A stretch of DNA of 64,000 bases from Myxococcota bacterium (GTDB taxonomy: Bacteria; Myxococcota_A; UBA9160; UBA6930): positions 1,024,001-1,088,000 of the forward strand of contig OZ245002.1 in the NCBI GenBank assembly GCA_965223415.1, given 5' to 3'. The translations under genes were made by a program, and so were the position numbers. The notes below the pieces were generated by a model. The model saw only the letters and a program-made list of their open reading frames with translations. It was not told where the DNA came from and ran no database searches. Numbering within the stretch: position 1 is the stretch's first letter; each line of letters starts with the position of its first letter. Shown one piece after another: positions 1 through 64,000 of the stretch.

Positions 1-801
1 ACGATAGGCGTAGTCGATCGCCGCCTGGCTGCTGGGAGAGGCACCGATCGCGCCGAGGGCCTCCTGCACGACGGCCGCGCCGTTCTCCGTGGCGTAGACC
101 ACCGCCTGGGCGAAGTCCGGGCCGAAGGCGACGAAGCTGTCGGCCACCTTGAGCGGCATGAACATCGCGCTTGGGGCCACGCCGGGCATCCCGCCGCCGT
201 TGTTCGCCTCGCCGGTGCTGTCCTCGGCCTCGCCGGTTCCGTGGCCGTAGTCGACGACGTCCTCCGGATCGTTGTCGCCGTCCGCGAAGTCCCAGCCCGC
301 GATGTCGTCGACGTAGCCATTGCGGTCGTCGTCGACACCGTCGGAGAAGGCGCGGATCAGGTCTTGCCCGTCGAGCAGCCCGTTGCCGTTGGCATCGGGC
401 AGGCCCGCGTAGTCGTCGACGGAGACGAAGCCGTCGCCGTTGCAGTCATGAACGGCGCATCCGGCCGGCGGCGGCAGCTCGTCGCGATTCAGCGCGACCT
501 TGCGGGCCACGTCGGCGGCATGCCAGCGGATGCCGCTGTCGAGCACGGCGACGACCACGTCGGGCCGACCGGTCGTCACCTGCCAGGCGGAGGGAACGTC
601 CATGCCGCTCCCGGCGTTGTACTTCCAGGCGCCGCCGGACGCCGGGTCGAAGTCGTCCGGGAGCTGGCCCGGGGGCAGGAAGAGGTAGGCGCCGAAGTCG
701 CGCGGATCGCTGCAGCCGGCGTCGGCGCAGGTCGGGAAGGGCACGTCCGCGGACGCCTGAGCGGCGAGGAGGAACAGGCAGAGCGGGAGCAGCAGGCGCA
801 T
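1..801 (-). CDS. Secreted S8 (subtilisin-like) serine peptidase, N-terminal part; runs off window start
   Basis: Hand translation from ATG at 801: signal peptide MRLLLPLCLFLLAAQASA, catalytic Asp motif VVVAVLDSG, DDDRNGYVDDIAGWDF and His motif YGHGT; Ca-binding-like DxNGDG/DxNGNG loops. Missing from the ORF track because it has no stop in the window. Confidence 0.85.
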   Translation of the reverse strand, partial: MRLLLPLCLFLLAAQASADVPFPTCADAGCSDPRDFGAYLFLPPGQLPDDFDPASGGAWKYNAGSGMDVPSAWQVTTGRPDVVVAVLDSGIRWHAADVARKVALNRDELPPPAGCAVHDCNGDGFVSVDDYAGLPDANGNGLLDGQDLIRAFSDGVDDDRNGYVDDIAGWDFADGDNDPEDVVDYGHGTGEAEDSTGEANNGGGMPGVAPSAMFMPLKVADSFVAFGPDFAQAVVYATENGAAVVQEALGAIGASPSSQAAIDYAYR

Positions 802-897
802 CGGGGCCCTCCGCGGCTGGGTGGGCGATTCCCCGACGCTATCGCATTTCCTCCGTTCGGACGGGCGGTCCCCCGTGCTTCCCGGAGAGCGGGGCGC

Positions 898-1548
898 TCA
901 GCCCCTCGCGAGGCCGCGGATCACCAGATCGGCCAGGGCGTCGGCGGTCTCCTTCGCCGGAGAGCGCGCGATCTCCGCCACGTCGGGACGCGCGAACTCG
1001 CGGCCCAGGCCGCCGAGCAGGTGCGCCACCGCCGCCGTGTCGACCGGCGGGATCTCCCCCTCGTCGACCGCCTCGTCGAGCAGGTGCCGGGTCACGGCCA
1101 TCACGTAGCCCTCGTGGCCGTCGAGCAGGCGCTTCGCGCCGGGCACGAAGCCGAAGTCCCGGGAGAAGGAGGCCGCCTCGGGCTGCACCGCCTGGTTGGC
1201 GGCGCGGAGATAAGTGCGCAGCGCCGTGAGCGGCGAGAGGGACTCGTCGAGGGCCTCGATCGCGCGCCGGCCGATCCGGTGCAGGCGGCGATCGACCACG
1301 GTGAGCACGAGCTCTTCCTTGCTAGGCGCGATGCCGTAGAGGGTCCGCAGCGAGCAGCCCACTTCCGCGGCGATCTGCGCCATGGTCAGCTCCGCGAGCT
1401 CCTCCCTCGCCACCAGCTTCTCGAGCTCGTCCAGGAGCTCGCGCTGGCGGGCGGTCAGACGCCGCTCCGCCTCCGGGGGCAGCAGGGGCTTGGGCGCGCG
1501 CACGCCCGGGAAGCGGCGCCGCACTCGCGGGGCCTCGTCCGCCGTCAC
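898..1548 (-). CDS. TetR/AcrR-family transcriptional regulator
   Basis: HTH LTMAQIAAEVGCSLRTLYGIAPSKEELV; GTG start overlaps the upstream stop (GTGA). Confidence 0.9.
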   Translation of the reverse strand: MTADEAPRVRRRFPGVRAPKPLLPPEAERRLTARQRELLDELEKLVAREELAELTMAQIAAEVGCSLRTLYGIAPSKEELVLTVVDRRLHRIGRRAIEALDESLSPLTALRTYLRAANQAVQPEAASFSRDFGFVPGAKRLLDGHEGYVMAVTRHLLDEAVDEGEIPPVDTAAVAHLLGGLGREFARPDVAEIARSPAKETADALADLVIRGLARG

Positions 1549-3299
1549 GAAAGCAGCGCCTCCGGTACGTCGACGAAGCGGGCACGCAGCCACTCGCCGA
1601 GGCTCTTGGCCTGCCCGTCCTGACGCGTCGAGGCGGCCACACCTTCCTCCAGCAGCCCGTGAACCACGAAGTTCAGGCTGCGCAGGGCTGGCAGGCGATG
1701 CCGGTCGACGGGGAGCGGCGCCACCTCCGGCAGCAGCTCGCGCAGGCGCTCCTCGGTGAGGAAGCCGTCGAGCCAGGCCCAGGCCTCGTCGCTGCGCGCG
1801 AAGACACCCAGGTTCGCGTTTCCGCCCTTGTCGCCGGAGCGTGCGCCGACCACGCGGCCGATCGGCGCCCGCACCGTGGGGCCCTCCGGCGCCGGGGCGC
1901 TCGGCCCGGGCTTGCCGCGGACGGCGACCTCGGGCCGCGGCACCACCGACGACACGAGGGTGCTCTCGCCTCCGAGCATCACCACTTCCTGGGAGACGAG
2001 CTCCGCCGGCACCATGGCCGGCTCGTACACGCCGAAGGGCCGGCCGCCGGAGGGGCCGCTGCCGACCCCGAAGTAGCCGGGGATCGTGGCCAGGGCCAGC
2101 TCGGTCACGGCATTGGAGAAGGCGCGGCCCACCTTCTTCTCGTCCGGGTCCTTCGCGCTGATGCGCCACAGGGCCACCGCCTGCTCGTTCGTCTCCGGGT
2201 CCTGCTTGTCGGTGCGCACCACCCGCGTCGTCACCTGGGCGAAGTCCTCGGGGCCGTAGGGGCAGGCGCGCCAGAATGCGGCCTCGACCAGCGCGGCCTT
2301 CTCCTCGATGTCGAGCCCGGTGAGGCACACGCTCATGTCGTTGCGGAAGCCGCCGGCGCGGTTCAGGCACACCTTGAGGGTCGCCGGCGGCGGCTCACCC
2401 TGGATGCCGTGCATGCGCACGCGGTCCGATGCCGCCTGCTCGAGCTCGATGGTGTCGAAGCGGGTGGTCACGTCGGGGCCGAAGTACTCGGGGCCGCCGA
2501 TCTCGTAGAGGAGCTGGGAGGTCACCGTGCCTACCGAGACCTCCCCTCCGGTCCCGTCGTGCTTGCCGATCACCGAGGAGCCGTCGGCGGCCACCTCGGC
2601 CCACGGGAACCCGGTGCGCTCCATGCCCTGCACCTCGGTGAAGAAGGAGTAGTTGCCTCCCGTCGCCTGGGTGCCGCACTCGATCACGTGACCCGCGGCC
2701 ACGCCTCCGGCCAGCGCGTTCCAATCCGTGCGCGTCCAGCCGTGGTGCCACGCGGCCGGGCCGCACACCACCGCCGCGTCGGTAGCGCGCCCGGTGATGA
2801 CGACGTCGGCCCCCTGGTTCAGCGCCTCGACGATGCCCCAGCAACCGAAGTAGGCGTTGGCCGTCAGGAAGGCGGCCTCCTTGATCGGGTCGCCGGTCTC
2901 GAAGTGACGGAGCTGATCGGCGGCGATCAGCTCCGCCATGCGAGGCATGAGGTCGTCGCCGCGCACGTAGGCGATCTTCGGGTGGAGCCCGAGCTTGTCG
3001 GCCACCTCGGCCACCGCCTCGGCGCAGCCGTCCGGGTCGAGGCCTCCCGCGTTCGAGACGACCTTGATGCCCTTGTCCATGCAGGTGCCGAGCACCTGCT
3101 CCACCTGCATCACGAAGGTGGGGGCGAAGCCGCCGCCGGGCCGCTTGGCACGGGTGCGGGAGAGGATCAGCATGGTCAGCTCAGCGAGCCAGTCACCGGT
3201 GAGCACGTCGATCGGGCCGTCCTCGACCATCTCGCGGGCCGCGGACAGGCGGTCGCCGAAGAAGCCTGAGCAGTTCGCGATGCGGATCGGATCGGTCAT
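1545..3299 (-). CDS. atuA: Acyclic terpene utilisation AtuA-family protein (DUF1446)
   Basis: N-term IRIANCSGFFGDR, GDWLAELTM, GHVIECGTQATGGNY and C-term ARSGDKGGNANLG / DGQAKSLGE motifs. Confidence 0.9.
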   Translation of the reverse strand: MTDPIRIANCSGFFGDRLSAAREMVEDGPIDVLTGDWLAELTMLILSRTRAKRPGGGFAPTFVMQVEQVLGTCMDKGIKVVSNAGGLDPDGCAEAVAEVADKLGLHPKIAYVRGDDLMPRMAELIAADQLRHFETGDPIKEAAFLTANAYFGCWGIVEALNQGADVVITGRATDAAVVCGPAAWHHGWTRTDWNALAGGVAAGHVIECGTQATGGNYSFFTEVQGMERTGFPWAEVAADGSSVIGKHDGTGGEVSVGTVTSQLLYEIGGPEYFGPDVTTRFDTIELEQAASDRVRMHGIQGEPPPATLKVCLNRAGGFRNDMSVCLTGLDIEEKAALVEAAFWRACPYGPEDFAQVTTRVVRTDKQDPETNEQAVALWRISAKDPDEKKVGRAFSNAVTELALATIPGYFGVGSGPSGGRPFGVYEPAMVPAELVSQEVVMLGGESTLVSSVVPRPEVAVRGKPGPSAPAPEGPTVRAPIGRVVGARSGDKGGNANLGVFARSDEAWAWLDGFLTEERLRELLPEVAPLPVDRHRLPALRSLNFVVHGLLEEGVAASTRQDGQAKSLGEWLRARFVDVPEALLS

Positions 3300-5236
3300 T
3301 CCTGTGCCTCCTCGGCGGGCTCGACGACGAGCAGCACGGCGCCGCTCTCCACCTGGTCGCCCAGGGCGACCCGCACCTCACTGACGACGCCGGCTTCGGC
3401 GGCGCGCATCGGGTGCTCCATCTTCATGGCCTCGAGGACGACCAGGGTCTGGCCGGCCTCGACCGTGTCGCCCACCTGCACGCGCAGGTCGATGATCTTG
3501 CCGGGCATGGCGGCGACGAAGCCGCCGGCGGTGTCCTCGCTCCCCGGGATCTCGAAGCGCGGCAGCACCTGGAGCTCCACGTCGCCACCGGGGGCCTGCA
3601 CGACCAGGCGATCCCCGGCGCGGGTCACGCCCAGGCGGCTGCGCCGTCCGTCGACCTCGACGTCGATCCCGTCCCCGCTCCAGGCGTGGATGCGGGCGTG
3701 GCCGCCGTCACCGAAGCGGAAGCGCCCTTCGCGCAGGCGCCGGTAGGTCACCCGGAGCTCGTCCTCGCCCAGACGGAAGCGCGCATCCTGGTCCGGCAGC
3801 CGCGCGTTGCGCCAGCCGCTCGCGACCCAGCCGAGCACCGGTGCCTCGGCCCGGTTCGCGCCCTGGATCCAAAGTGCCGCGGCCCGCGCCAGCCGCGTCC
3901 GCTCCTCTTCGGGCAGGGCGAGGCGGCGGACCGGCCGGACGCGCTCGATGAAGTCCGTCGTCGTGTCACCGGCCAGGAAGGCGGCGCTGCGCAGGGTCGC
4001 GGCCAGGAAGTCCCGGTTGGTGGTGACGCCGCCCAGGTGCGTGCGCTCGAGTGCCAGGGCCAGGCGGCCGGCCGCCTCGGCGCGTGTAGGCGCATGGGCG
4101 ATCACCTTGGCGAGCATGGGATCGAAGGCGGTGCCGACCACGGAGCCCTCGGCGACGCCCGAATCCCAGCGCACCTCGGGCTCCGGCGCCGGCCGGAACG
4201 CGAAGAGCGTGCCGGTGGCGGGCAGGAAGTCCGCCGAGGGGTCTTCGGCGTAGAGCCGCGCCTCGATGGCGGCGCCTTCGAAGCGGACGTCCCCTTGCGC
4301 GTAGCCCAGCGGCTCGCCGGCGGCGATGCGAAGCTGCTCGCGCACCAGGTCGGTGCCGGTGACCGCCTCGGTCACCGGGTGCTCCACCTGCAGCCGGGTG
4401 TTCACCTCGAGGAAGAAGAACTCGCCGGTCGCGTCGTCCAGCAGGAACTCGACGGTCCCGGCGCTCTGGTAGCCGAGCTCTCGGGCCAGGCGCAGAGCGG
4501 CCTCGCCCATGCGCTCGCGCAGGGCGGCGTCGACCCGCGGCGAAGGCGACTCCTCCAGGATCTTCTGGTGGCGGCGCTGGATCGAGCACTCGCGCTCCCC
4601 CAGGTGTACGACGTTCCCGTGGGCGTCGCCCAGGATCTGGATTTCGATGTGGCGCGCCCGCGAGACGAAGCGCTCGAGGAACACCCGGTCGTCGCCGAAG
4701 CCGCTCAGGGCTTCGCGCCGGGCGGCCGCCACCGCCTCCTCGAGGCCGGATGCGTCCTCGACGACGCGCATGCCCTTGCCGCCGCCGCCCGCCGCCGCCT
4801 TGACCAGCAGCGGGAAGCCCACCGCGCCGGCCGCCGCCGGATCCTCCGAGCCGGGGAGGGTCGGCACCCGGGCCCGCTCGGCCAGGGCCTTCGCCGCGAG
4901 CTTGTCGCCCATCTGCTCGATGGCGGCGGGCGAAGGGCCGACCCAGACGAGGCCTGCCGCCGTGACGGCCGAGGCGAAGCCCGCGTTCTCCGAGAGGAAG
5001 CCGTAGCCCGGGTGCACGGCGCCCGCACCGGTGGCCTTCGCGGCGTCGATGATCGCCTTGCCGTCGAGATAGGAATCCGGCAGGCGGACCGCCTCGTCCG
5101 CATCGGCCACGTGGGGCGAGCCGGCGTCCGCGTCCACGTAGATCGCGACGGAGCGCAGCCCCATCGCGCGAGCACTCCGGATCACGCGGCGCGCGATCTC
5201 TCCCCGGTTGGCGACCAGAAGCGTCGTGAAGCTCAC
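3296..5236 (-). CDS. Acyl-CoA carboxylase alpha subunit (biotin carboxylase + biotin carrier; AtuF/MCC-alpha-like)
   Basis: LLVANRGEIA, HPGYGFLSEN, GGGGKGM, FLEVNTRLQVEHPVTE and biotinylation motif EAMKM; GTG start at 5236 overlaps the upstream stop. Confidence 0.93.
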   Translation of the reverse strand: MSFTTLLVANRGEIARRVIRSARAMGLRSVAIYVDADAGSPHVADADEAVRLPDSYLDGKAIIDAAKATGAGAVHPGYGFLSENAGFASAVTAAGLVWVGPSPAAIEQMGDKLAAKALAERARVPTLPGSEDPAAAGAVGFPLLVKAAAGGGGKGMRVVEDASGLEEAVAAARREALSGFGDDRVFLERFVSRARHIEIQILGDAHGNVVHLGERECSIQRRHQKILEESPSPRVDAALRERMGEAALRLARELGYQSAGTVEFLLDDATGEFFFLEVNTRLQVEHPVTEAVTGTDLVREQLRIAAGEPLGYAQGDVRFEGAAIEARLYAEDPSADFLPATGTLFAFRPAPEPEVRWDSGVAEGSVVGTAFDPMLAKVIAHAPTRAEAAGRLALALERTHLGGVTTNRDFLAATLRSAAFLAGDTTTDFIERVRPVRRLALPEEERTRLARAAALWIQGANRAEAPVLGWVASGWRNARLPDQDARFRLGEDELRVTYRRLREGRFRFGDGGHARIHAWSGDGIDVEVDGRRSRLGVTRAGDRLVVQAPGGDVELQVLPRFEIPGSEDTAGGFVAAMPGKIIDLRVQVGDTVEAGQTLVVLEAMKMEHPMRAAEAGVVSEVRVALGDQVESGAVLLVVEPAEEAQE

Positions 5237-6897
5237 AGTCGGAACACCCCGTAGCCATCGGCGCCCTCGACGGGCGTGTTGCGAACCACCGAAAGGCAGA
5301 TGCCGAGCACCGTGCGCGTATCGCGCGGGTCGACGATCCCGTCGTCGCTGATCGCGCCGGTGGCCTCGAGGGCGATCGAGCCCGCCTCCTGGCGCGCCTC
5401 CACCACCAGGCGGATCTTCGCATCCGCCTCCTCGTCGAAGGGCTCCCCCTTCCGGGCGGCCTGGCCGCGGCGCACGATCGACATCACACCGGCGATCTGC
5501 TTCCCGCCCATCACCGCGATCTTCGCGCTCGGCCACAGGAAGGTGAAGCGGTTCTCGAAGGCGCGGCCGGACATGGCGTAGGTGCCGGCGCCGTAGGAGT
5601 TGCCGAGGATCACGGTCAGGTGCGGCACCGTCGAATTGGTGACCGCGTTGATCATCTGGGAGCCCTTCTTGATGATGCCCGCCTGCTCGAAGTCCTTGCC
5701 CACGACGAAGCCGGTCAGGTTCTGGAGGAAGAGCAGCGGCACGTCGATCTGGTTGTTCAGCTGGATGAAGTGGGCGGCCTTCTCGGCGGTCTGGGGATTC
5801 AGCACGCCGTTGTTGCCGAGGATGCCGATCGGGTAGCCGTGGATGGAGGCCCAGCCGCACACCAGCGTCGTGCCGTAGCGCGGCTTGAACTCCTCGAAGC
5901 GCGAGCCGTCGACCACGCGGCCGATCACGTCGCGCACGTCCACCGGGCGCCGCAGGTCCGGGCTCATGATCCCGAGCAGCTCCTCCGGGTCGAGGGCCGG
6001 CTCGTCCGCCCGAAGGCTGGGCGGGGGACCCGCCTTCCTCCAGTTGAGGTGTGACATCACCTCCCGGCACAGGCGGAGGGCGTCGCGCTCGTCCTCGGCC
6101 AGGTACTCGCCCAGGCCCGACACCTCCGAGTGCATCTGGGCGCCGCCCAGGCTCTCGTCGTCGGAATCCTCACCGGTCGCCATCTTCACGAGGGGCGGGC
6201 CGGCCAGGAAGATCTTCGACTGCTCCTTGATGAGGATGTTGTAGTCGCTGAGGCCCGGCTGGTAGGCGCCGCCGGCGGTCGACGACCCGAACACGACGCA
6301 CACCGTCGGGATCTCGAGCTTCGAGAGCTCGATCATCTCGTAGAAGAAGCGCCCGGACTCGGCGAAGTGATCCACGCGTGCGCTGGCCGGGGAGGTGCTC
6401 TCGTTCTTGTCCTGGCCGCTGCCGGTGCCCATCCGCAGGTCGGCCCCAGCGGACTCGACGAAGCTCACGTAGGGCATGTGGTTGTCGCGGGCGATCTCGA
6501 GGGCGCGCATCCACTTCTTGCTGACGTAGGGCGTGAGCGCACCGCCGAGCACCGTCGGATCGTTCGCGAAGATCACGCACTCCACGCCCGCGATGACGCC
6601 GATGCCCATCACCGCGCCGCCGCCGATCGTGTAGCTCGAGTTGTAGGCGGCCAGCGGGCTGATCTCGAGGAAAGGGCTGTCGGGATCGAGGGCCAGGGCG
6701 ACACGCTCGCGCACCGGGAGCTTTCCGCGCTTGGCCAGGCGCTCGTGGTGATAGGCGCCGCCCCCCTGCTCGGCCTCGTCGAGCAGCCGGTCGATCTCCA
6801 TAAGCTTCTCGAGCATGGCGCCGCGGTTCTCCGCGAACTCGGGCGTGCGGGGATCGAGCCGCGAGCGAAGCGGCGGTGCGAGGAGAGGCGACGGCAT
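5233..6897 (-). CDS. Acyl-CoA carboxylase carboxyltransferase subunit (AtuC/MCC-beta-like)
   Basis: RGKLPVRERV, ANDPTVLGG, GSSTAGGAY, GPPLVKMATGE, DGIVDPRDTR; AAGGAG RBS before ATG 6897. Confidence 0.93.
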   Translation of the reverse strand: MPSPLLAPPLRSRLDPRTPEFAENRGAMLEKLMEIDRLLDEAEQGGGAYHHERLAKRGKLPVRERVALALDPDSPFLEISPLAAYNSSYTIGGGAVMGIGVIAGVECVIFANDPTVLGGALTPYVSKKWMRALEIARDNHMPYVSFVESAGADLRMGTGSGQDKNESTSPASARVDHFAESGRFFYEMIELSKLEIPTVCVVFGSSTAGGAYQPGLSDYNILIKEQSKIFLAGPPLVKMATGEDSDDESLGGAQMHSEVSGLGEYLAEDERDALRLCREVMSHLNWRKAGPPPSLRADEPALDPEELLGIMSPDLRRPVDVRDVIGRVVDGSRFEEFKPRYGTTLVCGWASIHGYPIGILGNNGVLNPQTAEKAAHFIQLNNQIDVPLLFLQNLTGFVVGKDFEQAGIIKKGSQMINAVTNSTVPHLTVILGNSYGAGTYAMSGRAFENRFTFLWPSAKIAVMGGKQIAGVMSIVRRGQAARKGEPFDEEADAKIRLVVEARQEAGSIALEATGAISDDGIVDPRDTRTVLGICLSVVRNTPVEGADGYGVFRL

Positions 6898-6913
6898 GGG
6901 GCTCCTTTCGCGG

Positions 6914-6961
6914 TTGACAGTCGGGTAACACATGAGGTAACCAGATGCAACGCATATTACC
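6914..6961. promoter_or_regulatory. Divergent promoter region with TTGACA and GGTAAC boxes (candidate operator)
   Basis: AT-richer intergenic segment; TTGACA at 6914, GGTAAC at 6924 and 6936, inverted GGTAAT at 6956-6961. Confidence 0.3.
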
Positions 6962-7016
6962 CGCCCCCCTTTGCCGGATCCTCCCCGGAAGGCGGCGCGC
7001 GGGACGGAGGGTCGGC

Positions 7017-8141
7017 ATGCGCAGCCAGCTCGCCCAGGAGATGGGTCTCGAGTTCCCCATCTTCGCCTTCACCCACTGCCGCGACGTGGCCGCCGCCGTG
7101 TCGAAGGCCGGCGGCCTGGGCGTGCTCGGGGTCGCGGCCCACTCCCCGGGCAGCGTCGACGCGGAGCTCGAGTGGATCGAGAAGGAGGTCCAGGGCAAGC
7201 CCTACGGGGTCGACCTGCTGCTTCCGACCAAGTTCGCCGGCAGCGACCGCGGCGGCTTCTCCGGCGAGCAGATGGACGAGCGCATCCCGGCCGAGCACCG
7301 TCGGTTCCTCGACGAGCTGCTCGAGCGCCACGACGTGCCGCCGCTTCCGGAGGACGCGCCGGTCGGTGGCGGGATCGCCGTCGGCTACGAGAAGCAGCGC
7401 GACCTGATCGAGCGCTTGTTCGAGCACCCGATCTCCCTGATCGCCAGCGCCCTCGGCCCGCCGCCCGCGTGGATGATCGAGAAGGGCCGCGAGAAGGGCG
7501 TGAAGGTGGCGGCGCTGGCGGGCACGGTGGAGCACGCGCGCCGCCACGTGGAGGCCGGCGTCGACCTGGTGATCGCCCAGGGCACCGAGGCCGGCGGCCA
7601 CACCGGCACCATCTCGACGATGGTGCTGGTGCCGGAGGTCGTCGACGCGGTGGCGCCGGTTCCGGTGCTCGCTGCCGGGGGCATCGCGGGTGGCCGCCAG
7701 CTCACCGCGTCCCTCGCCCTCGGCGCCCAGGGCGTGTGGTGCGGCTCGGTCTGGCTCACCACCGAGGAGGCGGAGACCCATCCGGTGGTGAAGGAGAAGT
7801 TCCTCGAAGCGGGCTCCGGCGACACCGTACGCAGCCGCTCGAAGACCGGCAAGCCGGCCCGCCAGCTGCGCAGCGCCTGGACCGAAGCGTGGGAGGATCC
7901 GCACAACCCGGATCCCCTCCCCATGCCGCTCCAGCCGTACCTCGTGCGCGAGGCCGAGGCGCGCATCTCGCGCACGGCCCACAACCACCCGGGCTCGGCC
8001 CAGCTGATCAACTACTACGTGGGCCAGGTGGTGGGCTCGATGAACCAGGTCAAGTCGGTCCGCTCGGTCATGGAGGAGTTCGCCCAGGAGTACGCGGATA
8101 CCATGGAGCGGCTCGACGAGTGGGCCCAGGCGGAGGACTGA
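7017..8141 (+). CDS. Nitronate monooxygenase / FabK-like flavin oxidoreductase
   Basis: PIFAFTHCRDVAAAVSKAGGLG, AQGTEAGGHTG, LAAGGI, GVWCGS; GGAGG RBS. Confidence 0.9.
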   Translation: MRSQLAQEMGLEFPIFAFTHCRDVAAAVSKAGGLGVLGVAAHSPGSVDAELEWIEKEVQGKPYGVDLLLPTKFAGSDRGGFSGEQMDERIPAEHRRFLDELLERHDVPPLPEDAPVGGGIAVGYEKQRDLIERLFEHPISLIASALGPPPAWMIEKGREKGVKVAALAGTVEHARRHVEAGVDLVIAQGTEAGGHTGTISTMVLVPEVVDAVAPVPVLAAGGIAGGRQLTASLALGAQGVWCGSVWLTTEEAETHPVVKEKFLEAGSGDTVRSRSKTGKPARQLRSAWTEAWEDPHNPDPLPMPLQPYLVREAEARISRTAHNHPGSAQLINYYVGQVVGSMNQVKSVRSVMEEFAQEYADTMERLDEWAQAED

Positions 8142-8144
8142 GCG

Positions 8145-8912
8145 ATGGATCCGGTGAAGGTCGAGACCCGAGACGGCGTCATGACCGCGACGCTCGCGGA
8201 CATGGGGAACCGCAACGCCCTGGGCGGCCCCTTGGTGCAGGCTCTCCACGATGCGATCGCCGCCGCCAATGCCGACGAAGCCGTGCGGGCGGTCGTCGTC
8301 ACGAACGAGGGCAACACCTTCTGCGCCGGCGCCAACCTGAAGGAGCGCTCGGGCACGAAGGCGACGGCGGCCGGCGACGTGTCCTTCGAGGACCTGCTGC
8401 ACGCGATCCAGACCTCGCCGACGCCGATCGTCGGGCGCATCGCCGGCCACGTGGTGGGCGGCGGCAACGGGCTGGCGGCGAGCCTCGACATCTCGATCGC
8501 CGACGAGAGCGTGAAGTTCGGCTTCACCGAGGTCCGGCTCGGGGTGGCGCCTGCCATCATCTCGGTGGTGTGCCTGCCGAAGATGCGCCACGGCGAGGCG
8601 CTGGAGGCCTTCATGCGGGGCAACCGCTTCCCCGCCTCCCGCGCCGCGGAGCTGGGCCTGATCAGCCGCGCCGTGCCCGCCGCCGAGCTCGACGCAGCCG
8701 TCGAGGAGGTGCTCGCGGACCTGCGCAAGGGCGGCCCGAACGCGGTGGGCTTCGCCAAGCGCCTGGTGTACGAAGTGCCGCGGATGGAGACGAAGGAGGC
8801 CTACCAGTGGACCTCCCGCCACTCGGCCGAGCTGTTCGCCGGCGAGGAGGCGAAGGAAGGCATGGCCGCGTTCCTCGAGAAGCGCCCCGCGCGATGGGCG
8901 GAGGAGAGCTGA
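8145..8912 (+). CDS. Enoyl-CoA hydratase/isomerase (AtuE/methylglutaconyl-CoA hydratase-like)
   Basis: FCAGANLK, GGGNGL, FGFTEVRLG, EGMAAFLEKR crotonase motifs. Confidence 0.9.
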   Translation: MDPVKVETRDGVMTATLADMGNRNALGGPLVQALHDAIAAANADEAVRAVVVTNEGNTFCAGANLKERSGTKATAAGDVSFEDLLHAIQTSPTPIVGRIAGHVVGGGNGLAASLDISIADESVKFGFTEVRLGVAPAIISVVCLPKMRHGEALEAFMRGNRFPASRAAELGLISRAVPAAELDAAVEEVLADLRKGGPNAVGFAKRLVYEVPRMETKEAYQWTSRHSAELFAGEEAKEGMAAFLEKRPARWAEES

Positions 8913-8913
8913 G

Positions 8914-10080
8914 ATGAGTCGACCCACACTGCGCACCGAGTTCTGCGAGCGCGTCGGCGTCGAGTACCCGGTGATCTCCGCGGGCATGGGGCCGGTGGCC
9001 GGCACCGGCGAGCCGGTGGCGACCGCCGAGCTGGCGGCGGCGGTCTCGAACGCCGGCGGCCTCGGAGTGATCGGAGCCGTGGCCTACTCCCCCGACCGGC
9101 TGCGGGAGGAGATCCGCAAGGTCCGCTCGCTCACCGACAAGCCCTTCGGCGTGGACCTCCTGCTCTCGCCGAACTTCCTGATCCCCCGCGGCCCCAAGCC
9201 GCCGCCCTCGGCGCCGCCGCGCGCGGACCGCCTGCCCCAGGAGCACCGCGAAACGATAAGGCGCGTCGCCGAGAGCCTCGGCATCGACCTGAAGGAGGCG
9301 CCGCCGGAGCAGCTCGAGATGGGCTCGTGGCTGGAGGAGGGCCAGAGCTGGGCCGGCTCCCAGATGGAGGTGGTGCTGGAAGAGGGCGTGCCGGTCTTCG
9401 CGTCGGGCCTGGGCACGCCGGGCCCGTTCAAGGAGGCCCTCGAGGCCCACGACGTGACGATCCTCGCGCTGGTCGGCACGGTGCGCGCGGCCCGCCAGGT
9501 GGCGGAGGACGGAGCGCACTTCGTCGTGGCCCAGGGCACCGAGGCCGGGGGGCACACCGGACGCATCGGCACCCTCGCGCTGCTCCCGCAGGTGATGGAC
9601 GCGGTGGCCCCCACCCCGGTGATCGCCGCCGGCGGCATCGCCAGCGGTCGGGCCTTGGCCGGCGTGCTCGCGACCGGCGCGGCCGCGGCCTGGTGCGGCA
9701 CGCCCTTCCTCGTCTCCGACGAGGCCAACCAGCCGGCGCTCCAGAAGCGCCGCATCCTCGACGCGGCCGCCGAGGACACGACCGTGACGCGGCTCTACAG
9801 CGGCAAGACCATGCGCAACATCCGCAACCCGCTGATCGAGGCCTGGGAGCGCGAGGGCCTCACCGCGCTGCCCATGGGCGCCCAGGGCCTCCTGATCCGC
9901 GACCTCCTGTACTCGATCCGCGAGGCCGGCAGGCCCGAGCTCCTGATGAACGCGGCGGGCCAGACCGCCGGCATGCTGCGGGAAACCCGCCCCGCCGCCG
10001 ACATCCTCGCTGAGATCGTCGCGGAGGCGGCTGGCATCCTGGCCGAGGGCCTCGGGCGCCGGGTCGAGGCGGCCGTCTGA
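8914..10080 (+). CDS. Nitronate monooxygenase-family flavoprotein
   Basis: ELAAAVSNAGGLG, AQGTEAGGHTG, IAAGGI. Confidence 0.9.
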   Translation: MSRPTLRTEFCERVGVEYPVISAGMGPVAGTGEPVATAELAAAVSNAGGLGVIGAVAYSPDRLREEIRKVRSLTDKPFGVDLLLSPNFLIPRGPKPPPSAPPRADRLPQEHRETIRRVAESLGIDLKEAPPEQLEMGSWLEEGQSWAGSQMEVVLEEGVPVFASGLGTPGPFKEALEAHDVTILALVGTVRAARQVAEDGAHFVVAQGTEAGGHTGRIGTLALLPQVMDAVAPTPVIAAGGIASGRALAGVLATGAAAAWCGTPFLVSDEANQPALQKRRILDAAAEDTTVTRLYSGKTMRNIRNPLIEAWEREGLTALPMGAQGLLIRDLLYSIREAGRPELLMNAAGQTAGMLRETRPAADILAEIVAEAAGILAEGLGRRVEAAV

Positions 10081-10877
10081 TGCTGCAAGTCGCTCGCGAT
10101 CTCCGCGACGAAGCCGACGAGCTCCACGCCTTTCTGCAGACCCTCGAAGCCGCGGACTGGGAGCGTACCACCCAGTTCATGGACTGGACGCCCTGGGACG
10201 TGGTGGCCCACCTGCACTTCTTCGACGAGGTGTCGTTGCTGGCGCTGACGGACGAGGCCGGCTTCGCGGCGCGGCGCAAGGAGCTGCTCGCGGCCATGGG
10301 CGCGGGCACGACGAACCAGTCCCTCGCCCGCACCGAGTACGGGGAGATCCCGCCCGCCGCGCTGACCCGGCGCTGGATCACCACCTGCCATGCCATGGCC
10401 GACCAGCTCGGCGCATCGGACCCGAAGCGGCGCCTGCCCTGGTTCGGCCCGGACATGGGCGTCCCGATGTTCACCACGGCGCGCCTGATGGAGACCTGGG
10501 CGCACGGCCAGGAGATCTACGACCTCGTGGGCGCCACCCGCGCTCCCACCGATCGCCTGAAGCACATCGCCACCATCGGCGTGAAGACCTTCGGCTGGAC
10601 CTTCGTGAACCGCGGCCAGGAGCCCCCCGGCCCGCCCCCCTACGTGCGGCTCACGGCGCCCTCCGGCGAGATCTGGGAGTGGAACGAGCCGAGCGAGACC
10701 GAGCGGGTGAGCGGCGACGCCCTCGACTTCTGCCAGGCGGTCACCCAGGTGCGCAACGTGGCGGACACGGGCCTCGAGGTCGAGGGCCCGGTGGCCACCC
10801 GATGGATGGCCATCGCCCAGTGCTTCGCCGGCGGTGCCGTCGACCCGCCGGAGCCCGGGGCGCGCAAGGGAGCGTAG
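10080..10877 (+). CDS. TIGR03084-like metal-binding protein (MDMPI/DinB-fold N-terminus)
   Basis: WTPWDVVAHL, TARLMETWAHGQ, QCFAG terminal motif. Confidence 0.8.
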   Translation: MLQVARDLRDEADELHAFLQTLEAADWERTTQFMDWTPWDVVAHLHFFDEVSLLALTDEAGFAARRKELLAAMGAGTTNQSLARTEYGEIPPAALTRRWITTCHAMADQLGASDPKRRLPWFGPDMGVPMFTTARLMETWAHGQEIYDLVGATRAPTDRLKHIATIGVKTFGWTFVNRGQEPPGPPPYVRLTAPSGEIWEWNEPSETERVSGDALDFCQAVTQVRNVADTGLEVEGPVATRWMAIAQCFAGGAVDPPEPGARKGA

Positions 10878-10878
10878 G

Positions 10879-12075
10879 ATGGACCTGGAGTACGGAGCGA
10901 AGTACGAGGCCTTCCGCGAGGCGGTGCGCCGCTTCCTCGAAGAGCACGCGGCGTCGCGGCCCAAGGCGAGCCTCTACGAAGCGCCGCGGGAGGAGACCGC
11001 GCGCTGGCTCTCGCTGCAGATCGAGCACGGCTACTGGGCGCGCACGATCCCGAAGGCCTACGGCGGCTACGGCGCCGACCCGGACCTCCTCGAGACGGTG
11101 ATCATGGACGAGGAGTTCAACCGGGCCGGCGTCTCCCGCGGCTTCATGGCCCAGGGGCCGTCGATGCTCGTGCCGACGCTGCTCCAGCACGGCACCGAGG
11201 AGCAGAAGCAGCGCTGGATCGCGCCGACCCTTCGCTCCGAGACGATCTGGTGCCAGGGCTACTCGGAGCCGGGCTCGGGCAGCGATCTCGCGAGCCTGCA
11301 GACCGCGGCGAAGGAAGACGGGGACCACTTCGTCATCAACGGCCAGAAGATCTGGACCAGCAGCGCCGACCAGGCGGACATGTGCTTCATCCTCGTGCGC
11401 ACGGAGCCGGGCGCGCCGAAGCATGCCGGGATCAGCTACGTGCTCATGCCGATGGACGCGCCGGGCATCGAGGTGCAGCCTCTGCGCACCATGTCCGGCG
11501 ACATCGGCGACAACTCCTTCAACCAGGTCTTCCTCACCGACGTGCGGGTGCCCCAGGCCAACGTGGTCGGCAAGCGCGGCGAGGGCTGGAAGATCGCCAA
11601 CACCACCCTCAAGCACGAGCGGGCGAGCCTCAACGCCAACGCCGAGGGCACCTGGATGCGGCTGCTTCGCCTGATGCAGAAGGAGACGACGAACGGCGTG
11701 CCGGCCATCGCGAGCCCGGTCTACCGGGATCGGCTGATGAAGCTCCAGGCCCGGGCCTTCTCGATGAAGCATCACGCCATGCGGCTGCTCACCTGCAGCC
11801 TGAAGGACGAGAGCCCCGGTGTGGCCGGCCTGGTGACGAAGCTCCAGAACTGCCAGCTGAGCTTCGACATGGCGGCCCTCGCCCTCGACGTGATGGGCGA
11901 GCTCGGAGCGCTCTATGACCACAGCAAGTACGAGCGCGAGCGCGGCTACTGGCAGGCGCACTCCTTCTTCTCCCTGGGGCTGATCATCGGCGGCGGCACG
12001 GCCCAGATCCAGAAGAACATCATCGCGGAGCGCGGGCTCGGGCTGCCCCGCGAGCCGAAGCCGGCGAAGGCGTAG
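10879..12075 (+). CDS. Acyl-CoA dehydrogenase
   Basis: WCQGYSEPGSGSDLASL, INGQKIWTS, IGGGTAQIQKNII. Confidence 0.93.
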   Translation: MDLEYGAKYEAFREAVRRFLEEHAASRPKASLYEAPREETARWLSLQIEHGYWARTIPKAYGGYGADPDLLETVIMDEEFNRAGVSRGFMAQGPSMLVPTLLQHGTEEQKQRWIAPTLRSETIWCQGYSEPGSGSDLASLQTAAKEDGDHFVINGQKIWTSSADQADMCFILVRTEPGAPKHAGISYVLMPMDAPGIEVQPLRTMSGDIGDNSFNQVFLTDVRVPQANVVGKRGEGWKIANTTLKHERASLNANAEGTWMRLLRLMQKETTNGVPAIASPVYRDRLMKLQARAFSMKHHAMRLLTCSLKDESPGVAGLVTKLQNCQLSFDMAALALDVMGELGALYDHSKYERERGYWQAHSFFSLGLIIGGGTAQIQKNIIAERGLGLPREPKPAKA

Positions 12076-12083
12076 GAAACCCC

Positions 12084-13160
12084 ATGGACTTCGGGCTCTC
12101 GGAAGACCAGCTCCTCCTCGAAGAGACCCTGCGCGGGTTCCTGGCGGACCGGGCGCCCATCACCCGCATCCGCGAGCTGCGCGACGAAGCCTGCCCCAAC
12201 GACCCCGGGATCTGGAAGGCCCTGGCGGAGCTGGGCATGACCGGTGTGCTGATCCCGGAGGAGCACGGCGGGAGCGGGCTCTCGCTGCTGGACGCGGCCC
12301 TCGTGGCCCAGTCCCTGGGGCACGCGGTGACGCCGACGCCCTTCCTGAGCTCCGCGGTGATGGTGCCGGTGGCGCTCGGGGCCGTGGGCGGCGGTGAGGC
12401 AGGCGCCTGGCTCGGGGGCATCGCCGGCGGCGAGCGGGTGTTCGGCGTCGCCGTGACCGAGACCTTCGCGGTCCGCGAGGGCGCCGGCCTGTCGCTCGAA
12501 GGAGGCAAGCTCTCGGGCAAGGCGATGATGGCCCTCGACGCCGTCGACGCCGATCACCTGCTGCTGGCGGTGGGGGGCGGTCGGCTCGCCGTGGTACGGG
12601 GCGACACGGCCGGGCTCGAGACCACGCGGCTCACCACCGTCGACGCCACTCGGTGCACCGCGGAGCTGGTGCTCGACGGTGTCGACGCGGAAGCGGTCTA
12701 CGAGAACGCGGGCAACGCCACGGCGCGCATGCTCGACGCGGGCCGCATCGCTCTCGCCGCCGACGCCCTGGGCGCCTGCGAATCGATGATCGCCCAGGCC
12801 GTCGCCTACGCCGGCCAGCGCAAGCAGTTCGACCGGCTGATCGGCTCCTTCCAGGCGGTGAAGCACATGTGCTCCGAGATGATCGCCGAGCTCGAGCCCG
12901 CTCGGGCGCTCCTCTGGTACGCCGCCCACGCCTTCGACGCCCTCCCCGACGAAGCCCCGCTGATGGCCTGCCACGCCCTCGCCCATGTCTCCGAGATCGG
13001 CCGCGAGATCGCCAGCACCTCCACCCAGGTGCACGGCGGCATCGGCTGGACCGACGAGCAGAACCTCCACTTCTGGTTCAAGCGCATCGCCAATGCCCGC
13101 CACCTGCTGGGCGGCCCGGAGCTCCTCCGCGAGCGCGCCGCCACCCTGCAACGGCTCTAG
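12084..13160 (+). CDS. Acyl-CoA dehydrogenase (short partner subunit)
   Basis: RKQFDRLIGSFQAVKH, QVHGGIGWT. Confidence 0.92.
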   Translation: MDFGLSEDQLLLEETLRGFLADRAPITRIRELRDEACPNDPGIWKALAELGMTGVLIPEEHGGSGLSLLDAALVAQSLGHAVTPTPFLSSAVMVPVALGAVGGGEAGAWLGGIAGGERVFGVAVTETFAVREGAGLSLEGGKLSGKAMMALDAVDADHLLLAVGGGRLAVVRGDTAGLETTRLTTVDATRCTAELVLDGVDAEAVYENAGNATARMLDAGRIALAADALGACESMIAQAVAYAGQRKQFDRLIGSFQAVKHMCSEMIAELEPARALLWYAAHAFDALPDEAPLMACHALAHVSEIGREIASTSTQVHGGIGWTDEQNLHFWFKRIANARHLLGGPELLRERAATLQRL

Positions 13161-13228
13161 AAACGGGGCCAGAGTTAAGAATTCAGTTCCCTCTGGGGAA
13201 CTGAATTCTTAACTCTGGCCCCGTTTCT
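13159..13228. repeat. Perfect 33-bp inverted repeat with 4-nt loop between convergent genes (REP-like palindrome / bidirectional terminator)
   Basis: agaaacggggccagagttaagaattcagttccc (13159-13191), tctg, then its exact reverse complement (13196-13228). Confidence 0.9.
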
Positions 13229-13948
13229 TCATTTCCGGGCGAGGATCTGGCCTCGGCCCATCGGGCCCGGGTCGTCCCAGCGCGCGTCGAGACCGGCCTC
13301 GCGGAAGGCGCCGAGCAGCTGCTCGGGGGTCGCCATCCACACTTCGTAGCGTTCCTCGAAGCGCTCCACGCGGTCCGGGTACCCCACCATCCAGTGGGCG
13401 TCGATCAGGGTCATGGCGCCCTCGCGCCGGGTCGTCGTCATGCGGGCGAGCTTGGGCACCTCGTCCACGGCGGCATGAAAGCCGACCGTGTCGGGCACGA
13501 AGACGTCCGGTGTGATCCAGGGCTCGACCAGGGCCAGCCCGCCCGGCGCCAGGGAGCGCGCGATGCAGCGCGCCGAAGCCTGCAGCCGCTCCTCCGGGAA
13601 CACGTGCCCGATGGCGCTGAACAGGCAGGTGATCGCCTGGGCCGGCGGTTCGAGCTGGAAGTCCACCAGATCGCCGATCTCGAGCGGGACGTCCGGCAGC
13701 TTCTCCCGCGCCACGTCGAGGAGCTCCGGCGAGAGGTCGAAGCCGGCGACGTCGTACCACCTCTTCAGGTGGACCAGGTGCGCACCGGTCCCGCAGGCGG
13801 CGTCGACCAGACGCGCGCCGTCCGCGACGCCCTCCCCGCGGAGGGTGTCGCGGATCCGTGCGGCCTCGCCCGCGTAGTCCTTCCAGTGGTAGACGCGGTC
13901 GTAGAGGCGCGCGCGCTCCCCGTAGAGCCGGGGACCGCTCGTGCTCAG
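13229..13948 (-). CDS. Class I SAM-dependent methyltransferase (start uncertain)
   Basis: LYDRVYHWKDYAGEA, LVDAACGTGAH motif I, GFDLS, ITCLFSAIGH. No ATG is evident; a CTG at 13948 overlaps the upstream stop. Confidence 0.85.
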   Translation of the reverse strand: MSTSGPRLYGERARLYDRVYHWKDYAGEAARIRDTLRGEGVADGARLVDAACGTGAHLVHLKRWYDVAGFDLSPELLDVAREKLPDVPLEIGDLVDFQLEPPAQAITCLFSAIGHVFPEERLQASARCIARSLAPGGLALVEPWITPDVFVPDTVGFHAAVDEVPKLARMTTTRREGAMTLIDAHWMVGYPDRVERFEERYEVWMATPEQLLGAFREAGLDARWDDPGPMGRGQILARK

Positions 13949-14382
13949 ACCCTCTGGCGTCGCCGCCCGGCGGCCGCCAGGCCGGCGAGACCGAGGCCGA
14001 GCATCGCCGCCGTGCCGGGCTCGGGCACGGTCGTGCCGACGAAGTCCATCACGACCCGGCGCGGGCCCCGGAGGGTGAACTCGTGCTCGTCGCCGGTGAG
14101 CGTGATCGTGCGGCGCTTCTTCTTGCCGCTGCGCTTCACGATCAGGAGATCGACGTCCATGCTGGTGCCGGAGCTGATCGAGGACGTCCCGGCGCTGTCG
14201 CTGAGGGAGACCGTGAACGTCGCCCGGCCCTTGCGCCGGGACTTGAACACGATCGTGTCCGCGTCGACCTGGACCACCCGCGCCCGTCGCGCCGCCGTGA
14301 CGTCGACGCTCAGCGCCTGGGCGGTTCCCGCCCACAACACGGCACCGGCCAACGCCACCATCCCCATTGCCTTGATCCGCAT
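13945..14382 (-). CDS. PEP-CTERM sorting-domain secreted protein
   Basis: Signal peptide ending AQA; C-terminus VPEPGTAAMLGLGLAGLAAAGRRRQRV (PEP + TM + Arg cluster); GGAGGG RBS. Confidence 0.9.
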   Translation of the reverse strand: MRIKAMGMVALAGAVLWAGTAQALSVDVTAARRARVVQVDADTIVFKSRRKGRATFTVSLSDSAGTSSISSGTSMDVDLLIVKRSGKKKRRTITLTGDEHEFTLRGPRRVVMDFVGTTVPEPGTAAMLGLGLAGLAAAGRRRQRV

Positions 14383-14543
14383 TGTTCCCTCCAACCGCTC
14401 GGAGCGGGGTGTGATTCCGGTACGGATGGGTGGTTCGGGGCCCCCCCTTGTGTCACGAGGGGGCCAAATGCGAGTGCCTCACCGTCGGATCGCGGGTCCC
14501 TCGGGGGCTGGGCGCTCCGGAGCCGACGGGCGATCCTGGCGGG

Positions 14544-16205
14544 ATGCGGTTGCGCTTCCTGGCCCTCGGCCTCGTGCTGGTCGCCGTCGCGGGCCTCCTG
14601 ACCCGCCTGGCCCCGGAGGCGAGCCTCGTGGAGGTCCCGCTGCGGGCCCCGGAGCTGCCGCCAGGCCTGCGGAGGGTCGCCTCGGTGCCCGCCGAGCCGG
14701 GGGCCCTGGCCGGGCGCAACCTCCTGCTGGTCACCCTGGACACGACCCGACCCGACCGCATCGGTGTCTACGGCAACACGGCAATTGAGACGCCGACCCT
14801 CGACCGGCTCGCACGAGAGGGCGTCGTGTTCTCGGGCGCGGTCGCGGTCGCCCCGACCACCCTGCCCTCCCACGCGTCGATCCTGACCGGCCTCTACCCA
14901 CTCCGGCACGGGGCCCGGGCCAACTCCCGCTTCCGTCTCGACCGGGAGCCGAGCACACTGGCCGAGCTGCTCGTGGAGCGTGGCTACGACACGGCCGCCT
15001 TCGTCTCGGCCCTCGTGCTCCACCGCCGGTTCGGCCTCGCCCGGGGCTTCCGACGCTACGACGACCGCATGGCCAGCCGGGACGTGCTGGCGGTGGCCGA
15101 GCGCCCCGCCGACGACACGACCCGGCGCGCCGTCCGCTGGCTCGAGCGGCAACGCGCCGGCCCCTTCTTCGCTTGGGTCCACTACTACGACCCGCACTCC
15201 TTCTGGCAGCCACCGGCGGACTTCGCCGCGCGCTACGCCCTCGCCTACGACGGGGAGATCGCCTTCGTCGACCAGCAGCTCGGCCGGCTGATCGCGGCGA
15301 CCGAGAGCGCAGGCGGCGATCGCGGCACGTTGATCGTGGTCGTGGGCGATCACGGCGAGGCGCTGGGAGAGCACGGCGAGTCGACCCACGGCATGCTGCT
15401 GCAGGAGGCGGTGCTGCGGATCCCCCTGATCCTGCACGGTCCCGGCCTGGGGCCCGGCGTCCACGTGCCGACCCGCGTGTCCCAGGTGGACCTGATGCCG
15501 ACGATCCTCTCCCTCCTCGGAGCGACGCCGCCTGCGGATCTCGACGGAGCCGACCTCACGAGCGCGCCGGACGAAGGGCGCGCCCTCTACGCCGAGAACC
15601 TCGAGGTGCGCCTGCAGTACGGCTGGGCGCGCCTCGCCGCGCTCTACGCCGGCGATCTCAAGCTCGTCGACGGCCCGCGCCCGGAGCTCTACGACCTGGC
15701 CGCCGATCCCCTCGACCGCGACGACGTGGCGGAGGACCGGCCCGGCGAGGTCGAGCGCCTGGGCCGGCGCCTTCGCGCGTTCCAGTCCCGGGCCGACGAC
15801 GTCCTCGTCCCGTCGGTGGACCTCGCTCCCGACGAGGTGCAGCGTCTCGCGAGCCTCGGCTACGTGGTCGGCGACGCGGAGCCGATCCGCGCGGGCGGCC
15901 CCGGCACGGACCCGAAGGCGATGGCGCCCCTGATGGAGCGGGTGCAGCTCCTCGTCTCCCTCGCGGAGCAGCCCCAGCCCGCCTGGGCCCGCTGGCTCGG
16001 ACGCCTCTCGGGAACGCCCATCCCCCAGGGCGACGCGGAGCTCACCGCCGAGCTCGAGGCGATCGCGGAGGCACATCCGGACTTCCCGCCGGTCTACTCC
16101 TACCTGACGGACCTGTACCGCGCGGCGGGCCGGGAGGCGGAGGCGAAGCGCTCGGAGGAGCGCATGAAGGCGGCGATCCGCGCCGCCTCGTCCGTTCGTC
16201 AGTAG
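14544..16205 (+). CDS. Sulfatase-like hydrolase/transferase (alkaline phosphatase superfamily)
   Basis: NLLLVTLDTTRPD, TTLPSHASILTG, WVHYYDPH, YDGEI, GDHGE, ELYDLAADP. Confidence 0.88.
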   Translation: MRLRFLALGLVLVAVAGLLTRLAPEASLVEVPLRAPELPPGLRRVASVPAEPGALAGRNLLLVTLDTTRPDRIGVYGNTAIETPTLDRLAREGVVFSGAVAVAPTTLPSHASILTGLYPLRHGARANSRFRLDREPSTLAELLVERGYDTAAFVSALVLHRRFGLARGFRRYDDRMASRDVLAVAERPADDTTRRAVRWLERQRAGPFFAWVHYYDPHSFWQPPADFAARYALAYDGEIAFVDQQLGRLIAATESAGGDRGTLIVVVGDHGEALGEHGESTHGMLLQEAVLRIPLILHGPGLGPGVHVPTRVSQVDLMPTILSLLGATPPADLDGADLTSAPDEGRALYAENLEVRLQYGWARLAALYAGDLKLVDGPRPELYDLAADPLDRDDVAEDRPGEVERLGRRLRAFQSRADDVLVPSVDLAPDEVQRLASLGYVVGDAEPIRAGGPGTDPKAMAPLMERVQLLVSLAEQPQPAWARWLGRLSGTPIPQGDAELTAELEAIAEAHPDFPPVYSYLTDLYRAAGREAEAKRSEERMKAAIRAASSVRQ

Positions 16206-17065
16206 AGCACCGACGGGAACCAGCTCGCTTCGGGCTCCTGGTACGGCCCGCGCGTCATCAGCGTCATCGGCTTCGCGATGCGCAGGCCTTCGCAGAGGGC
16301 CCAGCGGAAGAGCGGGGCCTGCCGGGTGGGAAGCAGGAACGCCAGCGGCCCGTCGCTGGCGGCGGCGCCGCCGAGCAGGAGCGCCTGCAGGTCCGCTTCG
16401 CTCGCGGCCACGCCGTGGGCGCCGGCCCAGAACGTGAGGCTGCTGGCGTAGGCTGTCACCTCACCTTCACGAAGCGCGACCCAGGGCCCGATGCGCCCGA
16501 GGGTGGCGCGCAGCTCCTCGCTTCGCGTGATGCCGTGCTGGGCCTCGCAGAGGCGGGCGCAGGCGCCGAGATCCTCCTCGCGCAGCTCCCGCACCACGAC
16601 GTCGCCGGGCGGCCCGCTCCGGGGCTTGCCCTCGAGGAGCACCAGGGGCTCACGCACCTCGAAGCCCAGGCCGGCGTAGAGCGCCATCGAAGTCGCGTTG
16701 AACGCGTCCTGGACGAGGCGCACCGAGTGGGCACCGCGGCGCTCGGCGCGCTCGATCACGGCGCGCATCAGCAGGCGGCCGATGCCGGATTCCTGCAGCT
16801 CGGGATCCACCGAGACCGGCCCGACGCCGGCCGCCGGGTCGTCCTCGCGCAGGAAGTTCGAGCCAAGGAGGCGCCCGTCCCGCTCGGCGACGACGCCCCA
16901 GGCCGTCTGGGAGACGAAGCCAATCACTCCCGTCGCGATCTCCCGGCTCGGGAAGTCCGGCCGGAAGCCGTGCTTCGCCGCGATGTCCGCGAAGGCGGCG
17001 TAGAGGATCCTCCCGAGCTCGGCCTGGTCCTCGGGTCGCGGCGCGCGCAGCTGGATCTCGCCCAT
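16199..17065 (-). CDS. GNAT-family N-acetyltransferase
   Basis: VGPVSVDPELQESGIGRLLM acetyl-CoA-binding motif, LYAGLGF. Confidence 0.85.
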   Translation of the reverse strand: MGEIQLRAPRPEDQAELGRILYAAFADIAAKHGFRPDFPSREIATGVIGFVSQTAWGVVAERDGRLLGSNFLREDDPAAGVGPVSVDPELQESGIGRLLMRAVIERAERRGAHSVRLVQDAFNATSMALYAGLGFEVREPLVLLEGKPRSGPPGDVVVRELREEDLGACARLCEAQHGITRSEELRATLGRIGPWVALREGEVTAYASSLTFWAGAHGVAASEADLQALLLGGAAASDGPLAFLLPTRQAPLFRWALCEGLRIAKPMTLMTRGPYQEPEASWFPSVLY

Positions 17066-17083
17066 GTGCCCTAGAGTAGGGCG

Positions 17084-18028
17084 ATGGACCTCGTTCCCAC
17101 CATCGATCTGCGCAACCCGGCCGCGACGGAGCTCGAAGCGGTGGATGCCGCCTGCCGGGACCACGGCTTCTTCCTCCTGGAGGGCCACGGCCAGGACGAG
17201 CTGGTCGAGCGCACCTGGAAGACCACCCGCGCCTTCTTCGACGCGCCTCCCGCCGTGAAGGACGGAGTACGCCGGACGGAGGACCAACCGCTCGGCTACT
17301 TCGACCGGGAGCTCACGAAGCGCCGCCGCGACTGCAAGGAGGTCTTCGACTACATGCAGCCGGAGAGCCCGATCGGCGAGGCGATGAACCGCTGGCCGGA
17401 AGGGGTCGCCGGCTTCCGCGAGACCCAGAGCGCCTTCTTCGCCGCCTTCAGCCACCTGGCCGGGGAAACCCTGCGCCTCGTCCACGCCGCGCTCGGGGCG
17501 TCACCGGGCGCGGCGGACGCCCATGGGGGAAGCGCCGGCACGAGCACCGTGCGCCTCAACCACTACCCGGTGGGGGATCCGGTGTCCGAGAGCGAGCGCG
17601 CGGACCTGCCCGTCCTGGCCGACGTAGCCCTCGGCCATCACACGGACCCGGGCGTCCTCACCCTGCTGCTCCAGGACGACACCGGCGGCCTCCAGGCCCA
17701 CTCCCGGGAGGACGGCTGGATCGACGTGCCGCCCCGTCCGGGCACGATCGTGGTGAACCTGGCCGACTCGCTCCAGGTGTGGAGCAACGATCGCTACCGG
17801 GCCGCCGTGCACCGGGTCTCGCCCATGACCGGGCGCTCCCGCTACAGCATCCCCTACTTCTACAACCCGCAGCTCGAAGCCGTGATCGAGCCGATCGCCG
17901 AGCTCTGCGAAGGCGCGCCGCGCTACCGCCCCTTCACCTGGCGGGAGTTCATCCGGGCCCGGGTCGACGACAACTACAGCGACCTCGGTCAGGACGACAC
18001 CCAGGCCAGCCACTTTCGCATCGCCTGA
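17084..18028 (+). CDS. 2-oxoglutarate/Fe(II) dioxygenase (isopenicillin N synthase family)
   Basis: HTD...H facial triad (HHTDPG; AVHRV), RYSIPYF. Confidence 0.92.
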   Translation: MDLVPTIDLRNPAATELEAVDAACRDHGFFLLEGHGQDELVERTWKTTRAFFDAPPAVKDGVRRTEDQPLGYFDRELTKRRRDCKEVFDYMQPESPIGEAMNRWPEGVAGFRETQSAFFAAFSHLAGETLRLVHAALGASPGAADAHGGSAGTSTVRLNHYPVGDPVSESERADLPVLADVALGHHTDPGVLTLLLQDDTGGLQAHSREDGWIDVPPRPGTIVVNLADSLQVWSNDRYRAAVHRVSPMTGRSRYSIPYFYNPQLEAVIEPIAELCEGAPRYRPFTWREFIRARVDDNYSDLGQDDTQASHFRIA

Positions 18029-18037
18029 GGACGGCCC

Positions 18038-18850
18038 GTGGAGCTGCACGACGTCCGCTACGAAGCCCACGGCCCCGTCGCCCAGGTCACCCTGAACCGG
18101 CCGCGCTACCGCAACGCCCAGAGCTGGCGGCTGCTCGACGAGCTCGACCTGGCCCTGGACCGCGCCATGGAGGAGCGGGACGTGCGCGTCGTCGTCGTGA
18201 GCGGCTCCGGCGGCCACTTCTCCGCCGGTCACGACCTCGGCACCGAGGAGCAGGTCGACGACGTGAAGGAGCGCGGCATCCCGTCGGTGGGCATCACCGA
18301 GTACGACGCCTTTCGCAAGTACAACCTCGACCTCACCCTCAAGTGGCGCAACCTGCCCAAGCCCACCATCGCGATGGTCGAGGGCTACTGCATCTACGGC
18401 GGCTGGATGATCGCAGCGGCCATGGACGTGATCTTCGCCGCACCGGACGCCCGTTTCCTCGCGGGCCAGGTGGAGTACTTCTCCGTCCCCTTCGACGTGG
18501 GCTTCCGCAAGGCGAAGGAGCTCCTCTTCGAGAGCCGCTTCATCGACGCGGAAGAGGCGAAGGAGCTCGGGCTCGTGAACCGGGTGATCCCCGCCGAGGA
18601 CCTGGAGCGCGAGACCCTCGCCTGGGCGCGGCGCGTGGCCGAGAGCGGCTACGGCACCCTTCGCATGGCGAAGCTCGCCGTGAACAAGATGCACGACCTG
18701 GTGGGCTTCAGCGCCGCCATGGAGGCCGCGTTCGCGGACTTCCTTGTCATGTCCCGCCTCGGCGGACACCCGCGGCCGCGGCCGGAGGGACGGCGGCTGC
18801 CGGGCGTCGACCTGGCGCTGCGGGAGAAGCGCGGGGAGCCGGAGGACTAG
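18038..18850 (+). CDS. Enoyl-CoA hydratase/isomerase
   Basis: TLNRPRYRNAQ, FSAGHDL, PKPTIAMVEGYCIYGG. Confidence 0.9.
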   Translation: MELHDVRYEAHGPVAQVTLNRPRYRNAQSWRLLDELDLALDRAMEERDVRVVVVSGSGGHFSAGHDLGTEEQVDDVKERGIPSVGITEYDAFRKYNLDLTLKWRNLPKPTIAMVEGYCIYGGWMIAAAMDVIFAAPDARFLAGQVEYFSVPFDVGFRKAKELLFESRFIDAEEAKELGLVNRVIPAEDLERETLAWARRVAESGYGTLRMAKLAVNKMHDLVGFSAAMEAAFADFLVMSRLGGHPRPRPEGRRLPGVDLALREKRGEPED

Positions 18851-19467
18851 ACCCGCGTGTCGATCTCGCCCGCGTGGTGCTCCGGCCCGTGGGCGCCGTC
18901 ACCGCAGAGCGGGCAGCCGGCCTTCGCTTCGTCGTCTTCCTCGGCCCGCTCGCTGCGCGCGGCCTGGGCCTCCATGGCCGCCCGGGCCGCCACCTGGCGG
19001 TCCTGGCCGGAGGGGTCGGCCGGTGCGAGGGCCGCCGCGCGCACCCGCTCCATCTTCCTTGCCGTCGCCTGGGGATCTCCCGGAACCGGGGAGGCGTCGA
19101 TCGAGACCTCGCCGCCCACCGCATAGCGTTTGCCGTCGGGCCCGGTCTCGTAGGTGAAGCTCGCGCCGCCGCGGGCCAGGGACCCGGCCGCCGCCTGGTG
19201 GGCGGCCTCGTGGGCCCTTACCTCGCGATCGCGCTTCTTCAGGTCCAGGAGCTTCTTCTGGTCCTCGCGAGAGAGCTCCTCGCCGGATTCGCTCCGGGCG
19301 AGGGCCTCGCCGCTGAGCGTGACGCGCACGCCACCGTGCTCCGAACCCGAGGCGGGATCGGCGGAAGCCTGGGCGCGGGCTCCCTGCCCGGAGTGCGCCG
19401 TGCCCTGCGGCTCGGTCGCGAACGGGTCGCGGGACGGGTGGAGGGTGGGTGAGGGGAAGACCTGCAA
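18847..19467 (-). CDS. SprA-related family protein (putative HExxH metalloprotein)
   Basis: DREVRAHEAAH, YETGPDGKRYAVGGEVSID, AALAPADPSGQDRQVAA. Confidence 0.85.
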   Translation of the reverse strand: MQVFPSPTLHPSRDPFATEPQGTAHSGQGARAQASADPASGSEHGGVRVTLSGEALARSESGEELSREDQKKLLDLKKRDREVRAHEAAHQAAAGSLARGGASFTYETGPDGKRYAVGGEVSIDASPVPGDPQATARKMERVRAAALAPADPSGQDRQVAARAAMEAQAARSERAEEDDEAKAGCPLCGDGAHGPEHHAGEIDTRV

Positions 19468-19610
19468 GCACCCGGCTCATCGGCCATCCGGCCCCGGCTC
19501 TGCATGGGGGTACCCCCCCGGAAGACCTCCGGTGGACACCTGCCCCGAGCCAGGTGCTCCCTGGGACCGATCTCCGGTCGATCGGTCAAGCTGGCCGCCG
19601 CACCTGCCGA

Positions 19611-20360
19611 TTGACGGATGTCGTGATCTTCCTGGGTGCCCTCTCGATGCTGATCGCGATCCTCGTGGGGAGCGCCATCGGCTGGCGATTGGTCCGGGTG
19701 GCTCGCCACACCGGGGGCAGCTCCGAAGCGATCCTGGGCCGCGCCTTCATTGCCATCTTCGGGCTCACCTATCCGCTGATCATCGTGAGCCGCCTGCCGG
19801 GCATGCCGACGACCCTGCTCGGCAAGGTGCTCTTCGGCCTCGCCCTGCTGCCGGTGGTCTTCGGGCTGGGCAGCTTCTACGTCTTCACGCGCCGCGTGTT
19901 CCGACCGCACTCGGCATGGGCGCGGGCGTTCTTGTGGCTCGCCAGCCTGGCCGCGCTTGGTGTCCTGGCGGGCTCCCTGCTGACCATCCACGGCGCTCCG
20001 GATCGGGAGGCCCTGATCGCGGCCACGCGCCCGTGGGCCCTCGCCATTCTCCTGCTCGCCGCGGTGCCCTTCGTGTGGACCGCCGCCGAGTCCCTCGCCT
20101 GGTATGCGCGCATGCGGCGGAGGGCGATCGTCGGCCTGGCGGATCCGCTCACCACGAATCGCTTCCTGCTCTGGGGCCTGGCGGCCATCGCCGCCGTGAG
20201 CCAGGTGGCCGTCATGGCTGCCTTCCGGGTGGCGGGCTGGGCTGTCATGGACGCGCTGCCCATGACCGTGAGCTGCGGCACCACGCTGCTGACCCTGGGC
20301 CTCTGGTACCTGGCCTTCATCCCTCCGGCCTGGTACCGCAGGAGGCTCGGAGCGACCTAA
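19611..20360 (+). CDS. Hypothetical multi-pass membrane protein
   Basis: About 7 hydrophobic segments ending YLAFIPPAWYRRRL; TTG start at 19611 assumed. Confidence 0.7.
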   Translation: MTDVVIFLGALSMLIAILVGSAIGWRLVRVARHTGGSSEAILGRAFIAIFGLTYPLIIVSRLPGMPTTLLGKVLFGLALLPVVFGLGSFYVFTRRVFRPHSAWARAFLWLASLAALGVLAGSLLTIHGAPDREALIAATRPWALAILLLAAVPFVWTAAESLAWYARMRRRAIVGLADPLTTNRFLLWGLAAIAAVSQVAVMAAFRVAGWAVMDALPMTVSCGTTLLTLGLWYLAFIPPAWYRRRLGAT

Positions 20361-20409
20361 CGAAGCGGGGAAGTTGCGCGTGGTGCCGGCGCCGGCGTAC
20401 GCTGCGCGC

Positions 20410-20913
20410 ATGCTTGAGCGCCTCCTTCCCCGACTCGTCGACGACTCGTACCGCGGGCACCCCCTGGCCCTCTGGGCGTTCGTGCCCATCACGTTGATGA
20501 CGCTCTGGCGGAGCCTCACCCACATGTTCCGGGCCGACGGCGGTGCCCAGTCCATCGCGACGATTCCCCTCGACACCTACCCCGAGGCAGCCGCGACGGC
20601 AGTCGTCGTGATCTTCTCCTTGTGGGGGCTGCAGCAGCTGCTCCTGGGCTTCGTCTACGGCCTCGTGCTCCTGCGCTACAAGGCGCTCCTGCCCTTGATG
20701 TACCTGCTGCTCGTTTTGGAGTACGTCGGACGTCTGGGCCTGGGAGTCTGGAAAGGACCGATCGAGACGATCTCCACGCCGCCGGGGGCGCGGCTGAACC
20801 TCGTCATGGTCGTGGCCGGAAGCGCGCTCCTGGCGCTCTCCCTTCGCGACCACCGGCGAGCCCCCGAGCCGGTTCCGGACGCGGCGGCGACGGCGAGCGA
20901 AGCCCGGACCTGA
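20410..20913 (+). CDS. Hypothetical 4-TM membrane protein
   Basis: Hydrophobic segments with DGGAQSIATIPL loop; host-like codon usage. Confidence 0.7.
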   Translation: MLERLLPRLVDDSYRGHPLALWAFVPITLMTLWRSLTHMFRADGGAQSIATIPLDTYPEAAATAVVVIFSLWGLQQLLLGFVYGLVLLRYKALLPLMYLLLVLEYVGRLGLGVWKGPIETISTPPGARLNLVMVVAGSALLALSLRDHRRAPEPVPDAAATASEART

Positions 20914-20937
20914 CGAGAGGCACGGGCGGCGCCGCGA

Positions 20938-22275
20938 TCACACCTCCGGCGTCGAGAAGAGCCGCCCGCCCCGCTTCGTCACCCGGCAGCCGCGAAGCAG
21001 CCCGTCGAGCTCCAGCAGCTCGGGGCCACGAGGGAAGGGCTCGAGCAGCTTCAGGGCGGCGTCCCGGCCGGCGGGATCGGCGGTGCATTCCCCGAGCACG
21101 CGCGCCAGCCGACCCAGCATCCAGACCTGGTAGGGCATGACCATGCGCCGCGAGGTCACGCCGCCGATCTGGAACTCGTGGGTCAACGCGCCGTCGCCGG
21201 TCTGGTGCTCCAGGAAGCCGGGAGTGGCCATGAAGCTGCCGCCGGGAAGCGGATCGCCGGGGGTGTGGGCCTCGCTCGCGATGAAGTCGGCGAGCACCCG
21301 GGTGCTGCTCACCAGGACGGGCCACATCTCCTCGAAGAAGACACCCAGCAGGGGAAGCAGCGTGTCCGAAACCGCGTCGTCCGGGAGCCACTCGCCGCCG
21401 TCGCTGGTGGCGGGTCGCCCGACCAGGCCACCGTCCTCGCCGAGCGAGTAGAGCTTCTGTCCCCACTGGCGCGCGTTGAGGGCGCCCTCTCCGTTGGCGC
21501 GCTCGACCCACTCGGCGGTGATCGGGAAGTGCGTGCGGAGCGCGAAGCCCGAAACCGCGTCGCGGTAGATGTGGGCGTAGAGGGGACCGAGCAGCGCGAA
21601 ATCCGCGAGCCCGGGCCGCCCGCCGAACACGTAGTCGTGGCGGGCGAAATGGGTCTCCAGCAGGCCGAGCACACGGTGCTGACTCGCCTGCCAGGCGGCC
21701 TCGGTGCGCTCGTCGCAGCCCAGGTGCACGAGGCCGGCGTAGGTGCCCTTCGGATCCGTGCGGGTGTGCGAGATGCCCATCAGGTCCTCGAACAGGGCGG
21801 CTCCCGCGGCCCGCCGCACCTCGCCGAGCTGGCCCGGCGCCGCCACGGCGCCCCACTGCTGCTCGTTGTGGCCGCGATGGCTCAGCGCCCGCCCGTTTTC
21901 GCTGAAGTACCAGCGCCCCCAGAATGCGGGGACGAGCATCCACTCGTCGGCGAAGAGCTCGAGCAGGTAGGACGCGAGGCACTGGCGCGGCGAGGCCCCG
22001 GGGTCGGGCACGACCGGAACCTGCGGATTCTGCGCTTCGCAGTAGTCGATGATCTCGCTCGTGTCCTGCACCCAGGTTCCGTCCGGCGCCTCGAGCTGCG
22101 GCACGGCGTTCGAGCCGGAACGCGGCAAGAGGAAGCCCGCGATCAGCTCCGGCGTGGCGAGGACGTCCTCCCAGCCGGCGGCCAGCGAGCCTGCGCGCTC
22201 CTTGAAGCGGAGATAGGCGCGGGCCTTCCCGGAGAAGTAGCTGTGCTCCCAGGAGAAGAGGCGATAGGTCCCCAT
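20938..22275 (-). CDS. Glutathione S-transferase family protein
   Basis: SYFSGKARAYLRFK, VPQLE...QDTSEII, YVFGGRPGLADFA; ATG overlaps the upstream stop. Confidence 0.85.
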   Translation of the reverse strand: MGTYRLFSWEHSYFSGKARAYLRFKERAGSLAAGWEDVLATPELIAGFLLPRSGSNAVPQLEAPDGTWVQDTSEIIDYCEAQNPQVPVVPDPGASPRQCLASYLLELFADEWMLVPAFWGRWYFSENGRALSHRGHNEQQWGAVAAPGQLGEVRRAAGAALFEDLMGISHTRTDPKGTYAGLVHLGCDERTEAAWQASQHRVLGLLETHFARHDYVFGGRPGLADFALLGPLYAHIYRDAVSGFALRTHFPITAEWVERANGEGALNARQWGQKLYSLGEDGGLVGRPATSDGGEWLPDDAVSDTLLPLLGVFFEEMWPVLVSSTRVLADFIASEAHTPGDPLPGGSFMATPGFLEHQTGDGALTHEFQIGGVTSRRMVMPYQVWMLGRLARVLGECTADPAGRDAALKLLEPFPRGPELLELDGLLRGCRVTKRGGRLFSTPEV

Positions 22276-23216
22276 CAGGCCGACAGGTAGCCCTTCGCCA
22301 GCTGCTCGATCGTCTCGCTGAACTCGCGCACGGTCCGCTCGATCACGTCGGCGACGGGAAGCGCCTCCTCGATCCGCCCGGCCACCTGGCCGGTGAGCGC
22401 GACCCCGGCCTCGAGATCGCCTTCGAAGTACACCTGGTGTTGGCCTCCCGCCAGCGACGCCATGGCGTGGCCCTCGCCGGCCTCGAGCCGGTCGGTGCGG
22501 GCGGTGCGCAGTGCGCGCAGGGCGGGAGCGCCTTCCGGCTTCAGCACTACCGTGCCCGTCTCCTCGGCCTGCACGATGGCGTTCTTCCAGTTCTCGTGCA
22601 CCGGGCTCTCGAGGGCCGAGACCATCCGGGTGCCCATCTGCACGCCCTCGGCGCCGAGGGCGAAGGCCGCCGCCATGCTGGCACCGTCGCAGATGCCGCC
22701 GGCGGCGATGATCGGCACTTCGACCCTGGAGCGCACCAGGGGCAGGAGCACCATGGTCGCCACCTCTCGGGGGTTCTTGAAGCCTCCCCCTTCTCCGCCC
22801 TCGACGATCAGGCCGTCGACGCCGGCGTCCACCGCCTTCAGGGCGGCGCGCAGGGTCGGAACAACGTGGAAGACCGTGAGTCCGGCGTCCTTGAGCTGGC
22901 GGGTGTACTTGGTCGGGCTCCCGGCCGAGGTCGTGGCCACCTTCACGCCCTGCTCGATCACGAAGTCCGCGATCGCCGGATCGCGCACGAAGGCCTGGGC
23001 AATGTTGACGCAGAAAGGCGCGTCGGTGAGCTCCTTCATCTTGCGGATTTCGTCGCGAATCGCGTCGAGCTCTCCGGAGGAGGTCTCGATCATGCCCAGG
23101 GCGCCGGCCCGGGAGACCGCCGAGGCGAGCTGGGAGCGGGCGATCCAGCCCATCGGCGCCTGGACGATGGGGATGTCGACGCCGAGCATGCGGGTCACGC
23201 GGTTTTCGAACTGCAC
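22275..23216 (-). CDS. Nitronate monooxygenase / enoyl-ACP reductase FabK-like
   Basis: PIVQAPMGW, EGGEGGG, IAAGGICDG, GVQMGTR, GQVAG. Confidence 0.9.
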   Translation of the reverse strand: MQFENRVTRMLGVDIPIVQAPMGWIARSQLASAVSRAGALGMIETSSGELDAIRDEIRKMKELTDAPFCVNIAQAFVRDPAIADFVIEQGVKVATTSAGSPTKYTRQLKDAGLTVFHVVPTLRAALKAVDAGVDGLIVEGGEGGGFKNPREVATMVLLPLVRSRVEVPIIAAGGICDGASMAAAFALGAEGVQMGTRMVSALESPVHENWKNAIVQAEETGTVVLKPEGAPALRALRTARTDRLEAGEGHAMASLAGGQHQVYFEGDLEAGVALTGQVAGRIEEALPVADVIERTVREFSETIEQLAKGYLSA

Positions 23217-23231
23217 GGTTCCTCCTCGGGA

Positions 23232-24794
23232 TCAGGGTCGCATGCCGCGGGCCTTGGGCCCGCGCGGCGCCTGGGAAACGATCTCGTAAGCGCGTCTGGC
23301 GAACTCGACCAGGAGCGGCCGGGTGTCGCGGGGGTCGATCAGCTCCTCGACGCCGAAGGCCTCCGCGGTGAGGATCGGATCGCGCAGGGAGGCGAGCCGC
23401 TCTTCGAGCTCGCGGCGCGTGGCGTCCGGATCCGGCGACGCGGCGATCACCCGCTTGTAGGCGGCCTCCACACCACCTTCGATCGGCAGCGAGCCCCACT
23501 CGCCGGAGGGCCAGGCGTAGCGCGTGCTGCCGCGGGTGTGGTTGGAGTGGCCAGCCCCGGCGACGCCGTACGCCTTGCGCACGATGATCGAGCACCAAGG
23601 CACGCTGGCCTGGAACACTGCGCCCAGGGCACGCACGCCCTTGCGGATCGTCCCGCGCTTCTCTGCCTCGGTGCCGACCAGGAAGCCCGGGTTGTCGACG
23701 AAGTTCACGACCGGCAGGTGGAAGGTGTCGCAGAGGTCGACGAAGCGCTCCATCTTCTCGCCCGCCTCGGCGTCGATGGCGCCGGCGGCGAAGCGGCAAT
23801 CGTTGGCCATCACGCCGATCGGAACGCCGTCGATCCGCGCGAGACCGGTGACGAGGGAGCGGCCGAAGTAGGCGCCCATCTCGAAGAAGGTGTCCCGGTC
23901 GAGCACGAGGCCCAGGAGCTTGCGCATGTCGTAGACCTTGCGGCGATCTCGGGGCACGAAGGCGAGCAGCGCCTCCTCCCGGCGCTCCGGGTCGTCACCG
24001 GGCTCGGCGCGCGGCGGGAGCTCCCAGACGGAGGTCGGCAGGTAGGAGAGGAAGCGGCGGATCTCCTCGAAGGCCCCGTCCTCCGTCTCCACCTCGTTGT
24101 CGACGGCGCCGCTCCCGCGGGCGTGGATGTGGGAGCCGCCGAGCTCCTCCTTGCCCACCTCCTTGCCGAAGGCCCGGGCCACCACCGGTGGCCCGGCGAC
24201 GAAGAGCTGACTCGTCCCGCGGACCATCACCGAGAAGTGCGATGCGGCCACGCGGGCGGCGCCGAGGCCCGCCACGGGACCTAGCGAAGCCGCGACCACG
24301 GGCACCTCCGAGAGCATCTGCACAGCGACGTCCCAGCCCGGGTTCGCCGGCACGTAGGAGCGCTTGATCTCGTCGTTGGTCTTGACGCTGCCGCCGCCGC
24401 CGGTGCCGTCCACCAGGCGGATGACCGGCACGCGCAGCTCCTGGGCGGTCTTCTCGCTCCAGCCCATCTTGTTGCCGACGGCCCCGTCCGCCGCGCCGCC
24501 GCGCACGGTGAAGTCGTCACAGCCGATCACCACGGGCCGGCCGTCCAAGGTCCCGCGCCCGGTGACGAAGTTCGACGGGGTGTAGCGCTCGATCCGGCCC
24601 TGCTCGTCGTACTCCACCTTGCCGGCGAGGCTTCCCACCTCGCGGAACGACCCCTCGTCGAGGAGACGCGCGACGCGCTCGCGCACGGGCAGCCGGCCCG
24701 CCTCGACGTGGCGGGCGACGCGCTCCTCTCCCCCCATCCGGTCCGCCAGGGCCTTGCGGCGGGCGATCTCGTCGAGCTCGGGCTTCCAGCTCAC
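23232..24794 (-). CDS. Acyl-CoA carboxylase carboxyltransferase subunit
   Basis: MGGEERVARH, DDFTVRGGAADG, VDNPGF, AEAFGVEELIDPRDTR; GTG start at 24794. Confidence 0.9.
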   Translation of the reverse strand: MSWKPELDEIARRKALADRMGGEERVARHVEAGRLPVRERVARLLDEGSFREVGSLAGKVEYDEQGRIERYTPSNFVTGRGTLDGRPVVIGCDDFTVRGGAADGAVGNKMGWSEKTAQELRVPVIRLVDGTGGGGSVKTNDEIKRSYVPANPGWDVAVQMLSEVPVVAASLGPVAGLGAARVAASHFSVMVRGTSQLFVAGPPVVARAFGKEVGKEELGGSHIHARGSGAVDNEVETEDGAFEEIRRFLSYLPTSVWELPPRAEPGDDPERREEALLAFVPRDRRKVYDMRKLLGLVLDRDTFFEMGAYFGRSLVTGLARIDGVPIGVMANDCRFAAGAIDAEAGEKMERFVDLCDTFHLPVVNFVDNPGFLVGTEAEKRGTIRKGVRALGAVFQASVPWCSIIVRKAYGVAGAGHSNHTRGSTRYAWPSGEWGSLPIEGGVEAAYKRVIAASPDPDATRRELEERLASLRDPILTAEAFGVEELIDPRDTRPLLVEFARRAYEIVSQAPRGPKARGMRP

Positions 24795-24905
24795 GCGACG
24801 ATGGACTCCGCGGGTACGGGTTAATGGCACAAAGTATGTCACAAAACGAGGCGGCGGCGCAGAAATGGGGCCAGGAGTAGAGTGTCGCGCCTGGAGGAAG
24901 CCGAC

Positions 24906-26114
24906 ATGACCGACCTCGAGGCCTTCCGGGCCGAAGTCCGCACCTGGCTCGACGAGAGCTTCCCCAAGTCCCTCGCCGGGCGTGCCGCGGAGATCCTGGG
25001 AGGCGAGACGATCGCCGCATCCGAGGACGATGCCCACACCTGGGCGAAGCGCCTCGGCGAGAAGGGATGGGGCACGCCGACCTGGCCCGCCGAGTACGGA
25101 GGCGGCGGCCTGAGCCAGCTCGAGGCCCAGGTGCTGGGCCAGGAGCTCGACCGGATCGGCGCCTTCAACCCGCTCGCGCGGACGACCGGCATGGGCATCA
25201 CGATGGTCGGCCCGACGATCCTCGAGTACGGCACCGAGGACCAGAAGCAGCGGCACATCCCGAAGATTTGCCGCGGCGAGGTGTTCTGGTCCCTGGGCTA
25301 CTCGGAGCCGAACGCGGGCTCGGACCTGGCCTCCCTCCAGACCCGCGCCAAGGACAAGGGCGACCACTGGCTCGTCAACGGTCAGAAGACCTGGACCTCC
25401 GGCGCCGACGTCTCGGACTGGTGCGGCGTGCTGGTGCGGACCGATCCCGGCGCCCCGAAGCGCGACGGCATCAGCTTCCTGATGATCGACATGCACCAGC
25501 CCGGCATCGAGACGCGGCCCATCCGGCTGATCGCCGGTGCGTCCCCGTTCTGCGAGACCTTCTTCAACGACGCACGGGCCGAGAAGAACGAGATGCTGGG
25601 CGATCTCAACGCCGGCTGGACCGTCGGCAAGCGCCTCCTCCAGCACGAGCGCCAGAGCCAGACCGGGGCGTCCTCGGGCCTCGGCGGCGGCCAGCGCCGA
25701 TCGCTTCGCGAGATCGTCAAGGAGTACGTGGGCGTCGACGAGGCGGGCCGCCTGGCCGACGCCGACCTGCGCGGACGCCTCGCCGACCACATGATGAACG
25801 CCCGCGCCCACGCCCTCACGATCGCGCGGGTGACGGCCGAGGCCCGCGGCAACGCCCAGGTGAGCGCGGCGGCGTCGATCCTGAAGAACGCCGCATCCCT
25901 CGTCGCCCAGAAGCGCGCCGAGCTGCTGGTCGAGGTGATGGGCCACCAAGGCCTCGGCTGGGAGGGCGACGGCTACTCCGCCTACGAGCTCGAAACGGTG
26001 CGCGGCTGGCTCAGCGGCAAGGCCATGTCGATCTACGGCGGCTCCTTCGAGATCCAGAACAACATCATCGCGAAGAACATCCTCGGCCTGCCCGAGAACA
26101 CCCAGCGGGGCTGA
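24906..26114 (+). CDS. Acyl-CoA dehydrogenase
   Basis: GYSEPNAGSDLASL, NGQKTWTS, SIYGGSFEIQNNII; GGAGG RBS. Confidence 0.93.
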   Translation: MTDLEAFRAEVRTWLDESFPKSLAGRAAEILGGETIAASEDDAHTWAKRLGEKGWGTPTWPAEYGGGGLSQLEAQVLGQELDRIGAFNPLARTTGMGITMVGPTILEYGTEDQKQRHIPKICRGEVFWSLGYSEPNAGSDLASLQTRAKDKGDHWLVNGQKTWTSGADVSDWCGVLVRTDPGAPKRDGISFLMIDMHQPGIETRPIRLIAGASPFCETFFNDARAEKNEMLGDLNAGWTVGKRLLQHERQSQTGASSGLGGGQRRSLREIVKEYVGVDEAGRLADADLRGRLADHMMNARAHALTIARVTAEARGNAQVSAAASILKNAASLVAQKRAELLVEVMGHQGLGWEGDGYSAYELETVRGWLSGKAMSIYGGSFEIQNNIIAKNILGLPENTQRG

Positions 26115-26120
26115 AGCGAC

Positions 26121-27257
26121 ATGGCTGCACTGACCGAAGAGCAGGAGCTCCTGAAGGAGCAGGCGAAGTCCTGGGCCCGCGACGAAGCGCCGGTGGCCAA
26201 GTTCCGCGAGATGCGCGACGGCGGGAACGAACACAGCTTCGACAAGGCCACCTGGGAGAGCATCCGCGAGATGGGCTGGGCCGGGATCGTCGTCCCCGAG
26301 GCCTACGGCGGCGTCGACATGGGCTACCTGACCTTCGGCGTGGTGCTGGAGGAGCTCGGGCGCCAGCTGACCGCGTCCCCGCTCCTGGCCTCGGGCCTGA
26401 TCGGTGCGACGGCCCTCGCTCTCGGCGGCAGCGAGGAGCAGAAGCAGGCCTGGCTCCCGCGCATCGCGGAAGGGAGCGTCGTCGTCACCCTGGCCGTCGA
26501 AGAGGGGGCGCGCCACGCCCCGGACCGGACCGCGCTCCGCGCCGAGAAGAGCGACGGCGGCTTCCGACTGAGCGGCCGGAAGGTCCACGTCCTCGAAGGC
26601 ACCGCCGCCGACGCCTTCGTCGTGACGGCCCGCACGGGCGGGGCGCCGGGCGACGAGAACGGCCTCAGCCTCTTCCTGGTCGAGGGCGACGCGCAGGGGT
26701 TGACTCGCCAACGCCTCGCCACGGCCGACAGCCGGGGCTACGCGAACCTGGGCTTCGACGCCACGCCGGTCCCGGTCGACGGGCTGATCGGCACCCTGGA
26801 TGGGGGCGCCCCGCTGCTCCACGCCATCCTGGATCGCGGGCGAGCCGGCCTCGCGGCCGAGATGCTGGGCGTGGCCGGCCAGGCCTTCGACATGACCCTC
26901 GACTACCTGAAGAACCGCATCCAGTTCGGCCAGGTGATCGGCTCCTTTCAGGCGCTCGGCCACCGCGCGGCCGGCCTCTTCACCGAGATGGAGATGGCGC
27001 GCTCCTGCGCCGAGGCGGCCCTCCAGGCCCTCGACGCGGGCGACGACGACGCAGCAACGCTCTGCTCCCTCTCGAAGGCCAAGGTGGGCGACTTCCTCCA
27101 CCACATGTCGAACGAGCTGATCCAGATCCACGGCGGCATCGGCATGACGGACGAGTTCGACGCGGGCCTGTACCTGAAGCGCGCCCGGGCGCTGGAGGCC
27201 ACCTTCGGCAACCAGGCCTTCCACCGGGATCGCTATGCGACGCTGATGGGCTTCTGA
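26121..27257 (+). CDS. Acyl-CoA dehydrogenase (partner subunit)
   Basis: RIQFGQVIGSFQALGH, QIHGGIGMTDE. Confidence 0.92.
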   Translation: MAALTEEQELLKEQAKSWARDEAPVAKFREMRDGGNEHSFDKATWESIREMGWAGIVVPEAYGGVDMGYLTFGVVLEELGRQLTASPLLASGLIGATALALGGSEEQKQAWLPRIAEGSVVVTLAVEEGARHAPDRTALRAEKSDGGFRLSGRKVHVLEGTAADAFVVTARTGGAPGDENGLSLFLVEGDAQGLTRQRLATADSRGYANLGFDATPVPVDGLIGTLDGGAPLLHAILDRGRAGLAAEMLGVAGQAFDMTLDYLKNRIQFGQVIGSFQALGHRAAGLFTEMEMARSCAEAALQALDAGDDDAATLCSLSKAKVGDFLHHMSNELIQIHGGIGMTDEFDAGLYLKRARALEATFGNQAFHRDRYATLMGF

Positions 27258-27967
27258 TGCTCGTCACGCGGCAGGACGGCGGCGGTGTCACGACCCTGAC
27301 CCTGAACCGTCCCGAGAAGCTCAACGCGATCACGATCCCGTTGATGATCGAGCTTCGAGAACACCTGGACGCCATCGCCGGCGACGAAGGCATCGGCTGT
27401 GTCGTGCTCACCGGGGCGGGACGCTCCTTCTGCGCGGGCCACGACCTCGAGTCCATCGCCAGCGGCGAGCGGCCGCCCACCCGTCACTTCGAATCGGAGA
27501 CCGTGGACGCCCTGGAGCAGCTCCCGCAGCCGACGATCGCGAAGATCCGCGGGCACTGCCTGACCGGCGGCCTCGAGCTGGCGCTCGGCTGCGACCTGCT
27601 GGTCGCCGCCGATTCGGCCACTCTCGGCGACACCCACGGCCAGTGGGGCCTCGTGCCGGTCTGGGGCATGTCGGTCCGGCTGCCCGAGCGCATCGGCCTC
27701 TCGCGCGCCAAGGAGCTCTGCTTCACGAGTCGGCGGATCCCGGGGGAGCAGGCCGCTGCGATCGGTCTCGTGGATCGGGTCTGCCCCGAGTCCGAGCTCG
27801 ACGCCACGGTCCTGGAGCTTGCCCGCGAGATCGCCGCGAACTCCCGGGGCACGAACCGCATCGTCAAGCGCCTCATGCGAACCCACGCCGACGGCCCGCG
27901 GACCCTCGCCCTGGCCTACGAGCGCCAGACCCCCTTCGGGATCCGGAGGACCGCAAGGAACGGATGA
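27257..27967 (+). CDS. Enoyl-CoA hydratase/isomerase (possible 1-nt frameshift near 3' end)
   Basis: TLNRPEKLNA, FCAGHDL, TGGLELALGCD; an alternative frame continues PEDRKERM to 27996. Confidence 0.87.
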   Translation: MLVTRQDGGGVTTLTLNRPEKLNAITIPLMIELREHLDAIAGDEGIGCVVLTGAGRSFCAGHDLESIASGERPPTRHFESETVDALEQLPQPTIAKIRGHCLTGGLELALGCDLLVAADSATLGDTHGQWGLVPVWGMSVRLPERIGLSRAKELCFTSRRIPGEQAAAIGLVDRVCPESELDATVLELAREIAANSRGTNRIVKRLMRTHADGPRTLALAYERQTPFGIRRTARNG

Positions 27968-28061
27968 GCCGCCGGCCGAGTCGGAAGAAGGCATGACCGG
28001 CACCGGGACCTTGCCGGCCGGAACGGCGCCGCTCGGATAGGATTGCCCCGGGAGATCCGCC

Positions 28062-29213
28062 ATGAACCCCGATCCCGTCGCCGCGGCCCGCGCCCTCCAA
28101 CCCCTGGTCCGGGAGGCGGCGGACGAAGCCGAGCGGGAGCGACGGCTCCCGGCCCGGGTCGCCGAGGCCATGGCCAAGGCCGGGCTCTATCGGGTCGGCG
28201 CGCCGCGCGCCTTCGGGGGCGGCGCGCAGGACCCGGCGACACAGATCCGGGTGATCGAGGCCATCTCCGAGGCCGACGGCTCCGCCGGCTGGAACCTGAT
28301 GATCGGCATCGAGAGCTTCGGGCTCACGTCGATCGGCTTCCCGCGCGGCGCCACGCTCTTCGCCGACCCGGAGACGATCCTCGCCGGGTCCACCGCCGCG
28401 GTCGGCCGCGCCGAGGCGACCGCGGGTGGCTATCGCGTCAGCGGCCGCTGGCAGTTCGCGAGCGGCGTGCACAACTGCCACTTCTTTTCCGCCCTGGCGG
28501 CGATCCATGACGAGGGCAAGCCGAGAGAGGGCACCCTGCCCGGCTTCATGATCATGGCCCGCTCCGACATCGAGATCGTCGACAACTGGAACGTCAGCGG
28601 GATGCGCGGATCCGGCTCCCATGACGTGATCATCGACGACGCCTTCGTCCCGGAGGAGAACGCGGTAGCCTTCCTGGGCGTCACCGCCGCTCCGTCCGAC
28701 GCCCCCATCACTCGTTTCCCGCGCGGCTCCCGCCTCTCCTACAACAAGGTCGGCGTCGCCCTCGGGGTCGCCAGGGCCGCCATCGACGATTTCGTCGCCA
28801 TCGCGAAGGGCAAGGTGCCGCGCTTCTCGAGCGCGACCCTGCGCGAGCGACCCCTGGCCCAGGAGGCGGTGGCGGCGGCCGAAGCCCGGCTGCGCGGCGC
28901 ACGTGCCTTCGTGATGGAGGCGGTGACCGAGGTCTGGGACGCCGTCGTGGACGGCGATCGGCCCAGCGACGAGCAGCGCGCCCTGCTCCAGATCGCCTGC
29001 TCCGACGCCGTTCGCGCCAGCGCCGAGGCCGTCGATCGGGTGGCAGAGGCCGCCGGCACGACGGCGAACTTCCTCGACTCGCCCCTCGAGCGCCGCGCCC
29101 GCGACGTACGGGTGGTGCGCCAGCACATGACCGTGGCGCCCCACCACCTGGGCGACGCGGGGCGCGTTCTGCTGGGCCTGCCGCCCCAGGGCGTCATGCT
29201 GAACATGGTCTAG
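28062..29213 (+). CDS. Flavin-dependent monooxygenase oxygenase component (acyl-CoA dehydrogenase fold, HsaA-like)
   Basis: ADGSAGWN, VSGRWQFASG, WNVSGMRGSGSHD, PLERRARD. Confidence 0.85.
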   Translation: MNPDPVAAARALQPLVREAADEAERERRLPARVAEAMAKAGLYRVGAPRAFGGGAQDPATQIRVIEAISEADGSAGWNLMIGIESFGLTSIGFPRGATLFADPETILAGSTAAVGRAEATAGGYRVSGRWQFASGVHNCHFFSALAAIHDEGKPREGTLPGFMIMARSDIEIVDNWNVSGMRGSGSHDVIIDDAFVPEENAVAFLGVTAAPSDAPITRFPRGSRLSYNKVGVALGVARAAIDDFVAIAKGKVPRFSSATLRERPLAQEAVAAAEARLRGARAFVMEAVTEVWDAVVDGDRPSDEQRALLQIACSDAVRASAEAVDRVAEAAGTTANFLDSPLERRARDVRVVRQHMTVAPHHLGDAGRVLLGLPPQGVMLNMV

Positions 29214-29233
29214 GCAGGAAGGGCCGGGCTTCG

Positions 29234-30391
29234 CTAGGTCGAAGCCGCTTCCGCGTCCTGGAACTCCCGACCCAGCCAGCGCACCTTGGGCGTGATGTAG
29301 GCCACCCAGCCGGCCAGGGCGGCGGCGACCGGAAGCGTCGGAAGCCAGGCGAAGGCGGCGATCCAGGCGCCCAGGAAGGCGACGAGCCGGACACCGGCCA
29401 GGGCGACGTGGGCGGTGGACTGGAACCCGCGACCGCTGAGGAACCACCCGTTCGCGACGAGGAGCGATGCGAAGAGGGGCCAGGGGATCCCGGTGGAATC
29501 GAGCGGCGGGTCCGTATCGAGCGGCGCATCCCCTGCGTCCGATGCGCTCCCGAGCGCGCTCTCGACCCGCGACCAGACGTGGGCCGCGGTCGGGCGCTCG
29601 GTCGCGCCACCCATGTTGTCGTGGGTGGGGACGCCCCTCCAGCGGTAGAGCACGCGACCGTCGCCGGCGAGCGCGAGCACGCCGGGCTGGAAGTAGCCCT
29701 TGGGATGTGTCGGCGTGAAGCCGCGACCTTCGCCGACACTCGCCTTCAGGAAGCCGAGGCGGGGGTTGGTGAAGAGGTCGATCCATCCGCGCTCGCGACA
29801 CGCGCCGACGATCTCGTGGTGGGGATCGCCGACGGCCTCGAAGTCCAACCTCCAATCGGTCGCCGCCCGCCCGGCCAGGGCCTGGGGCTCGCTCGAGATC
29901 GCGAAGATCTCGCCCCCTGCCGCGCGCACCGCGTCCGCGACGCCTTCGTCCACATAGCCCCGCAACTCGGAGCGACAGGGCGGTCACCAGTAGCCGCGGT
30001 AGAACACCAGGACGACGAAGGCGTGGCGGGCGAGGACCCCGTCCAACCATCCGCGCCGGGCACCGGGAGGCGGATCGAGCTCGGCGGGCGGCGCCCCCTC
30101 GTCGGCTCGGGGCGGATCCGCCTCGGCCGGGGTGACGTCGAAGCCGTCGCCGGCCCGGGCCACACGGAACGAGCGCTGCTCGCAGCGATCGCCGCCGCAC
30201 AGGATCAAGCGCAGCTCGCGCGGGCCCGCGGCGGCGAGCGCCACCTCCGGGTCCAGGATGCCCGTCACCTCGAAGGCGACGTCTTCCTGGCGGTTGAACC
30301 AGGCGAGCGCGGCCTCGACCTCGCCTCGCAGGGCCTCGGGGATGGTCTCCTGGACGGTGGTGATGGCGGGCTCCCTTCGACCGGCGAGCAT
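29234..30391 (-). CDS. Probable selenoprotein: thioredoxin/peroxiredoxin-like (AhpC/TSA-type) UxxC domain with N-terminal extension and C-terminal TM helices
   Basis: ORFs 29984..30643 and 29234..29965 are in frame; the junction reads VVLVFYRGYW-TGA-PPCRSEL (TGA at 29984-29986). GEIFAISSE, VGDP and QPGVLAL follow as in AhpC-like folds. A hairpin sits just 3' of the UGA. Confidence 0.8.
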
Positions 30392-30452
30392 AGGCCAGCT
30401 CGCCCGGGCCGCTCCCGCCCCGTGGTAGCATGGCGGGATCCGAGGTGAGCCC

Positions 30453-31010
30453 ATGGCAGACCTCAAGATGCGCCCGCGCTTCTCGGTTCCGGTCCACTGC
30501 GACGCGGAGATGGTGGTCGCAGCCCTTCGAGAGCACATCACGGACCCGGAGCCCGGGCTCGAGGGCTCCTTCGGCCCCACCCACTGCGTCCTGCGCATCC
30601 CGGAGGCACGGCGCGCGTTCTGGTCTCCCGAGCTCGACCTCACTTTCGAGCCGCTCGAGAACGAGCGTGGCGATCCCTCGCCGGGCGTTCGTGTGCGCTG
30701 CCTCTTCGCGCCGCGCCCGGCGGTGTGGACGGGCTTCGCCTTCGTCTACTCGGCGCTCGCCGCGATGGGCCTGGCGAGCGGACTGCTGGGCCTGACGCAG
30801 ATGACGCTCGCCCAGCCGCCGTGGGCGCTCGCGATCTCGCTCGCCGTCGCCGTGCTCATCGCGTGCATCTACGGCGCCAGCTTCCTGGGGCAGAGCCTCG
30901 CCGCGCCCCAGATGTACGAGCTGCGCCGCTACCTCGATGGCTGTCTGGCGAGGGCGGAGAAGCGCGCCCAGCTCGTCCCGAAGACGTCCCTGGACAGCGC
31001 CCGGCTCTGA
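30453..31010 (+). CDS. Hypothetical membrane protein
   Basis: MRPRF start, FWSPEL motif, two TM segments. Confidence 0.7.
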   Translation: MADLKMRPRFSVPVHCDAEMVVAALREHITDPEPGLEGSFGPTHCVLRIPEARRAFWSPELDLTFEPLENERGDPSPGVRVRCLFAPRPAVWTGFAFVYSALAAMGLASGLLGLTQMTLAQPPWALAISLAVAVLIACIYGASFLGQSLAAPQMYELRRYLDGCLARAEKRAQLVPKTSLDSARL

Positions 31011-31053
31011 AGGGCCGTGGCCGTACCGCCACCTGCTGGGAGGAGCAATCGAC

Positions 31054-31818
31054 ATGAAGCCCGTCTGCATGGTCCTCGGGGCCGGCGCCGGAATCGGCGG
31101 CACCGTGGGTGCCCGTTTCGCCCGCGAGGGCTACCACGCCGTCCTGTGTCGGCGCAGCGACGAGGAGGGTCTCCGCAAGCTGGTCGAGGGCATCGAGGGT
31201 GAGGGCGGCTCCGCCTCCGGCTACCTGCTGAACGCCGCCCTGCCCGAGACCATCGAGGAACGGGTGGCCGCGGTGGAGACGGAGATCGGTCCGATCGAGG
31301 TGCTGCTGTTCAACCTCGGCGCCCAGATCGGCGACCGCACACTCGCCGACACCTCCTACAAGGCATTCGAGATGGGCTGGCGGCTCGCCACCTTCGGGCT
31401 CTTCCGCGCCGCCTCGGCGGTCTGCCCGCGCATGGCCGAGCGGGGCCGGGGGACGATCCTGGTGACGTCCGCGACCGCCGCGGTCCGCGGCAACGCCGGC
31501 CAGCACTCCCACGCGGCCGCCATGGGCGGTCGACGCATGCTCTGCCAGACCCTGAACGCGGAGTTCGCGCCCAAGGGCATCCACGTCGCCCACATCCTGA
31601 TCGACGGCGCGGTCGACGCCCCGGACACGCTGGGCAAGATGCTGGGTCCCGAGCGTTTCCAGGAGCTCCGGGAAGCGCGCGGCCTGGAGCAGGATGGGCT
31701 GCTGCTCCCCGGCAAGATCGCCGAGACCTACCTCCACCTGGCGCAGCAGCATCGATCCGCCTGGACCCACGAGATCGACCTGCGGGCGTTCTCGGACCGG
31801 CCCTGGTGGAACCACTGA
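31054..31818 (+). CDS. Short-chain dehydrogenase/reductase
   Basis: GAGAGIG Rossmann motif, GIHVAHILIDG, WTHEIDLR; AGGAG RBS. Confidence 0.9.
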   Translation: MKPVCMVLGAGAGIGGTVGARFAREGYHAVLCRRSDEEGLRKLVEGIEGEGGSASGYLLNAALPETIEERVAAVETEIGPIEVLLFNLGAQIGDRTLADTSYKAFEMGWRLATFGLFRAASAVCPRMAERGRGTILVTSATAAVRGNAGQHSHAAAMGGRRMLCQTLNAEFAPKGIHVAHILIDGAVDAPDTLGKMLGPERFQELREARGLEQDGLLLPGKIAETYLHLAQQHRSAWTHEIDLRAFSDRPWWNH

Positions 31819-31843
31819 GAGGACGGCCCCTGGGAGCTCGGCC

Positions 31844-32818
31844 CTAGTCGTCCATGGTCAGGACGACGGCTCCCTTGCGGCGCCCGCTGTCCACGTAGGC
31901 GTGGGCTTCGGCGGCCTTCTCCAGCGGGAACTGTCGATCGATGGCGGCGCGGATCTCGCCCGCTTCGGCGAGCTCCTTGAGGATGGCCAGGTCCTGCGGC
32001 TTGGAGCTGGCGAACTGGGTCAGCACCCTCTTGTCGCTCGTCCAGTTGGTCCAGCGCGCCCGCAGCAGCGACGCGAACAGGGGGTTCGCGAGGATGTAGC
32101 GGCCCCCCGGATCCAGCACCGCGACCGCGCCGGAGTAGGAGGCCTTCTGGACCAGGTCGAAGATCACGTCGTAGGTCTTGCCGGCCCGCGTGAAGTCGGT
32201 CCTGGCGTAGTCGATCACGTGATCCGCGCCGAGCTCCCGCAGCACGTCGAGCTTCTCGCCGCTGTCGACGGCCGTCACCTCGGCTCCGTAGTGCTTGGCG
32301 ATCTGTACGGCCATCACGCCGATGTTGCCGGCGGCGCCGTTGACCAGGACGCGCTCGCCGGCCCGGACCTCGGCCAGGCGCAGGAAGTGGAGCGCGTTGT
32401 CGCCTCCGGTCGGGATGCTGGCCGCTTCCGCGTAGCCGAGGTTCCGGGGCATGTGCGTGACGGCGCGCCGGCTCGAGAGACAGGCGTACTCGGCGTGGGC
32501 ACCGAAGCCGAAACCGACCGATGCGAAGACCCGATCGCCCGGCTGGAGGCGCGTCACGTCCTTGCCGACCGCCTCGACGTCCCCGGCCAGCTCCTGGCCG
32601 AGTACGGGCCAGCGCGGCTTGCGGAGGCCCATGGCCAGCCGCAACGGCAGCCAGAACCAGAGTGGGAACGAGAAGCTGCGCGCCTCGCAGTCCCAGGTTC
32701 CGACGGTCGACGCCCGAACCCGCACCAGGACCTGATGGTCCCTGGGCACGGGCTTCTCGACGTCCTCGATCCGGATCACGTCCGGGGATCCGTACTCGTG
32801 GTAGACGGCGGCTCGCAT
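31844..32818 (-). CDS. NAD(P)-dependent medium-chain (quinone oxidoreductase-like) dehydrogenase
   Basis: YGSPDV, GQELAGDVEAVG, NGAAGNIG, GADHVIDY. Confidence 0.9.
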   Translation of the reverse strand: MRAAVYHEYGSPDVIRIEDVEKPVPRDHQVLVRVRASTVGTWDCEARSFSFPLWFWLPLRLAMGLRKPRWPVLGQELAGDVEAVGKDVTRLQPGDRVFASVGFGFGAHAEYACLSSRRAVTHMPRNLGYAEAASIPTGGDNALHFLRLAEVRAGERVLVNGAAGNIGVMAVQIAKHYGAEVTAVDSGEKLDVLRELGADHVIDYARTDFTRAGKTYDVIFDLVQKASYSGAVAVLDPGGRYILANPLFASLLRARWTNWTSDKRVLTQFASSKPQDLAILKELAEAGEIRAAIDRQFPLEKAAEAHAYVDSGRRKGAVVLTMDD

Positions 32819-32957
32819 CGCGACCTCCCGCTCGGATTTCGAGGTGGAACCCGTCCCGGGCGAGCCCATATTGACACGAAGTCGACCCCGCCTCGGGGGA
32901 GGGCCTCGCGAACCCGGCCCTCGCCCGTGAGACGGGAGACTGGGCCCTTCCCCGGAC

Positions 32958-34379
32958 TCAGGAGGACTCCGCAGGCGTGGTGCCCCGAAGCCCGGGCCCC
33001 TCCCGTCCCGAGGCGCCGATCCAGAGGCCGGTCAGGGTCGAGGCGGCCGCGAGGGCTGCGCCGAGGCCGAAGGCCAGGCCGAACACCGCCGGCTCGGCCA
33101 CACCGCCGTACACGATGGTGAGGGCCGCGATGCCGAAGGACGCGCCTCCCTGGCCGGCGAGTCGATTGGCAGCGGAGGCCACGCCCAGCTCGCTCTCCTC
33201 CACCGAGCGCGCGACGGCGGACGTGATCGAGGGCTGGCTCAGGCCGTGCCCCACGCCCTGCCCCACGAGCCCGATGCCGAAGACGAGAAGATCCGATGTG
33301 TAGGCCCCCCACGCGATCCCGAGGAGCGCCGCCGTCATCACCGCGCCGCCGAAGACGGACGCGGCCCGCTCGCCGAAGCGCTCGCCCATGGAGCCGCCGA
33401 AGGGCGAGGCCATCGTGAGCGACGCCGTGCGCAGCACCATCAGCAGGGAAGCCTGCGTGACCGAGAAGTCGAAGGACTCGTAGAGGAGCAGCGGCGCGAT
33501 CACGAAGGCGCCCATGTAGGCCGCGGAGTTGAAGGCATTCGTCACGAGGGTGGCCGAGAAGCTGCGATCCCGGAACAGCGCGAGCGGCAGCAGTGGGTCG
33601 GGCACCCGCTCCTCGATGCGCGCGAACGCCACCACGCCGAGCGCGCCGACCAAGGCCGCCGTGGGGATCCAGGGCGAGGTGAGGCCGAGCTCGCGCACGC
33701 CTCCGAGCGCCACCATGAAGCCGCCGACTCCCACTGCCAGGGCGAGGGCACCAAGGACGTCGAAGCGCACGCGCAGGGGGCGCGTCTCCCGGAGCACGGC
33801 GTAGGCGACGGCCAGGGCCGCGGCGCTCATCCCCGCCTGGAGCAGGAAGACGAAGCGCCAGCCCAGCCAGTCGACGAGGGGGCCGCCGAGCACGAGCCCC
33901 AGCGCCGGCGCGCCGGCGCCGACCATCGACCACCAGCCCATCGCGCGCACGCGACCGCCCTCGGGGTTGACGGCGAAGAGCAGGGCCATCGAGGTCGGCT
34001 GCGTCGCACCGCCGAGGATGGCCGCGACGGTGCGCAGGCCGATCAGGGAGAAGGCATCCCAGGCGAAGGCCGTGAGCCCGGCGACGACGGTGGCTCCGGC
34101 GAAGCCCCACAGGAAGACGCGGCGGTGGCCATGGAGATCGCCTAGCTTGCCGACCAGCGGAAAGGTCACTGCCGAGAGCAGCATCGGCGCCGTCACCACC
34201 CACGAGAGGGTGGTCTCCCTGCTGCCGAACTCCTCGGCGATCGGGCCGAGGCTGACCGCCAGGATGGTGAACGGGAAGGAGGTGGAGAACATCCCCGCCA
34301 GCACGGCGAAGAGCACCCAGCTCGGGTAGCGGCCCGACGCGTCGAGGCGCGCGAGCCAGGCGTGGCGCCACTCGTTCAC
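32958..34379 (-). CDS. MFS transporter (DHA2-like)
   Basis: GKLGDLHGHRR motif A, LGWRFVF, DPLLPLALF; many TM segments. Confidence 0.9.
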   Translation of the reverse strand: MNEWRHAWLARLDASGRYPSWVLFAVLAGMFSTSFPFTILAVSLGPIAEEFGSRETTLSWVVTAPMLLSAVTFPLVGKLGDLHGHRRVFLWGFAGATVVAGLTAFAWDAFSLIGLRTVAAILGGATQPTSMALLFAVNPEGGRVRAMGWWSMVGAGAPALGLVLGGPLVDWLGWRFVFLLQAGMSAAALAVAYAVLRETRPLRVRFDVLGALALAVGVGGFMVALGGVRELGLTSPWIPTAALVGALGVVAFARIEERVPDPLLPLALFRDRSFSATLVTNAFNSAAYMGAFVIAPLLLYESFDFSVTQASLLMVLRTASLTMASPFGGSMGERFGERAASVFGGAVMTAALLGIAWGAYTSDLLVFGIGLVGQGVGHGLSQPSITSAVARSVEESELGVASAANRLAGQGGASFGIAALTIVYGGVAEPAVFGLAFGLGAALAAASTLTGLWIGASGREGPGLRGTTPAESS

Positions 34380-34394
34380 GGGCGTTGGCGCGGC

Positions 34395-34528
34395 TCAGCC
34401 ATGCCAATGGCCCTCGTCCACCAGGATCCGGTGCTCCTCGGCTGGGGCCTCGCGGCGAACTCGCGAATGGCGCCCAGATCGTCGCGCAGCTCGCGGACGG
34501 GCAGGGACGCGCCGATCCGCATCGTCAT
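34395..34528 (-). pseudogene. Internally deleted remnant resembling an LLM-class (luciferase-like) oxidoreductase
   Basis: Starts MTMRIGASLPVRELRDDLGAIREFA, then jumps to a plausible C-terminus AEEHRILVDEGHWHG* in another frame. Confidence 0.45.
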
Positions 34529-34588
34529 GCGCGGGGGTCCTCACGGCTCTCGGGTCTTGGGTTGCAGGGAGTCGTGATAGCGAATCGG

Positions 34589-35215
34589 CTACAGGCAAGC
34601 CGCCGCGTGGTGCCGCCAGGCCGCAACGAGCCAGTCCGCCGCCCGCTCTTCCATCTTGGGGCTGCGGCGCTCCGCCACCGGCGTCTCGACGAGGATCGCC
34701 GTGAGCGGGTGCACGCCTCCCACTGCCTGCTGCAGCGAGCTCGTGATCGCGCGCACGAACGGGTAGCGCACCGGCTCGTTCGCGTAGATGAACAGGTAGG
34801 CGGCCATCCGGGGAGGCGCCTGGGCGCCGTCCCGCACCACGTGGATCGGAAGCGTGACGTCGCCCACCGTCCGGAGCACGATCTCCTTCTCTTCGGGCTC
34901 CATCTCGTGCTTCATGAGCTTCGCCGGGTTCGAGTACAGGCCCGGGGCATCGAAGGAGCGGACGTACTGGAACTCCAACGCGCGGTGCGGTCCCAACGGC
35001 ACCCGCCCCTCGCTCCACTGGACGACGTCGCCGCCGAGCCGTTCGAGTCGCAGGCCGCGCGCCTCGGTCCCCGCGATGTCGCCGGTGTCGAGGAGCGCCG
35101 CCGGATCGCGACAGGTCTCCGCGCGCCGTGGCTCGAGCTCGTTCCATCCGATCGGGAGCAGCGCAGCCGCGAGGATCGCGAGCAGCGCCAGCCCATGGTT
35201 GCCGGAGATCGTCAC
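34589..35215 (-). CDS. Exosortase-associated EpsI-like protein
   Basis: GTG start overlaps the exosortase stop; N-terminal anchor then soluble domain with AAYLFIY; gene position typical of EpsI. Confidence 0.65.
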   Translation of the reverse strand: MTISGNHGLALLAILAAALLPIGWNELEPRRAETCRDPAALLDTGDIAGTEARGLRLERLGGDVVQWSEGRVPLGPHRALEFQYVRSFDAPGLYSNPAKLMKHEMEPEEKEIVLRTVGDVTLPIHVVRDGAQAPPRMAAYLFIYANEPVRYPFVRAITSSLQQAVGGVHPLTAILVETPVAERRSPKMEERAADWLVAAWRHHAAACL

Positions 35216-36288
35216 GAGGGCTCGCCTCCCGGCTCGGCGACCGTCGTGCGGTGTCGGCCCCGCACGAGGCTGGACAGGCCGAACTGGCTGACGAGCACCA
35301 GCGCGAAAGTGGCGACGCCCGACCCGACGTGGAGCGGGCTGTCCACCACCCAGTTGCCCCACCAGACGGTCAGCAGCACCAGGACCGTGACCCGCAGGAC
35401 GTTGGCGGCGATGGCCAGCGGAATGGACGCCGCCAGCAGGATGAGCCGTTCGCGATGGCTTCCCGCATAGGCCGACAGGACCATCGCGACGGCGACCGAC
35501 GCGTAGGCGGTGGCGAAGCCGCTGCAGGCGTTCGCCACCACGAACACGTTCTCGGGCATGTGGAGCACTGTCAGGTCCAGGTGCACCGGATACCCGAAGA
35601 AGCGGATGATCGGCTCGACACCCTGGGCTGTGATGGTCCGGAGCGCCAGGTCGCTCGCGAACGTTCGCGGCACGGGGATCATGAGCAGCGACACCACGAA
35701 GGGAACGGCGAGGGTGCGGGTTCGCCGGGTCCCGAGGGTGACCATGCTCAAGCCGGGCAGGAGCACGAAGAGGCCGAGGAGCGAGAGATATCGGGTCCCC
35801 ACCGCCGAGTCGATGACGGCGAGGGCGAGCCCCGCGACCACCAGCACGAGCCCCTTCGCCGAGCTCTCCTCTCGCTCCGGGTGCGGATCCTTCTGGAGGG
35901 CCTGCCAGGCGAGGTACGCGGCGATCGGCGGGACGAAGATCCCGTGTTCATTGCTCCAGAGGCTTCCGGTCCAGTTCTGATACAGCCACGGGAAGATCGG
36001 CACGAAGACCGCGACCGTGCCGAGCAGCGCGAGCACGATCGTGAGCGGCAGCCGGCTCACGTCCGCCTGGACTTCCGCTGCGGGCCCCGGTTCCTGGGAT
36101 CGCCGCCACACGAAGTAGGCCGCGGCCGCGGCGACCCCGATCACCAGCGAGGGCAGCAGGTGGGTCGAGGTCAGCGGGCTCGCGCCGAGAGCGCCGCCGA
36201 TGACGGCAGCGACGACGAGGTCCTGGATCGTTCGGCGGTTCACGGCGTCGACGCCGTGCCTCCTGGTTGCTTCGGGCGGGCCGGTCAT
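35212..36288 (-). CDS. Exosortase (EpsH family)
   Basis: EHGIFVP, catalytic VANACSG, AANVLRV and PLHVGSG (Cys-Arg-His); multi-TM. Confidence 0.92.
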   Translation of the reverse strand: MTGPPEATRRHGVDAVNRRTIQDLVVAAVIGGALGASPLTSTHLLPSLVIGVAAAAAYFVWRRSQEPGPAAEVQADVSRLPLTIVLALLGTVAVFVPIFPWLYQNWTGSLWSNEHGIFVPPIAAYLAWQALQKDPHPEREESSAKGLVLVVAGLALAVIDSAVGTRYLSLLGLFVLLPGLSMVTLGTRRTRTLAVPFVVSLLMIPVPRTFASDLALRTITAQGVEPIIRFFGYPVHLDLTVLHMPENVFVVANACSGFATAYASVAVAMVLSAYAGSHRERLILLAASIPLAIAANVLRVTVLVLLTVWWGNWVVDSPLHVGSGVATFALVLVSQFGLSSLVRGRHRTTVAEPGGEPS

Positions 36289-36421
36289 CGGCTCTCCACG
36301 TACCATCGGGCATTCCCGATACGACATTGAGGCCCGGCGGGTTTCCGCGGCAGCCCTCGATGATCGCCCGGCCCGGGAACCTCCACAACCGAGCCGGGCG
36401 AGCACAGCGCGAGCGCCGCCC

Positions 36422-37651
36422 TCACGGCTCCCCCCTGGCCCGCTCGGCCGCGCCCCAGAGCTCGAAGCGCTCTTCCAGCGGCGAGAACGAACGGAACAGC
36501 CACAGGGATGCGAGCAGCGCGTGGTTGTACTTCTCCCAGGCCTCGAAGGAGACCATCATCATGAGCGCGCAGGCCAGCAGCAGCCACGAGATGACGTCGA
36601 TGCGGGCGAAGCGCATGAGGGCCAGCCAGGCCAGGACCGAGGCGCCCACCAGGCGGATCGCGTCTCGCAGCGTTTCGCCGAGCGGGCTCAGGAGAAAGAC
36701 CGCCGCTCGGTTGATCGGACCCATCTCGCGGCTCGGGTCGAAGGGCGACAGCAGGAGGTAGGCGACGAGGGTGCCCGCCAAGGCCAGGAGCGCCCGGCGC
36801 GACTGCAGCGCCTGCAGGAAGTGCCAGCGCCGAAAGAGCAGGGTCTCGAAGACCACGAAGTAGGTGCCGATCGTCGTCGCGAAGTAGAGGGCATAGCCGG
36901 GCTTCAGGTTCGCGATCGCGTTGTTGTGCCGGGGCCATTCCTGCGTCCCGGCCTGCGGGCCCAGCCCGCCGAAGAACAGGAACCAGCCGCCGAGGGACGC
37001 GACGGAGAGCGCGACCGGCAACAGCCGTCGCCAGGGCCAGGCGCGAGCGCGCTGCACCAACAGCGGCGTCACCTCCGCCGCCAACAACGCGGCCGGGTAG
37101 GCGACCATGTACTGACGGGTCGCGATGCCCGCCGCGAAGGCCAGGGCGGCCCAGCCGGGCCGCCGATGGGCGTAGAGCCAGGAGCCCAGCATCACCGCGA
37201 GCGTCGCCGGCATGTCCGTGTACACGTGGATGGACAGCGGCAGGTAGTAGGGGAACAGCAGGAGGCCCACGACACAGAGCAGAGGCGCGCGTGATCCGCC
37301 GCGCCAGCGCAGGCCGACCAGGCCCAGGCCCGCCGCCGAGCAGGCGAGCGTGACGAGGCGGGCGCCGGCGACCCCCAGACCGAACCAGCGCTCGAAGACG
37401 CCCCAGAGCAGGAACGACAGGGGCGTCATCGGCTCCTTGTAGTTCTGGAGCTCCACGAGGCCGGGGGGCCAGCGCTCGACGAACCAGACCGTCTGCTCCC
37501 AGAAGTAGACCTCGTCCTTGTGCATCGCGAAGTCGAGCCCGCCCTGGAACGCGACGGTTCCACCGAGAGCGAGCAGGACCAGCCCGAGCAGGAGCCAGGC
37601 GTCCACCCGAATCGCGTCGGGCTCTGCAACCGCCGCCGAATCGCCGCTCAT
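36422..37651 (-). CDS. Multi-pass membrane protein, GT-C glycosyltransferase-like
   Basis: KDEVYFW acidic motif after TM1, YTDMPA, ATRQY; about 11 TM segments. Confidence 0.6.
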   Translation of the reverse strand: MSGDSAAVAEPDAIRVDAWLLLGLVLLALGGTVAFQGGLDFAMHKDEVYFWEQTVWFVERWPPGLVELQNYKEPMTPLSFLLWGVFERWFGLGVAGARLVTLACSAAGLGLVGLRWRGGSRAPLLCVVGLLLFPYYLPLSIHVYTDMPATLAVMLGSWLYAHRRPGWAALAFAAGIATRQYMVAYPAALLAAEVTPLLVQRARAWPWRRLLPVALSVASLGGWFLFFGGLGPQAGTQEWPRHNNAIANLKPGYALYFATTIGTYFVVFETLLFRRWHFLQALQSRRALLALAGTLVAYLLLSPFDPSREMGPINRAAVFLLSPLGETLRDAIRLVGASVLAWLALMRFARIDVISWLLLACALMMMVSFEAWEKYNHALLASLWLFRSFSPLEERFELWGAAERARGEP

Positions 37652-37734
37652 GCTTCTTCGCCGATCCCGCGCGCTTGGTTGCTCCAGCCTCCCCCGTTCG
37701 CTTTCCTGTCGGTCGTTCCAGGAAGGGAGACGTG

Positions 37735-39114
37735 GTGAGCCCGACGACGAAGCGGCTGGGATGGCCGCCTGCTGGGGACCTGGCGGAGGGCCGCGTCGCC
37801 GACCTCTACAGCGATCACCATCTGGGCGGCCTCACGCGCGTCGCGAGCCTGCTCGGCGCCAACGTGGAGGTAATCGGCGTCGACGGCCCGTGGCTGCTGC
37901 GCACCGACGGCTCCCGCCTGCTCGACTGCAACGCGAGCAACGGCGCCATCGCCTTCGGGCACGACCATCCCTCGATTCGCGCTGCGGCGCACCAGGCCGT
38001 CGACGAGTCGAGCCTCGGCTTCCCGGGCCTGCTTCCCTCGCCCGGTGTGGCAACGCTCTGTCACGACCTCGTCGCGATCGCGCCTCCCGGCCTCCAGCGC
38101 GCCGTGCTCTACAACACCGGCGCCGAGGCAATCGAGGGCGCCCTCGTGCTGTCCGCCCTCGCGCGTCCCGGCCGGCCCGTCTACGTGGGCTTCGAGGGGG
38201 GCTTCCACGGTAAGAGCGCCGCGGCACGGGCGGTCGGGGGCATTCCGAACGAGCGCCAGGGTTTCCCGCTCTGGGCCCAGGTGAAGACCCTCCCCTACGG
38301 CGATCTCGACGCCGCGACGAGCTTCCTCGAGAGAGAGGGGAAGCGCGTGGCGGCGGTGGTCGTCGAGCCGATCCAGTCCAACGCGGGCGTGCGGATCGCT
38401 CCGGACGGCTTCCTGCCCGGACTGCGCGAGGTGTGTCGCCAGACCGGCGCGCTGCTCGTGATCGACGAGGTCTCGACGGGCTTCGGCCGCACGGGCGCCA
38501 TGTTCGCCTGCGAGCGGGAATCGGTCACACCGGACCTTCTGTGCGTGGCCAAGGCCCTGAGCGGCGGACTGGTGCCGATCGGTGCGGTGCTGGTCGACGA
38601 GGGCCTCGCCAAGGTGATGGCCAACCCCACGGTCGCCTCGCACTTCTCGACCACCTTCGCCGGCGGACGGCTCGCGACCCGGGTCGCCCTCGAGGTGATC
38701 CGCCTGCTGGTCGAGGAGTCGCTCCCGGAGCGGGCGGCGCGCCTGGGCCAGCAGCTCGAGCAGGGGCTCCTGGAGCTGAAGCAGCGCCATCCGCGTCTGC
38801 TCGTCGACGTGCGCGGGCGCGGGCTGCTGTGGGGCCTGGAGCTGGCCGACCCGGCGACCCTCACCGGCAAGCTGCTCCCTCGAGGGCTGGCGGACTTCGT
38901 CACGACCAAGGTGGGCGGAAGCGTGGCCCTCGCGTTCCAGCGCTACCTGGCCCAGCACCAGGGCGTCCTGGTCGCGCCGACCGCCGCCGACCGCCGGGTC
39001 GTGCGCGTCTTCCCGCCGCTCACCGCCGAGCCCGAAGCGATCGATGCGCTCCTCGCGGGCCTCGACGGGGCGTTGCGGGCCGGACTCCCGGCCTGGGTGA
39101 AGAACCTGGCCTGA
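37735..39114 (+). CDS. Class III PLP aminotransferase
   Basis: TGAEAIEGA, FHGKS, VVEPIQSNAG, DEVSTGFGRTG, AKALSGG. Confidence 0.92.
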   Translation: MSPTTKRLGWPPAGDLAEGRVADLYSDHHLGGLTRVASLLGANVEVIGVDGPWLLRTDGSRLLDCNASNGAIAFGHDHPSIRAAAHQAVDESSLGFPGLLPSPGVATLCHDLVAIAPPGLQRAVLYNTGAEAIEGALVLSALARPGRPVYVGFEGGFHGKSAAARAVGGIPNERQGFPLWAQVKTLPYGDLDAATSFLEREGKRVAAVVVEPIQSNAGVRIAPDGFLPGLREVCRQTGALLVIDEVSTGFGRTGAMFACERESVTPDLLCVAKALSGGLVPIGAVLVDEGLAKVMANPTVASHFSTTFAGGRLATRVALEVIRLLVEESLPERAARLGQQLEQGLLELKQRHPRLLVDVRGRGLLWGLELADPATLTGKLLPRGLADFVTTKVGGSVALAFQRYLAQHQGVLVAPTAADRRVVRVFPPLTAEPEAIDALLAGLDGALRAGLPAWVKNLA

Positions 39115-39128
39115 CGGCACGGTGCGTC

Positions 39129-40625
39129 CTACGACCCGCCGAGCAGGCTCAGTAGATTGCGGCGGGCGACGGCCATGATCGAGCCCTGCGGGTTCACCGT
39201 CGGTGCCGTCGGGAGCAGGCTGGCGTCGGCCACGTAGAGATCGTCGACGCCGTGCACCCGACCGTCGGAGTCGACGGCGCAGGCCTCCGACTCGCCCATC
39301 GGGCACGACGAAGACAGATGGATCGTCATCAGGTTGGTCCGACCCCGCTGCAGGGTGGCGAGACGGCGGGGCACGTCCTCGACCCGCTCGATGGGCGCGC
39401 CGAGCGACGTGCTGGGATAGAGCGCGTCCGCTCCGGCCGCGAACAGCAGCTCGCAGAGCCGCTGGGTCGCCTCGGCGAGATCCTGCAGGTCCTTCGGGGA
39501 GAGGCGGTAGAGCACCAGCGGATCCGAGAAGCCGGGCACGTTCCGCACCCATCCGCGCCCGCCGGAGGTGCGCGCCGAGTAGATCGCCATGTGCTGCCAC
39601 TCGTCCCGGAGGCGATGGAAGTCGCCCTCGTACTGCAGCATCTCCATGGCCAGATGACTCGGACCGCTGGCCGCGCAGGTGAAGAAGAAGCGCGGCGCGA
39701 AGTGATCCACCGCCGAGGTGGGAACGCCCATGCTGCCGTCGTTGACGACGTCCGGGAAGCGGGCCGTCACCTTCAGCGTCGGCTGCATGGCCAGGGAGTT
39801 GCCGACGTTGCGGCGGATCCCACTGCGGCGCAGCAGGGCCGGCGTGTGGACGGCGCCGCAGGCGACGAAGACCTGCCGTGCGACGATCTCCACCGCGCGC
39901 CGGTCGGCTCCCCGGCCGTGGATGGCCAGGAGCCTCCAGCGCCCCGCCTCCCGCCGCAGGCGCAGGACGCGGGTGTCCGGCGCCAGCCGGGCGCCGTCGT
40001 CGAGGGCCCAGGCCAGGTAGGTGCGCGACATGGAGGCGCGCCGGGCCTCGCCGTCCTGGCTCACGCGATTGCCGTCGTGGAAGGAGGTCGGCGAATCGAG
40101 GGAGCGGAAGCCGAGGCGCGCCGCGCCATCCCGCATCCGCTGGCCCTGGAGCGAAGGAGTGGCCGCCTTCGCGACCCCCAGCTCCTTCTCGATCGACTCG
40201 TAGTGGGGAGCGAGGTCGTCGGGAAGCAGATTCTGGACGCGGAAGGACTCGGTCCACTCCTCGAGGACGGCGTCGGGCGTCCGGTAGATGAGACCGGCGT
40301 TGACCTCGCTCCCGCCACCGACACAGCGGCCTTCCGCGTAGGTGACGCTCGGGTTGCCGAAGGCGACCGTGACGCCGCGGTTGCGGTACTTCTCCTCCAT
40401 CTCCTCGGAGGAGTAGGGGGCGACCGGCGCACGAATGGCGTCCGGGCCCTCCTCGAGGATCAGTACGTCGTGCCCCGCGCCGGCGAGGAGCGATGCCGCA
40501 ACGGCCCCGCCGGGGCCTGAGCCCACGATCGCCGTATCGCATTGCATGCGCGCCTCGGGCCACGCCACGATGCGGGGATGGCGAGACTCCGAAGCTCCTC
40601 CGGCGGGCTGCTCAGGCCCCGGCAT
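39129..40625 (-). CDS. GMC-family oxidoreductase
   Basis: IVGSGPGG FAD motif, GGGSEVN, HLSSSCPMG, LYVADASLLPT, VNPQ; the start may instead be at MQCDT. Confidence 0.9.
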   Translation of the reverse strand: MPGPEQPAGGASESRHPRIVAWPEARMQCDTAIVGSGPGGAVAASLLAGAGHDVLILEEGPDAIRAPVAPYSSEEMEEKYRNRGVTVAFGNPSVTYAEGRCVGGGSEVNAGLIYRTPDAVLEEWTESFRVQNLLPDDLAPHYESIEKELGVAKAATPSLQGQRMRDGAARLGFRSLDSPTSFHDGNRVSQDGEARRASMSRTYLAWALDDGARLAPDTRVLRLRREAGRWRLLAIHGRGADRRAVEIVARQVFVACGAVHTPALLRRSGIRRNVGNSLAMQPTLKVTARFPDVVNDGSMGVPTSAVDHFAPRFFFTCAASGPSHLAMEMLQYEGDFHRLRDEWQHMAIYSARTSGGRGWVRNVPGFSDPLVLYRLSPKDLQDLAEATQRLCELLFAAGADALYPSTSLGAPIERVEDVPRRLATLQRGRTNLMTIHLSSSCPMGESEACAVDSDGRVHGVDDLYVADASLLPTAPTVNPQGSIMAVARRNLLSLLGGS

Positions 40626-40962
40626 GCCCGTACCAGGAGTACACGGTCATGGTCTCGTAGAAGCGGATGAACTCGCGAACGATCGGCAGGCCCCGCCAGG
40701 CCGCGATCTGACGCCAGCGCGCCTCGTGGCCGGCCCGCCGGAAGGACGTGCCGGCGTGCAGCCAGCCCGTGGCGTCGAAGACCAGGGTGAGCAGGTAGAA
40801 GCCCCAGCGCACGTGGTCCGGCATGGCCCCGAGCTGCCCCAGGACGAAGCGCCGGACCTCCTCGCCACGCTCGGCGATCTGGGCCTCCGGTGCGGCGCAT
40901 CGCCCCCGGATGACGGTGTCGCACAGGGCTGCGATCGTCTGCTCCGTCCTGCTGGCTGCCAT
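40612..40962 (-). CDS. Small hypothetical protein, probable GMC partner subunit
   Basis: GGAGGG RBS; ALCDTVI motif; directly upstream of and overlapping the GMC gene. Confidence 0.6.
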   Translation of the reverse strand: MAASRTEQTIAALCDTVIRGRCAAPEAQIAERGEEVRRFVLGQLGAMPDHVRWGFYLLTLVFDATGWLHAGTSFRRAGHEARWRQIAAWRGLPIVREFIRFYETMTVYSWYGHAGA

Positions 40963-41389
40963 TGCCCTCCCCGGAGGTCCGCTGAGGTCCGATTGCAGTC
41001 CTCCCCCGGGCGCACCCGAGCCGGGACCACCGTAAGGTAGGTAGCCTACCCGCTGAGCTGGTGTCATTCGGCACTCTTCGGCGGCGGGAACAGACCCCGA
41101 CTCCCCGAGGGGACGCGAGCCGGCGAGCGGCTTCTAGGGCGAGGATCGGCGCCGTGGAGGAAGAGATCCACGACAAGCGCGGCGGGCAGCTCCGCGAGCG
41201 CGTCGGCCAGCTACGGCCGCTCCCCGATGCTGAGCGAACGCGAGCCCCTGGGAGGTCGAGGAAGGGGGGGCGAGCCGGCCGGGCTCCACGTTGCTGCGGG
41301 CCAGCGAGAAGGCGGGGCTCGTCCCTCGAGCGTTTCGGATGCGCGATTCGCGAGGCGGTCGCACCCCTGCTGCGGGGAGGGTCGCGTGC

Positions 41390-41720
41390 TCCCGCCGAGG
41401 AGTACTCGCCGCATGCTCTCGAGGTTCTACCGATGCAGCTGTTGTGGGGCGACCTCCACGTCCACAGCTCGTTCGGCTTCGATGCGAACTCGGCGGGCAA
41501 TCTCCGCCTTGAGCCCGCGGCTGCTTGACGTTTCGCGCGCGGCGATGCCGTGGTCGCGAACAGCGGCATGACGGCACGGCTCGAGCAGCCGCTCGACTTC
41601 CTGGTCGTGCCTGATCACCCGGAGTAGTTGGGTCGTCTGCCTGCGGTGCGGTGCGACGACCCGGCGGCCCTCGCCGACCCGGACGCACTTCGACTTCGCG
41701 ATGAACGGAAGGATCCGCTG
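41390..41720 (+). pseudogene. DUF3604-family (PHP-like) N-terminal pseudogene fragment
   Basis: YSP...LLWGDLHVHSSFGFDA...*RFARGDAV...PLDFLVVPDHPE*LG with in-frame TGA (41526) and TAG (about 41625); boundaries approximate. Confidence 0.7.
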
Positions 41721-41815
41721 GGAGGGGGGGGTCGGCATCGTCGCGACGCTGGGCGACCGCATCTCACCGCTTGGTGTTGTGTATCGACTCCGGTCGGGTC
41801 TTCGTTCGCTCGAGC

Positions 41816-42727
41816 TCATTCTTTCATATGGAAATCGACACTGTTCTTCAGGAGGAAATCGGCTTCTTTGTAGTCGGGGTAGAGCGCTTCCATTTCGGAC
41901 ATGGCCTCTGCTCTCGAACTAGCACTCGTGGTTACCCGATTGAAGTTGTCGATGTACCTGACCATGGTCGCGAACAGGCCAACATCAACATTGTCTGGGT
42001 CGCCGTGGCCTGGGTACACGGTCGGGCTGATGCTGGCATACCTGACTTGCAGTTCAACCAGTGCTTTCCGCCAATTCGCAATGTGTGCGTCAGTGACGCC
42101 GGAGCCGAACCAGAGGTGAACGTCGTGGTAGCCGAAGTCCGACGCGAACAGGCTGTTGATTTCTTCAACGTAGACGGTCGTCGGATGGTCCGATTCGGCG
42201 GGTGCATATGAAGTTTCGATCTTCAGGGTCCCGCCGCCCTCGAGTTCCAGGGTATCGCCGTCCAGCACGTTGATGTTGGCTTCATAGTCGAAACCACTCG
42301 GGTTCGTTCTGGATCTGGGTTTGAGGGCCGGTTCGGCGTCGAGCCAGCCAATGCCTTCCATGTATGTCGAGAAGGCGATGATGTCCTTCTTGATGTCTTC
42401 GGTCGGCACGACGATCTTGACCTCAGGGAACTCCTTCATCAGCCAGTTCATTCCGATGTAGTGATCGGGGTGACCGTGGCTGATCAGGATGTACTGGAGC
42501 GGCAAGTCCTTGGCGCGGATCACCTCGGCGAGCTTCTTCGCCTCGCTCGTCGCCCGCTGCACGTCCATGACGATCAGGGACTCACCGTTCGAGAAGATGT
42601 AGGAGTTCACCGTGGCCACCTCGCCGCGATAGATGTCCACTTCGATGGGCTGAGCCGCTCGTGCGTGTAGTTGGGCGAGAGAGAAAACGGCCACTACCGC
42701 CAGCACGACCCTTTTGAGTGTCCGCAT
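41816..42727 (-). CDS. Secreted MBL-fold metallo-hydrolase
   Basis: Signal peptide; SHGHPDH, ASD, YPGHG motifs. Confidence 0.88.
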   Translation of the reverse strand: MRTLKRVVLAVVAVFSLAQLHARAAQPIEVDIYRGEVATVNSYIFSNGESLIVMDVQRATSEAKKLAEVIRAKDLPLQYILISHGHPDHYIGMNWLMKEFPEVKIVVPTEDIKKDIIAFSTYMEGIGWLDAEPALKPRSRTNPSGFDYEANINVLDGDTLELEGGGTLKIETSYAPAESDHPTTVYVEEINSLFASDFGYHDVHLWFGSGVTDAHIANWRKALVELQVRYASISPTVYPGHGDPDNVDVGLFATMVRYIDNFNRVTTSASSRAEAMSEMEALYPDYKEADFLLKNSVDFHMKE

Positions 42728-42839
42728 GGTCTGATCCCTCCATTTCCGGGTTTCTTGACGCTTTCCGGACGACTCTAGACGGCGCGATTGCCCTGATCAT
42801 CACTTGATTGCGTGAGTGATAATCCGGAAACTCCGGATA

Positions 42840-43739
42840 ATGAGAATCGACGATGTCCTCCTGTTCGAACGGATCGCGGCGCTCAACTCGGTCTCCGCCG
42901 GTGGTGCCGCATGTGGCCTGTCCGCCACTGTGTCCAGTGACCGGCTGAAGCGGCTGGAAGCAGACCTTGGCTGCACCCTGCTGAATCGGACGACCCGCTC
43001 CATGTCCCTGACAGACCAGGGCTCGCGGTTCCTAGAACACGCGAAGGATCTGCTCGCCACATACGAGGCCACGCGCAATAGCGTGGGCAGGAGATCCGAA
43101 ACGCCGACGGGGCTCTTGCGGGTGGCAGCGCCGTCGCTGTTCGGCAAGAAGTTTCTGCCCGCAGTCATCCGCTCCTTCCTGACGAACTACACAGAGACAC
43201 GCCTGAATCTGAACTTGTCCGACGAGATCCTGAACTACACGGTTGAAGGCATCGATGTCGCCATTCGGATTGGCCGGCTGAAGGATTCGACGATGGTCGC
43301 ACGCAAGCTAGCCGACAATCACCGAGTACTCTGTGCCTCCCCGTCCTACATTCGACGCAATGGCATGCCCTCGGATCCGTCGGAGCTCCACCGACACGAT
43401 TGCATCATCTTCGTCGGCGAAGCCACCTGGCACATGAGCAAGGACTCGGAAGACGCGCGGGTCAGAGTATCCGGCAGGTTCGACACCAATAGCGCCGAAA
43501 TGGCCACGCAGGCGACCCTCGACGGCTTGGGCATCGCGCTGCGATCGCTGTGGGATATCGCAGATGATTTGAAGGCGGGCAGGCTCGTCCGCGTCCTGCC
43601 CGACCACGAGGTGCCCACCCAGTTCTCCATCTACGCGATCTATCCACCGGGGCGCTTCGTATCCCCGACCGCCAAGGCGTTCGTAGAACTCGTTCACAGG
43701 AATCTGCCCACGCTGGAGCTTCAACCGGCATCGCAGTGA
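42840..43739 (+). CDS. LysR-family regulator (CrgA-like)
   Basis: LEADLGCTLLNRTTRSMSLTDQG, IDVAIRIG, LCASPSY; divergent from the MBL gene. Confidence 0.93.
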   Translation: MRIDDVLLFERIAALNSVSAGGAACGLSATVSSDRLKRLEADLGCTLLNRTTRSMSLTDQGSRFLEHAKDLLATYEATRNSVGRRSETPTGLLRVAAPSLFGKKFLPAVIRSFLTNYTETRLNLNLSDEILNYTVEGIDVAIRIGRLKDSTMVARKLADNHRVLCASPSYIRRNGMPSDPSELHRHDCIIFVGEATWHMSKDSEDARVRVSGRFDTNSAEMATQATLDGLGIALRSLWDIADDLKAGRLVRVLPDHEVPTQFSIYAIYPPGRFVSPTAKAFVELVHRNLPTLELQPASQ

Positions 43740-43840
43740 GGTCCGCCTGTCGATTCCCGCGGGCATGACCCAGGTATTCTCACGGGGTTGACCCATGGGT
43801 CCCGGGCCGGTGGATGAGGTAGCACGCTCCTTGTTTGGCG

Positions 43841-44647
43841 TCAGCGGACGCGGGTTCGGCGGCGGCTTCGGCGCTGGGGATTGGCGGGGGTGTGGGTCGG
43901 CATTTCGCCGGGGCGCTGTTGCTTGCGGTAGCTCTCGCCCTCGATGACGAGCTGGTAGGCGTTGTGGGCGAGGCGGTCGAGGGCGCTCTGGGCCAGGATG
44001 GGGTCGTCGAAGAGGGGGATCCATTCCTCGATGGCGCGGTTGCTGGTGACGATCGTCGAAGCGCGGCGGTGGCGTTCGAGGACGACCTCGTAGAGATCGC
44101 TCGACTGCTCGGCGGAGAGGCGCCGGAGGCCGAAGTCGTCGAGGACGAGGAGGTCCGGGGCGAGGAGGCGTCGGAAGACCTTCTCGGTCGAGAGGTCGGC
44201 TCGCGACTGGTGGAGCCAGTGGAACATGCGGTCGACGCGGAGGAAGAGGACGTGGTGCCCGGCCCGGCAGGCGGCGTGTCCCAGGGCGGAGGCCAGGAAG
44301 GTCTTGCCCACGCCCACGGGGCCGAGCAGGATGACGTCCTCGTGGCGCTCGAGGAAGCCGAGGGAGAAGAGGTCCTTCACGCGATCGCGATCGAAGGTGA
44401 CGGGGGCATCCCAGTCGAAGGCCTCGAGGGTCTGCTCTTCCTCGAAGCCGGCGCGGGAAAGGCGCGTCTCGAGGTTCTTGTGGTCGCGGCGATCGACTTC
44501 GTCCTGAAGGACGAGCTCCAGGAGGTCGAGCTCAGGGAGCTTCGTCTTCCGGGTGTAGGCCACGCGATCGGGGAGCGTGGCCAGCATGCCCGAGAGCTTC
44601 AGGCGTTTGAGCAGGGTCTTGAGGGACGGGTTGATCTCGGTCGTCAT
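43841..44647 (-). CDS. istB: IS21 helper ATPase IstB
   Basis: GPVGVGKT, LLVLDDFG, TSNR, LDRLAHNA, GESYR. Confidence 0.95.
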   Translation of the reverse strand: MTTEINPSLKTLLKRLKLSGMLATLPDRVAYTRKTKLPELDLLELVLQDEVDRRDHKNLETRLSRAGFEEEQTLEAFDWDAPVTFDRDRVKDLFSLGFLERHEDVILLGPVGVGKTFLASALGHAACRAGHHVLFLRVDRMFHWLHQSRADLSTEKVFRRLLAPDLLVLDDFGLRRLSAEQSSDLYEVVLERHRRASTIVTSNRAIEEWIPLFDDPILAQSALDRLAHNAYQLVIEGESYRKQQRPGEMPTHTPANPQRRSRRRTRVR

Positions 44648-46244
44648 GGGGGGTGGTCTCCTTGTCGGGGTTGTCGTTGGGGTGGGTGAAGTGCCCTTGC
44701 GGGCGCAGGAAACGGGGCGGCAGGAGCAGGAGCTGTCCGGGGGTGCTGGGGTCGCCGAGCGGCTGGATGCCTTCGGCCACGATGCGTTCGAGGCGCTTCG
44801 TGTTGATGAGGTCGAAGGCGAGGGCCCTGCGGCAGCCGGCGTCGACGCGCGGCAGGCCGTACTTGTGGCCGAGGCGAAGCAGCTTCTGGGCCTGGCGGAG
44901 CTTGGACCAGGGGAAGGGGCCGGCCAGGAGCTTCTCGGCGAAGCGCCCAATGTGAGGCCCCTGGTCGCGCGCCTGGCGGATCGCCGCTTCCGGGTCCCGC
45001 ATGGCGTAGGGGGCACGCTCGGGCGGATAGTCGTGGTAGTCGGTGGAGCGGCAGCCAGGGTCCACGCGCTCGTGGGTCTTGATGCACTCGCCGTCGACGT
45101 ACATGCGGATGAGCTTCGAGTCGCCGCGAACCCAGACGCGCTTGCCCACGTGGCGGGTGGGCACGGTGTAGAAGGCCTTTTGGAACTGGACGTGGTGGTC
45201 GGGGTGGACCTTCGCCTCGGCCCAGGTGGGCGGATCGAAGCGCGGGCGCACGAGGGGCTGCAGAGCCGGCTTCTCCGTGTTCTCGAAGACGGCCAGGGGC
45301 CTCTTGCGCGTCGTCCCGTGAGTGCGCTGGCCGGCGACCTCCAGGCACCAGCGCGCGGCCTCGCGCTGCACGTGGTCGCGTCCCAGCCACTGCTCGCCAC
45401 GGAAGAAGCGCTCGCGCACGTACTGCACCTGGCGCTCGACGTGGGGCTTGCCCTTGGGATGCCGAGGCACGGCGGCATCGATGACGAAGCCGCGGTAGTG
45501 GGCGTACTCGGCGAAGGTGCGCTGGAAGATCGGCTCGTAGCGGTCGGCCTTCGTGACGGCCGCCTTCAGATTGTCCAGCACCACGCGCACCGGGACCCCG
45601 CCGAAGAACGCCCAGGCGTCCTCGAGCCCCTCGAGCAGATCGGGGAGCTTCTGGCCGTAGGTCACGTGGACGTACTGGTGGCGGCTATGGACGAGGGTGA
45701 CGATCAGGGCATGAACGGTGCGGCGGCGCCCGGTCTCCGGATCCCAGACCATGCCGAGGCGGCCGAAGTCGACCTCGGCGAGCTCGCCGGGGGCCACCGC
45801 CGCCATGCGCACCGTCACCCGGCGCCGGTCTTGGAACCCGCAGTGGCGGACCGCGAAGCGGTGGAGCGAGCTGTAGGGGACGCGCACGCCCTCGCGCCCG
45901 AGCAGGTCGTAGACCTTCGTCAGCCGCAGTCCTCGGCCACCCGCCTCGGGCTGGAGCCACGCTCGGATCCGGTCGGCATGCGGCGCCAGCTGCGCCTCGC
46001 TCTCTCCCGCGTCGCGCTGCGTGGGCACAGGCCGCACCCGAGCCGCCACCCCTTGGGCCAGGGCCTCATCCGGCTCCCTCGGCCCCCTGGCGACCCAGCC
46101 CAGCTCCCCGGCGACTTGCACGTAGCGCCGGATCGTCTTGCGCGTGTGCCCCGTGGCCCGCGCCATCGCCACCTGGCTCTCGCCTCGGTGCGCCCGGCGG
46201 AGCACCTCCAGAATCTCCCACATGCCGACCTCGCGATACGCCAT
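44532..46244 (-). CDS. istA: IS21 DDE transposase IstA
   Basis: PGELAEVDFG, FFGGVP, DNLK, PKGKPHVE, YTVP. Confidence 0.95.
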   Translation of the reverse strand: MAYREVGMWEILEVLRRAHRGESQVAMARATGHTRKTIRRYVQVAGELGWVARGPREPDEALAQGVAARVRPVPTQRDAGESEAQLAPHADRIRAWLQPEAGGRGLRLTKVYDLLGREGVRVPYSSLHRFAVRHCGFQDRRRVTVRMAAVAPGELAEVDFGRLGMVWDPETGRRRTVHALIVTLVHSRHQYVHVTYGQKLPDLLEGLEDAWAFFGGVPVRVVLDNLKAAVTKADRYEPIFQRTFAEYAHYRGFVIDAAVPRHPKGKPHVERQVQYVRERFFRGEQWLGRDHVQREAARWCLEVAGQRTHGTTRKRPLAVFENTEKPALQPLVRPRFDPPTWAEAKVHPDHHVQFQKAFYTVPTRHVGKRVWVRGDSKLIRMYVDGECIKTHERVDPGCRSTDYHDYPPERAPYAMRDPEAAIRQARDQGPHIGRFAEKLLAGPFPWSKLRQAQKLLRLGHKYGLPRVDAGCRRALAFDLINTKRLERIVAEGIQPLGDPSTPGQLLLLPPRFLRPQGHFTHPNDNPDKETTPHDDRDQPVPQDPAQTPEALGHAGHAPRSRGLHPEDEAP

Positions 46245-46589
46245 CTGCCTGCGCCTCCTCTGGCGCCGCAGAATGGCCTGGGTCGGCCACGGGACCGGCC
46301 TCCTCCTGAGCCCCCCCCATCTGGGGTGGGTCATGCTCGTGAGAAAACCGCGGTCAGGCCTGGGTCATGCCCGTGAGAAAAGGTGAGTCATGCCCGTGAG
46401 AAATGACACGCCCATTGCCGCCGGCCGCGCCTCCATCGCGCGACTTCAAAGCGGTGACGCGGACTGACCCCTGCTGGCAGTGCAGGGGAGTGCACCGGGG
46501 TGCAGAGAACGGTCGTCTGGAAGGCACCAGGTCCGCGGACGGCACTGGACGGCGCCTCCGAGGGAGAAGAAGTCCTGCCCACGTTCGCC

Positions 46590-46900
46590 GAGCCCTATGT
46601 GGTAGTGACGAACCCAGGCTTCATGGGCTGGTCGGTGGCGGAGACCATCAACCAGGCGGCCTGGATCTACGCCGCGAGGAGCTTCGCCGTCGGCCTCGAC
46701 TTCTTCCTCGCAGCGTATCTGTGCAGCGCACCGATGCTCTTCATCCTGATCTTCGTTCGGTTCGTGACCGATCTCATCGACCTGCCCACGTTCTTGGTCT
46801 TCATCACTCGAATCCTGGACGCGTCATCGGGATCTTCGTCTTCCTCTACTACATCCCGGCTCTCGTAGCGCTGCGATTTCCGTGGGGCGAGATGAAGGGT
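46590..46900 (+). pseudogene. Frameshifted small membrane-protein remnant
   Basis: WIYAARSFAVG...RFVTDLIDLP continues in another frame as VIGIFVFLYYIPAL; no clean start. Confidence 0.45.
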
Positions 46901-47130
46901 GAGACGCGTCCTGGCCGGCATCGGGTTTCTGATGAATCAGCGGGTTTCCGCGGGCCCGAACGTACCGGTCGAATGGGACCAGGGTCCGGAGGCACCGAGT
47001 ATGGACGGCGACCGCCCTCCCAACGCGATCTTGGTCCTCGCCGACGACCTCGGGTGGAACGATCTCACCTTCGGGGGTGGGGGCGTCGCCGGCGGGACCG
47101 TGCCGACCCCGAACATCGATTGCGGCCGAA
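46899..47130 (+). pseudogene. Sulfatase N-terminal fragment
   Basis: RPPNAILVLADDLGWNDL...TPNID, then truncated. Confidence 0.75.
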
Positions 47131-47444
47131 GGTGACCTGCCCCGGGTCGATCCGGCGGTGCCGATCGAAGAGAGCGTCGCAGGAGAGTCCGCGAATGTCC
47201 TTGGCGAGACATCGCTGACACCTGATTCCGGAGACATGGTCTGATCTACGAGCGCGACAAAACCTGTGGCCTGGCCGGTCTCCAAGACCGACCCCGGCGC
47301 CCCTACCGCCACGCGAGCCAACTCCCGCACCAGATCGAGCGCGATCCTCGGGATCAAGAAGGAGCACACCTCCTGGTCGAAAAGGTTGCGTCTATGGTTT
47401 CTCCATGAAATAATTGCGTTGGTCAATCTTCACCGGGAGGCCCC

Positions 47445-48038
47445 ATGTCCGACGACAGCGAGCGAACCGCAATCGTCCTGATCGACCACCAGGTCGGCAC
47501 CATGGGTTGGGTGCGGACGACTTCGGTCGAGACGATGGAAAGAAACGCTGCGGCGCTTGCGGAGACCGCGGTAGCGCTTGGAGCGCCCGTGGTGCTCACC
47601 AGCAGCATGGAGAACGCGCCCCAAGGCCCCTTGTTCCCGAAGCTCGAAGAGATCGTCCCCGATGCGTTCGCAAAGCGGGTTCAACGTGCCGGTATCGTGA
47701 ATGGCTGGGAGGATCCCGACTTCTCCGGCGCCGTTCGAGCGACTGACTGCAAGCGGCTCGTCATGGCTGGGGTTACGACCGACGTGTGCCTAGCACCGCC
47801 CGTCATCGGCGCCGTGCGCGAGGGCTACCGGGTCGACGCCGTCATAGACGCCTCGGGTTCCCCCACGCAGCTCGCAGAGGACCTGGCCCTCCGACGGATG
47901 GAACAAGCCGGTGCATCGCTTACCACCACGATCGCGGTTCTCTCGGAGCTCGCACGGGATTGGACCAGCCCCGCCGGCGACAAGCTGCTCCAACTCGTCA
48001 CTGGCAAGCTCCTCCCCGCCGAGCTCGGTACAGCCTGA
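47445..48038 (+). CDS. Isochorismatase-family (YcaC-like) cysteine hydrolase
   Basis: VLIDHQ, VVLTSS, AGVTTDVCL, DASGS. Confidence 0.88.
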   Translation: MSDDSERTAIVLIDHQVGTMGWVRTTSVETMERNAAALAETAVALGAPVVLTSSMENAPQGPLFPKLEEIVPDAFAKRVQRAGIVNGWEDPDFSGAVRATDCKRLVMAGVTTDVCLAPPVIGAVREGYRVDAVIDASGSPTQLAEDLALRRMEQAGASLTTTIAVLSELARDWTSPAGDKLLQLVTGKLLPAELGTA

Positions 48039-48047
48039 GGACTTCCC

Positions 48048-48512
48048 TTGGCGACGCGGTTCAGCCTCCACGACAGCACGGGGCACTGGTTGGCACGTCT
48101 CTTCTCCGCCATGCGTGCCGAGTTCGACGACGCTCTTCGTGCGAAGGGTGTGACGATGGCCGAGTGGGCAGTACTCGCCGCGGCACGAGACGGCGTGCGG
48201 CTCCCCTCTGAGGTGGCCGCCTACGCCGGCGTGAGCCGTGCTGTGGTGTCCCGCTCGCTCGAACGCCTCGAGGAGCGGGGTCTGATTACGCGGGAGCCCT
48301 CCCAGCGCGACCGCCGGGCGGTCATCATCGGTTTGACGCGAACGGGTTCCCGGGTGGCCGACGCACTCGTGGCGGAAAACGAGCGCATCAATGCCGCCTT
48401 CGCTTCGGGCCTCTCGGCAGCGGAGATGAAAGCGTTTCGTCGGACCGTCCAGCGAATGCTCGCGAACCGACCTCGAGAGGCCAACAAGGAGGATCCCCCG
48501 CATGCGCCTTGA
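48048..48512 (+). CDS. MarR-family regulator
   Basis: VSRSLERLEERGLITR, DRRAVIIGLTRTG. Confidence 0.9.
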   Translation: MATRFSLHDSTGHWLARLFSAMRAEFDDALRAKGVTMAEWAVLAAARDGVRLPSEVAAYAGVSRAVVSRSLERLEERGLITREPSQRDRRAVIIGLTRTGSRVADALVAENERINAAFASGLSAAEMKAFRRTVQRMLANRPREANKEDPPHAP

Positions 48513-48921
48513 CAGCCTCATCGCTGGCATCGCCCATATCGGGGTCCGCGTGCATGACCTCCAGACGGCCCGCGCCTTCTACGAGGGCCTCGGCTTTCGC
48601 TTCGTTGCGGGTCCCGTAGGCCCGGAACCAGCCGCGATTCTCGAGCACCCCTCGGGCACGGTCGTCAACTTCATTCTCAACGCCAACTCCGGTACCTCGA
48701 AGAATGTGCTGATGGACCTCCCGGAGAAACACCCTGGCTACACGCACATCGCGCTCGCCGTTTCGGACCTACGCGCTGTGCAAGCCGAGTTGAGCGACCT
48801 CGGCGTGCGAATCACCGAGGGACCCATGAAACTCGGACCGGGGGTGCGCGCACTCTTCGTCCGCGACCCTGACGGCAACGTGATCGAGTTCAATCAGGCT
48901 CGCCAGCCTGCGGACGGCTAG
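48502..48921 (+). CDS. VOC/glyoxalase-family protein
   Basis: HIGVRVHDL, YTHIALAV, FVRDPDGNVIEF. Confidence 0.9.
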   Translation: MRLDSLIAGIAHIGVRVHDLQTARAFYEGLGFRFVAGPVGPEPAAILEHPSGTVVNFILNANSGTSKNVLMDLPEKHPGYTHIALAVSDLRAVQAELSDLGVRITEGPMKLGPGVRALFVRDPDGNVIEFNQARQPADG

Positions 48922-49289
48922 TGCTTCGCGTCTAGGAGCACACCTCCTGGGGTGCCCCGAAGATCCGCGACGGGCGGATCCGCGACTTCCCGATGATCAA
49001 GCCGGCCGCCGTGAGCACGGTACATGCCGTGCTGGATCGCAACGGTCTCCCGAAGCTACGTAGGCGCCGCCGTCACAAGGCCAAGGGCACGGAGCTCAAG
49101 GCGGCCCTCGGTCTCGGAGCCCTCGATCTGGTGGCTCACGCCGGTTCACGGCGTCTTCCGCCACGAGCGACCGCACCAGGCCCTGGGCGGGGCCGGCGAC
49201 GTCTGTTCACCAAGCCCGCCCTGCCAAACCTGCCGAGGCAGGTGGGGTCTGCGGCGTATCGCGTCCGGATGATCTGAACCGAGCTGGAA

Positions 49290-49520
49290 GTGGGCTTCAC
49301 GCTGCTTTGCCTCGCGGACGGTCTCGACGTATCCGGCTTCGAGAAGGTCGCGCGGAAGCGCGCCGTGCCACTCTCCCTCGTGCAGCTGCGGTGCAGCAAT
49401 GCGCGCAAGGCGTACGAGCGCGATCTGATCCTGGTTCGCCCCGATCAGCACGTCTGCTGGCGAGGCAACGAATCGCCCTGGGATGCAGGTTCGGTTCTGG
49501 ACCGCGTCCGAGGAGCTTGA
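49290..49520 (+). pseudogene. C-terminal fragment of an FAD-dependent aromatic monooxygenase
   Basis: GFTLL...YERDLILVRPDQHVCWRG; the N-terminal FAD domain is absent. Confidence 0.7.
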
Positions 49521-49653
49521 GCAGGAATCCGGCTCGCAGCCGATCCGGCGCGACCCAGCTTCTGTGGCGCGCCGAGCACGGCTCGAACGTGCGACCCCAT
49601 TTCGGCAGGCGGATCCGTGTATCCTGTGCGTGGACACTTGGGGAGATCGATCC

Positions 49654-51258
49654 ATGAGCGACGACGTCGCCGACGTTCTCATCATCGGAGCCGGAGCATC
49701 CGGCGCGGCGGTCGCGTGGAGCCTGGCCGAGACGCGCATGCGCATCGTGTGCCTCGAGCAGGGGGACTGGGTCGACCCGTCGGCCTACCCAACGAACTCC
49801 GCCAACTGGGAGAGTCAGGCGTTCGGCTCCTGGAACATCGACCCGAACGTTCGCGGCCTCGAGACCGACTACCCGATCAACAACGACGACTCCGAATGCG
49901 TCGTCGTGAATTTCAACGGCGTCGGCGGGAGCACCATCCTGTACGGCGCCCACTTCCCGCGGCTCCACCCGTCCGACTTCAAGGTGAGGAGTCTCGACGG
50001 CGTCGCCGACGACTGGCCGATCGACTACGCCACACTCGAGCCCTACTTCGCCGAGAACGATCGCATGATGGGCGTCTCGGGCATCGCGGGCGATCCCATG
50101 TACCCGCCGAAGGATCCTCCGTTGCCGCCGATCGCGATGGGCCTCGTCGGCGAAACGATGGCGCGGGGCTACAACAAGCTCGGCTGGCACTGGTGGCCCT
50201 CGGACAGCGCGATCATCTCCGAGCCCTACGGAGACCGCGATCGATGCCGCTACCTCGGCCCCTGCCTCAGCGGCTGCTCTCAGGGCGGCAAGTCGAGCGC
50301 CGACATCACCTACTGGCCGAAGGCGGTGCAGCGCGGCGTCGATCTGCGCACCCGGTGTCGCGTGCGCGAGATCACCCTCGACGAGCGGGGCTTCGCGGAT
50401 GGCGTCATCTACTACGACGAAGAGGGCAAGGAGTGCCGCCAGCGTGCCGAGATCGTGATCCTGGCGTGCAACGGCGTCGGCACCCCTCGCATCCTGCTGA
50501 ACTCGAAGTCGAGCCGGTTTCCGGATGGTCTCGGGAACCGGAGCGGCTTGGTCGGCAAGAACCTGATGTTCCACGTCTTCGGCTACGTGCAGGGGTTGTT
50601 CGAGGAGCGCCTCGACAGCCACAAGGGACCGATGGCCTGCTGCATCCTGAGCAAGCAGTTCTACGAGACCGACGCCTCGCGCGGCTTTCTTCGCGGGTAC
50701 AACATGCAGATCGTCCGCGGCTCGGGCCCGCTCGGAACGGCCATGCAGGGCTTCGCCACGGGGACCATCCCGTGGGGCAAGGGCCATCACGAGGCCTTCG
50801 CGAAGCATTTCGACCACGTCGCCTCCATCGGCATCGTCGGCGAGGACCTGCCGGAGGAGCACAACCGGGTGACGCTCGACCCCAAGCTTGTCGACTCCCA
50901 CGGCATCCCAGCGCCGAAGATCACGTACAAGTACAGCGAGAACAGCCTGAGGCTCATGCAGCACGGGCTCGAGCGGGGCGAGGAGGTGATGCGCGCCGCC
51001 GGTGCCAAGGACGTCATGAGCACGGGGCCCATGCGACCCACCGGCTGGCACCTGATGGGCACGGCCCGCATGGGCGACGACCCGGAGACCTCCGTCGTGA
51101 ATAGCTGGGGGCGCAGCCACGACGTGAAGAATCTGTTCGTCGTCGACGGCAGCATCTTCGTCACCTCGGGCGGTGTGAACTGCGCGAGCACGATCCAGGC
51201 GTGCGCGCTCTACATCGCCGACTCGATCAAGAAGAACCTCACCAACCTCTTCGACTGA
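49654..51258 (+). CDS. GMC-family oxidoreductase flavoprotein
   Basis: IIGAGASG, GVGGST, WPIDYATLEPY, HLMGTARMG, NLFVVDGS. Confidence 0.93.
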   Translation: MSDDVADVLIIGAGASGAAVAWSLAETRMRIVCLEQGDWVDPSAYPTNSANWESQAFGSWNIDPNVRGLETDYPINNDDSECVVVNFNGVGGSTILYGAHFPRLHPSDFKVRSLDGVADDWPIDYATLEPYFAENDRMMGVSGIAGDPMYPPKDPPLPPIAMGLVGETMARGYNKLGWHWWPSDSAIISEPYGDRDRCRYLGPCLSGCSQGGKSSADITYWPKAVQRGVDLRTRCRVREITLDERGFADGVIYYDEEGKECRQRAEIVILACNGVGTPRILLNSKSSRFPDGLGNRSGLVGKNLMFHVFGYVQGLFEERLDSHKGPMACCILSKQFYETDASRGFLRGYNMQIVRGSGPLGTAMQGFATGTIPWGKGHHEAFAKHFDHVASIGIVGEDLPEEHNRVTLDPKLVDSHGIPAPKITYKYSENSLRLMQHGLERGEEVMRAAGAKDVMSTGPMRPTGWHLMGTARMGDDPETSVVNSWGRSHDVKNLFVVDGSIFVTSGGVNCASTIQACALYIADSIKKNLTNLFD

Positions 51259-51271
51259 AGCCGGAGCCAGC

Positions 51272-51715
51272 GTGTCCAACCCCGTACTGACCGACACCCA
51301 GCGAGTCGCACTCCCTGCGCTGCTCGATACGATCGTCCCCGCGAGCGACGACGGCGAGATGCCGAGCGGGTCCGAAACGGCCTTCGACGCCTATCTCGTC
51401 ACGCAGGGACAGGGCTCCGTCCCCATCCTCCAGGCCGTGCTGGACCAGCTCGGTGCCGGCTTCACGGATCTCTCGCCGGAGGAGCGTCACGCCCGCCTGA
51501 CCGAGCTGCAGAACGAGCAGCTCGCGCTCTTCTCTGGCCTGCTGGCGTGCGTGTACGACTGCTACTACCAGGACGACCGCGTTCGCGAGAGGATCGACAT
51601 GGTTCGCGGCCCGGTGTTCCCACAAGGGAACGAGGTCGCCCAGGCCGACCTGTCGCTGCTCGATCCCGTCATCGAGAACGCGGACGCCTTCCGCTATCGC
51701 GCTCCGACCGGCTGA
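51272..51715 (+). CDS. Gluconate 2-dehydrogenase subunit 3-like protein
   Basis: LDTIVPA..MPS, YYQDDRV, PVFPQG; directly after the GMC gene. Confidence 0.7.
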   Translation: MSNPVLTDTQRVALPALLDTIVPASDDGEMPSGSETAFDAYLVTQGQGSVPILQAVLDQLGAGFTDLSPEERHARLTELQNEQLALFSGLLACVYDCYYQDDRVRERIDMVRGPVFPQGNEVAQADLSLLDPVIENADAFRYRAPTG

Positions 51716-51789
51716 ACGTCGACTCTGCAGGGGGCTGCCATAGCGTGCATTGAGGTGTCGTTTCAACGGCACCGGGCGCGTTCTCAATT

Positions 51790-52062
51790 CACCCGTTCGA
51801 ATCGCCGGTCAGGGACGAGCCAAGCCAACGCGACCACGACATGGACCATGAACGCGAGAACCGGCGCGAGAAACGAGGCCCCGACGCCAAGCACATGGGC
51901 TCCCACAGATGCTGCACCTTTCCTAGACGAAGCTCAACGCGTAGCTGCCAAGAGCCGGCAACACGGGCAGAAGTGCGGCGGGGGTTGGCTCGTGAGGTAC
52001 TTTCAGTTCCAGCACCATGATCGCACCCCATCGCTGAAGGCCTCGAGGCGATTCGTACTCAC
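51790..52062 (-). pseudogene. TMEM175 (DUF1211) K+ channel pseudogene
   Basis: GTG start STNRLEAFSDGV, then deletion/frameshift to IMVLELKVPH...SYALSFV*. Confidence 0.75.
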
Positions 52063-52670
52063 GAGTCCTGGACCTCCGGCAAGCCGCCCCAGGCGCGAAG
52101 GATCGTCCCCGTCATCGTTCCGTTGATCGCCTCGATGTAGAATGCAGCGGTCTGCTCCGCAGTGACGAGGCCCTCTCTCTCTCGTCCGGGCTCAACCACC
52201 GGAGCAGGAGACACGACGTTGAGACGGATACCCCGAGGCAGAAGCGGCGCGGTGTTTGAAACGAAGGTGTCCACAGCGGCATTGAGGGGACCCGTTCCGA
52301 TGCTGTTCGGGTTCGCGTAGTGCGAGAGAAACCCGCTGGTCAGCACGAAGACCCCATCGTCTCGGATTGTTGTCGTTCCCGAACGAACCAGTCGCACTTG
52401 GGCGAGGAACTTTCGCTCGAACCCGTAGCGGAAGTCGTCGTCTTCCAGGGTCTCATACGGGCCGAAGGTGCTGTCCGATCCAGCAGCGGCAACCAAGGCG
52501 TCGAAATCACCCAAGGCCTGGAGCATCTCGGCCACCGACTCGGGGTTGGTGTAGTCGCACCGGATGTCCCCGCTCCTCGAGCCGATTCGCACAACGTCAT
52601 GCCGGCCCGAGAGCTGGTTGTCGACGGCACGTCCGATCTTTCCTGATGCTCCAACGATCGCAATCTTCAC
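52059..52670 (-). CDS. Short-chain dehydrogenase
   Basis: VGASGKIG, GIRLNVVSP. Confidence 0.88.
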   Translation of the reverse strand: MKIAIVGASGKIGRAVDNQLSGRHDVVRIGSRSGDIRCDYTNPESVAEMLQALGDFDALVAAAGSDSTFGPYETLEDDDFRYGFERKFLAQVRLVRSGTTTIRDDGVFVLTSGFLSHYANPNSIGTGPLNAAVDTFVSNTAPLLPRGIRLNVVSPAPVVEPGREREGLVTAEQTAAFYIEAINGTMTGTILRAWGGLPEVQDS

Positions 52671-52766
52671 GGCCTACTCCGCCTCTGTTTCTGGGAACCT
52701 GTTGCCATCGGCTGCGACGACGCGAGTCATTCGGGATCACTCGGCTCGCTGGTCGGCAGCGCGCCT

Positions 52767-53330
52767 CTAGTCGCTGCCAATCTGTCGATTCCAGTCAGCG
52801 TTGTCCCAGAAGAGGTATTCCTCTGCGATGCGACCCTCCTCCCAGCGCGCAATCGTCGCAATCTTGATGCGGACTGGTTTCCCCGTGGGCTCACGAACCG
52901 TCCCGTCGGGAAGCGTGAGGGGCTTGATCCATCTCCCCTCCGAGATGCTGATTCCGGCGGTCCACTCGCCGAATCCAAAGCCGACGATGTGCTCGGAGAC
53001 CTTGAAGTCGAACGTGTCGAAGAGGAACTGAAGCTCTTTGCTGTGAGGCTCGTAGGGTGAGGTCTTCGTCCCGTCAGCGTTGTGGACGATGACGTTGTCC
53101 GCATGAATCTCGGAGATTCGTTTCAGATCTCGGCTGTTGAAGGCCTCGAGGTCGAGCTCGTCGAAGGTTCTGAGATGCGCGGCGGTCTGAGCCCGCTCCG
53201 CGTTGTGGGCGTCGACCTGAGCCTGAAGCGCGGCCACCTTGGCTCTGAGTTCGCTGATCTCGCTATCCGCGGCTGCGGGGCTGCAGGCAAGCGCCAAGAT
53301 CGCGGTCGCAGCGAGGATGGTGGTTCGCAT
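52767..53330 (-). CDS. Secreted SnoaL-like / ester cyclase family protein
   Basis: Signal peptide, coiled segment, PTGKPVRI, IAEEYLFWD. Confidence 0.8.
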   Translation of the reverse strand: MRTTILAATAILALACSPAAADSEISELRAKVAALQAQVDAHNAERAQTAAHLRTFDELDLEAFNSRDLKRISEIHADNVIVHNADGTKTSPYEPHSKELQFLFDTFDFKVSEHIVGFGFGEWTAGISISEGRWIKPLTLPDGTVREPTGKPVRIKIATIARWEEGRIAEEYLFWDNADWNRQIGSD

Positions 53331-53446
53331 GATGGTCTCCCTTTGGTTGTTGGATTCCCCGAGCACGCCGAACAACCTATGATGTGCTCAATATCGGCAC
53401 AATGGGACTATTGTAGTTTCACTATCCCGAATTCTGGAACAATGAG

Positions 53447-54373
53447 ATGGACGTTCTCAAAGGAATGACGGTCTTCGTGGCCGTGGCGAAGCAGGGGAGT
53501 TTTGCGGCAGCCGCTCGCGAGCTGCAGCTATCTCGATCCGCGGTCAGCCGGCTCGTCCTCGACCTCGAGGAGTGGCTCGGGGCACCGCTGTTCAACCGGA
53601 CGACACGCGCCCTGTCCCTAACGGATGCTGGGCGTACGCATCTCGAGCGCTGCGAACTCCTGGTGGCCGAAGCCGATGACATTAGGAAACACGCAACCGA
53701 GCAACGCTCCGAAGCGCAAGGCCCACTCCGAATCACCGCGCCGCTGTTCGTCGCCCGGTATTTCCTGCAAGACTTACTTCCCGCATATCTGAAGATGTTT
53801 CCAAAGGTCGAGCTTGACCTGGTCGCCGTCGACAGAATGGTCGACATCATCGCCGAGGGTTTCGACATCGCGATCCGGGCCGGGGTTGTTCCGGACTCGT
53901 CGCTCATTTCAAGGCGCCTGATGGATGCGCGCCTCCTCCTCGTGGCATCACCGGACTACCTGAAGCGATGGGGAAGACCTGAGTCCCCGACCGACCTCGC
54001 CAACCACAACTGCATCGTCGACACCGTCGCTGGGTACGCCAACCGCTGGCCCGTCGGAGGTGCGAAGTCGACGAAATCCGTGCCCGTTCATGGGAACGTG
54101 AAGGTCAATAGCGGTGAGATCGCGCGGAACCTTGCGCTCGCGGACGTCGGTATCACGCTCCTCCCAGAGTTCATGGTTGCCGCCGAAGTCCGAGAAGGCC
54201 GCTTGGTCTCCTTGCTCGACGATCTCGTTCGATTCGAGGGAGCTCTGTTCGCCCTATATCCTCACCGCCGGAGTCAGTCGCCGAGCGTCCGGACCTTCAT
54301 TGACCACGCGGTGGCCCACGTGACCCAGCTCGAGCGCCGCCGCGGTGAGATCGGAACTAGCGAGTCCACGTAG
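53447..54373 (+). CDS. LysR-family regulator (CrgA-like)
   Basis: GSFAAAARELQLSRSAVS, FNRTTRALSLTDAG, EGFDIAIR. Confidence 0.93.
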   Translation: MDVLKGMTVFVAVAKQGSFAAAARELQLSRSAVSRLVLDLEEWLGAPLFNRTTRALSLTDAGRTHLERCELLVAEADDIRKHATEQRSEAQGPLRITAPLFVARYFLQDLLPAYLKMFPKVELDLVAVDRMVDIIAEGFDIAIRAGVVPDSSLISRRLMDARLLLVASPDYLKRWGRPESPTDLANHNCIVDTVAGYANRWPVGGAKSTKSVPVHGNVKVNSGEIARNLALADVGITLLPEFMVAAEVREGRLVSLLDDLVRFEGALFALYPHRRSQSPSVRTFIDHAVAHVTQLERRRGEIGTSEST

Positions 54374-54570
54374 GGCGCCGATTCGAACCGAGGAGACCAC
54401 TGCACGCTCACTTCGATGCGGGGCGACGTGGTGCCTGTCGAGGGACGTCATCTCTTGCGCGCTAAGAGGACGGCTAGTTTTGCGCACCCCCCTGGGTTGA
54501 TGTTCGGTTCTTCCTTCTTCTCTTCCGCTCTCCGAAGGAGAGCACGGCCGTCAGGCCGCCCTCTGGGGCC

Positions 54571-55371
54571 TCAACGCTGGGCGCTTTGCCCCGCGGCCTG
54601 CTCGAGCTCGCGGAGCCGGTAGCTCCGCCCCGAGATGTTGAGCACCTGGCTGTGGTGGAGGAGGCGATCGAGGATGGCGGTGGCCAGCACCTCGTCGCCC
54701 GCCAGCACCTCGGGCCAGTCGGCGATGCCCTTGTTCGTGGTGATCAGGATCGAGCCCCTCCCATAGCGGTAGGAGACGAGCCGGAAGAAGAGGCTCGCCT
54801 CCTGGCGCGTCATGGGCTCGAAGCCGACCTCGTCGATGACGAGGAGCGCCACGTTCATGTGCTTGCGCCGCCGCAGCCGTTGCGGGCTGATCTCGGCGTC
54901 GCGCTTGAGGGCCGCCAGCAGGTCCTCGAGGCGATGGAAGGCCACGGAGAAGCCGTTCTCCACGGCCCGCACCCCCAGGGCCACCGCCAGGTGGGTCTTG
55001 CCCACTCCCGGCGGACCCTGGATCAGCAGACTCTCCTTGGCCCGGATCCACGCGCAGGTGCCCAGCGTCTCGATCCGGCTCCGCTCCACACTCGGCTGGA
55101 AGGCGAAGTCGAAGTTGCCGAGGGTCTGCCCCGTGGGAAGGCCCGAGAGACGGAGCGAGGTCTTCATCCTCCGCTCCTCGCGGTGCTGCAGCTCGGCCTC
55201 GAGCAGCAGGTCGAGGAAGCGGTGGGGCACGAGGTCGTCCTTGGTCGCTCGGGCCAGCTCCTCGCCGATGTGCTCGGCCGCGTGATGGAGGCCGAGGCGC
55301 ACGAGCCGCTCGCGGGTCGGGTCGAGATCCACCTTGCCGCCCTTCTTGGGCACCGGGTTTCCCGCCGTCAT
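54571..55371 (-). CDS. istB: IS21 IstB ATPase
   Basis: GPPGVGKT, LLVIDEVG, TTNK, ILDRLLHH, GRSYRL. Confidence 0.95.
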   Translation of the reverse strand: MTAGNPVPKKGGKVDLDPTRERLVRLGLHHAAEHIGEELARATKDDLVPHRFLDLLLEAELQHREERRMKTSLRLSGLPTGQTLGNFDFAFQPSVERSRIETLGTCAWIRAKESLLIQGPPGVGKTHLAVALGVRAVENGFSVAFHRLEDLLAALKRDAEISPQRLRRRKHMNVALLVIDEVGFEPMTRQEASLFFRLVSYRYGRGSILITTNKGIADWPEVLAGDEVLATAILDRLLHHSQVLNISGRSYRLRELEQAAGQSAQR

Positions 55372-56654
55372 CGCGCCACCTCCGCCAGATCGGCATAGAG
55401 GTCGATCGGCCGCTGCTCCGGCTCCATCGCCCACAGCTCCTGGAGGCGTCGACCCATGCGCCCGAGCGGTACGGGCGCCTCCACCCCCTCCGTGCTCGGC
55501 CCCTCGTAGTGGCTCGGGTCCAGCAGCAGGCGGCTTCGCGTGTGGCGCGGGTGCGCGGCCACCACCGAGCCCTCGGCCCAGACCTGCACCTGCCGGGCGC
55601 AGCCGCGCACCTCGACGCTCTGCTCGACGAAGCGGAAGGGGACGCTGTAGGTACGCCCCTCGAAGCGCACCGTGGCGTCGCGCCCGACACGTCGCATCAC
55701 GGCCAGGTCGAAGGGCTCGGGAAGCCGCTCGGGCAGGGCCCCGAGATGGGGCTTCTCCGCCTCCCACGCCTGGAAGACCGTCGTGCCCGTCGCCGGGCAC
55801 TGCCGCCGGTGGCTCGAGCGCGCCACCTGGCCGTCCGTCCACGCTTGCAGCGACTCCAGGCTCTCGTGCTCCCGCCGACGCGGATCGAAGCCCCGCCGGT
55901 GCCCCAGGATCCGACGCTCCACCTTCCCCTTCTCCTGCGGCTGGCGGGGACGGGTGGCGTCCACGTGGAAGCGAAGGGCCCCGGCATAGCTCGCGTAAGC
56001 CGGGTTCACCGTCCCCCATGGCCCCGCCCCCTTCGCCACCGCTGTCTTCACGTTGTCGACCCGCAGCACCGCCGGCACCCCGCCCAGCCGCTCGAAGGCC
56101 CGGTTGTGCACGTCCAGCCACGCCAGCGTGTCCGCCCGCTCCGACCACACCACCGCTTCTCGCCGCGAGTGCGAGAGCACCAGGTGGAAGGCATGCAGGT
56201 CCACCTCCTGGCCCCCGATCCGCACGCCCGGAAACTCGCCCCAGTCCACCTGACCCTGCGCCCCGGGCGGTGTCTCCACCCGACGCCGGCTCCGCACCTT
56301 CGGTCTCGGGAACCGGGCCCGCACGTACCGCTGCACGCTCTTGGAGCTCCCCGTGTACCCGTGCTCCTCCACCAGGAACTCGTGAAGCTCCTGCAGGTTC
56401 ACGCCACGGCCTCCCGAGCTCGCCTCCAGCCACTCCGCGATCACCTCGTGGACCGCCTCGGCCAGGAAGGGCTTCCCGCTCCGGCCGTCTCGCGCCCCCT
56501 CCGCCAGCCGCTTCAGCCGGTAGCGCACCGCGCTCTCCCGGATCCCCAGCTGGCGGGCGATCTCCCGGTTCGAGCACCCCCGCTCGTGCAGCACTTCGAT
56601 CGTCATCACTTCCTCCTGCCTCAGTCGCCGCTGCCCCACGCCCCCCTCCCTCAC
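55368..56654 (-). CDS. istA: IS21 IstA transposase (start approximate)
   Basis: ETPPGAQGQVDWG, LGGVP, DNVK, PQEKGKVE, YSVP. Confidence 0.95.
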   Translation of the reverse strand: MREGGVGQRRLRQEEVMTIEVLHERGCSNREIARQLGIRESAVRYRLKRLAEGARDGRSGKPFLAEAVHEVIAEWLEASSGGRGVNLQELHEFLVEEHGYTGSSKSVQRYVRARFPRPKVRSRRRVETPPGAQGQVDWGEFPGVRIGGQEVDLHAFHLVLSHSRREAVVWSERADTLAWLDVHNRAFERLGGVPAVLRVDNVKTAVAKGAGPWGTVNPAYASYAGALRFHVDATRPRQPQEKGKVERRILGHRRGFDPRRREHESLESLQAWTDGQVARSSHRRQCPATGTTVFQAWEAEKPHLGALPERLPEPFDLAVMRRVGRDATVRFEGRTYSVPFRFVEQSVEVRGCARQVQVWAEGSVVAAHPRHTRSRLLLDPSHYEGPSTEGVEAPVPLGRMGRRLQELWAMEPEQRPIDLYADLAEVAR

Positions 56655-56737
56655 GGGGAACGTGCCGCGCAGCGGCTCAACAGGAGGTGCGCAAATCTAC
56701 GTGTCCTCTTAGCCCTCGAATATCACGTCCTGCGACA

Positions 56738-56843
56738 AAAGATGAGCGACGGTCCCATACTCGAGCGAGATGTAGAGCACACCCTCGTCGAGAGACTGCG
56801 GGATCTCGGTCACGAACGCATGCGAGATCTGCTCTACTCGCAC
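56738..56843 (-). pseudogene. DUF6527-family protein N-terminus truncated by IS21
   Basis: GTG at 56843 overlaps the ThiF gene end: MRVEQISHAFVTEIPQSLDEGVLYISLEYGTVAHL, then the IS end; matches the recalled DUF6527 start FVxxIPxxLxxGVLYIS...HLC. Confidence 0.75.
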
Positions 56844-58015
56844 TCCTCGTCCTCGCTGACCAGGAGATTCACGTCGAGCGTATACGTCGTCGAGTGTTCG
56901 CGTTCCAGGTCTCGGTAGAACCCGAGGAGCTTCTTCCAGCGAATCACCGCCATCGCTGCGTTCAGGGCGTTCAGCTCGGCGATCTGGATGTTGCTTCGGT
57001 AGGCGTCATCCTCGACTGCAGCATCCAACGAGACCCGCTTTCGGAAGTGCTCTCGTTTTGCTGGCGTGCTCGTCGTCGTGCGGACGACACCTCCCAGCTG
57101 GCCTTCATCGAGCTCGAGGCCAATGCCGACGTCGACGAAGGCGATTTCCTGGTCCTCGAGGTAGGCCACGATCGGTGCCTTTGCAGCGCCATCGTCGATA
57201 CAGAGGAAGACGAAGTCCACACCTGCCAGCTCACCCACGTTCGACTGATCGAGCGCGATCTCGTGGGGCACTATGCGACGGTGCATGCTCGAGTAGAGGC
57301 GGTGATGGTGCGTCACCTTGGCCGGGCCCTCCCGCAGGGTCTCTAGCGATGGAGCACCTGGCGCTCGGAATGCGTTGTGGGTGAAAAAGCGGTCGGGATC
57401 GAAAATGTGAATCTCCCTAACCGGGGTCTTCGCCGCGAAGTCGAGTACGTACGCCCCGCTCCCGCCGACGCCGACGATGGCGATCCGCTGCCGCTCCAGC
57501 TTGCTCGTCACCTCGACGATCCCAGCCCGGGCGGACGCCGTTTCGGGGTAGCGAAACGGCGACTCCGCGGGGGCCTCGCTCGGACGGAACGTCTTGGGTG
57601 TGGCCGTTCGGTCGAGTGAGGCGGCCGGGCCCGAGAGGATGGTTGCATAGGTATCGAACTTCGCGAAGTAGTCCGGGTACCCGCCCGGAGGCTTGTTGGA
57701 GAAAGAGTGTCTCGCAACCAAGTCGTCGGCGATCGTCGTGCTTGCCCGACCGTGCTCGATCCCGGTGATCGGCTTGCCGGAGGCATGACACGGATGATGC
57801 TCTCCCGTGAACATCATCACGTGCGTGCTCGGTCTACCTGTTCGATCTCCGCTAAGTGTGAGCTCTGAGACGAGGGCGCCGCGTGCGACTGTCCGGTCCC
57901 GGGTCACGTACGGCACGTTGTCGACAACGATGTGGCCCGATCGGATCGAGACCTCATAGCCCTCGTCAACGAGGCGCTGCAGATCAGGGCTAAGACTTAT
58001 CAGTGCGTGTGACAT
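56834..58015 (-). CDS. ThiF/E1-like adenylyltransferase with N-terminal DUF6791-like domain
   Basis: N-domain SPDLQRLVDEGYEV...VPYV...FSNKP..Y.DY..K; C-domain IAIVGVGGSG, FDPD..HNAFRAPG, FVFLCID, DVGIG, NIQIAELNALNA. Confidence 0.88.
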   Translation of the reverse strand: MSHALISLSPDLQRLVDEGYEVSIRSGHIVVDNVPYVTRDRTVARGALVSELTLSGDRTGRPSTHVMMFTGEHHPCHASGKPITGIEHGRASTTIADDLVARHSFSNKPPGGYPDYFAKFDTYATILSGPAASLDRTATPKTFRPSEAPAESPFRYPETASARAGIVEVTSKLERQRIAIVGVGGSGAYVLDFAAKTPVREIHIFDPDRFFTHNAFRAPGAPSLETLREGPAKVTHHHRLYSSMHRRIVPHEIALDQSNVGELAGVDFVFLCIDDGAAKAPIVAYLEDQEIAFVDVGIGLELDEGQLGGVVRTTTSTPAKREHFRKRVSLDAAVEDDAYRSNIQIAELNALNAAMAVIRWKKLLGFYRDLEREHSTTYTLDVNLLVSEDEECE

Positions 58016-58253
58016 TGAAGATCATTCCGTCCTTGACCTTCACAGCCTCGCCCTCCACGAGCGTCCCTTCGCGCTTGCCACCCGGGCCGCGCTTGAAGGT
58101 GACGGTGAAGCAGATGAAGCCGCCCTGGGTCTGCCCCGGGAAGGCGATGTCGACGACCTCGGCGAACGTCAGCTCCTCCTTCTTGGGCAGCTGGTGACGC
58201 CGTCCGTTGACGATGATGGTCACGGTCTTCTCGCAGTCGCTGTGCTTGTTCAT
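57990..58253 (-). CDS. Multiubiquitin-family ubiquitin-like (beta-grasp) protein, single domain
   Basis: VTIIVNGR, LTFAEVVDIAFP, TVTFKRGP, GTLVEGEAVKVKDGMIFNVTRTDKS*; AAAGGAG RBS. Confidence 0.85.
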   Translation of the reverse strand: MNKHSDCEKTVTIIVNGRRHQLPKKEELTFAEVVDIAFPGQTQGGFICFTVTFKRGPGGKREGTLVEGEAVKVKDGMIFNVTRTDKS

Positions 58254-58346
58254 TTCCGGCTCTCCTTTATGATCCTGCGCTCCATGAGCGCGTGCATGCG
58301 TGTCAGCGTGCATGCGGACACTTTAGCGAAGAAAGGACGCGGCCGC

Positions 58347-59075
58347 CTAGAGACGAGCCTGCCCCCGGGGGGAGGCGCATGCCAGGCCCTGGAGTCGGAT
58401 GCTTGCGGCCTGCTTTGACACTGTGAAGCGCCGCGCGACCTCTTCGACCAGCTTCTTGAGCCCCTCCGAATCCGGCTCGAGGGGCAGGGACAAGGTGAGC
58501 CGCTCGGACTCTTGCTCGACCACGGTCAGCATTGTGGGCTTCGGCATCAGCAAGGAGCCGATCGCCTTGTTCGCCTGGACCTCCCGCCAGTCGCTGCCGC
58601 CGCTGTAGCCGACGTCGCGCTTCAGGCACCGCATCAGCTGGGGTGTGTTCGGGCGGTGCCCCGTCTCCGAGCTGTTGAACAAGCCGCGCTGCATCTCATC
58701 GAGCTCGTAGAGAATGCGGTGCAGCAGCGCGTGGCCGATCTCGTGTGCCACGGTCGCGCGCCACCGTCCTTTCGTTCCGCCGGTAGCGTCGTCGGCATCG
58801 AAGGCCCCCGTAAGATCGCGGTTGATCTCGATGCGCGGCGGCTTGCCAGAGCAGAAGTGGGTCACGCCGAGCACGTCGGGATCGAGATCCGCGTGCTGGT
58901 CAAAGGGGAAGCGCAGATGGCGTTCGATCAGCCGCTCCAGATCGACCGTCACGTCGTTGGAGTTGGGGTCCGGCATGAGGCTCGCCTTGTCGAGCTCATC
59001 GACCATGATCTGGTCGATCTCGGAGGGCTCGTACCAGAGCTTCCGCTCCCTGCCGGGGGCTCTGTACTCTCTCAT
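58347..59075 (-). CDS. ImmA/IrrE-family Zn metallopeptidase
   Basis: RWRATVAHEIGHALLH, EVQAN...LLMP, FTVSKQAASIRL. Confidence 0.9.
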   Translation of the reverse strand: MREYRAPGRERKLWYEPSEIDQIMVDELDKASLMPDPNSNDVTVDLERLIERHLRFPFDQHADLDPDVLGVTHFCSGKPPRIEINRDLTGAFDADDATGGTKGRWRATVAHEIGHALLHRILYELDEMQRGLFNSSETGHRPNTPQLMRCLKRDVGYSGGSDWREVQANKAIGSLLMPKPTMLTVVEQESERLTLSLPLEPDSEGLKKLVEEVARRFTVSKQAASIRLQGLACASPRGQARL

Positions 59076-59440
59076 TTCGACTTCTTCTCTCTATCCCTCG
59101 CGAGCTGTTCGACTTTCTTCTCGAGCTTTCCGAGCTCTTCTGGTGACAACTTGCTCTCGGAGACCTTGCGAAACAGAGTTACGGCCTGCGGGACGTTTTC
59201 CACGTACTTCTCGGTTACCTCGTAGACCTTGCCTGCTTGCACCATTAGATCATCGAAATCGAGGCGTAGGTGCTTCGCCAAGGAGCGGAGCAACTCCTCA
59301 GATGGCACGCGGCGATCGTTTTCGATGTCACTTAGGTGTGTCGGAGAGATGCTGAGCAACTTGGCCAGCTCCCGTAGACCGTAGTCGGTCGTCTCGACGC
59401 GCGCGGTGTGTAGGCGAGCGCCTAAACTTGCTTTCGGCAC
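59072..59440 (-). CDS. XRE-family HTH regulator
   Basis: LRELAKLLSISPTHLSDIENDRRVPS; ATGA overlap with the peptidase gene. Confidence 0.9.
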   Translation of the reverse strand: MPKASLGARLHTARVETTDYGLRELAKLLSISPTHLSDIENDRRVPSEELLRSLAKHLRLDFDDLMVQAGKVYEVTEKYVENVPQAVTLFRKVSESKLSPEELGKLEKKVEQLARDREKKSK

Positions 59441-59605
59441 TGGGACCTCTTTCGTTCGCTTGTCAGCGTACAGGTGCTCGCTCAGGGTTGCAACGAACGG
59501 GCCTGGGGGCCCCAGTTCGGCTGGGCAATCTCAGCCGCAACTTCGGCGAGGCCGCCGCGACCACTGGTCTCCCCTGGGGGAATCGAGTGAGTTACGTATC
59601 CTTAC

Positions 59606-60274
59606 GTGGCTTTGGCCTACACCAAGCGAATAGTCTGTTTGGCGAAATCGAAGAAGCTGGGCGCCACTTGCGTCGCGGGGCTTGAGTGGAACGGAACTGC
59701 TCGAGGCGAGTGGATCCGGCCGGTGGGAGACCGGCCTTCCGAGGCGATCGTGGACGAGGAGATGGACTTCGAGGGTGGCGGGCAGGCTTCGCTCCTCGAC
59801 GTCGTCGAGATCGACTTCCTTGAACATCGGCCGCACGCTTGCCAGACCGAGAATCACCTGATCACCGACGATCATTGGTGGAGAAAGGTGGGTGAGCTGA
59901 GCCCGCGGAAGCTACGGCGACTCGCCGACCAGCCGCCAGACCTCTGGGGAACGGACAACCACGGCTATATCCGGGATCGAATTCCAATCGCGGAAGCAGA
60001 CGCTCTACCGTCATCGCTGCTGCTTGTTCGGCTCGAGTCGCCAAGCGTCGAGGTGCGACGATGGCCTGAGCGGACCACTGTGCGCGTGGACTTCGACTAC
60101 AACGGCGTTCACTACAATATGGCGGTGACGGATCGGGCCTTCAAGAAGCGTTTCGTAGCAAAGGGTGCCGGTGACTACCCCCTCGCGACCGAGACGTATG
60201 CCTGTCTCTCATTGGGTGAACCGAACGACGGGTACCGCTTCAAGCTGGCGGCCGCCGTTTTCGAGTTGGACTAA
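59606..60274 (+). CDS. Dual OB-fold domain protein
   Basis: KRIVCLAKSKK...CVAG...WIRPV, LLDVVEI, QTEN, YNMAVTD, CLSLGEP, KLAAAV. Confidence 0.75.
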   Translation: MALAYTKRIVCLAKSKKLGATCVAGLEWNGTARGEWIRPVGDRPSEAIVDEEMDFEGGGQASLLDVVEIDFLEHRPHACQTENHLITDDHWWRKVGELSPRKLRRLADQPPDLWGTDNHGYIRDRIPIAEADALPSSLLLVRLESPSVEVRRWPERTTVRVDFDYNGVHYNMAVTDRAFKKRFVAKGAGDYPLATETYACLSLGEPNDGYRFKLAAAVFELD

Positions 60275-60279
60275 CGGCG

Positions 60280-60906
60280 ATGCCGAGAGATTTGTTCACG
60301 ATTGGCCACTCCTCGCACCCGTTGCCCACCTTCCTAGGGCTTCTGAAGGAACATGGCATTGAGGTGGTGTGTGATGTGCGCTCAAGTCCCTACAGCGGCC
60401 GAAATCCCCAATTCAATCGCGATGCGCTCCAGAAGGACTTGGCAGCACGGTTCGTGAAGTACGTATTTCTTGGCAATGAACTCGGAGCTCGCAGCGAAGA
60501 CCCAAGCTGTTACGTCGATGGTCAGGCTCGCTACGAGCGAATCGCCAAGACGGCGATCTTCCAGTCGGGTCTCGAGAGAGTGCTCAAGGGTGTCGAGTCC
60601 TTCCGAGTCGCACTGATGTGCGCAGAGGCTGATCCGCTCACCTGTCACCGCACGATCTTGGTTTGCCGGGAGTTGAGAAACTCACGCCTCTCGATTGCGC
60701 ATGTTCTCTCCAATGGAAAGCTCGAATCCCACGCAGACGCTGAAGACCGGTTGCTCCGCATGACCAAGCTTGAAAACGGCGACTTGTTCCGCGGGCGTTC
60801 TGAGCTTCTCGACGAGGCCTACGGTGTTCAGGGGAGAAAGATTGCCTATAGGCGTCCTACGGACGGGACGAGAGCCTCTCACCCGCGCTCCGAGGTGCTC
60901 CGGTGA
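60280..60906 (+). CDS. DUF488-family protein
   Basis: FTIGHS, DVRSSPYS, PQFN, ELGAR, LMCAEADPLTCHR. Confidence 0.9.
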   Translation: MPRDLFTIGHSSHPLPTFLGLLKEHGIEVVCDVRSSPYSGRNPQFNRDALQKDLAARFVKYVFLGNELGARSEDPSCYVDGQARYERIAKTAIFQSGLERVLKGVESFRVALMCAEADPLTCHRTILVCRELRNSRLSIAHVLSNGKLESHADAEDRLLRMTKLENGDLFRGRSELLDEAYGVQGRKIAYRRPTDGTRASHPRSEVLR

Positions 60907-61343
60907 AGGTGTTCTCGATCGGGTTCACGAAGACGACGGCAGAGAGGTTCTTCGGGCGGCTCGCCGATGCGGGTGTTCGTAGAGTGATTGACGTCAGGCT
61001 CAACAACAGGTCCCAGCTCGCGGGCTTCGCGAAGCGAGACGACCTCAAGTTCTTTCTGATGGCCTTGGGCGACATCCAGTACGTCCACGAACCGATGCTC
61101 GCTCCTACGCAGGACATCCTGGACGCGCTCAAGAAGCACAAGGGTCAATGGGAAGACTATGAGCGGGCGTTTCTTGCGCTGATGCGTGAGCGGCGGATTG
61201 AAGAGAAGCTAGAAGCGAGTCTATTCGACCGCGCGTGCCTTCTTTGCAGCGAGGACCAGCCGCACCACTGCCATCGCCGGCTCGTTCTTGAATACCTTGC
61301 TGAGGCGTGGCCTGAAGCCGACCTGGAAGTGCTCCACCTCTAG
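60903..61343 (+). CDS. DUF488-family protein (second paralogue)
   Basis: SIGFT, IDVRLNNRSQLAGFAK, LAPT, LLCSEDQPHHCHRRLV; GTGA overlap. Confidence 0.9.
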   Translation: MKVFSIGFTKTTAERFFGRLADAGVRRVIDVRLNNRSQLAGFAKRDDLKFFLMALGDIQYVHEPMLAPTQDILDALKKHKGQWEDYERAFLALMRERRIEEKLEASLFDRACLLCSEDQPHHCHRRLVLEYLAEAWPEADLEVLHL

Positions 61344-61425
61344 GTGCTCTTGTTCGGCACGCCGGCGCGGACCTTCTCTCCGTGCGCCAATCGGGACGCG
61401 GGTCTACCTCTGTTGGACGCATCAA

Positions 61426-61760
61426 GTGGGTGAGCCGAAGCTGCACCACTACGTGCCCCGCTTCTATCTTCGGCGGTTCGCTGATCCCTCGGGACGTCTG
61501 TGGCTATGGGACCGACATGAGGACCGCATCTTCGCCGCTAGTCCAAACAACGTCGCAGCAGAAAGGCACTTCTATCGTCTAACAGAATTGGTTCAGCAAG
61601 GTCTCGACCCGCTCACGATGGAGAAACAGTTCTCCGATCTCGAGGGCGAGGTTGCGCGAATCTCGAATCAGTGGTTGGACTGGCTGCGGCACATGGAGCC
61701 GAGAGAGAAGATCGAGATCCCCTCAGCGAATCGGGAAATCCTCTCGCTGTACATCGCCCT
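61426..61760 (+). pseudogene. DUF4238-family protein truncated by an IS21 end
   Basis: HHYVPRFYLRRF, AERHFY, EKQFSDLE; the frame runs into IS terminal repeats at about 61760. Confidence 0.75.
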
Positions 61761-62604
61761 CGGTGATCACCTCAAAGCCGGCCATATGTGAACGTCTCAA
61801 AGCCGGCCATAGGTGACTGCCCAGGAGGTGTTCTTCTACCGCGCCGCGGGCTCCTTCTGCAAGGCCGTTCCCTTTCGTGTGCGCCAGCTCCGGGGTCCGC
61901 ATTTGAGGATGTGTCCGTGGTGGAGGAGTCGATCGAGCATCGCGGTCACGGCCGCCGTGTCGCCGAGGAGGCGGCCCCAGTCGTCCACGGGCCGGTTCGA
62001 GGTGACGAGGGTGCTGGCGCGCTCGTAGCGGCGCATGATGAGCTCGAGGAGATCCTCGGCGGCCGTGGTGGGGAGCTTTCTCATGCCGAGGTCGTCGAGG
62101 AGGAGCAGCGGCACGCTGGCCATCTCGGTGAGGTAGCTCTTGCGCTCGCCGTCGAGCGTGGCATCGGCGAGCTCTTCGAGCAGCACGTGCACCTCGCGGT
62201 AGGCGGCGCGGTGGCCCTGGTGGATCGCAGCGAGGCCAATGGCCTGGGCCAGGTGGCTCTTGCCGCTGCCCGGCGGGCCAAGAAGGACCGCGTCCTCCGC
62301 GCGCGTGACGAAGCGTCCGGTGGCGAGCTCGAAGACGAGGGCGCGATCGATCTTCGGGTTGAAGGCGAAGTCGAAGCCGTCGAGGGTCTTGTGGGCATCG
62401 CGGAAGCGGGCCTGTTTGATGCGGCGCGCGAGCAGGCGATCCTGGCGCCGCTGGAGCTCGTCCTGGACCAGGGCGGAGAGGAGATCGATCGGGGGCCACT
62501 GGCTCTTCTGGGCCTCGAGCAGACGCATCTCCAGATGCTCGGCCATGCCCGAGAGGCGAAGCTTGCGGAGCGCCGGGTCGAGCTCGGTCATCTTCACGAG
62601 GGGT
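61760..62604 (-). mobile_element. IS21-family element, type C, partial (one end + istB; interrupted by type B copy 2)
   Basis: Tandem ~25-bp terminal repeats GTGATCACCTCAAAGCCGGCCATAT / GTGAACGTCTCAAAGCCGGCCATAG (61763-61812); exact end uncertain. Confidence 0.8.
61836..62591 (-). CDS. istB: IS21 IstB ATPase (third type)
   Basis: GPPGSGKSH, LLLDDLG, TSNR, MLDRLLHH. Confidence 0.93.
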   Translation of the reverse strand: MTELDPALRKLRLSGMAEHLEMRLLEAQKSQWPPIDLLSALVQDELQRRQDRLLARRIKQARFRDAHKTLDGFDFAFNPKIDRALVFELATGRFVTRAEDAVLLGPPGSGKSHLAQAIGLAAIHQGHRAAYREVHVLLEELADATLDGERKSYLTEMASVPLLLLDDLGMRKLPTTAAEDLLELIMRRYERASTLVTSNRPVDDWGRLLGDTAAVTAMLDRLLHHGHILKCGPRSWRTRKGTALQKEPAAR

Positions 62605-62687
62605 TGTCGCAGGACGTGATATTCGAGGGCTAAGAGGACACGTAGATTTGCGCACCTCCTGTTGAGCCGCTGCGCGGCACGTTCCCC

Positions 62688-63974
62688 GTGAGGGAGGGGG
62701 GCGTGGGGCAGCGGCGACTGAGGCAGGAGGAAGTGATGACGATCGAAGTGCTGCACGAGCGGGGGTGCTCGAACCGGGAGATCGCCCGCCAGCTGGGGAT
62801 CCGGGAGAGCGCGGTGCGCTACCGGCTGAAGCGGCTGGCGGAGGGGGCGCGAGACGGCCGGAGCGGGAAGCCCTTCCTGGCCGAGGCGGTCCACGAGGTG
62901 ATCGCGGAGTGGCTGGAGGCGAGCTCGGGAGGCCGTGGCGTGAACCTGCAGGAGCTTCACGAGTTCCTGGTGGAGGAGCACGGGTACACGGGGAGCTCCA
63001 AGAGCGTGCAGCGGTACGTGCGGGCCCGGTTCCCGAGACCGAAGGTGCGGAGCCGGCGTCGGGTGGAGACACCGCCCGGGGCGCAGGGTCAGGTGGACTG
63101 GGGCGAGTTTCCGGGCGTGCGGATCGGGGGCCAGGAGGTGGACCTGCATGCCTTCCACCTGGTGCTCTCGCACTCGCGGCGAGAAGCGGTGGTGTGGTCG
63201 GAGCGGGCGGACACGCTGGCGTGGCTGGACGTGCACAACCGGGCCTTCGAGCGGCTGGGCGGGGTGCCGGCGGTGCTGCGGGTCGACAACGTGAAGACAG
63301 CGGTGGCGAAGGGGGCGGGGCCATGGGGGACGGTGAACCCGGCTTACGCGAGCTATGCCGGGGCCCTTCGCTTCCACGTGGACGCCACCCGTCCCCGCCA
63401 GCCGCAGGAGAAGGGGAAGGTGGAGCGTCGGATCCTGGGGCACCGGCGGGGCTTCGATCCGCGTCGGCGGGAGCACGAGAGCCTGGAGTCGCTGCAAGCG
63501 TGGACGGACGGCCAGGTGGCGCGCTCGAGCCACCGGCGGCAGTGCCCGGCGACGGGCACGACGGTCTTCCAGGCGTGGGAGGCGGAGAAGCCCCATCTCG
63601 GGGCCCTGCCCGAGCGGCTTCCCGAGCCCTTCGACCTGGCCGTGATGCGACGTGTCGGGCGCGACGCCACGGTGCGCTTCGAGGGGCGTACCTACAGCGT
63701 CCCCTTCCGCTTCGTCGAGCAGAGCGTCGAGGTGCGCGGCTGCGCCCGGCAGGTGCAGGTCTGGGCCGAGGGCTCGGTGGTGGCCGCGCACCCGCGCCAC
63801 ACGCGAAGCCGCCTGCTGCTGGACCCGAGCCACTACGAGGGGCCGAGCACGGAGGGGGTGGAGGCGCCCGTACCGCTCGGGCGCATGGGTCGACGCCTCC
63901 AGGAGCTGTGGGCGATGGAGCCGGAGCAGCGGCCGATCGACCTCTATGCCGATCTGGCGGAGGTGGCGCGATGA
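62688..63974 (+). CDS. istA: IS21 IstA transposase
   Basis: 428-aa translation identical to 55368..56654. Confidence 0.95.
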   Translation: MREGGVGQRRLRQEEVMTIEVLHERGCSNREIARQLGIRESAVRYRLKRLAEGARDGRSGKPFLAEAVHEVIAEWLEASSGGRGVNLQELHEFLVEEHGYTGSSKSVQRYVRARFPRPKVRSRRRVETPPGAQGQVDWGEFPGVRIGGQEVDLHAFHLVLSHSRREAVVWSERADTLAWLDVHNRAFERLGGVPAVLRVDNVKTAVAKGAGPWGTVNPAYASYAGALRFHVDATRPRQPQEKGKVERRILGHRRGFDPRRREHESLESLQAWTDGQVARSSHRRQCPATGTTVFQAWEAEKPHLGALPERLPEPFDLAVMRRVGRDATVRFEGRTYSVPFRFVEQSVEVRGCARQVQVWAEGSVVAAHPRHTRSRLLLDPSHYEGPSTEGVEAPVPLGRMGRRLQELWAMEPEQRPIDLYADLAEVAR

Positions 63975-64000
63975 CGGCGGGAAACCCGGTGCCCAAGAAG
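63971..64000 (+). CDS. istB: IS21 IstB, first codons only
   Basis: ATG ACG GCG GGA AAC CCG GTG CCC AAG AAG = start of the copy 1 IstB. Confidence 0.9.
   Translation, partial: MTAGNPVPKK

Follow-up and report, generated by a model that had tools for sequence, protein, structure and literature searches.

A probable Type II Bub operon whose last gene is cut by an IS21-family element in a Myxococcota bacterium

Does a bacterial ubiquitination-like (Bub) operon that carries no separate E2 gene do without an E2, or is the E2 present in another form? The question is raised by a row of overlapping genes in a 64,000-nt stretch of DNA from a Myxococcota bacterium (contig OZ245002.1; hereafter the window). 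An earlier note had read these genes as a Bub/DUF6527-type operon and had proposed that it might be a stripped-down variant in which an N-terminal domain, fused to a ThiF domain, accepts the ubiquitin-like protein (Ubl). The features of the locus are collected in Table 1. The order of the minus-strand genes is as the note had described it, with the Ubl (Multi_ubiq), the DUF6791+ThiF protein and the start of a DUF6527 gene in overlapping reading frames, and the assignment to the Bub/DUF6527 type holds. We find that the locus is very probably an ordinary example of the already described Type II Bub operon (6E.2), with its last gene cut by an insertion sequence (IS), and that the “missing” E2 would be the front half of the bubBD gene. 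Particular to this locus are the destruction of bubE, the orientation of capH-capP along the operon, and the presence of IS21-family elements on both sides.

Table 1. Features of the Bub locus and of the flanking IS21-family elements (positions in the window; for the two domains, residues of BubBD)
Feature	Position	Strand	Remarks
capH-capP-bubA-bubBD-bubE'		-	five-gene unit; bubE', the last gene, destroyed by an IS21-family element
capH-like XRE HTH repressor	59072..59440	-	122 aa; overlaps capP by 4 nt
capP-like M78/ImmA-IrrE zinc metallopeptidase	58347..59075	-	242 aa; HEIGH at residues 111-115
capP-bubA spacer	58254..58346	-	93 nt; bubA RBS AAGGAG, GCATGCACGC direct repeat, 9-mer ACGCTGACA
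bubA, single beta-grasp ubiquitin-like protein	57990..58253	-	87 aa, ends TDKS; Pfam Multi_ubiq PF14452, E 4.9e-16
bubBD, E2-E1 fusion	56834..58015	-	393 aa; DUF6791 + ThiF; overlaps bubA by 26 nt
BubBD E2-like DUF6791 domain	about residues 1-160		His65, Ser106, Lys108
BubBD ThiF-type adenylation domain	about residues 165-393		GxGxxG 182-187, Arg217, Lys233, Asp274, crossover-loop Tyr339
bubE', first 35 codons of a DUF6527 serine-protease gene	56739..56843	-	found by tblastn against related loci
IS21-family copy 1	54436..56738	-	istA 55368-56654, istB 54571-55380; truncates bubE
IS21-family copy 2	62604..64000	+	inverted relative to copy 1; runs off the window

Most of the answer lies in BubBD. 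Pfam places DUF6791 (PF20590) at residues 10-159 with E 6.8e-55 and ThiF (PF00899) at residues 168-306 with E 3.6e-10. The motifs pointed out in the earlier note are all present in this protein (GVGGSG at 182-187, FSNKP at 105-109, HPCH at 74-77), and its ThiF domain has, as stated there, no CxxC zinc pairs, the only cysteines of BubBD being residues 76, 272 and 392. A family search in which 8000 candidates were scored yielded 3957 relatives at a cut-off of E ≤ 1e-5, represented by 1978 sequences at 50% clustering, and the window protein can be aligned over its full length with relatives of 390-395 aa. PF20590 was found in every one of the 120 relatives listed, and PF00899 in 119 of them as well. 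When the window protein was aligned with 139 representatives that are 38-52% identical, His65, Arg217, Lys233 and Tyr339 were each conserved in 140 of 140 sequences, Ser106 in 138, Asp274 in 133 and Lys108 in 126. A second alignment gave the same invariant residues.

These features match what Ye et al. (bioRxiv 10.1101/2024.11.21.623953) describe as Type II Bub (6E.2), namely BubA, the E2-E1 fusion BubBD and the DUF6527 protein BubE, “typically” without JAB. The same authors count 400 unique BubBD proteins and report that the substitutions S106A, Y342F and R219A in E. coli BubBD abolish BubA conjugates. Judged by position and invariance, Ser106, Arg217 and Tyr339 of the window protein would correspond to E. 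coli S106, R219 and Y342, and Lys108 and His65 are probably the Lys and His that accompany the E2 serine. The AF2 model of BubBD (pLDDT 95.7) has the E1 fold: its top eight PDB fold matches are Citrobacter BubCD, with E from 5e-15 to 8e-14. The isolated N-terminal domain, modelled with pLDDT 86, had 0 of 500 Foldseek matches at E ≤ 0.001; the second-ranked was Citrobacter BubB (9eae_C), with the best TM-scores of all, 0.46/0.55, but E 0.25. A sequence profile of the domain compared with PDB sequences gave nothing relevant and no E2. By homology we assign a probable UBC/E2 fold to this domain, and on that footing DUF6791 is the E2 domain of Type II Bub. The earlier proposal that the fused N-terminal domain accepts the Ubl gains support from the published BubBD architecture and the matching residues.

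The Ubl fits the same picture. Its open reading frame (57990-58313) could encode 107 aa, and an internal ATG at 58253, with AAGGAG 8 nt upstream, gives the 87-aa product; the earlier description of a single beta-grasp Ubl of this length overlapping the 393-aa gene is confirmed by the PF14452 match and the 26-nt overlap. Wherever the overlap could be measured in related loci (64 of 64), it has this same length. Over its whole length, BubA of the window matches the last of the beta-grasp domains in E. coli ZDHYS365 BubA, a Type II protein (PDB 9cd2, E 1.9e-9), and the two have the TDKS terminus in common; in all 71 related loci having a BubA match, the Ubl likewise ends in Ser. Whereas the E. 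coli protein has three beta-grasp domains, BubA of the window has one, which is ordinary, since Gong et al. report one such domain for 218 Bub Ubls (40%). A complex prediction for BubA with the adenylation domain of BubBD scored 0.12, against a mark of 0.32, which counts neither for nor against an interaction.

The likeness to the E. coli ZDHYS365 BubA-BubBD-BubE operon extends to the gene order, the overlaps, the end of the Ubl, the Ser/Arg/Tyr set in the DUF6791+ThiF protein, the DUF6527 gene directly downstream, the absence of JAB, and CapH/CapP. The locus differs in the Ubl domain number, in that bubE of the window is cut after codon 35, and in that capH-capP lies on the strand of the operon. 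A plasmid example annotated in RefSeq holds the same three genes (bubA, bubBD, bubE) and nothing more. Type I Bub (6E.1), as in the BubAB-BubCD-BubE system of Citrobacter sp. RHBSTW-00271 (PDB 9ea4, 9ea5, 9ea8, 9eae, 9eav), offers the closest solved adenylation fold and shares the crossover-loop Tyr and E2 Ser in place of cysteines and the DUF6527 partner. In Type I, however, the Ubl ends in Gly, and the E2 is made as a fusion with it and set free by the JAB domain that the E1 carries, whereas in the window the E2 is fused to the E1, JAB is absent and the Ubl ends in Ser. Type II CBASS Cap2 and Bil resemble the locus in having an E2 and an E1 that work on a C-terminus in a defence setting, and Cap2 is likewise an E2-E1 fusion; unlike the window system they use cysteine thioesters and a JAB peptidase, and what Cap2 conjugates is a CD-NTase, not a Ubl.

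The gene following bubBD is a remnant. The GTG start of bubE' (56843) overlaps the bubBD stop by 10 nt, and its frame runs on for a further 9 codons within the IS before it meets a stop at 56709. Pfam gave no match for the 35-aa fragment, which reaches only about five residues into the model of 63 positions, and the fragment was identified by tblastn for that reason. It matches residues 1-35 of the ORF directly downstream of the bubBD homologue in 79 of 80 related loci and stops just short of the Cys-rich zinc motif. The downstream ORFs have a median length of 145 aa, and DUF6527 (PF20137), beginning at about residue 22-34, was detected in all 75 that were scanned, four near-duplicate loci (L002-L005) being left out of the scan. 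The earlier statement that the fusion gene is followed by DUF6527 is correct for the start of the gene; only 35 codons remain before the IS, and an intact DUF6527 protein with its C4 zinc site and Ser-His dyad is absent here. A tblastn search of the window with 79 BubE ORFs found no credible remainder of the missing part, and neither tblastn nor inspection by eye revealed a bubE remnant in the 62 nt that separate the end of the IS from the LysR stop. The best match in that search (E 0.003, at 29663-29860) falls inside an unrelated 243-aa ORF and was judged a chance match. Because the gene was once present, its loss is damage to a member of Type II Bub and not a sign of non-membership.

The involvement of an IS insertion, suspected earlier, is now clear, as the element that truncates bubE is of the IS21 family (Pfam rve, Mu-transpos_C_2, IstB_IS21). 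On the bubE side its end is set by the boundary of the repeat, and the other end (about 54436) is a provisional placement from an imperfect terminal inverted repeat read by eye. A 1397-nt stretch of this copy is 100% identical, in inverted orientation, to copy 2, whose insertion point lies 13 nt upstream of an istB that belongs to another IS21-family element (61836-62591, minus strand). Reading of the flanks revealed no target-site duplication. An inversion between the two copies was also considered and found no support, the flanks being mismatched. A coarse look at about 10 kb on each side showed IS21 elements, GMC oxidoreductase, SDR, SnoaL, LysR and defence genes, and, in agreement with the earlier note, no thiamine or molybdopterin genes. 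The 5-kb segment between the IS21-family elements adjoins a PDC-M45 candidate defence system. A megablast search of this segment against plasmids returned nothing beyond one 66-nt match.

Given this damage, the locus could be a dead remnant, a system put out of action by the IS21 insertion, whose other genes have ceased to be expressed or to be of use and are in the course of being lost. In favour of this, bubE is cut, a gene said by Ye et al. to be in all Bub operons; the IS21-family elements that bracket the segment also cut a DUF4238 gene, and the lack of both a target-site duplication and a bubE remainder suggests further rearrangement. On the other hand, none of capH, capP, bubA and bubBD is shortened and all their conserved residues are kept, the perfect identity of the two IS copies indicates a recent event, and E. 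coli BubA and BubBD alone form conjugates in vitro without BubE according to Ye et al. We consider a dead remnant possible though rather unlikely; the operon, in which bubE is broken and which IS elements flank on either side, may be in decay and no longer at work.

Much less can be said for a new minimal Bub variant that lacks an E2 and in which an uncharacterised N-terminal domain takes over acceptance of the Ubl. The ORFs and Pfam matches of the operon and its vicinity include no JAB, no CD-NTase and no standalone E2 or Prok-E2 gene, as the earlier note had observed for E2 and JAB, Pfam has no name for the N-terminal domain beyond a DUF number, and the PDB profile search provides no sequence link to E2s. 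But the DUF6791+ThiF fusion is what defines the published Type II Bub, with its 400 BubBD proteins and the tested S106A substitution, and all 120 listed relatives share the architecture, so that the arrangement is the norm and not a reduction. The earlier note had asked whether intact homologous loci always carry an E2 gene. When 614 flanking ORFs from 76 loci (76 species) were clustered, DUF6527 was the sole recurrent downstream family, which means that nothing is missing here except most of bubE. The idea of a stripped-down variant is not borne out, the published systems having the same architecture and residues, and we regard it as very improbable. A sulfur-carrier pair of the ThiS/MoaD-ThiF/MoeB type for cofactor or thiocarboxylate biosynthesis, suggested by the ThiF match and by the MoeB, MccB and TcdA-type enzymes to which the adenylation domain is related in structure and sequence, is less probable still, because BubA ends in Ser and not Gly-Gly, the CxxC zinc site is lacking, as are thi/moa genes nearby, BubCD is nearest in structure, a DUF6527 protease serves as the conserved partner and the context is one of defence genes. 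Just as improbable is a thioester-based Bil or Type II CBASS (Cap2) system, for although PADLOC E1-E2 (Cap2-type) models match BubBD (best E 1.3e-09), the matches are confined to the adenylation region (about residues 156-313), the catalytic positions are Ser106 and Tyr339 rather than Cys, and neither JAB nor CD-NTase is encoded nearby.

The span treated in the earlier note also holds two genes that it left undescribed, for an XRE HTH protein and an M78/ImmA peptidase. This upstream pair is a CapH/CapP-like repressor and peptidase. The first protein matches Pfam HTH_31 (E 4.6e-11) and HTH_3 (E 1.2e-10) as well as PADLOC capH (E 1.9e-13, profile positions 2-101 of 103). The second matches Pfam Peptidase_M78 (E 2.6e-06) and, in the peptidase core only, PADLOC capP (E 5.9e-10); its sole PDB sequence match, to CapP (7t5t), is weak (E 0.34) and lies around the HExxH motif. 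Ye et al. find CapH and CapP in 168 of 544 Bub operons. As with the CapH/CapP regulators of CBASS and other defence operons described by Lau et al. (bioRxiv 10.1101/2022.04.27.489752), which are related to DdrO/IrrE and ImmR/ImmA, adjacent XRE HTH and M78 HExxH genes stand immediately upstream of a defence-type operon. Lau et al. describe capH/capP as always on the strand opposite the operon that they regulate, whereas here they are upstream of the bub genes on the same strand. Among 26 related loci with a PADLOC capP match, capP is on the opposite strand in 24; same-strand capH-capP, also seen in loci L015, L023, L044 and L056, is a minority arrangement.

The spacer between capP and bubA is a possible internal promoter or operator. 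Its 9-mer ACGCTGACA recurs upstream of capH, a weak hint at an operator: the window holds two copies where 0.35 would be expected, and 6 of 100 shuffles reached two. A promoter scan found no sigma-70-like promoter.

Homology to the E. coli and Citrobacter systems, the only ones for which ATP-dependent Ubl conjugation by way of oxyesters is known, allows a scheme to be proposed for the chemistry and regulation of the locus, and for any antiphage role it may have; in the last respect, Ye et al. report that they found no Bub operon protecting E. coli from phage. The ThiF-type half of a BubBD dimer would bind BubA and adenylate its C-terminal Ser87 by means of Arg217, Asp274 and the GxGxxG loop, and the crossover-loop Tyr339 would attack the adenylate to form a BubA~Tyr oxyester. 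BubA would then be handed to Ser106 of the N-terminal DUF6791 (E2) domain, with the aid of the conserved Lys108 and His65, and from there moved onto a lysine of a target. A separate E2 would be superfluous, and no JAB processing peptidase would be needed, because BubA natively ends at the reactive residue. BubE, a Ser-His protease that removes conjugates (Ye et al.), would normally cleave BubA from its targets and act as a negative regulator. Since bubE' ends before the zinc cysteines and the Ser-His dyad, conjugation, if the operon is expressed, would proceed without dedicated reversal. CapH probably holds off expression until it is cleaved by CapP, for which single-stranded DNA or DNA damage would be the activating signal.

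As an addition to what is known of Bub systems the locus brings little discovery, the architecture having been published together with biochemical tests in 2024, and structures having followed in 2025. It does correct the annotation, in that DUF6791 is to be read as the Bub E2 domain, DUF6527 as the BubE protease and the upstream pair as CapH/CapP-like. The invariant C-terminal Ser of Type II BubA and the conserved 26-nt bubA/bubBD overlap may be of use to workers on Bub, as may the minority same-strand arrangement of CapH/CapP and the natural bubE knockout. With regard to the last, we tentatively raise the idea, which we think improbable, that this is a natural bubE-null Type II Bub system with bubA, bubBD and the CapH/CapP switch intact, in which DNA damage would lead to the attachment of BubA with no dedicated protease to remove it. 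If so, the co-directional capH-capP-bubA order would mean that the regulators and the conjugation machinery are induced as one transcript, and the organism would provide a natural background in which the targets of Bub conjugation could be trapped and identified.

The minus strand of the window carries five consecutive reading frames at 56739–59440 in the ORF map (see the table, which also lists the genes of the interrupting insertion sequence, IS copy 1). The earlier note had proposed that an 87-aa ubiquitin-like protein (Ubl) is encoded here by a gene overlapping that of a 393-aa ThiF-containing protein. Both were located as claimed, every motif quoted from the 393-aa protein was found in it, and the protein indeed contains no CxxC pair. 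A DUF6527 gene was also said to follow the ThiF gene; its start is there, reduced to a stump of 35 codons. The metallopeptidase gene overlaps the helix-turn-helix gene by 4 nt, the capP–bubA spacer measures 93 nt, bubBD overlaps bubA by 26 nt, and the GTG of bubE' overlaps the bubBD stop by 10 nt. The longest bubA reading frame, starting at 58313, corresponds to 107 aa, and we assign bubA 87 aa because AAGGAG precedes the ATG at 58253 by 8 nt.

Genes of the truncated Bub operon and of IS copy 1
Feature	Position	Strand	Evidence
capH, XRE-type helix-turn-helix protein, 122 aa	59072–59440	-	Pfam HTH_31 E 4.6e-11, HTH_3 E 1.2e-10
capP, M78/ImmA-IrrE metallopeptidase, 242 aa	58347–59075	-	PF06114 E 2.6e-06; HEIGH at residues 111–115
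bubA, Multi_ubiq protein, 87 aa	57990–58253	-	PF14452 E 4.9e-16
bubBD, 393 aa	56834–58015	-	DUF6791 PF20590 residues 10–159 E 6.8e-55, then ThiF PF00899 residues 168–306 E 3.6e-10
bubE'	GTG start at 56843	-	35 native codons followed by 9 of IS DNA and a stop
IS copy 1 istA	55368–56654	-	rve, Mu-transpos_C_2 (Pfam)
IS copy 1 istB	54571–55380	-	IstB_IS21 E 1.5e-71 (Pfam)

The operon is of the Bub kind, which has already been described, biochemically tested and structurally characterised, and the window provides a new, damaged member. The family is covered by two preprints from one laboratory (Ye et al., 10.1101/2024.11.21.623953; Gong et al., 10.1101/2024.11.21.623966), in which the 6E or DUF6527 operons are renamed Bub. 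By its Pfam domains the window operon fits the Type II Bub definition of Ye et al., in which BubA, an E2-E1 fusion BubBD and the DUF6527 protein BubE are encoded together, typically with no JAB. The earlier note had regarded it as a stripped-down variant in which a fused N-terminal domain accepts the Ubl; that same arrangement is the published standard form. A single beta-grasp domain is reported by Gong et al. for 218 (40%) of the Bub Ubls. Ye et al. aligned 400 unique BubBD proteins. Of 8000 candidates scored against the 393-aa protein, 3957 were relatives at E ≤ 1e-5, and a search that used no word index gave 1978 representatives at 50% clustering. Among the matches listed, PF20590 is present in all 120 relatives and PF00899 also in 119, and the closest non-self relative is 77% identical. 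In the paper library searched, no publication links the Pfam name DUF6791 to the Bub E2 domain, an equivalence that follows directly from the architecture. Structures are available as PDB entries 9cd2 and 9ea4, 9ea5, 9ea8, 9eae and 9eav, the latter five released on 2025-09-24.

The window BubA matches the last beta-grasp domain of E. coli ZDHYS365 BubA (PDB 9cd2) over its whole length (E 1.9e-9), and both proteins end in TDKS. Among related loci in which BubA was matched, the C-terminal residue is Ser in 71 of 71 (TDKS in 33, TVQS in 29, others in 9), and bubA and bubBD overlap by exactly 26 nt in all 64 loci that allowed the measurement. Ye et al. do not remark in their main text on a C-terminal Ser in place of Gly in Type II BubA; the phrase "terminal serine" has no occurrence there.

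The related loci were drawn from one-genome-per-species contigs and represent the best 80 of 594 confirmed among 600 candidate stretches. In 79 of them the bubE' fragment, for which Pfam gave no match, corresponds to the very start of the ORF directly 3' of the bubBD homologue, with 41–69% identity; one locus (L066) has no such match at its downstream ORF. The median length among the matched ORFs is 145 aa, and PF20137 (DUF6527) was found in all 75 of those scanned, a set omitting L002–L005, which are near-duplicates of L001. The domain starts at residue 22–34 in these relatives, so the window bubE' ends just short of the Cys-rich motif. It retains nothing of the C4 zinc site or the Ser-His dyad as described by Ye et al., according to whom BubE acts in the Citrobacter Type I system as a Ser-His protease stripping BubA conjugates. 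A tblastn search with 79 intact BubE ORFs gave no credible match for the remainder across the 64 kb (best E 0.003, within an unrelated ORF); about 110 bubE codons have been deleted or relocated beyond the window.

It had also been suggested that intact homologues might always carry an E2 gene that was lost here. From 76 loci (L002–L005 dropped) we clustered 614 ORFs located up to ~3 kb from the operon in both directions and found no recurrent gene downstream of BubE; the recurrent flank families comprise BubA, BubE, CapP-like peptidases and antisense shadows only. On a RefSeq-annotated Shinella conjugative plasmid, multiubiquitin, ThiF and DUF6527 genes stand in a row with unrelated genes on either side. 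Nothing has been lost from the operon besides bubE itself.

The DNA interrupting bubE is an IS21-family element. Positions 55342–56738 and 62604–64000 are 100% identical in inverted orientation, which places the beginning of a second copy (IS copy 2) 5.9 kb away and its end past the window edge. The far end of IS copy 1 was placed near 54436 by visual reading of an imperfect terminal inverted repeat, and no target-site duplication was found at its flanks. A simple inversion between the two copies was considered and rejected, as the flanks do not fit. It is possible, though in our judgement less likely than not, that the operon is a dead remnant on its way to loss. The G+C content is 0.59–0.64 in 56739–61770 compared with 0.66–0.67 in the upstream DNA, and IS21-family elements stand on both sides of this segment and also cut a DUF4238 gene.

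The region around the locus is IS-rich. The DUF4238 gene (PF14022, profile positions 2–102 of 281; region 61288–62604) is cut near 61770–61790 by a second, different IS21-family element, whose end there bears the direct repeat CTCAAAGCCGGCCATA; this element is in turn interrupted by IS copy 2, 13 nt upstream of its istB (61836–62591, minus strand). A third such element (43841–46334, minus strand; IstB_IS21 E 1.2e-60, Mu-transpos_C_2 E 2.4e-16) lies ~8 kb upstream. Divergent from capH, 59606–61343 (plus strand) holds a complete three-gene candidate defence system, PADLOC PDC-M45A/B/C (E 3.2e-65, 4.8e-80 and 7.3e-69), in which a DuOB protein (PF22557 E 4.1e-59) is joined by two DUF488 proteins. 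With this system and Bub side by side, the 5-kb segment between the IS elements amounts to a small defence island. Elsewhere, the Bub locus and flanks of L001–L005 differ by just 46–60 mismatches over 13,164 bp between assemblies assigned to Xanthobacter, Bosea, Bradyrhizobium and two Bradyrhizobiaceae MAGs, and such near-identity across genera points to a mobile element of recent spread. BubBD relatives were also found in 128 plasmid records, of which 96 are classed as mobilizable or conjugative.

For the locus read as a damaged Type II Bub operon, residue conservation in BubBD was assessed over the window protein and 139 full-length representatives, 38–52% identical (n = 140). His65, Arg217, Lys233 and Tyr339 are present in 140 of 140, Ser106 in 138, Asp274 in 133 and Lys108 in 126; alignment A2 gave identical invariants. 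The two sequences lacking Ser106 have Cys in its place and may work through thioesters in a family that otherwise uses oxyesters. In the E. coli ZDHYS365 system, Ye et al. obtained conjugates from BubA, BubBD and ATP, and these were abolished by R219A (adenylation), Y342F (crossover-loop tyrosine) and S106A (E2 serine). Ser106 of the window protein is numbered identically to the E. coli serine, and Arg217 and Tyr339 are two and three positions off; position and invariance suggest that the three are equivalent.

For the confident AlphaFold2 model of BubBD (pLDDT 95.7), Citrobacter BubCD entries take the first eight places among the PDB matches (E 5e-15 to 8e-14), ahead of UBA5, MccB and MoeB. 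The isolated N-terminal domain (pLDDT 86) is laid out as a helix, a four-strand meander, a loop and a helix. Foldseek gave no match to it at E ≤ 0.001 among 500, Citrobacter BubB (9eae_C) ranking second (best TM-scores 0.46/0.55, E 0.25) with Atg3 and several UBC enzymes next at low probability, and its sequence profile found no E2 in the PDB; the E2 assignment is therefore taken from Ye et al. PADLOC E1-E2 models match the adenylation core only. A Bil or Cap2-type thioester system was rejected because the catalytic positions hold Ser and Tyr and no JAB or CD-NTase gene is present. A ThiS/ThiF or MoaD/MoeB sulfur carrier was rejected as well: the Ubl ends in Ser, CxxC is missing, a coarse look ~10 kb to each side showed no thiamine or molybdopterin genes, and the partner is a DUF6527 protein.

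The two upstream genes match PADLOC capH (E 1.9e-13) over nearly the whole profile and PADLOC capP (E 5.9e-10) in the peptidase core alone; the sole PDB sequence match of the peptidase is a weak one to CapP 7t5t (E 0.34). Lau et al. (10.1101/2022.04.27.489752) describe CapH as repressing its own operon until cleaved by ssDNA-activated CapP, relate the pair to DdrO/IrrE and ImmR/ImmA, and report that it accompanies 6e systems, upstream and on the opposite strand in all operons that they found. Unlike that arrangement, the window pair (58347–59440) lies upstream on the same strand as the Bub operon. Among 93 upstream ORFs of 170–420 aa from 76 loci, PADLOC capP matched in 26 loci (E ≤ 1e-5), on the opposite strand in 24 and on the same strand in 2 (L023, L044); tblastn with the window proteins added same-strand pairs in L015 and L056. 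The same-strand order is thus a minority arrangement shared with four other species, and the combined count, 28 of 76 loci, agrees with the published 31%, or 168 of 544 Bub operons carrying CapH and CapP. The promoter scan found no sigma-70-like promoter. In the capP–bubA spacer, the direct repeat GCATGCACGC (58290–58315, minus strand) flanks the 9-mer ACGCTGACA, which occurs on the minus strand at 58301–58309 and just upstream of capH at 59461–59469 and nowhere else in the window (2 occurrences compared with 0.35 expected; at least 2 in 6 of 100 shuffles). This placement hints at ACGCTGACA as a candidate CapH operator.

By homology, a BubBD dimer would bind BubA at the adenylation domain and adenylate its C-terminal Ser87, the Ubl would pass to Tyr339 as an oxyester, and Ser106 of the E2 domain, that of the opposite protomer in the predictions of Ye et al., would then accept it, with BubA finally placed on a lysine of some target. 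The lack of a JAB processing enzyme fits a BubA made with its reactive terminus already exposed. Conjugation would normally be reversed by BubE, which should be impossible here with BubE truncated. As E. coli BubA and BubBD form conjugates in vitro without BubE (Ye et al.), the conjugation half of the window operon is predicted by analogy to be competent, with CapH as its sole check. From its context the operon is presumed to have an antiphage role; Ye et al. have so far found no Bub operon that protects E. coli. The locus offers small points of interest for the family, namely a natural bubE knockout, a same-strand CapH/CapP pair and an invariant serine at the C-terminus of Type II BubA.

Follow-up and report, generated by a model that had tools for sequence, protein, structure and literature searches.

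CapH/CapP pairs couple a helix-turn-helix repressor to an M78 peptidase. In published descriptions, these pairs are placed opposite the operon they control, and both genes accompany 168 of 544 Bub operons, with a 6e.2 example in addition (10.1101/2022.04.27.489752; PMC11601596). The cut made by CapP in published CapH lies at F82|R83. Two other kinds of gene found here have described counterparts: a DUF4238 gene from a P2 hotspot is active against T7 (10.1101/2021.01.21.427644), and the PDC-x systems of PADLOC are described as unpublished candidates (PMC11811056).

The locus studied here is a ~5-kb segment within a 64-kb stretch of DNA (the window). A first-pass annotation had described it as two tightly packed operons diverging from a 165-bp gap (59441–59605), and all nine genes were found in place. 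We read the islet, at a probability of about three in four, as a set of independent mobile modules that are chance neighbours with ends cut away by IS21-family elements, not as one conserved two-armed system. Three modules would lie side by side: a leftward Type II Bub (6e.2) operon for ubiquitin-like conjugation, switched by DNA damage, capH-capP-bubA-bubBD-(bubE stump); a rightward, self-contained and widely mobile DuOB-DUF488-DUF488 cassette, equivalent to the PADLOC candidate PDC-M45; and a DUF4238 defence gene, a single-gene module that is truncated. The divergence of the two arms would then be an accidental adjacency of the sort typical in defence islands. The islet is an ordinary defence islet, damaged by insertions and composed of known kinds.

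The leftward capH-capP-bub operon

The leftward arm opens with a capH-like XRE repressor (59072–59440, minus strand), matched over nearly its full length by PADLOC capH (1.9e-13); Pfam gives HTH_31 (4.6e-11) and HTH_3. Its stop overlaps by 4 nt the start of a capP-like Zn metallopeptidase of the M78/IrrE family (58347–59075, minus strand; Peptidase_M78 2.6e-6, PADLOC capP 5.9e-10), which carries HEIGH at residue 111. In an alignment with five other CapH-like proteins, F90-R91 of CapH lines up with the known CapP cleavage site, within a conserved (F/L)R(R/K). These features bear out the earlier proposal of an HTH/peptidase pair of the CapH/CapP kind.

Downstream, bubA (57990–58253, minus strand) encodes a single β-grasp ubiquitin-like protein (Multi_ubiq, Pfam 4.9e-16). 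The reading frame is open up to 58313, and the likely start is the ATG at 58253, preceded by an AAGGAG Shine-Dalgarno sequence. The BubA C-terminus, FNVTRTDKS, is like those of plasmid BubAs, and the 26-nt overlap between bubA and bubBD is annotated identically in plasmid homologues. The bubBD gene (56834–58015, minus strand) is an intact fusion of a DUF6791 E2-like domain and a ThiF E1 domain (Pfam 6.8e-55 and 3.6e-10) that scores 522 bits against NCBIfam NF004805 (cut-off 352; 7.2e-157). It shares 51–55% identity with plasmid homologues and retains the conserved motifs HSFSNKP (103), NAFRAPG (214), and DAYRSNIQ (337). The Multi_ubiq, DUF6791 plus ThiF, and NF004805 matches agree with the previous assignment of this arm to a bacterial conjugation operon. 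The DUF6527 gene listed with it survives solely as a 35-codon bubE stump (56739–56843, minus strand), aligned by tblastn to BubE N-termini from seven plasmid loci (~1e-8 to 1e-9). The stump, a piece this short, gives no Pfam match to DUF6527. In the alignment it ends, cut by the IS, ahead of the zinc-finger cysteines and the catalytic Ser/His of this serine protease. The leftward arm is therefore incomplete because its BubE protease gene is destroyed.

Two candidate CapH operators accompany these genes. The candidate capH promoter and operator O1 occupy 59457–59493 on the minus strand, with a −35 element TTGCAA (59488–59493), a 17-nt spacer, and a −10 element TACGCT (59465–59470) that is overlapped by the O1 palindrome CGCT-N4-AGCG (59457–59468). 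O1 stands 17 bp away from where capH begins; in loci L086 and L087 the motif occupies the equivalent position. The second candidate, O2 (58301–58309, minus strand), has the core ACGCTGACA and lies in the 93-bp capP-bubA spacer, beside a CGCT-N5-AGCG palindrome at 58276–58288. The window holds two exact copies of the 9-mer ACGCTGACA, one before capH and one before bubA, both on the minus strand; the CGCT-N4-AGCG motif by itself occurs three times, against 4.2 expected. The operator motif is common to L085–L087, where it lies at the regulator promoter and at the cargo promoter in the peptidase-cargo gap.

The nearest plasmid relatives of CapP stand before Ubl-type operons. CapP relatives occur in nine plasmid records, which represent four contexts; in the one record examined for each, the HTH and peptidase genes are co-directional with the downstream cargo (4/4), which in one case is a Type I Bub operon. 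The gene overlap, co-directional cargo, shared operator motif, and conserved F-R together assign the CapH/CapP pair to the Bub arm. The domain matches place this arm as a whole among the CapH/CapP-controlled Type II Bub (6e.2) operons. Motif conservation suggests that CapH would bind operators of the CGCT-N4-AGCG type, one at the capH promoter and one ahead of bubA. If the pair works as published CapH/CapP pairs do, CapP would be activated by single-stranded DNA and would cut CapH near F90-R91. BubA and BubBD would then be made, and BubA would be conjugated to targets via Tyr/Ser oxyester intermediates, as published for relatives.

The rightward cassette and its neighbourhoods

The rightward arm begins with the dual OB-fold gene DuOB (59606–60274, plus strand; PF22557 4.1e-59, PADLOC PDC-M45A 3.2e-65), which may start at the TTG at 59612. 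It is followed by a long-form DUF488 gene (60280–60906, plus strand; PF04343 4.2e-24, PDC-M45B 4.8e-80) and a short-form DUF488 gene (60903–61343, plus strand; PF04343 3.3e-25, PF22751 1.3e-9, PDC-M45C 7.3e-69). The short form is highly conserved, belongs to the 'active DUF488-N3a' type, and carries an invariant CLLCSE...CHRRLV. In a genome scan that kept the best 80 of 357 DuOB relatives, one genome per species, tblastn with the DuOB and first-DUF488 queries matched 80/80 loci, with the first DUF488 gene following DuOB. The second-DUF488 query matched 78/80; the match in L009 is a mere cross-hit at a contig end, and the two misses are L001, also at a contig end, and L078.

The AF2 model of DuOB (pLDDT 93.6) has as its best PDB folds the HIN-200 tandem OB domains (TM 0.30–0.39, for hits at E ≤ 1e-3) and also resembles RPA and telomere-end binders. 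DuOB is fused to RecQ-type helicase modules in three proteins. This fold likeness and these fusions point to a right arm that binds nucleic acid. For its two DUF488 enzymes, which are Rossmann-like and carry cysteines, the probable substrates, tentatively assigned, are nucleic-acid ends or nucleotide phosphates.

The fourth rightward gene is a DUF4238 stump (61426 to about 61763, plus strand), the N-terminal third of the gene (PF14022 1e-21, profile positions 2–102 of 281), with a weak match to PADLOC DUF4238-Pers (2.1e-4). It starts 82 bp past the cassette and is cut by a second IS21-family element. DUF4238 was found near the cassette in 0/80 other loci by tblastn and among 0/74 downstream neighbours by Pfam, which speaks against it as a member of the right arm; the three other genes of the proposed rightward list stand.

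Some neighbourhoods raise the possibility that the right arm is not anti-phage, serving instead as a module with which mobile elements process the ends of, repair, or establish their own DNA. Small plasmids of enterobacteria and Acinetobacter carry a DuOB-DUF488-DUF4326 variant beside their rep, par, and mob genes, an error-prone DnaE2-type polymerase adjoins the cassette in 3/74 loci, and the RecQ-type fusions would suit such a role. The published literature searched yielded no experimental defence phenotype or function test for PDC-M45. Against this, PADLOC carries the cassette as a defence candidate, and in L005 and L055 it has a DUF1156 methylase on one side and a HEPN_Swt1-DUF499 protein on the other; further loci carry one of these two, with DUF1156 upstream in 3/76 and HEPN_Swt1 downstream in 5/74. 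The cassette is also found inside a type III CRISPR locus and beside CBASS, and a search of 50,697 phage records for DuOB gave no match. We regard a non-defence role as possible but doubtful.

Other neighbourhoods bear on how the cassette might be expressed. Twenty-one of 76 cassettes start at most 60 bp from a co-directional upstream gene, so the cassette is often carried on a neighbour's transcript. An HTH-M78 fusion lies next to it in two Dyella loci. In L022, an Acidobacteriota MAG, PDC-M45 directly follows capH-capP with a gap of ~22–25 bp, and in L090, an Agrobacterium plasmid, it follows capH-capP after 427 bp. On its other side, each pair has a type III CBASS operon opposite it, and the components are only 31–61% identical.

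In the window, blastn homology between the gap and the nearest cassette relative, L001, covers the last 35 bp only (59571–59605), and Rfam gives no match in 59441–59605. A consensus scan of the same interval returns no sigma-70-type promoter, and none was identified for DuOB. Because no more than 35 bp of upstream DNA came with the cassette, the DuOB promoter must lie in the ~130 bp shared with the capH promoter and O1. The −35-like TTGCAA reads the same on both strands, and regulatory cross-talk between the arms across the gap is therefore physically possible. These observations would fit modules of independent origin in which PDC-M45 tends to settle beside CapH/CapP, here giving a damage-induced islet with two outputs. 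However, the arrangement is seen in 1/80 genome loci (L022) and 1/6 plasmid loci examined (L090), the L090 gap holds no copy of the L090 operator palindrome, and the window operator is 17 bp from capH versus ~137 bp from DuOB. Neighbouring defence modules are, moreover, common in islands, and we consider this wiring unlikely.

IS elements and base composition

The islet is bracketed by IS21-family DNA, as had been noted, in the form of two inverted copies of one element, with a remnant of a second element between the islet and the right copy. The left copy (54436–56738, minus strand; ends set by the inverted-terminus match) contains istB (54571–55371; IstB_IS21 1.4e-71) and istA (55368–56654; rve and Mu-transpos_C_2), and its istA-proximal end abuts the islet. 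The right copy (62604–64000, plus strand; istA 62688–63974, by Pfam) runs past the window and is 100% identical to the left copy over its 1397 nt within the window, which marks the insertion or recombination event as recent. No target-site duplication occurs across the left copy, and a rearrangement must therefore have occurred. The different IS21-family element retains istB only (61764–62603, minus strand; istB 61836–62591, IstB_IS21 3.5e-62), with repeated terminal motifs at 61764–61815; from the junction at 62604 onwards, the right IS copy has taken the place of its istA side. A third IS21-like istA lies at 44532–46334. The reported lower GC holds for the islet (0.61 versus 0.716 for bases 1–41000), but bases 41001–54435 are also low (0.65).

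The truncation of bubE and DUF4238, the rearranged left IS copy, and the third istA would suit an inert relic, killed by IS activity and expressing nothing useful. Seven ORFs are nevertheless full length with conserved motifs kept, and the identity of the IS copies dates the event as recent, which makes a dead islet quite improbable.

Co-occurrence of the arms and comparison with known systems

The first-pass annotation had proposed that one switch co-induces both arms as a single system and had named their co-occurrence elsewhere as a test; none was found among the loci examined. In the best 80 of 357 DuOB loci, tblastn with BubBD, BubA, and CapP gave 0/80, as did profile searches for bubBD, bubE, and bubA. 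Among 17 plasmid loci fetched, DuOB or DUF488 occurs in 0/8 Bub loci and Bub in 0/6 DuOB loci. Other genes flank Bub in all seven Type II plasmid loci examined, and 40 plasmid BubBD records listed of 128 include none of the 22 DuOB records. At the DNA level, blastn homology spans 59571–60318 against L001, to near the end of its contig, and 59613–61342 against L002, where the match stops; the breakpoints coincide with the cassette edges. A conserved system with one CapH/CapP switch inducing a Bub tagging arm together with a DuOB/DUF488/DUF4238 nucleic-acid arm is thus very improbable: the two tightly packed arms do share the 165-bp region, and the described placement of CapH/CapP opposite its operon does fit the DuOB arm, but the arms co-occur nowhere in these sets, DUF4238 never adjoins the cassette elsewhere among them, homology breaks at the cassette edges, the closest CapP relatives control co-directional cargo, and candidate operators precede capH and bubA only, with no copy in the DuOB-proximal part of the gap.

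As independent modules, the parts of the islet each have a close counterpart. The pairing of CapH/CapP with Bub is already published. The leftward arm has the composition given there for 6e.2 / Type II Bub (HTH, M78 peptidase, Ubl, DUF6791 plus ThiF, DUF6527; 10.1101/2022.04.27.489752, PMC11601596), and its gene order and bubA/bubBD overlap are identical to those of Type II Bub in plasmid relatives; unlike them, its bubE is cut by an IS to 35 codons. Its regulators are co-directional with the operon, in contrast to the opposite-strand pairs described in print, and the PADLOC capP match is confined to the peptidase core. Like DdrO/IrrE and ImmR/ImmA, the switch combines an XRE repressor with an M78 metallopeptidase that would cleave the repressor after DNA damage; unlike those pairs, which belong to a chromosomal repair regulon, prophage, or ICE, it accompanies defence-type cargo on a mobile islet.

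DUF4238 resembles the single-gene defence in its N-terminal third and differs in being truncated at profile position 102. The cassette itself shows no difference from PADLOC PDC-M45: its three proteins match (3e-65, 5e-80, 7e-69) in the order A-B-C, hits to all three queries occur in 78/80 loci, and here it diverges from capH and is followed by the DUF4238 stump. Loci L022 and L090 are like the islet in that a CapH/CapP pair stands between a defence operon and the DuOB cassette; there the partner is CBASS and the cassette is co-directional behind capP, whereas here the partner is Bub and the cassette diverges from capH.

The leftward arm and its CapH/CapP pair

The minus-strand arm of the island begins with a capH-like XRE repressor gene (59072–59440) that matches PADLOC capH at 1.9e-13 over profile positions 2–101 of 103. 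It is followed directly, with a 4-nt overlap, by a capP-like M78 peptidase gene (58347–59075, minus strand), which matches PADLOC capP at 5.9e-10 over profile positions 63–151 of 242 only and carries the HExxH motif as HEIGH at residue 111. In an alignment of six CapH-like proteins, F90-R91 of CapH falls in a conserved (F/L)R(R/K) column. Published work describes CapH as a repressor and CapP as a peptidase that is activated by ssDNA and cuts CapH at F82|R83 (10.1101/2022.04.27.489752).

Genes for bacterial ubiquitin-like conjugation (Bub) lie downstream. Type II Bub, formerly 6e.2, is described as BubA, a ubiquitin-like protein, together with BubBD, an E2-E1 fusion, and BubE, a DUF6527 serine protease (PMC11601596). 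BubA of the window is a single-domain Multi_ubiq protein (PF14452, 4.9e-16; ORF 57990–58313, minus strand), whose C-terminus is conserved with plasmid BubAs in an alignment. Judged from the sequence, its true start is probably the ATG at 58253, behind a strong AAGGAG; the 20 codons that the longest ORF has ahead of this ATG (58254–58313) are probably not coding, and this segment contains an operator-like 9-mer and a CGCT-N5-AGCG palindrome. The BubA ORF overlaps by 26 nt the 393-aa BubBD ORF (56834–58015, minus strand), in which DUF6791 spans residues 10–159 and ThiF residues 168–306. BubBD scores 522 bits against NCBIfam NF004805 (cut-off 352) and retains HSFSNKP (S106), NAFRAPG (R217), and DAYRSNIQ (Y339). 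All three are conserved in a three-way alignment and, by position, fall no more than 3 residues from the published S106/R219/Y342; in Type II Bub, a catalytic Ser (with Lys/His) in the E2 part and a Tyr on the E1 crossover loop stand in for Cys. PHROGs holds no match for BubBD or BubA.

ORF listing and family scans bear out the gene list of the first-pass annotation. For its DUF6527 gene, the frame starting at GTG 56843 (minus strand) does align over its first 35 residues with BubE/DUF6527 N-termini, but just 35 codons are left before an insertion sequence interrupts it at 56738. This cut stump has neither the zinc-finger cysteines nor the Ser/His dyad; the rest of bubE, its 3' part, could be located outside the window. 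The Bub operon is a disrupted, incomplete member of Type II.

A candidate minus-strand capH promoter consists of a -35 box TTGCAA (59488–59493) and a -10 box TACGCT (59465–59470) spaced by 17 nt. The same arrangement (TTGACA or TTGACG, 17 nt, -10) precedes the HTH gene of two comparison loci, L086 and L087, where it is overlapped by CGCT-N4-AGCG. A third such locus, L085, also shows this promoter arrangement, but there the overlapping palindrome is a longer relative that departs from the motif at one position. CGCT-N4-AGCG appears again in the peptidase-cargo gap of L085 and L087, and with one mismatch in L086. The 64-kb window has three copies of the motif, of which CGCTGACAAGCG (59457–59468), before capH, is the candidate CapH operator. 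Its 9-mer core, ACGCTGACA, has exactly two copies in the window, one before capH (59461–59469) and the other (58301–58309) in the capP-bubA spacer, ahead of the AAGGAG-ATG (58253) of the probable bubA start; no copy, with one mismatch allowed, lies between 59469 and 59700. This placement of predicted operators, before capH and bubA with none in 59469–59700, assigns putative CapH control to the leftward arm. A sigma-70 consensus scan returned zero sites in 56600–61900, and Rfam gave no match. Two inverted repeats of the gap, CTGGGG-C-CCCCAG and CGGCTG-N8-CAGCCG, were dropped as candidate operators, as 38% of shuffles have an inverted repeat.

The PDC-M45 cassette of the rightward arm

The plus-strand arm encodes DuOB (59606–60274; PADLOC PDC-M45A, 3.2e-65), a long DUF488 protein (60280–60906; PDC-M45B, 4.8e-80), and a short DUF488 protein (60903–61343; PDC-M45C, 7.3e-69), with intergenic distances of 5 nt and -4 nt. 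PDC-x systems are described as unpublished candidates (PMC11811056), and our literature search found no report of an anti-phage test of PDC-M45.

The confident DuOB model (pLDDT 93.6) adopts a tandem OB fold, and its invariant residues include C11, S15, K17, C22, E82, N83, T175, and D176. Its best PDB folds are DNA-binding HIN-200 domains (11 matches at E ≤ 1e-3, TM 0.27–0.39); LEF-3, RPA, SSB, and additional telomere-end binders rank next, with weaker E-values. By sequence, the DuOB profile matches no solved structure, and DuOB finds nothing in phage records or PHROGs. In three rare proteins (P0241–P0243), DuOB is joined to RecQ-type helicase modules (DEAD, Helicase_C, RecQ_Zn_bind, RQC, HRDC); one carries an extra FGE-sulfatase domain and one an HTH_40 domain. 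The short DUF488 protein is highly conserved, with an invariant CLLCSE...CHRRLV signature. Its model (pLDDT 89) has no PDB fold match at E ≤ 1e-3; a weak likeness to Cys-dependent phosphatase folds (TM 0.3–0.45) and diphthine-synthase-like folds is a lead only, and the sequence search of solved structures gave no significant match, its only two hits (E 0.085 and 0.89) being at chance level. Burroughs and Aravind reportedly joined DUF488 to the rhodanese-phosphatase clade in 2023 and predicted DNA-end processing. In a scheme that we propose with low confidence, DuOB would bind the end, or a single strand, of a nucleic acid and pass it to the DUF488 enzymes, either in defence against phage or in service of the mobile element. 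On small Acinetobacter and Citrobacter plasmids (L091, L093, L094), a variant cassette joins DuOB to one short DUF488 and DUF4326, a member of the rhodanese-phosphatase superfamily (PMC9503650), and adjoins replication, partition, or mobilisation genes.

We scanned genomes with a 15-sequence DuOB alignment and kept the best 80 of 357 relatives, which are spread over many phyla. In tblastn searches, 80/80 of these best loci match the DuOB query and 80/80 the first-DUF488 query. The second-DUF488 query matches 78/80, a count that includes a mere cross-hit at a contig end (L009); it fails in L078 and in L001, which lies at a contig end. The order DuOB-long DUF488-short DUF488 is kept throughout except in L071, where both DUF488 genes precede DuOB.

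Different genes flank the cassette in different loci. Those upstream encode AlbA_2/HATPase_c_4 proteins (13/76), DUF1156 methylases (3/76), and resolvases (2/76); those downstream encode HEPN_Swt1(-DUF499) proteins (5/74) and DnaE2-type polymerases (3/74). The AlbA_2 (Schlafen-like)+HATPase_c_4 protein, of ~410 aa, is encoded co-directionally and directly upstream of DuOB (e.g. L023:8743–10002, L064:8725–9972); in a subtype of the cassette it could serve as a regulator or as a fourth component. In three Acidobacteriota/Verrucomicrobiota MAGs (L031, L042, L075), a gene for an error-prone-type polymerase III alpha (DnaE2-like) is convergent and directly downstream. Two loci (L005, L055) place the cassette between a DUF1156 methyltransferase, upstream, and HEPN_Swt1-DUF499, downstream, inserted within another multi-gene system, and four more (L076, L008, L026, L054) place it beside a DUF1156 methyltransferase or an HEPN_Swt1-type protein; where upstream, the methyltransferase gene ends 4–20 bp before DuOB. 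On an Allochromatium plasmid (L092), type III CRISPR-Cas genes surround the cassette: Csx16 and Cas1 precede it, and Csm6 comes after it.

Relationship between the two arms

The first-pass annotation read the two arms as a candidate defence system that a single damage- or phage-sensing HTH/IrrE switch may co-induce, and proposed a search for both arms together elsewhere. Among the loci examined, that search found no Bub-DuOB pairing. In the best 80 of 357 DuOB loci, tblastn with BubBD, BubA, CapP, and DUF4238 gives 0/80 for each, and CapH gives two weak, non-adjacent matches. Profile HMMs for bubBD, bubE, and bubA return 0/80, and a capP-like profile HMM returns 4/80 (L022, L003, L010, and a weak L005); L022 belongs to the training set of that profile, and its peptidase is found independently by Pfam at 2.8e-26.

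Plasmids give the reciprocal view. BubBD relatives occur in 128 plasmid records, 40 of them listed, and DuOB in 22; none of the 40 listed records (of 128) is among the 22. DuOB is absent from all seven plasmid Type II Bub loci examined (L081–L084, L095–L097), each of which has a regulator (a response regulator or sigma-like), a hypothetical protein (~190 aa), a UvrD-like helicase (~1130 aa), a Multi_ubiq protein (250 aa), ThiF, and DUF6527. The helicase trio may belong to this plasmid Type II Bub subtype. Hosts are Alpha- and Gammaproteobacteria and one cyanobacterium. The A. johnsonii locus has an IS5-like transposase gene between the helicase and multi-ubiquitin genes, and for R. leguminosarum, whose gene table is incomplete, the helicase gene is not listed. 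The CapP relatives in nine plasmid records fall into four contexts, for which one record each was examined. In 4/4 of these contexts of the nearest relatives, HTH and peptidase genes are co-directional with downstream cargo, namely a Type I Bub operon in Rhizobium phaseoli, a JAB-containing operon, a DUF3892 gene, and phage-plasmid genes. DuOB is found in none of the four.

Nucleotide homology to the nearest cassettes covers 59571–60318 (L001, which ends near there) and 59613–61342 (L002), that is, the cassette only. The cassette thus brings just 35 bp of its own upstream DNA, and therefore its promoter shares the remaining ~130 bp of the 165-bp gap (59441–59605) with the capH promoter. The reading as one two-armed system draws no support from co-occurrence (best 80 DuOB loci, 7 plasmid Bub loci), homology breakpoints, or operator placement. 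Each part of the island belongs to a known kind, and insertion sequences have broken two of the parts.

The second broken gene, DUF4238 (~61426–61763, plus strand), begins 82 bp after the cassette and retains its first third (profile 2–102 of 281). The annotated DUF4238 is present as a gene piece, but it is truncated and absent elsewhere, from 80/80 loci and from all 74 downstream neighbourhoods. The reported IS21 bracket holds insofar as the same element lies inverted on both sides. Specifically, the left copy (54436–56738) has terminal inverted repeats and confirmed istA (HTH, rve, and Mu-transposase C-terminal domain), then istB (IstB ATPase), and the right, inverted copy (62604–64000) is 100% identical to it over the 1397 bases within the window. 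Less simply, DUF4238 and the right copy are separated by what is left of another IS21-family element (61764–62603), its istB half. The left copy has no target-site duplication, and its junctions therefore derive from recombination or a composite event rather than one simple insertion, which suggests an inversion or composite-transposon event at the island. The lower GC of the island is real (0.61 versus 0.716 for bases 1–41000) but not confined to it, since bases 41001–54435 are also low (0.65). This 13-kb stretch encodes LysR regulators and oxidoreductases and contains a third IS21-like istA (44532–46334), a 600-aa ORF with a Mu-transposase C-terminal domain; the accessory region therefore exceeds the island.

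Two loci do place the cassette behind a CapH/CapP pair. In an Acidobacteriota MAG (L022:6459–11762) and on the Agrobacterium plasmid pAt1D1108a (L090:1184–7833), capH-capP is divergent from a type III CBASS operon (cyclase, HORMA/TRIP13), and the PDC-M45 A/B/C genes run co-directionally behind capP, ~22–25 bp away in L022 and 427 bp away in L090. The two loci are distantly related (31–61% identity between components), and the arrangement is rare, at 1/80 genome loci and 1/6 examined plasmid loci. The operator palindrome of L090 is absent from its capP-DuOB gap. That spacer (L090:5563–5988) contains an unannotated open frame of ~54 codons, helix-turn-helix-like by eye, which may encode a regulator of the cassette. 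Conceivably, PDC-M45 is a nucleic-acid-end-sensing or -processing module that repeatedly docks on the ssDNA-sensing CapH/CapP pair as a second output, the primary system being Bub in the window and type III CBASS in L022 and L090. Through the 165-bp region that the arms share, where the -35 box TTGCAA is palindromic, the cassette would then be damage-inducible, and the islet would work as a two-output unit with arms of separate origin. We consider this joint reading unlikely, and take the island as an assembly of known kinds.

Comparison with known systems

The island cautions against over-reading, as tightly packed divergent operons in a defence island need not be one system; a neighbourhood census with homology breakpoints separates the arms quickly. 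It also offers three testable leads. One is the predicted CGCT-N4-AGCG operator, with a two-promoter layout, for a CapH subfamily that regulates operons of ubiquitin-like conjugation. Another is the Type II Bub operon itself, which naturally lacks BubE and may help in probing the role of this protease. Lastly, the occasional position of the uncharacterised DuOB/DUF488 cassette directly behind capH-capP beside CBASS suggests DNA damage as a starting condition for a function search.

The pairing of CapH/CapP with Type II Bub (6e.2) is already published (PMC11601596; 10.1101/2022.04.27.489752). In PMC11601596, CapH and CapP adjoin 168/544 Bub operons, and no phage protection is reported so far; the operons listed in 10.1101/2022.04.27.489752 include a CapP-CapH-multiubiquitin-E1-hypothetical '6e.2' operon. 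The predicted F90-R91 cut site of the window's CapH parallels the published F82|R83. As published, CapH/CapP is placed upstream of and opposite to the operon it controls, whereas in the window the pair is co-directional with Bub, as the nearest CapP relatives are with their cargo in the four plasmid contexts, and opposes just the unrelated DuOB cassette. With Type II Bub (6e.2), the window shares BubA and the E2-E1 fusion BubBD but differs in its destroyed BubE.
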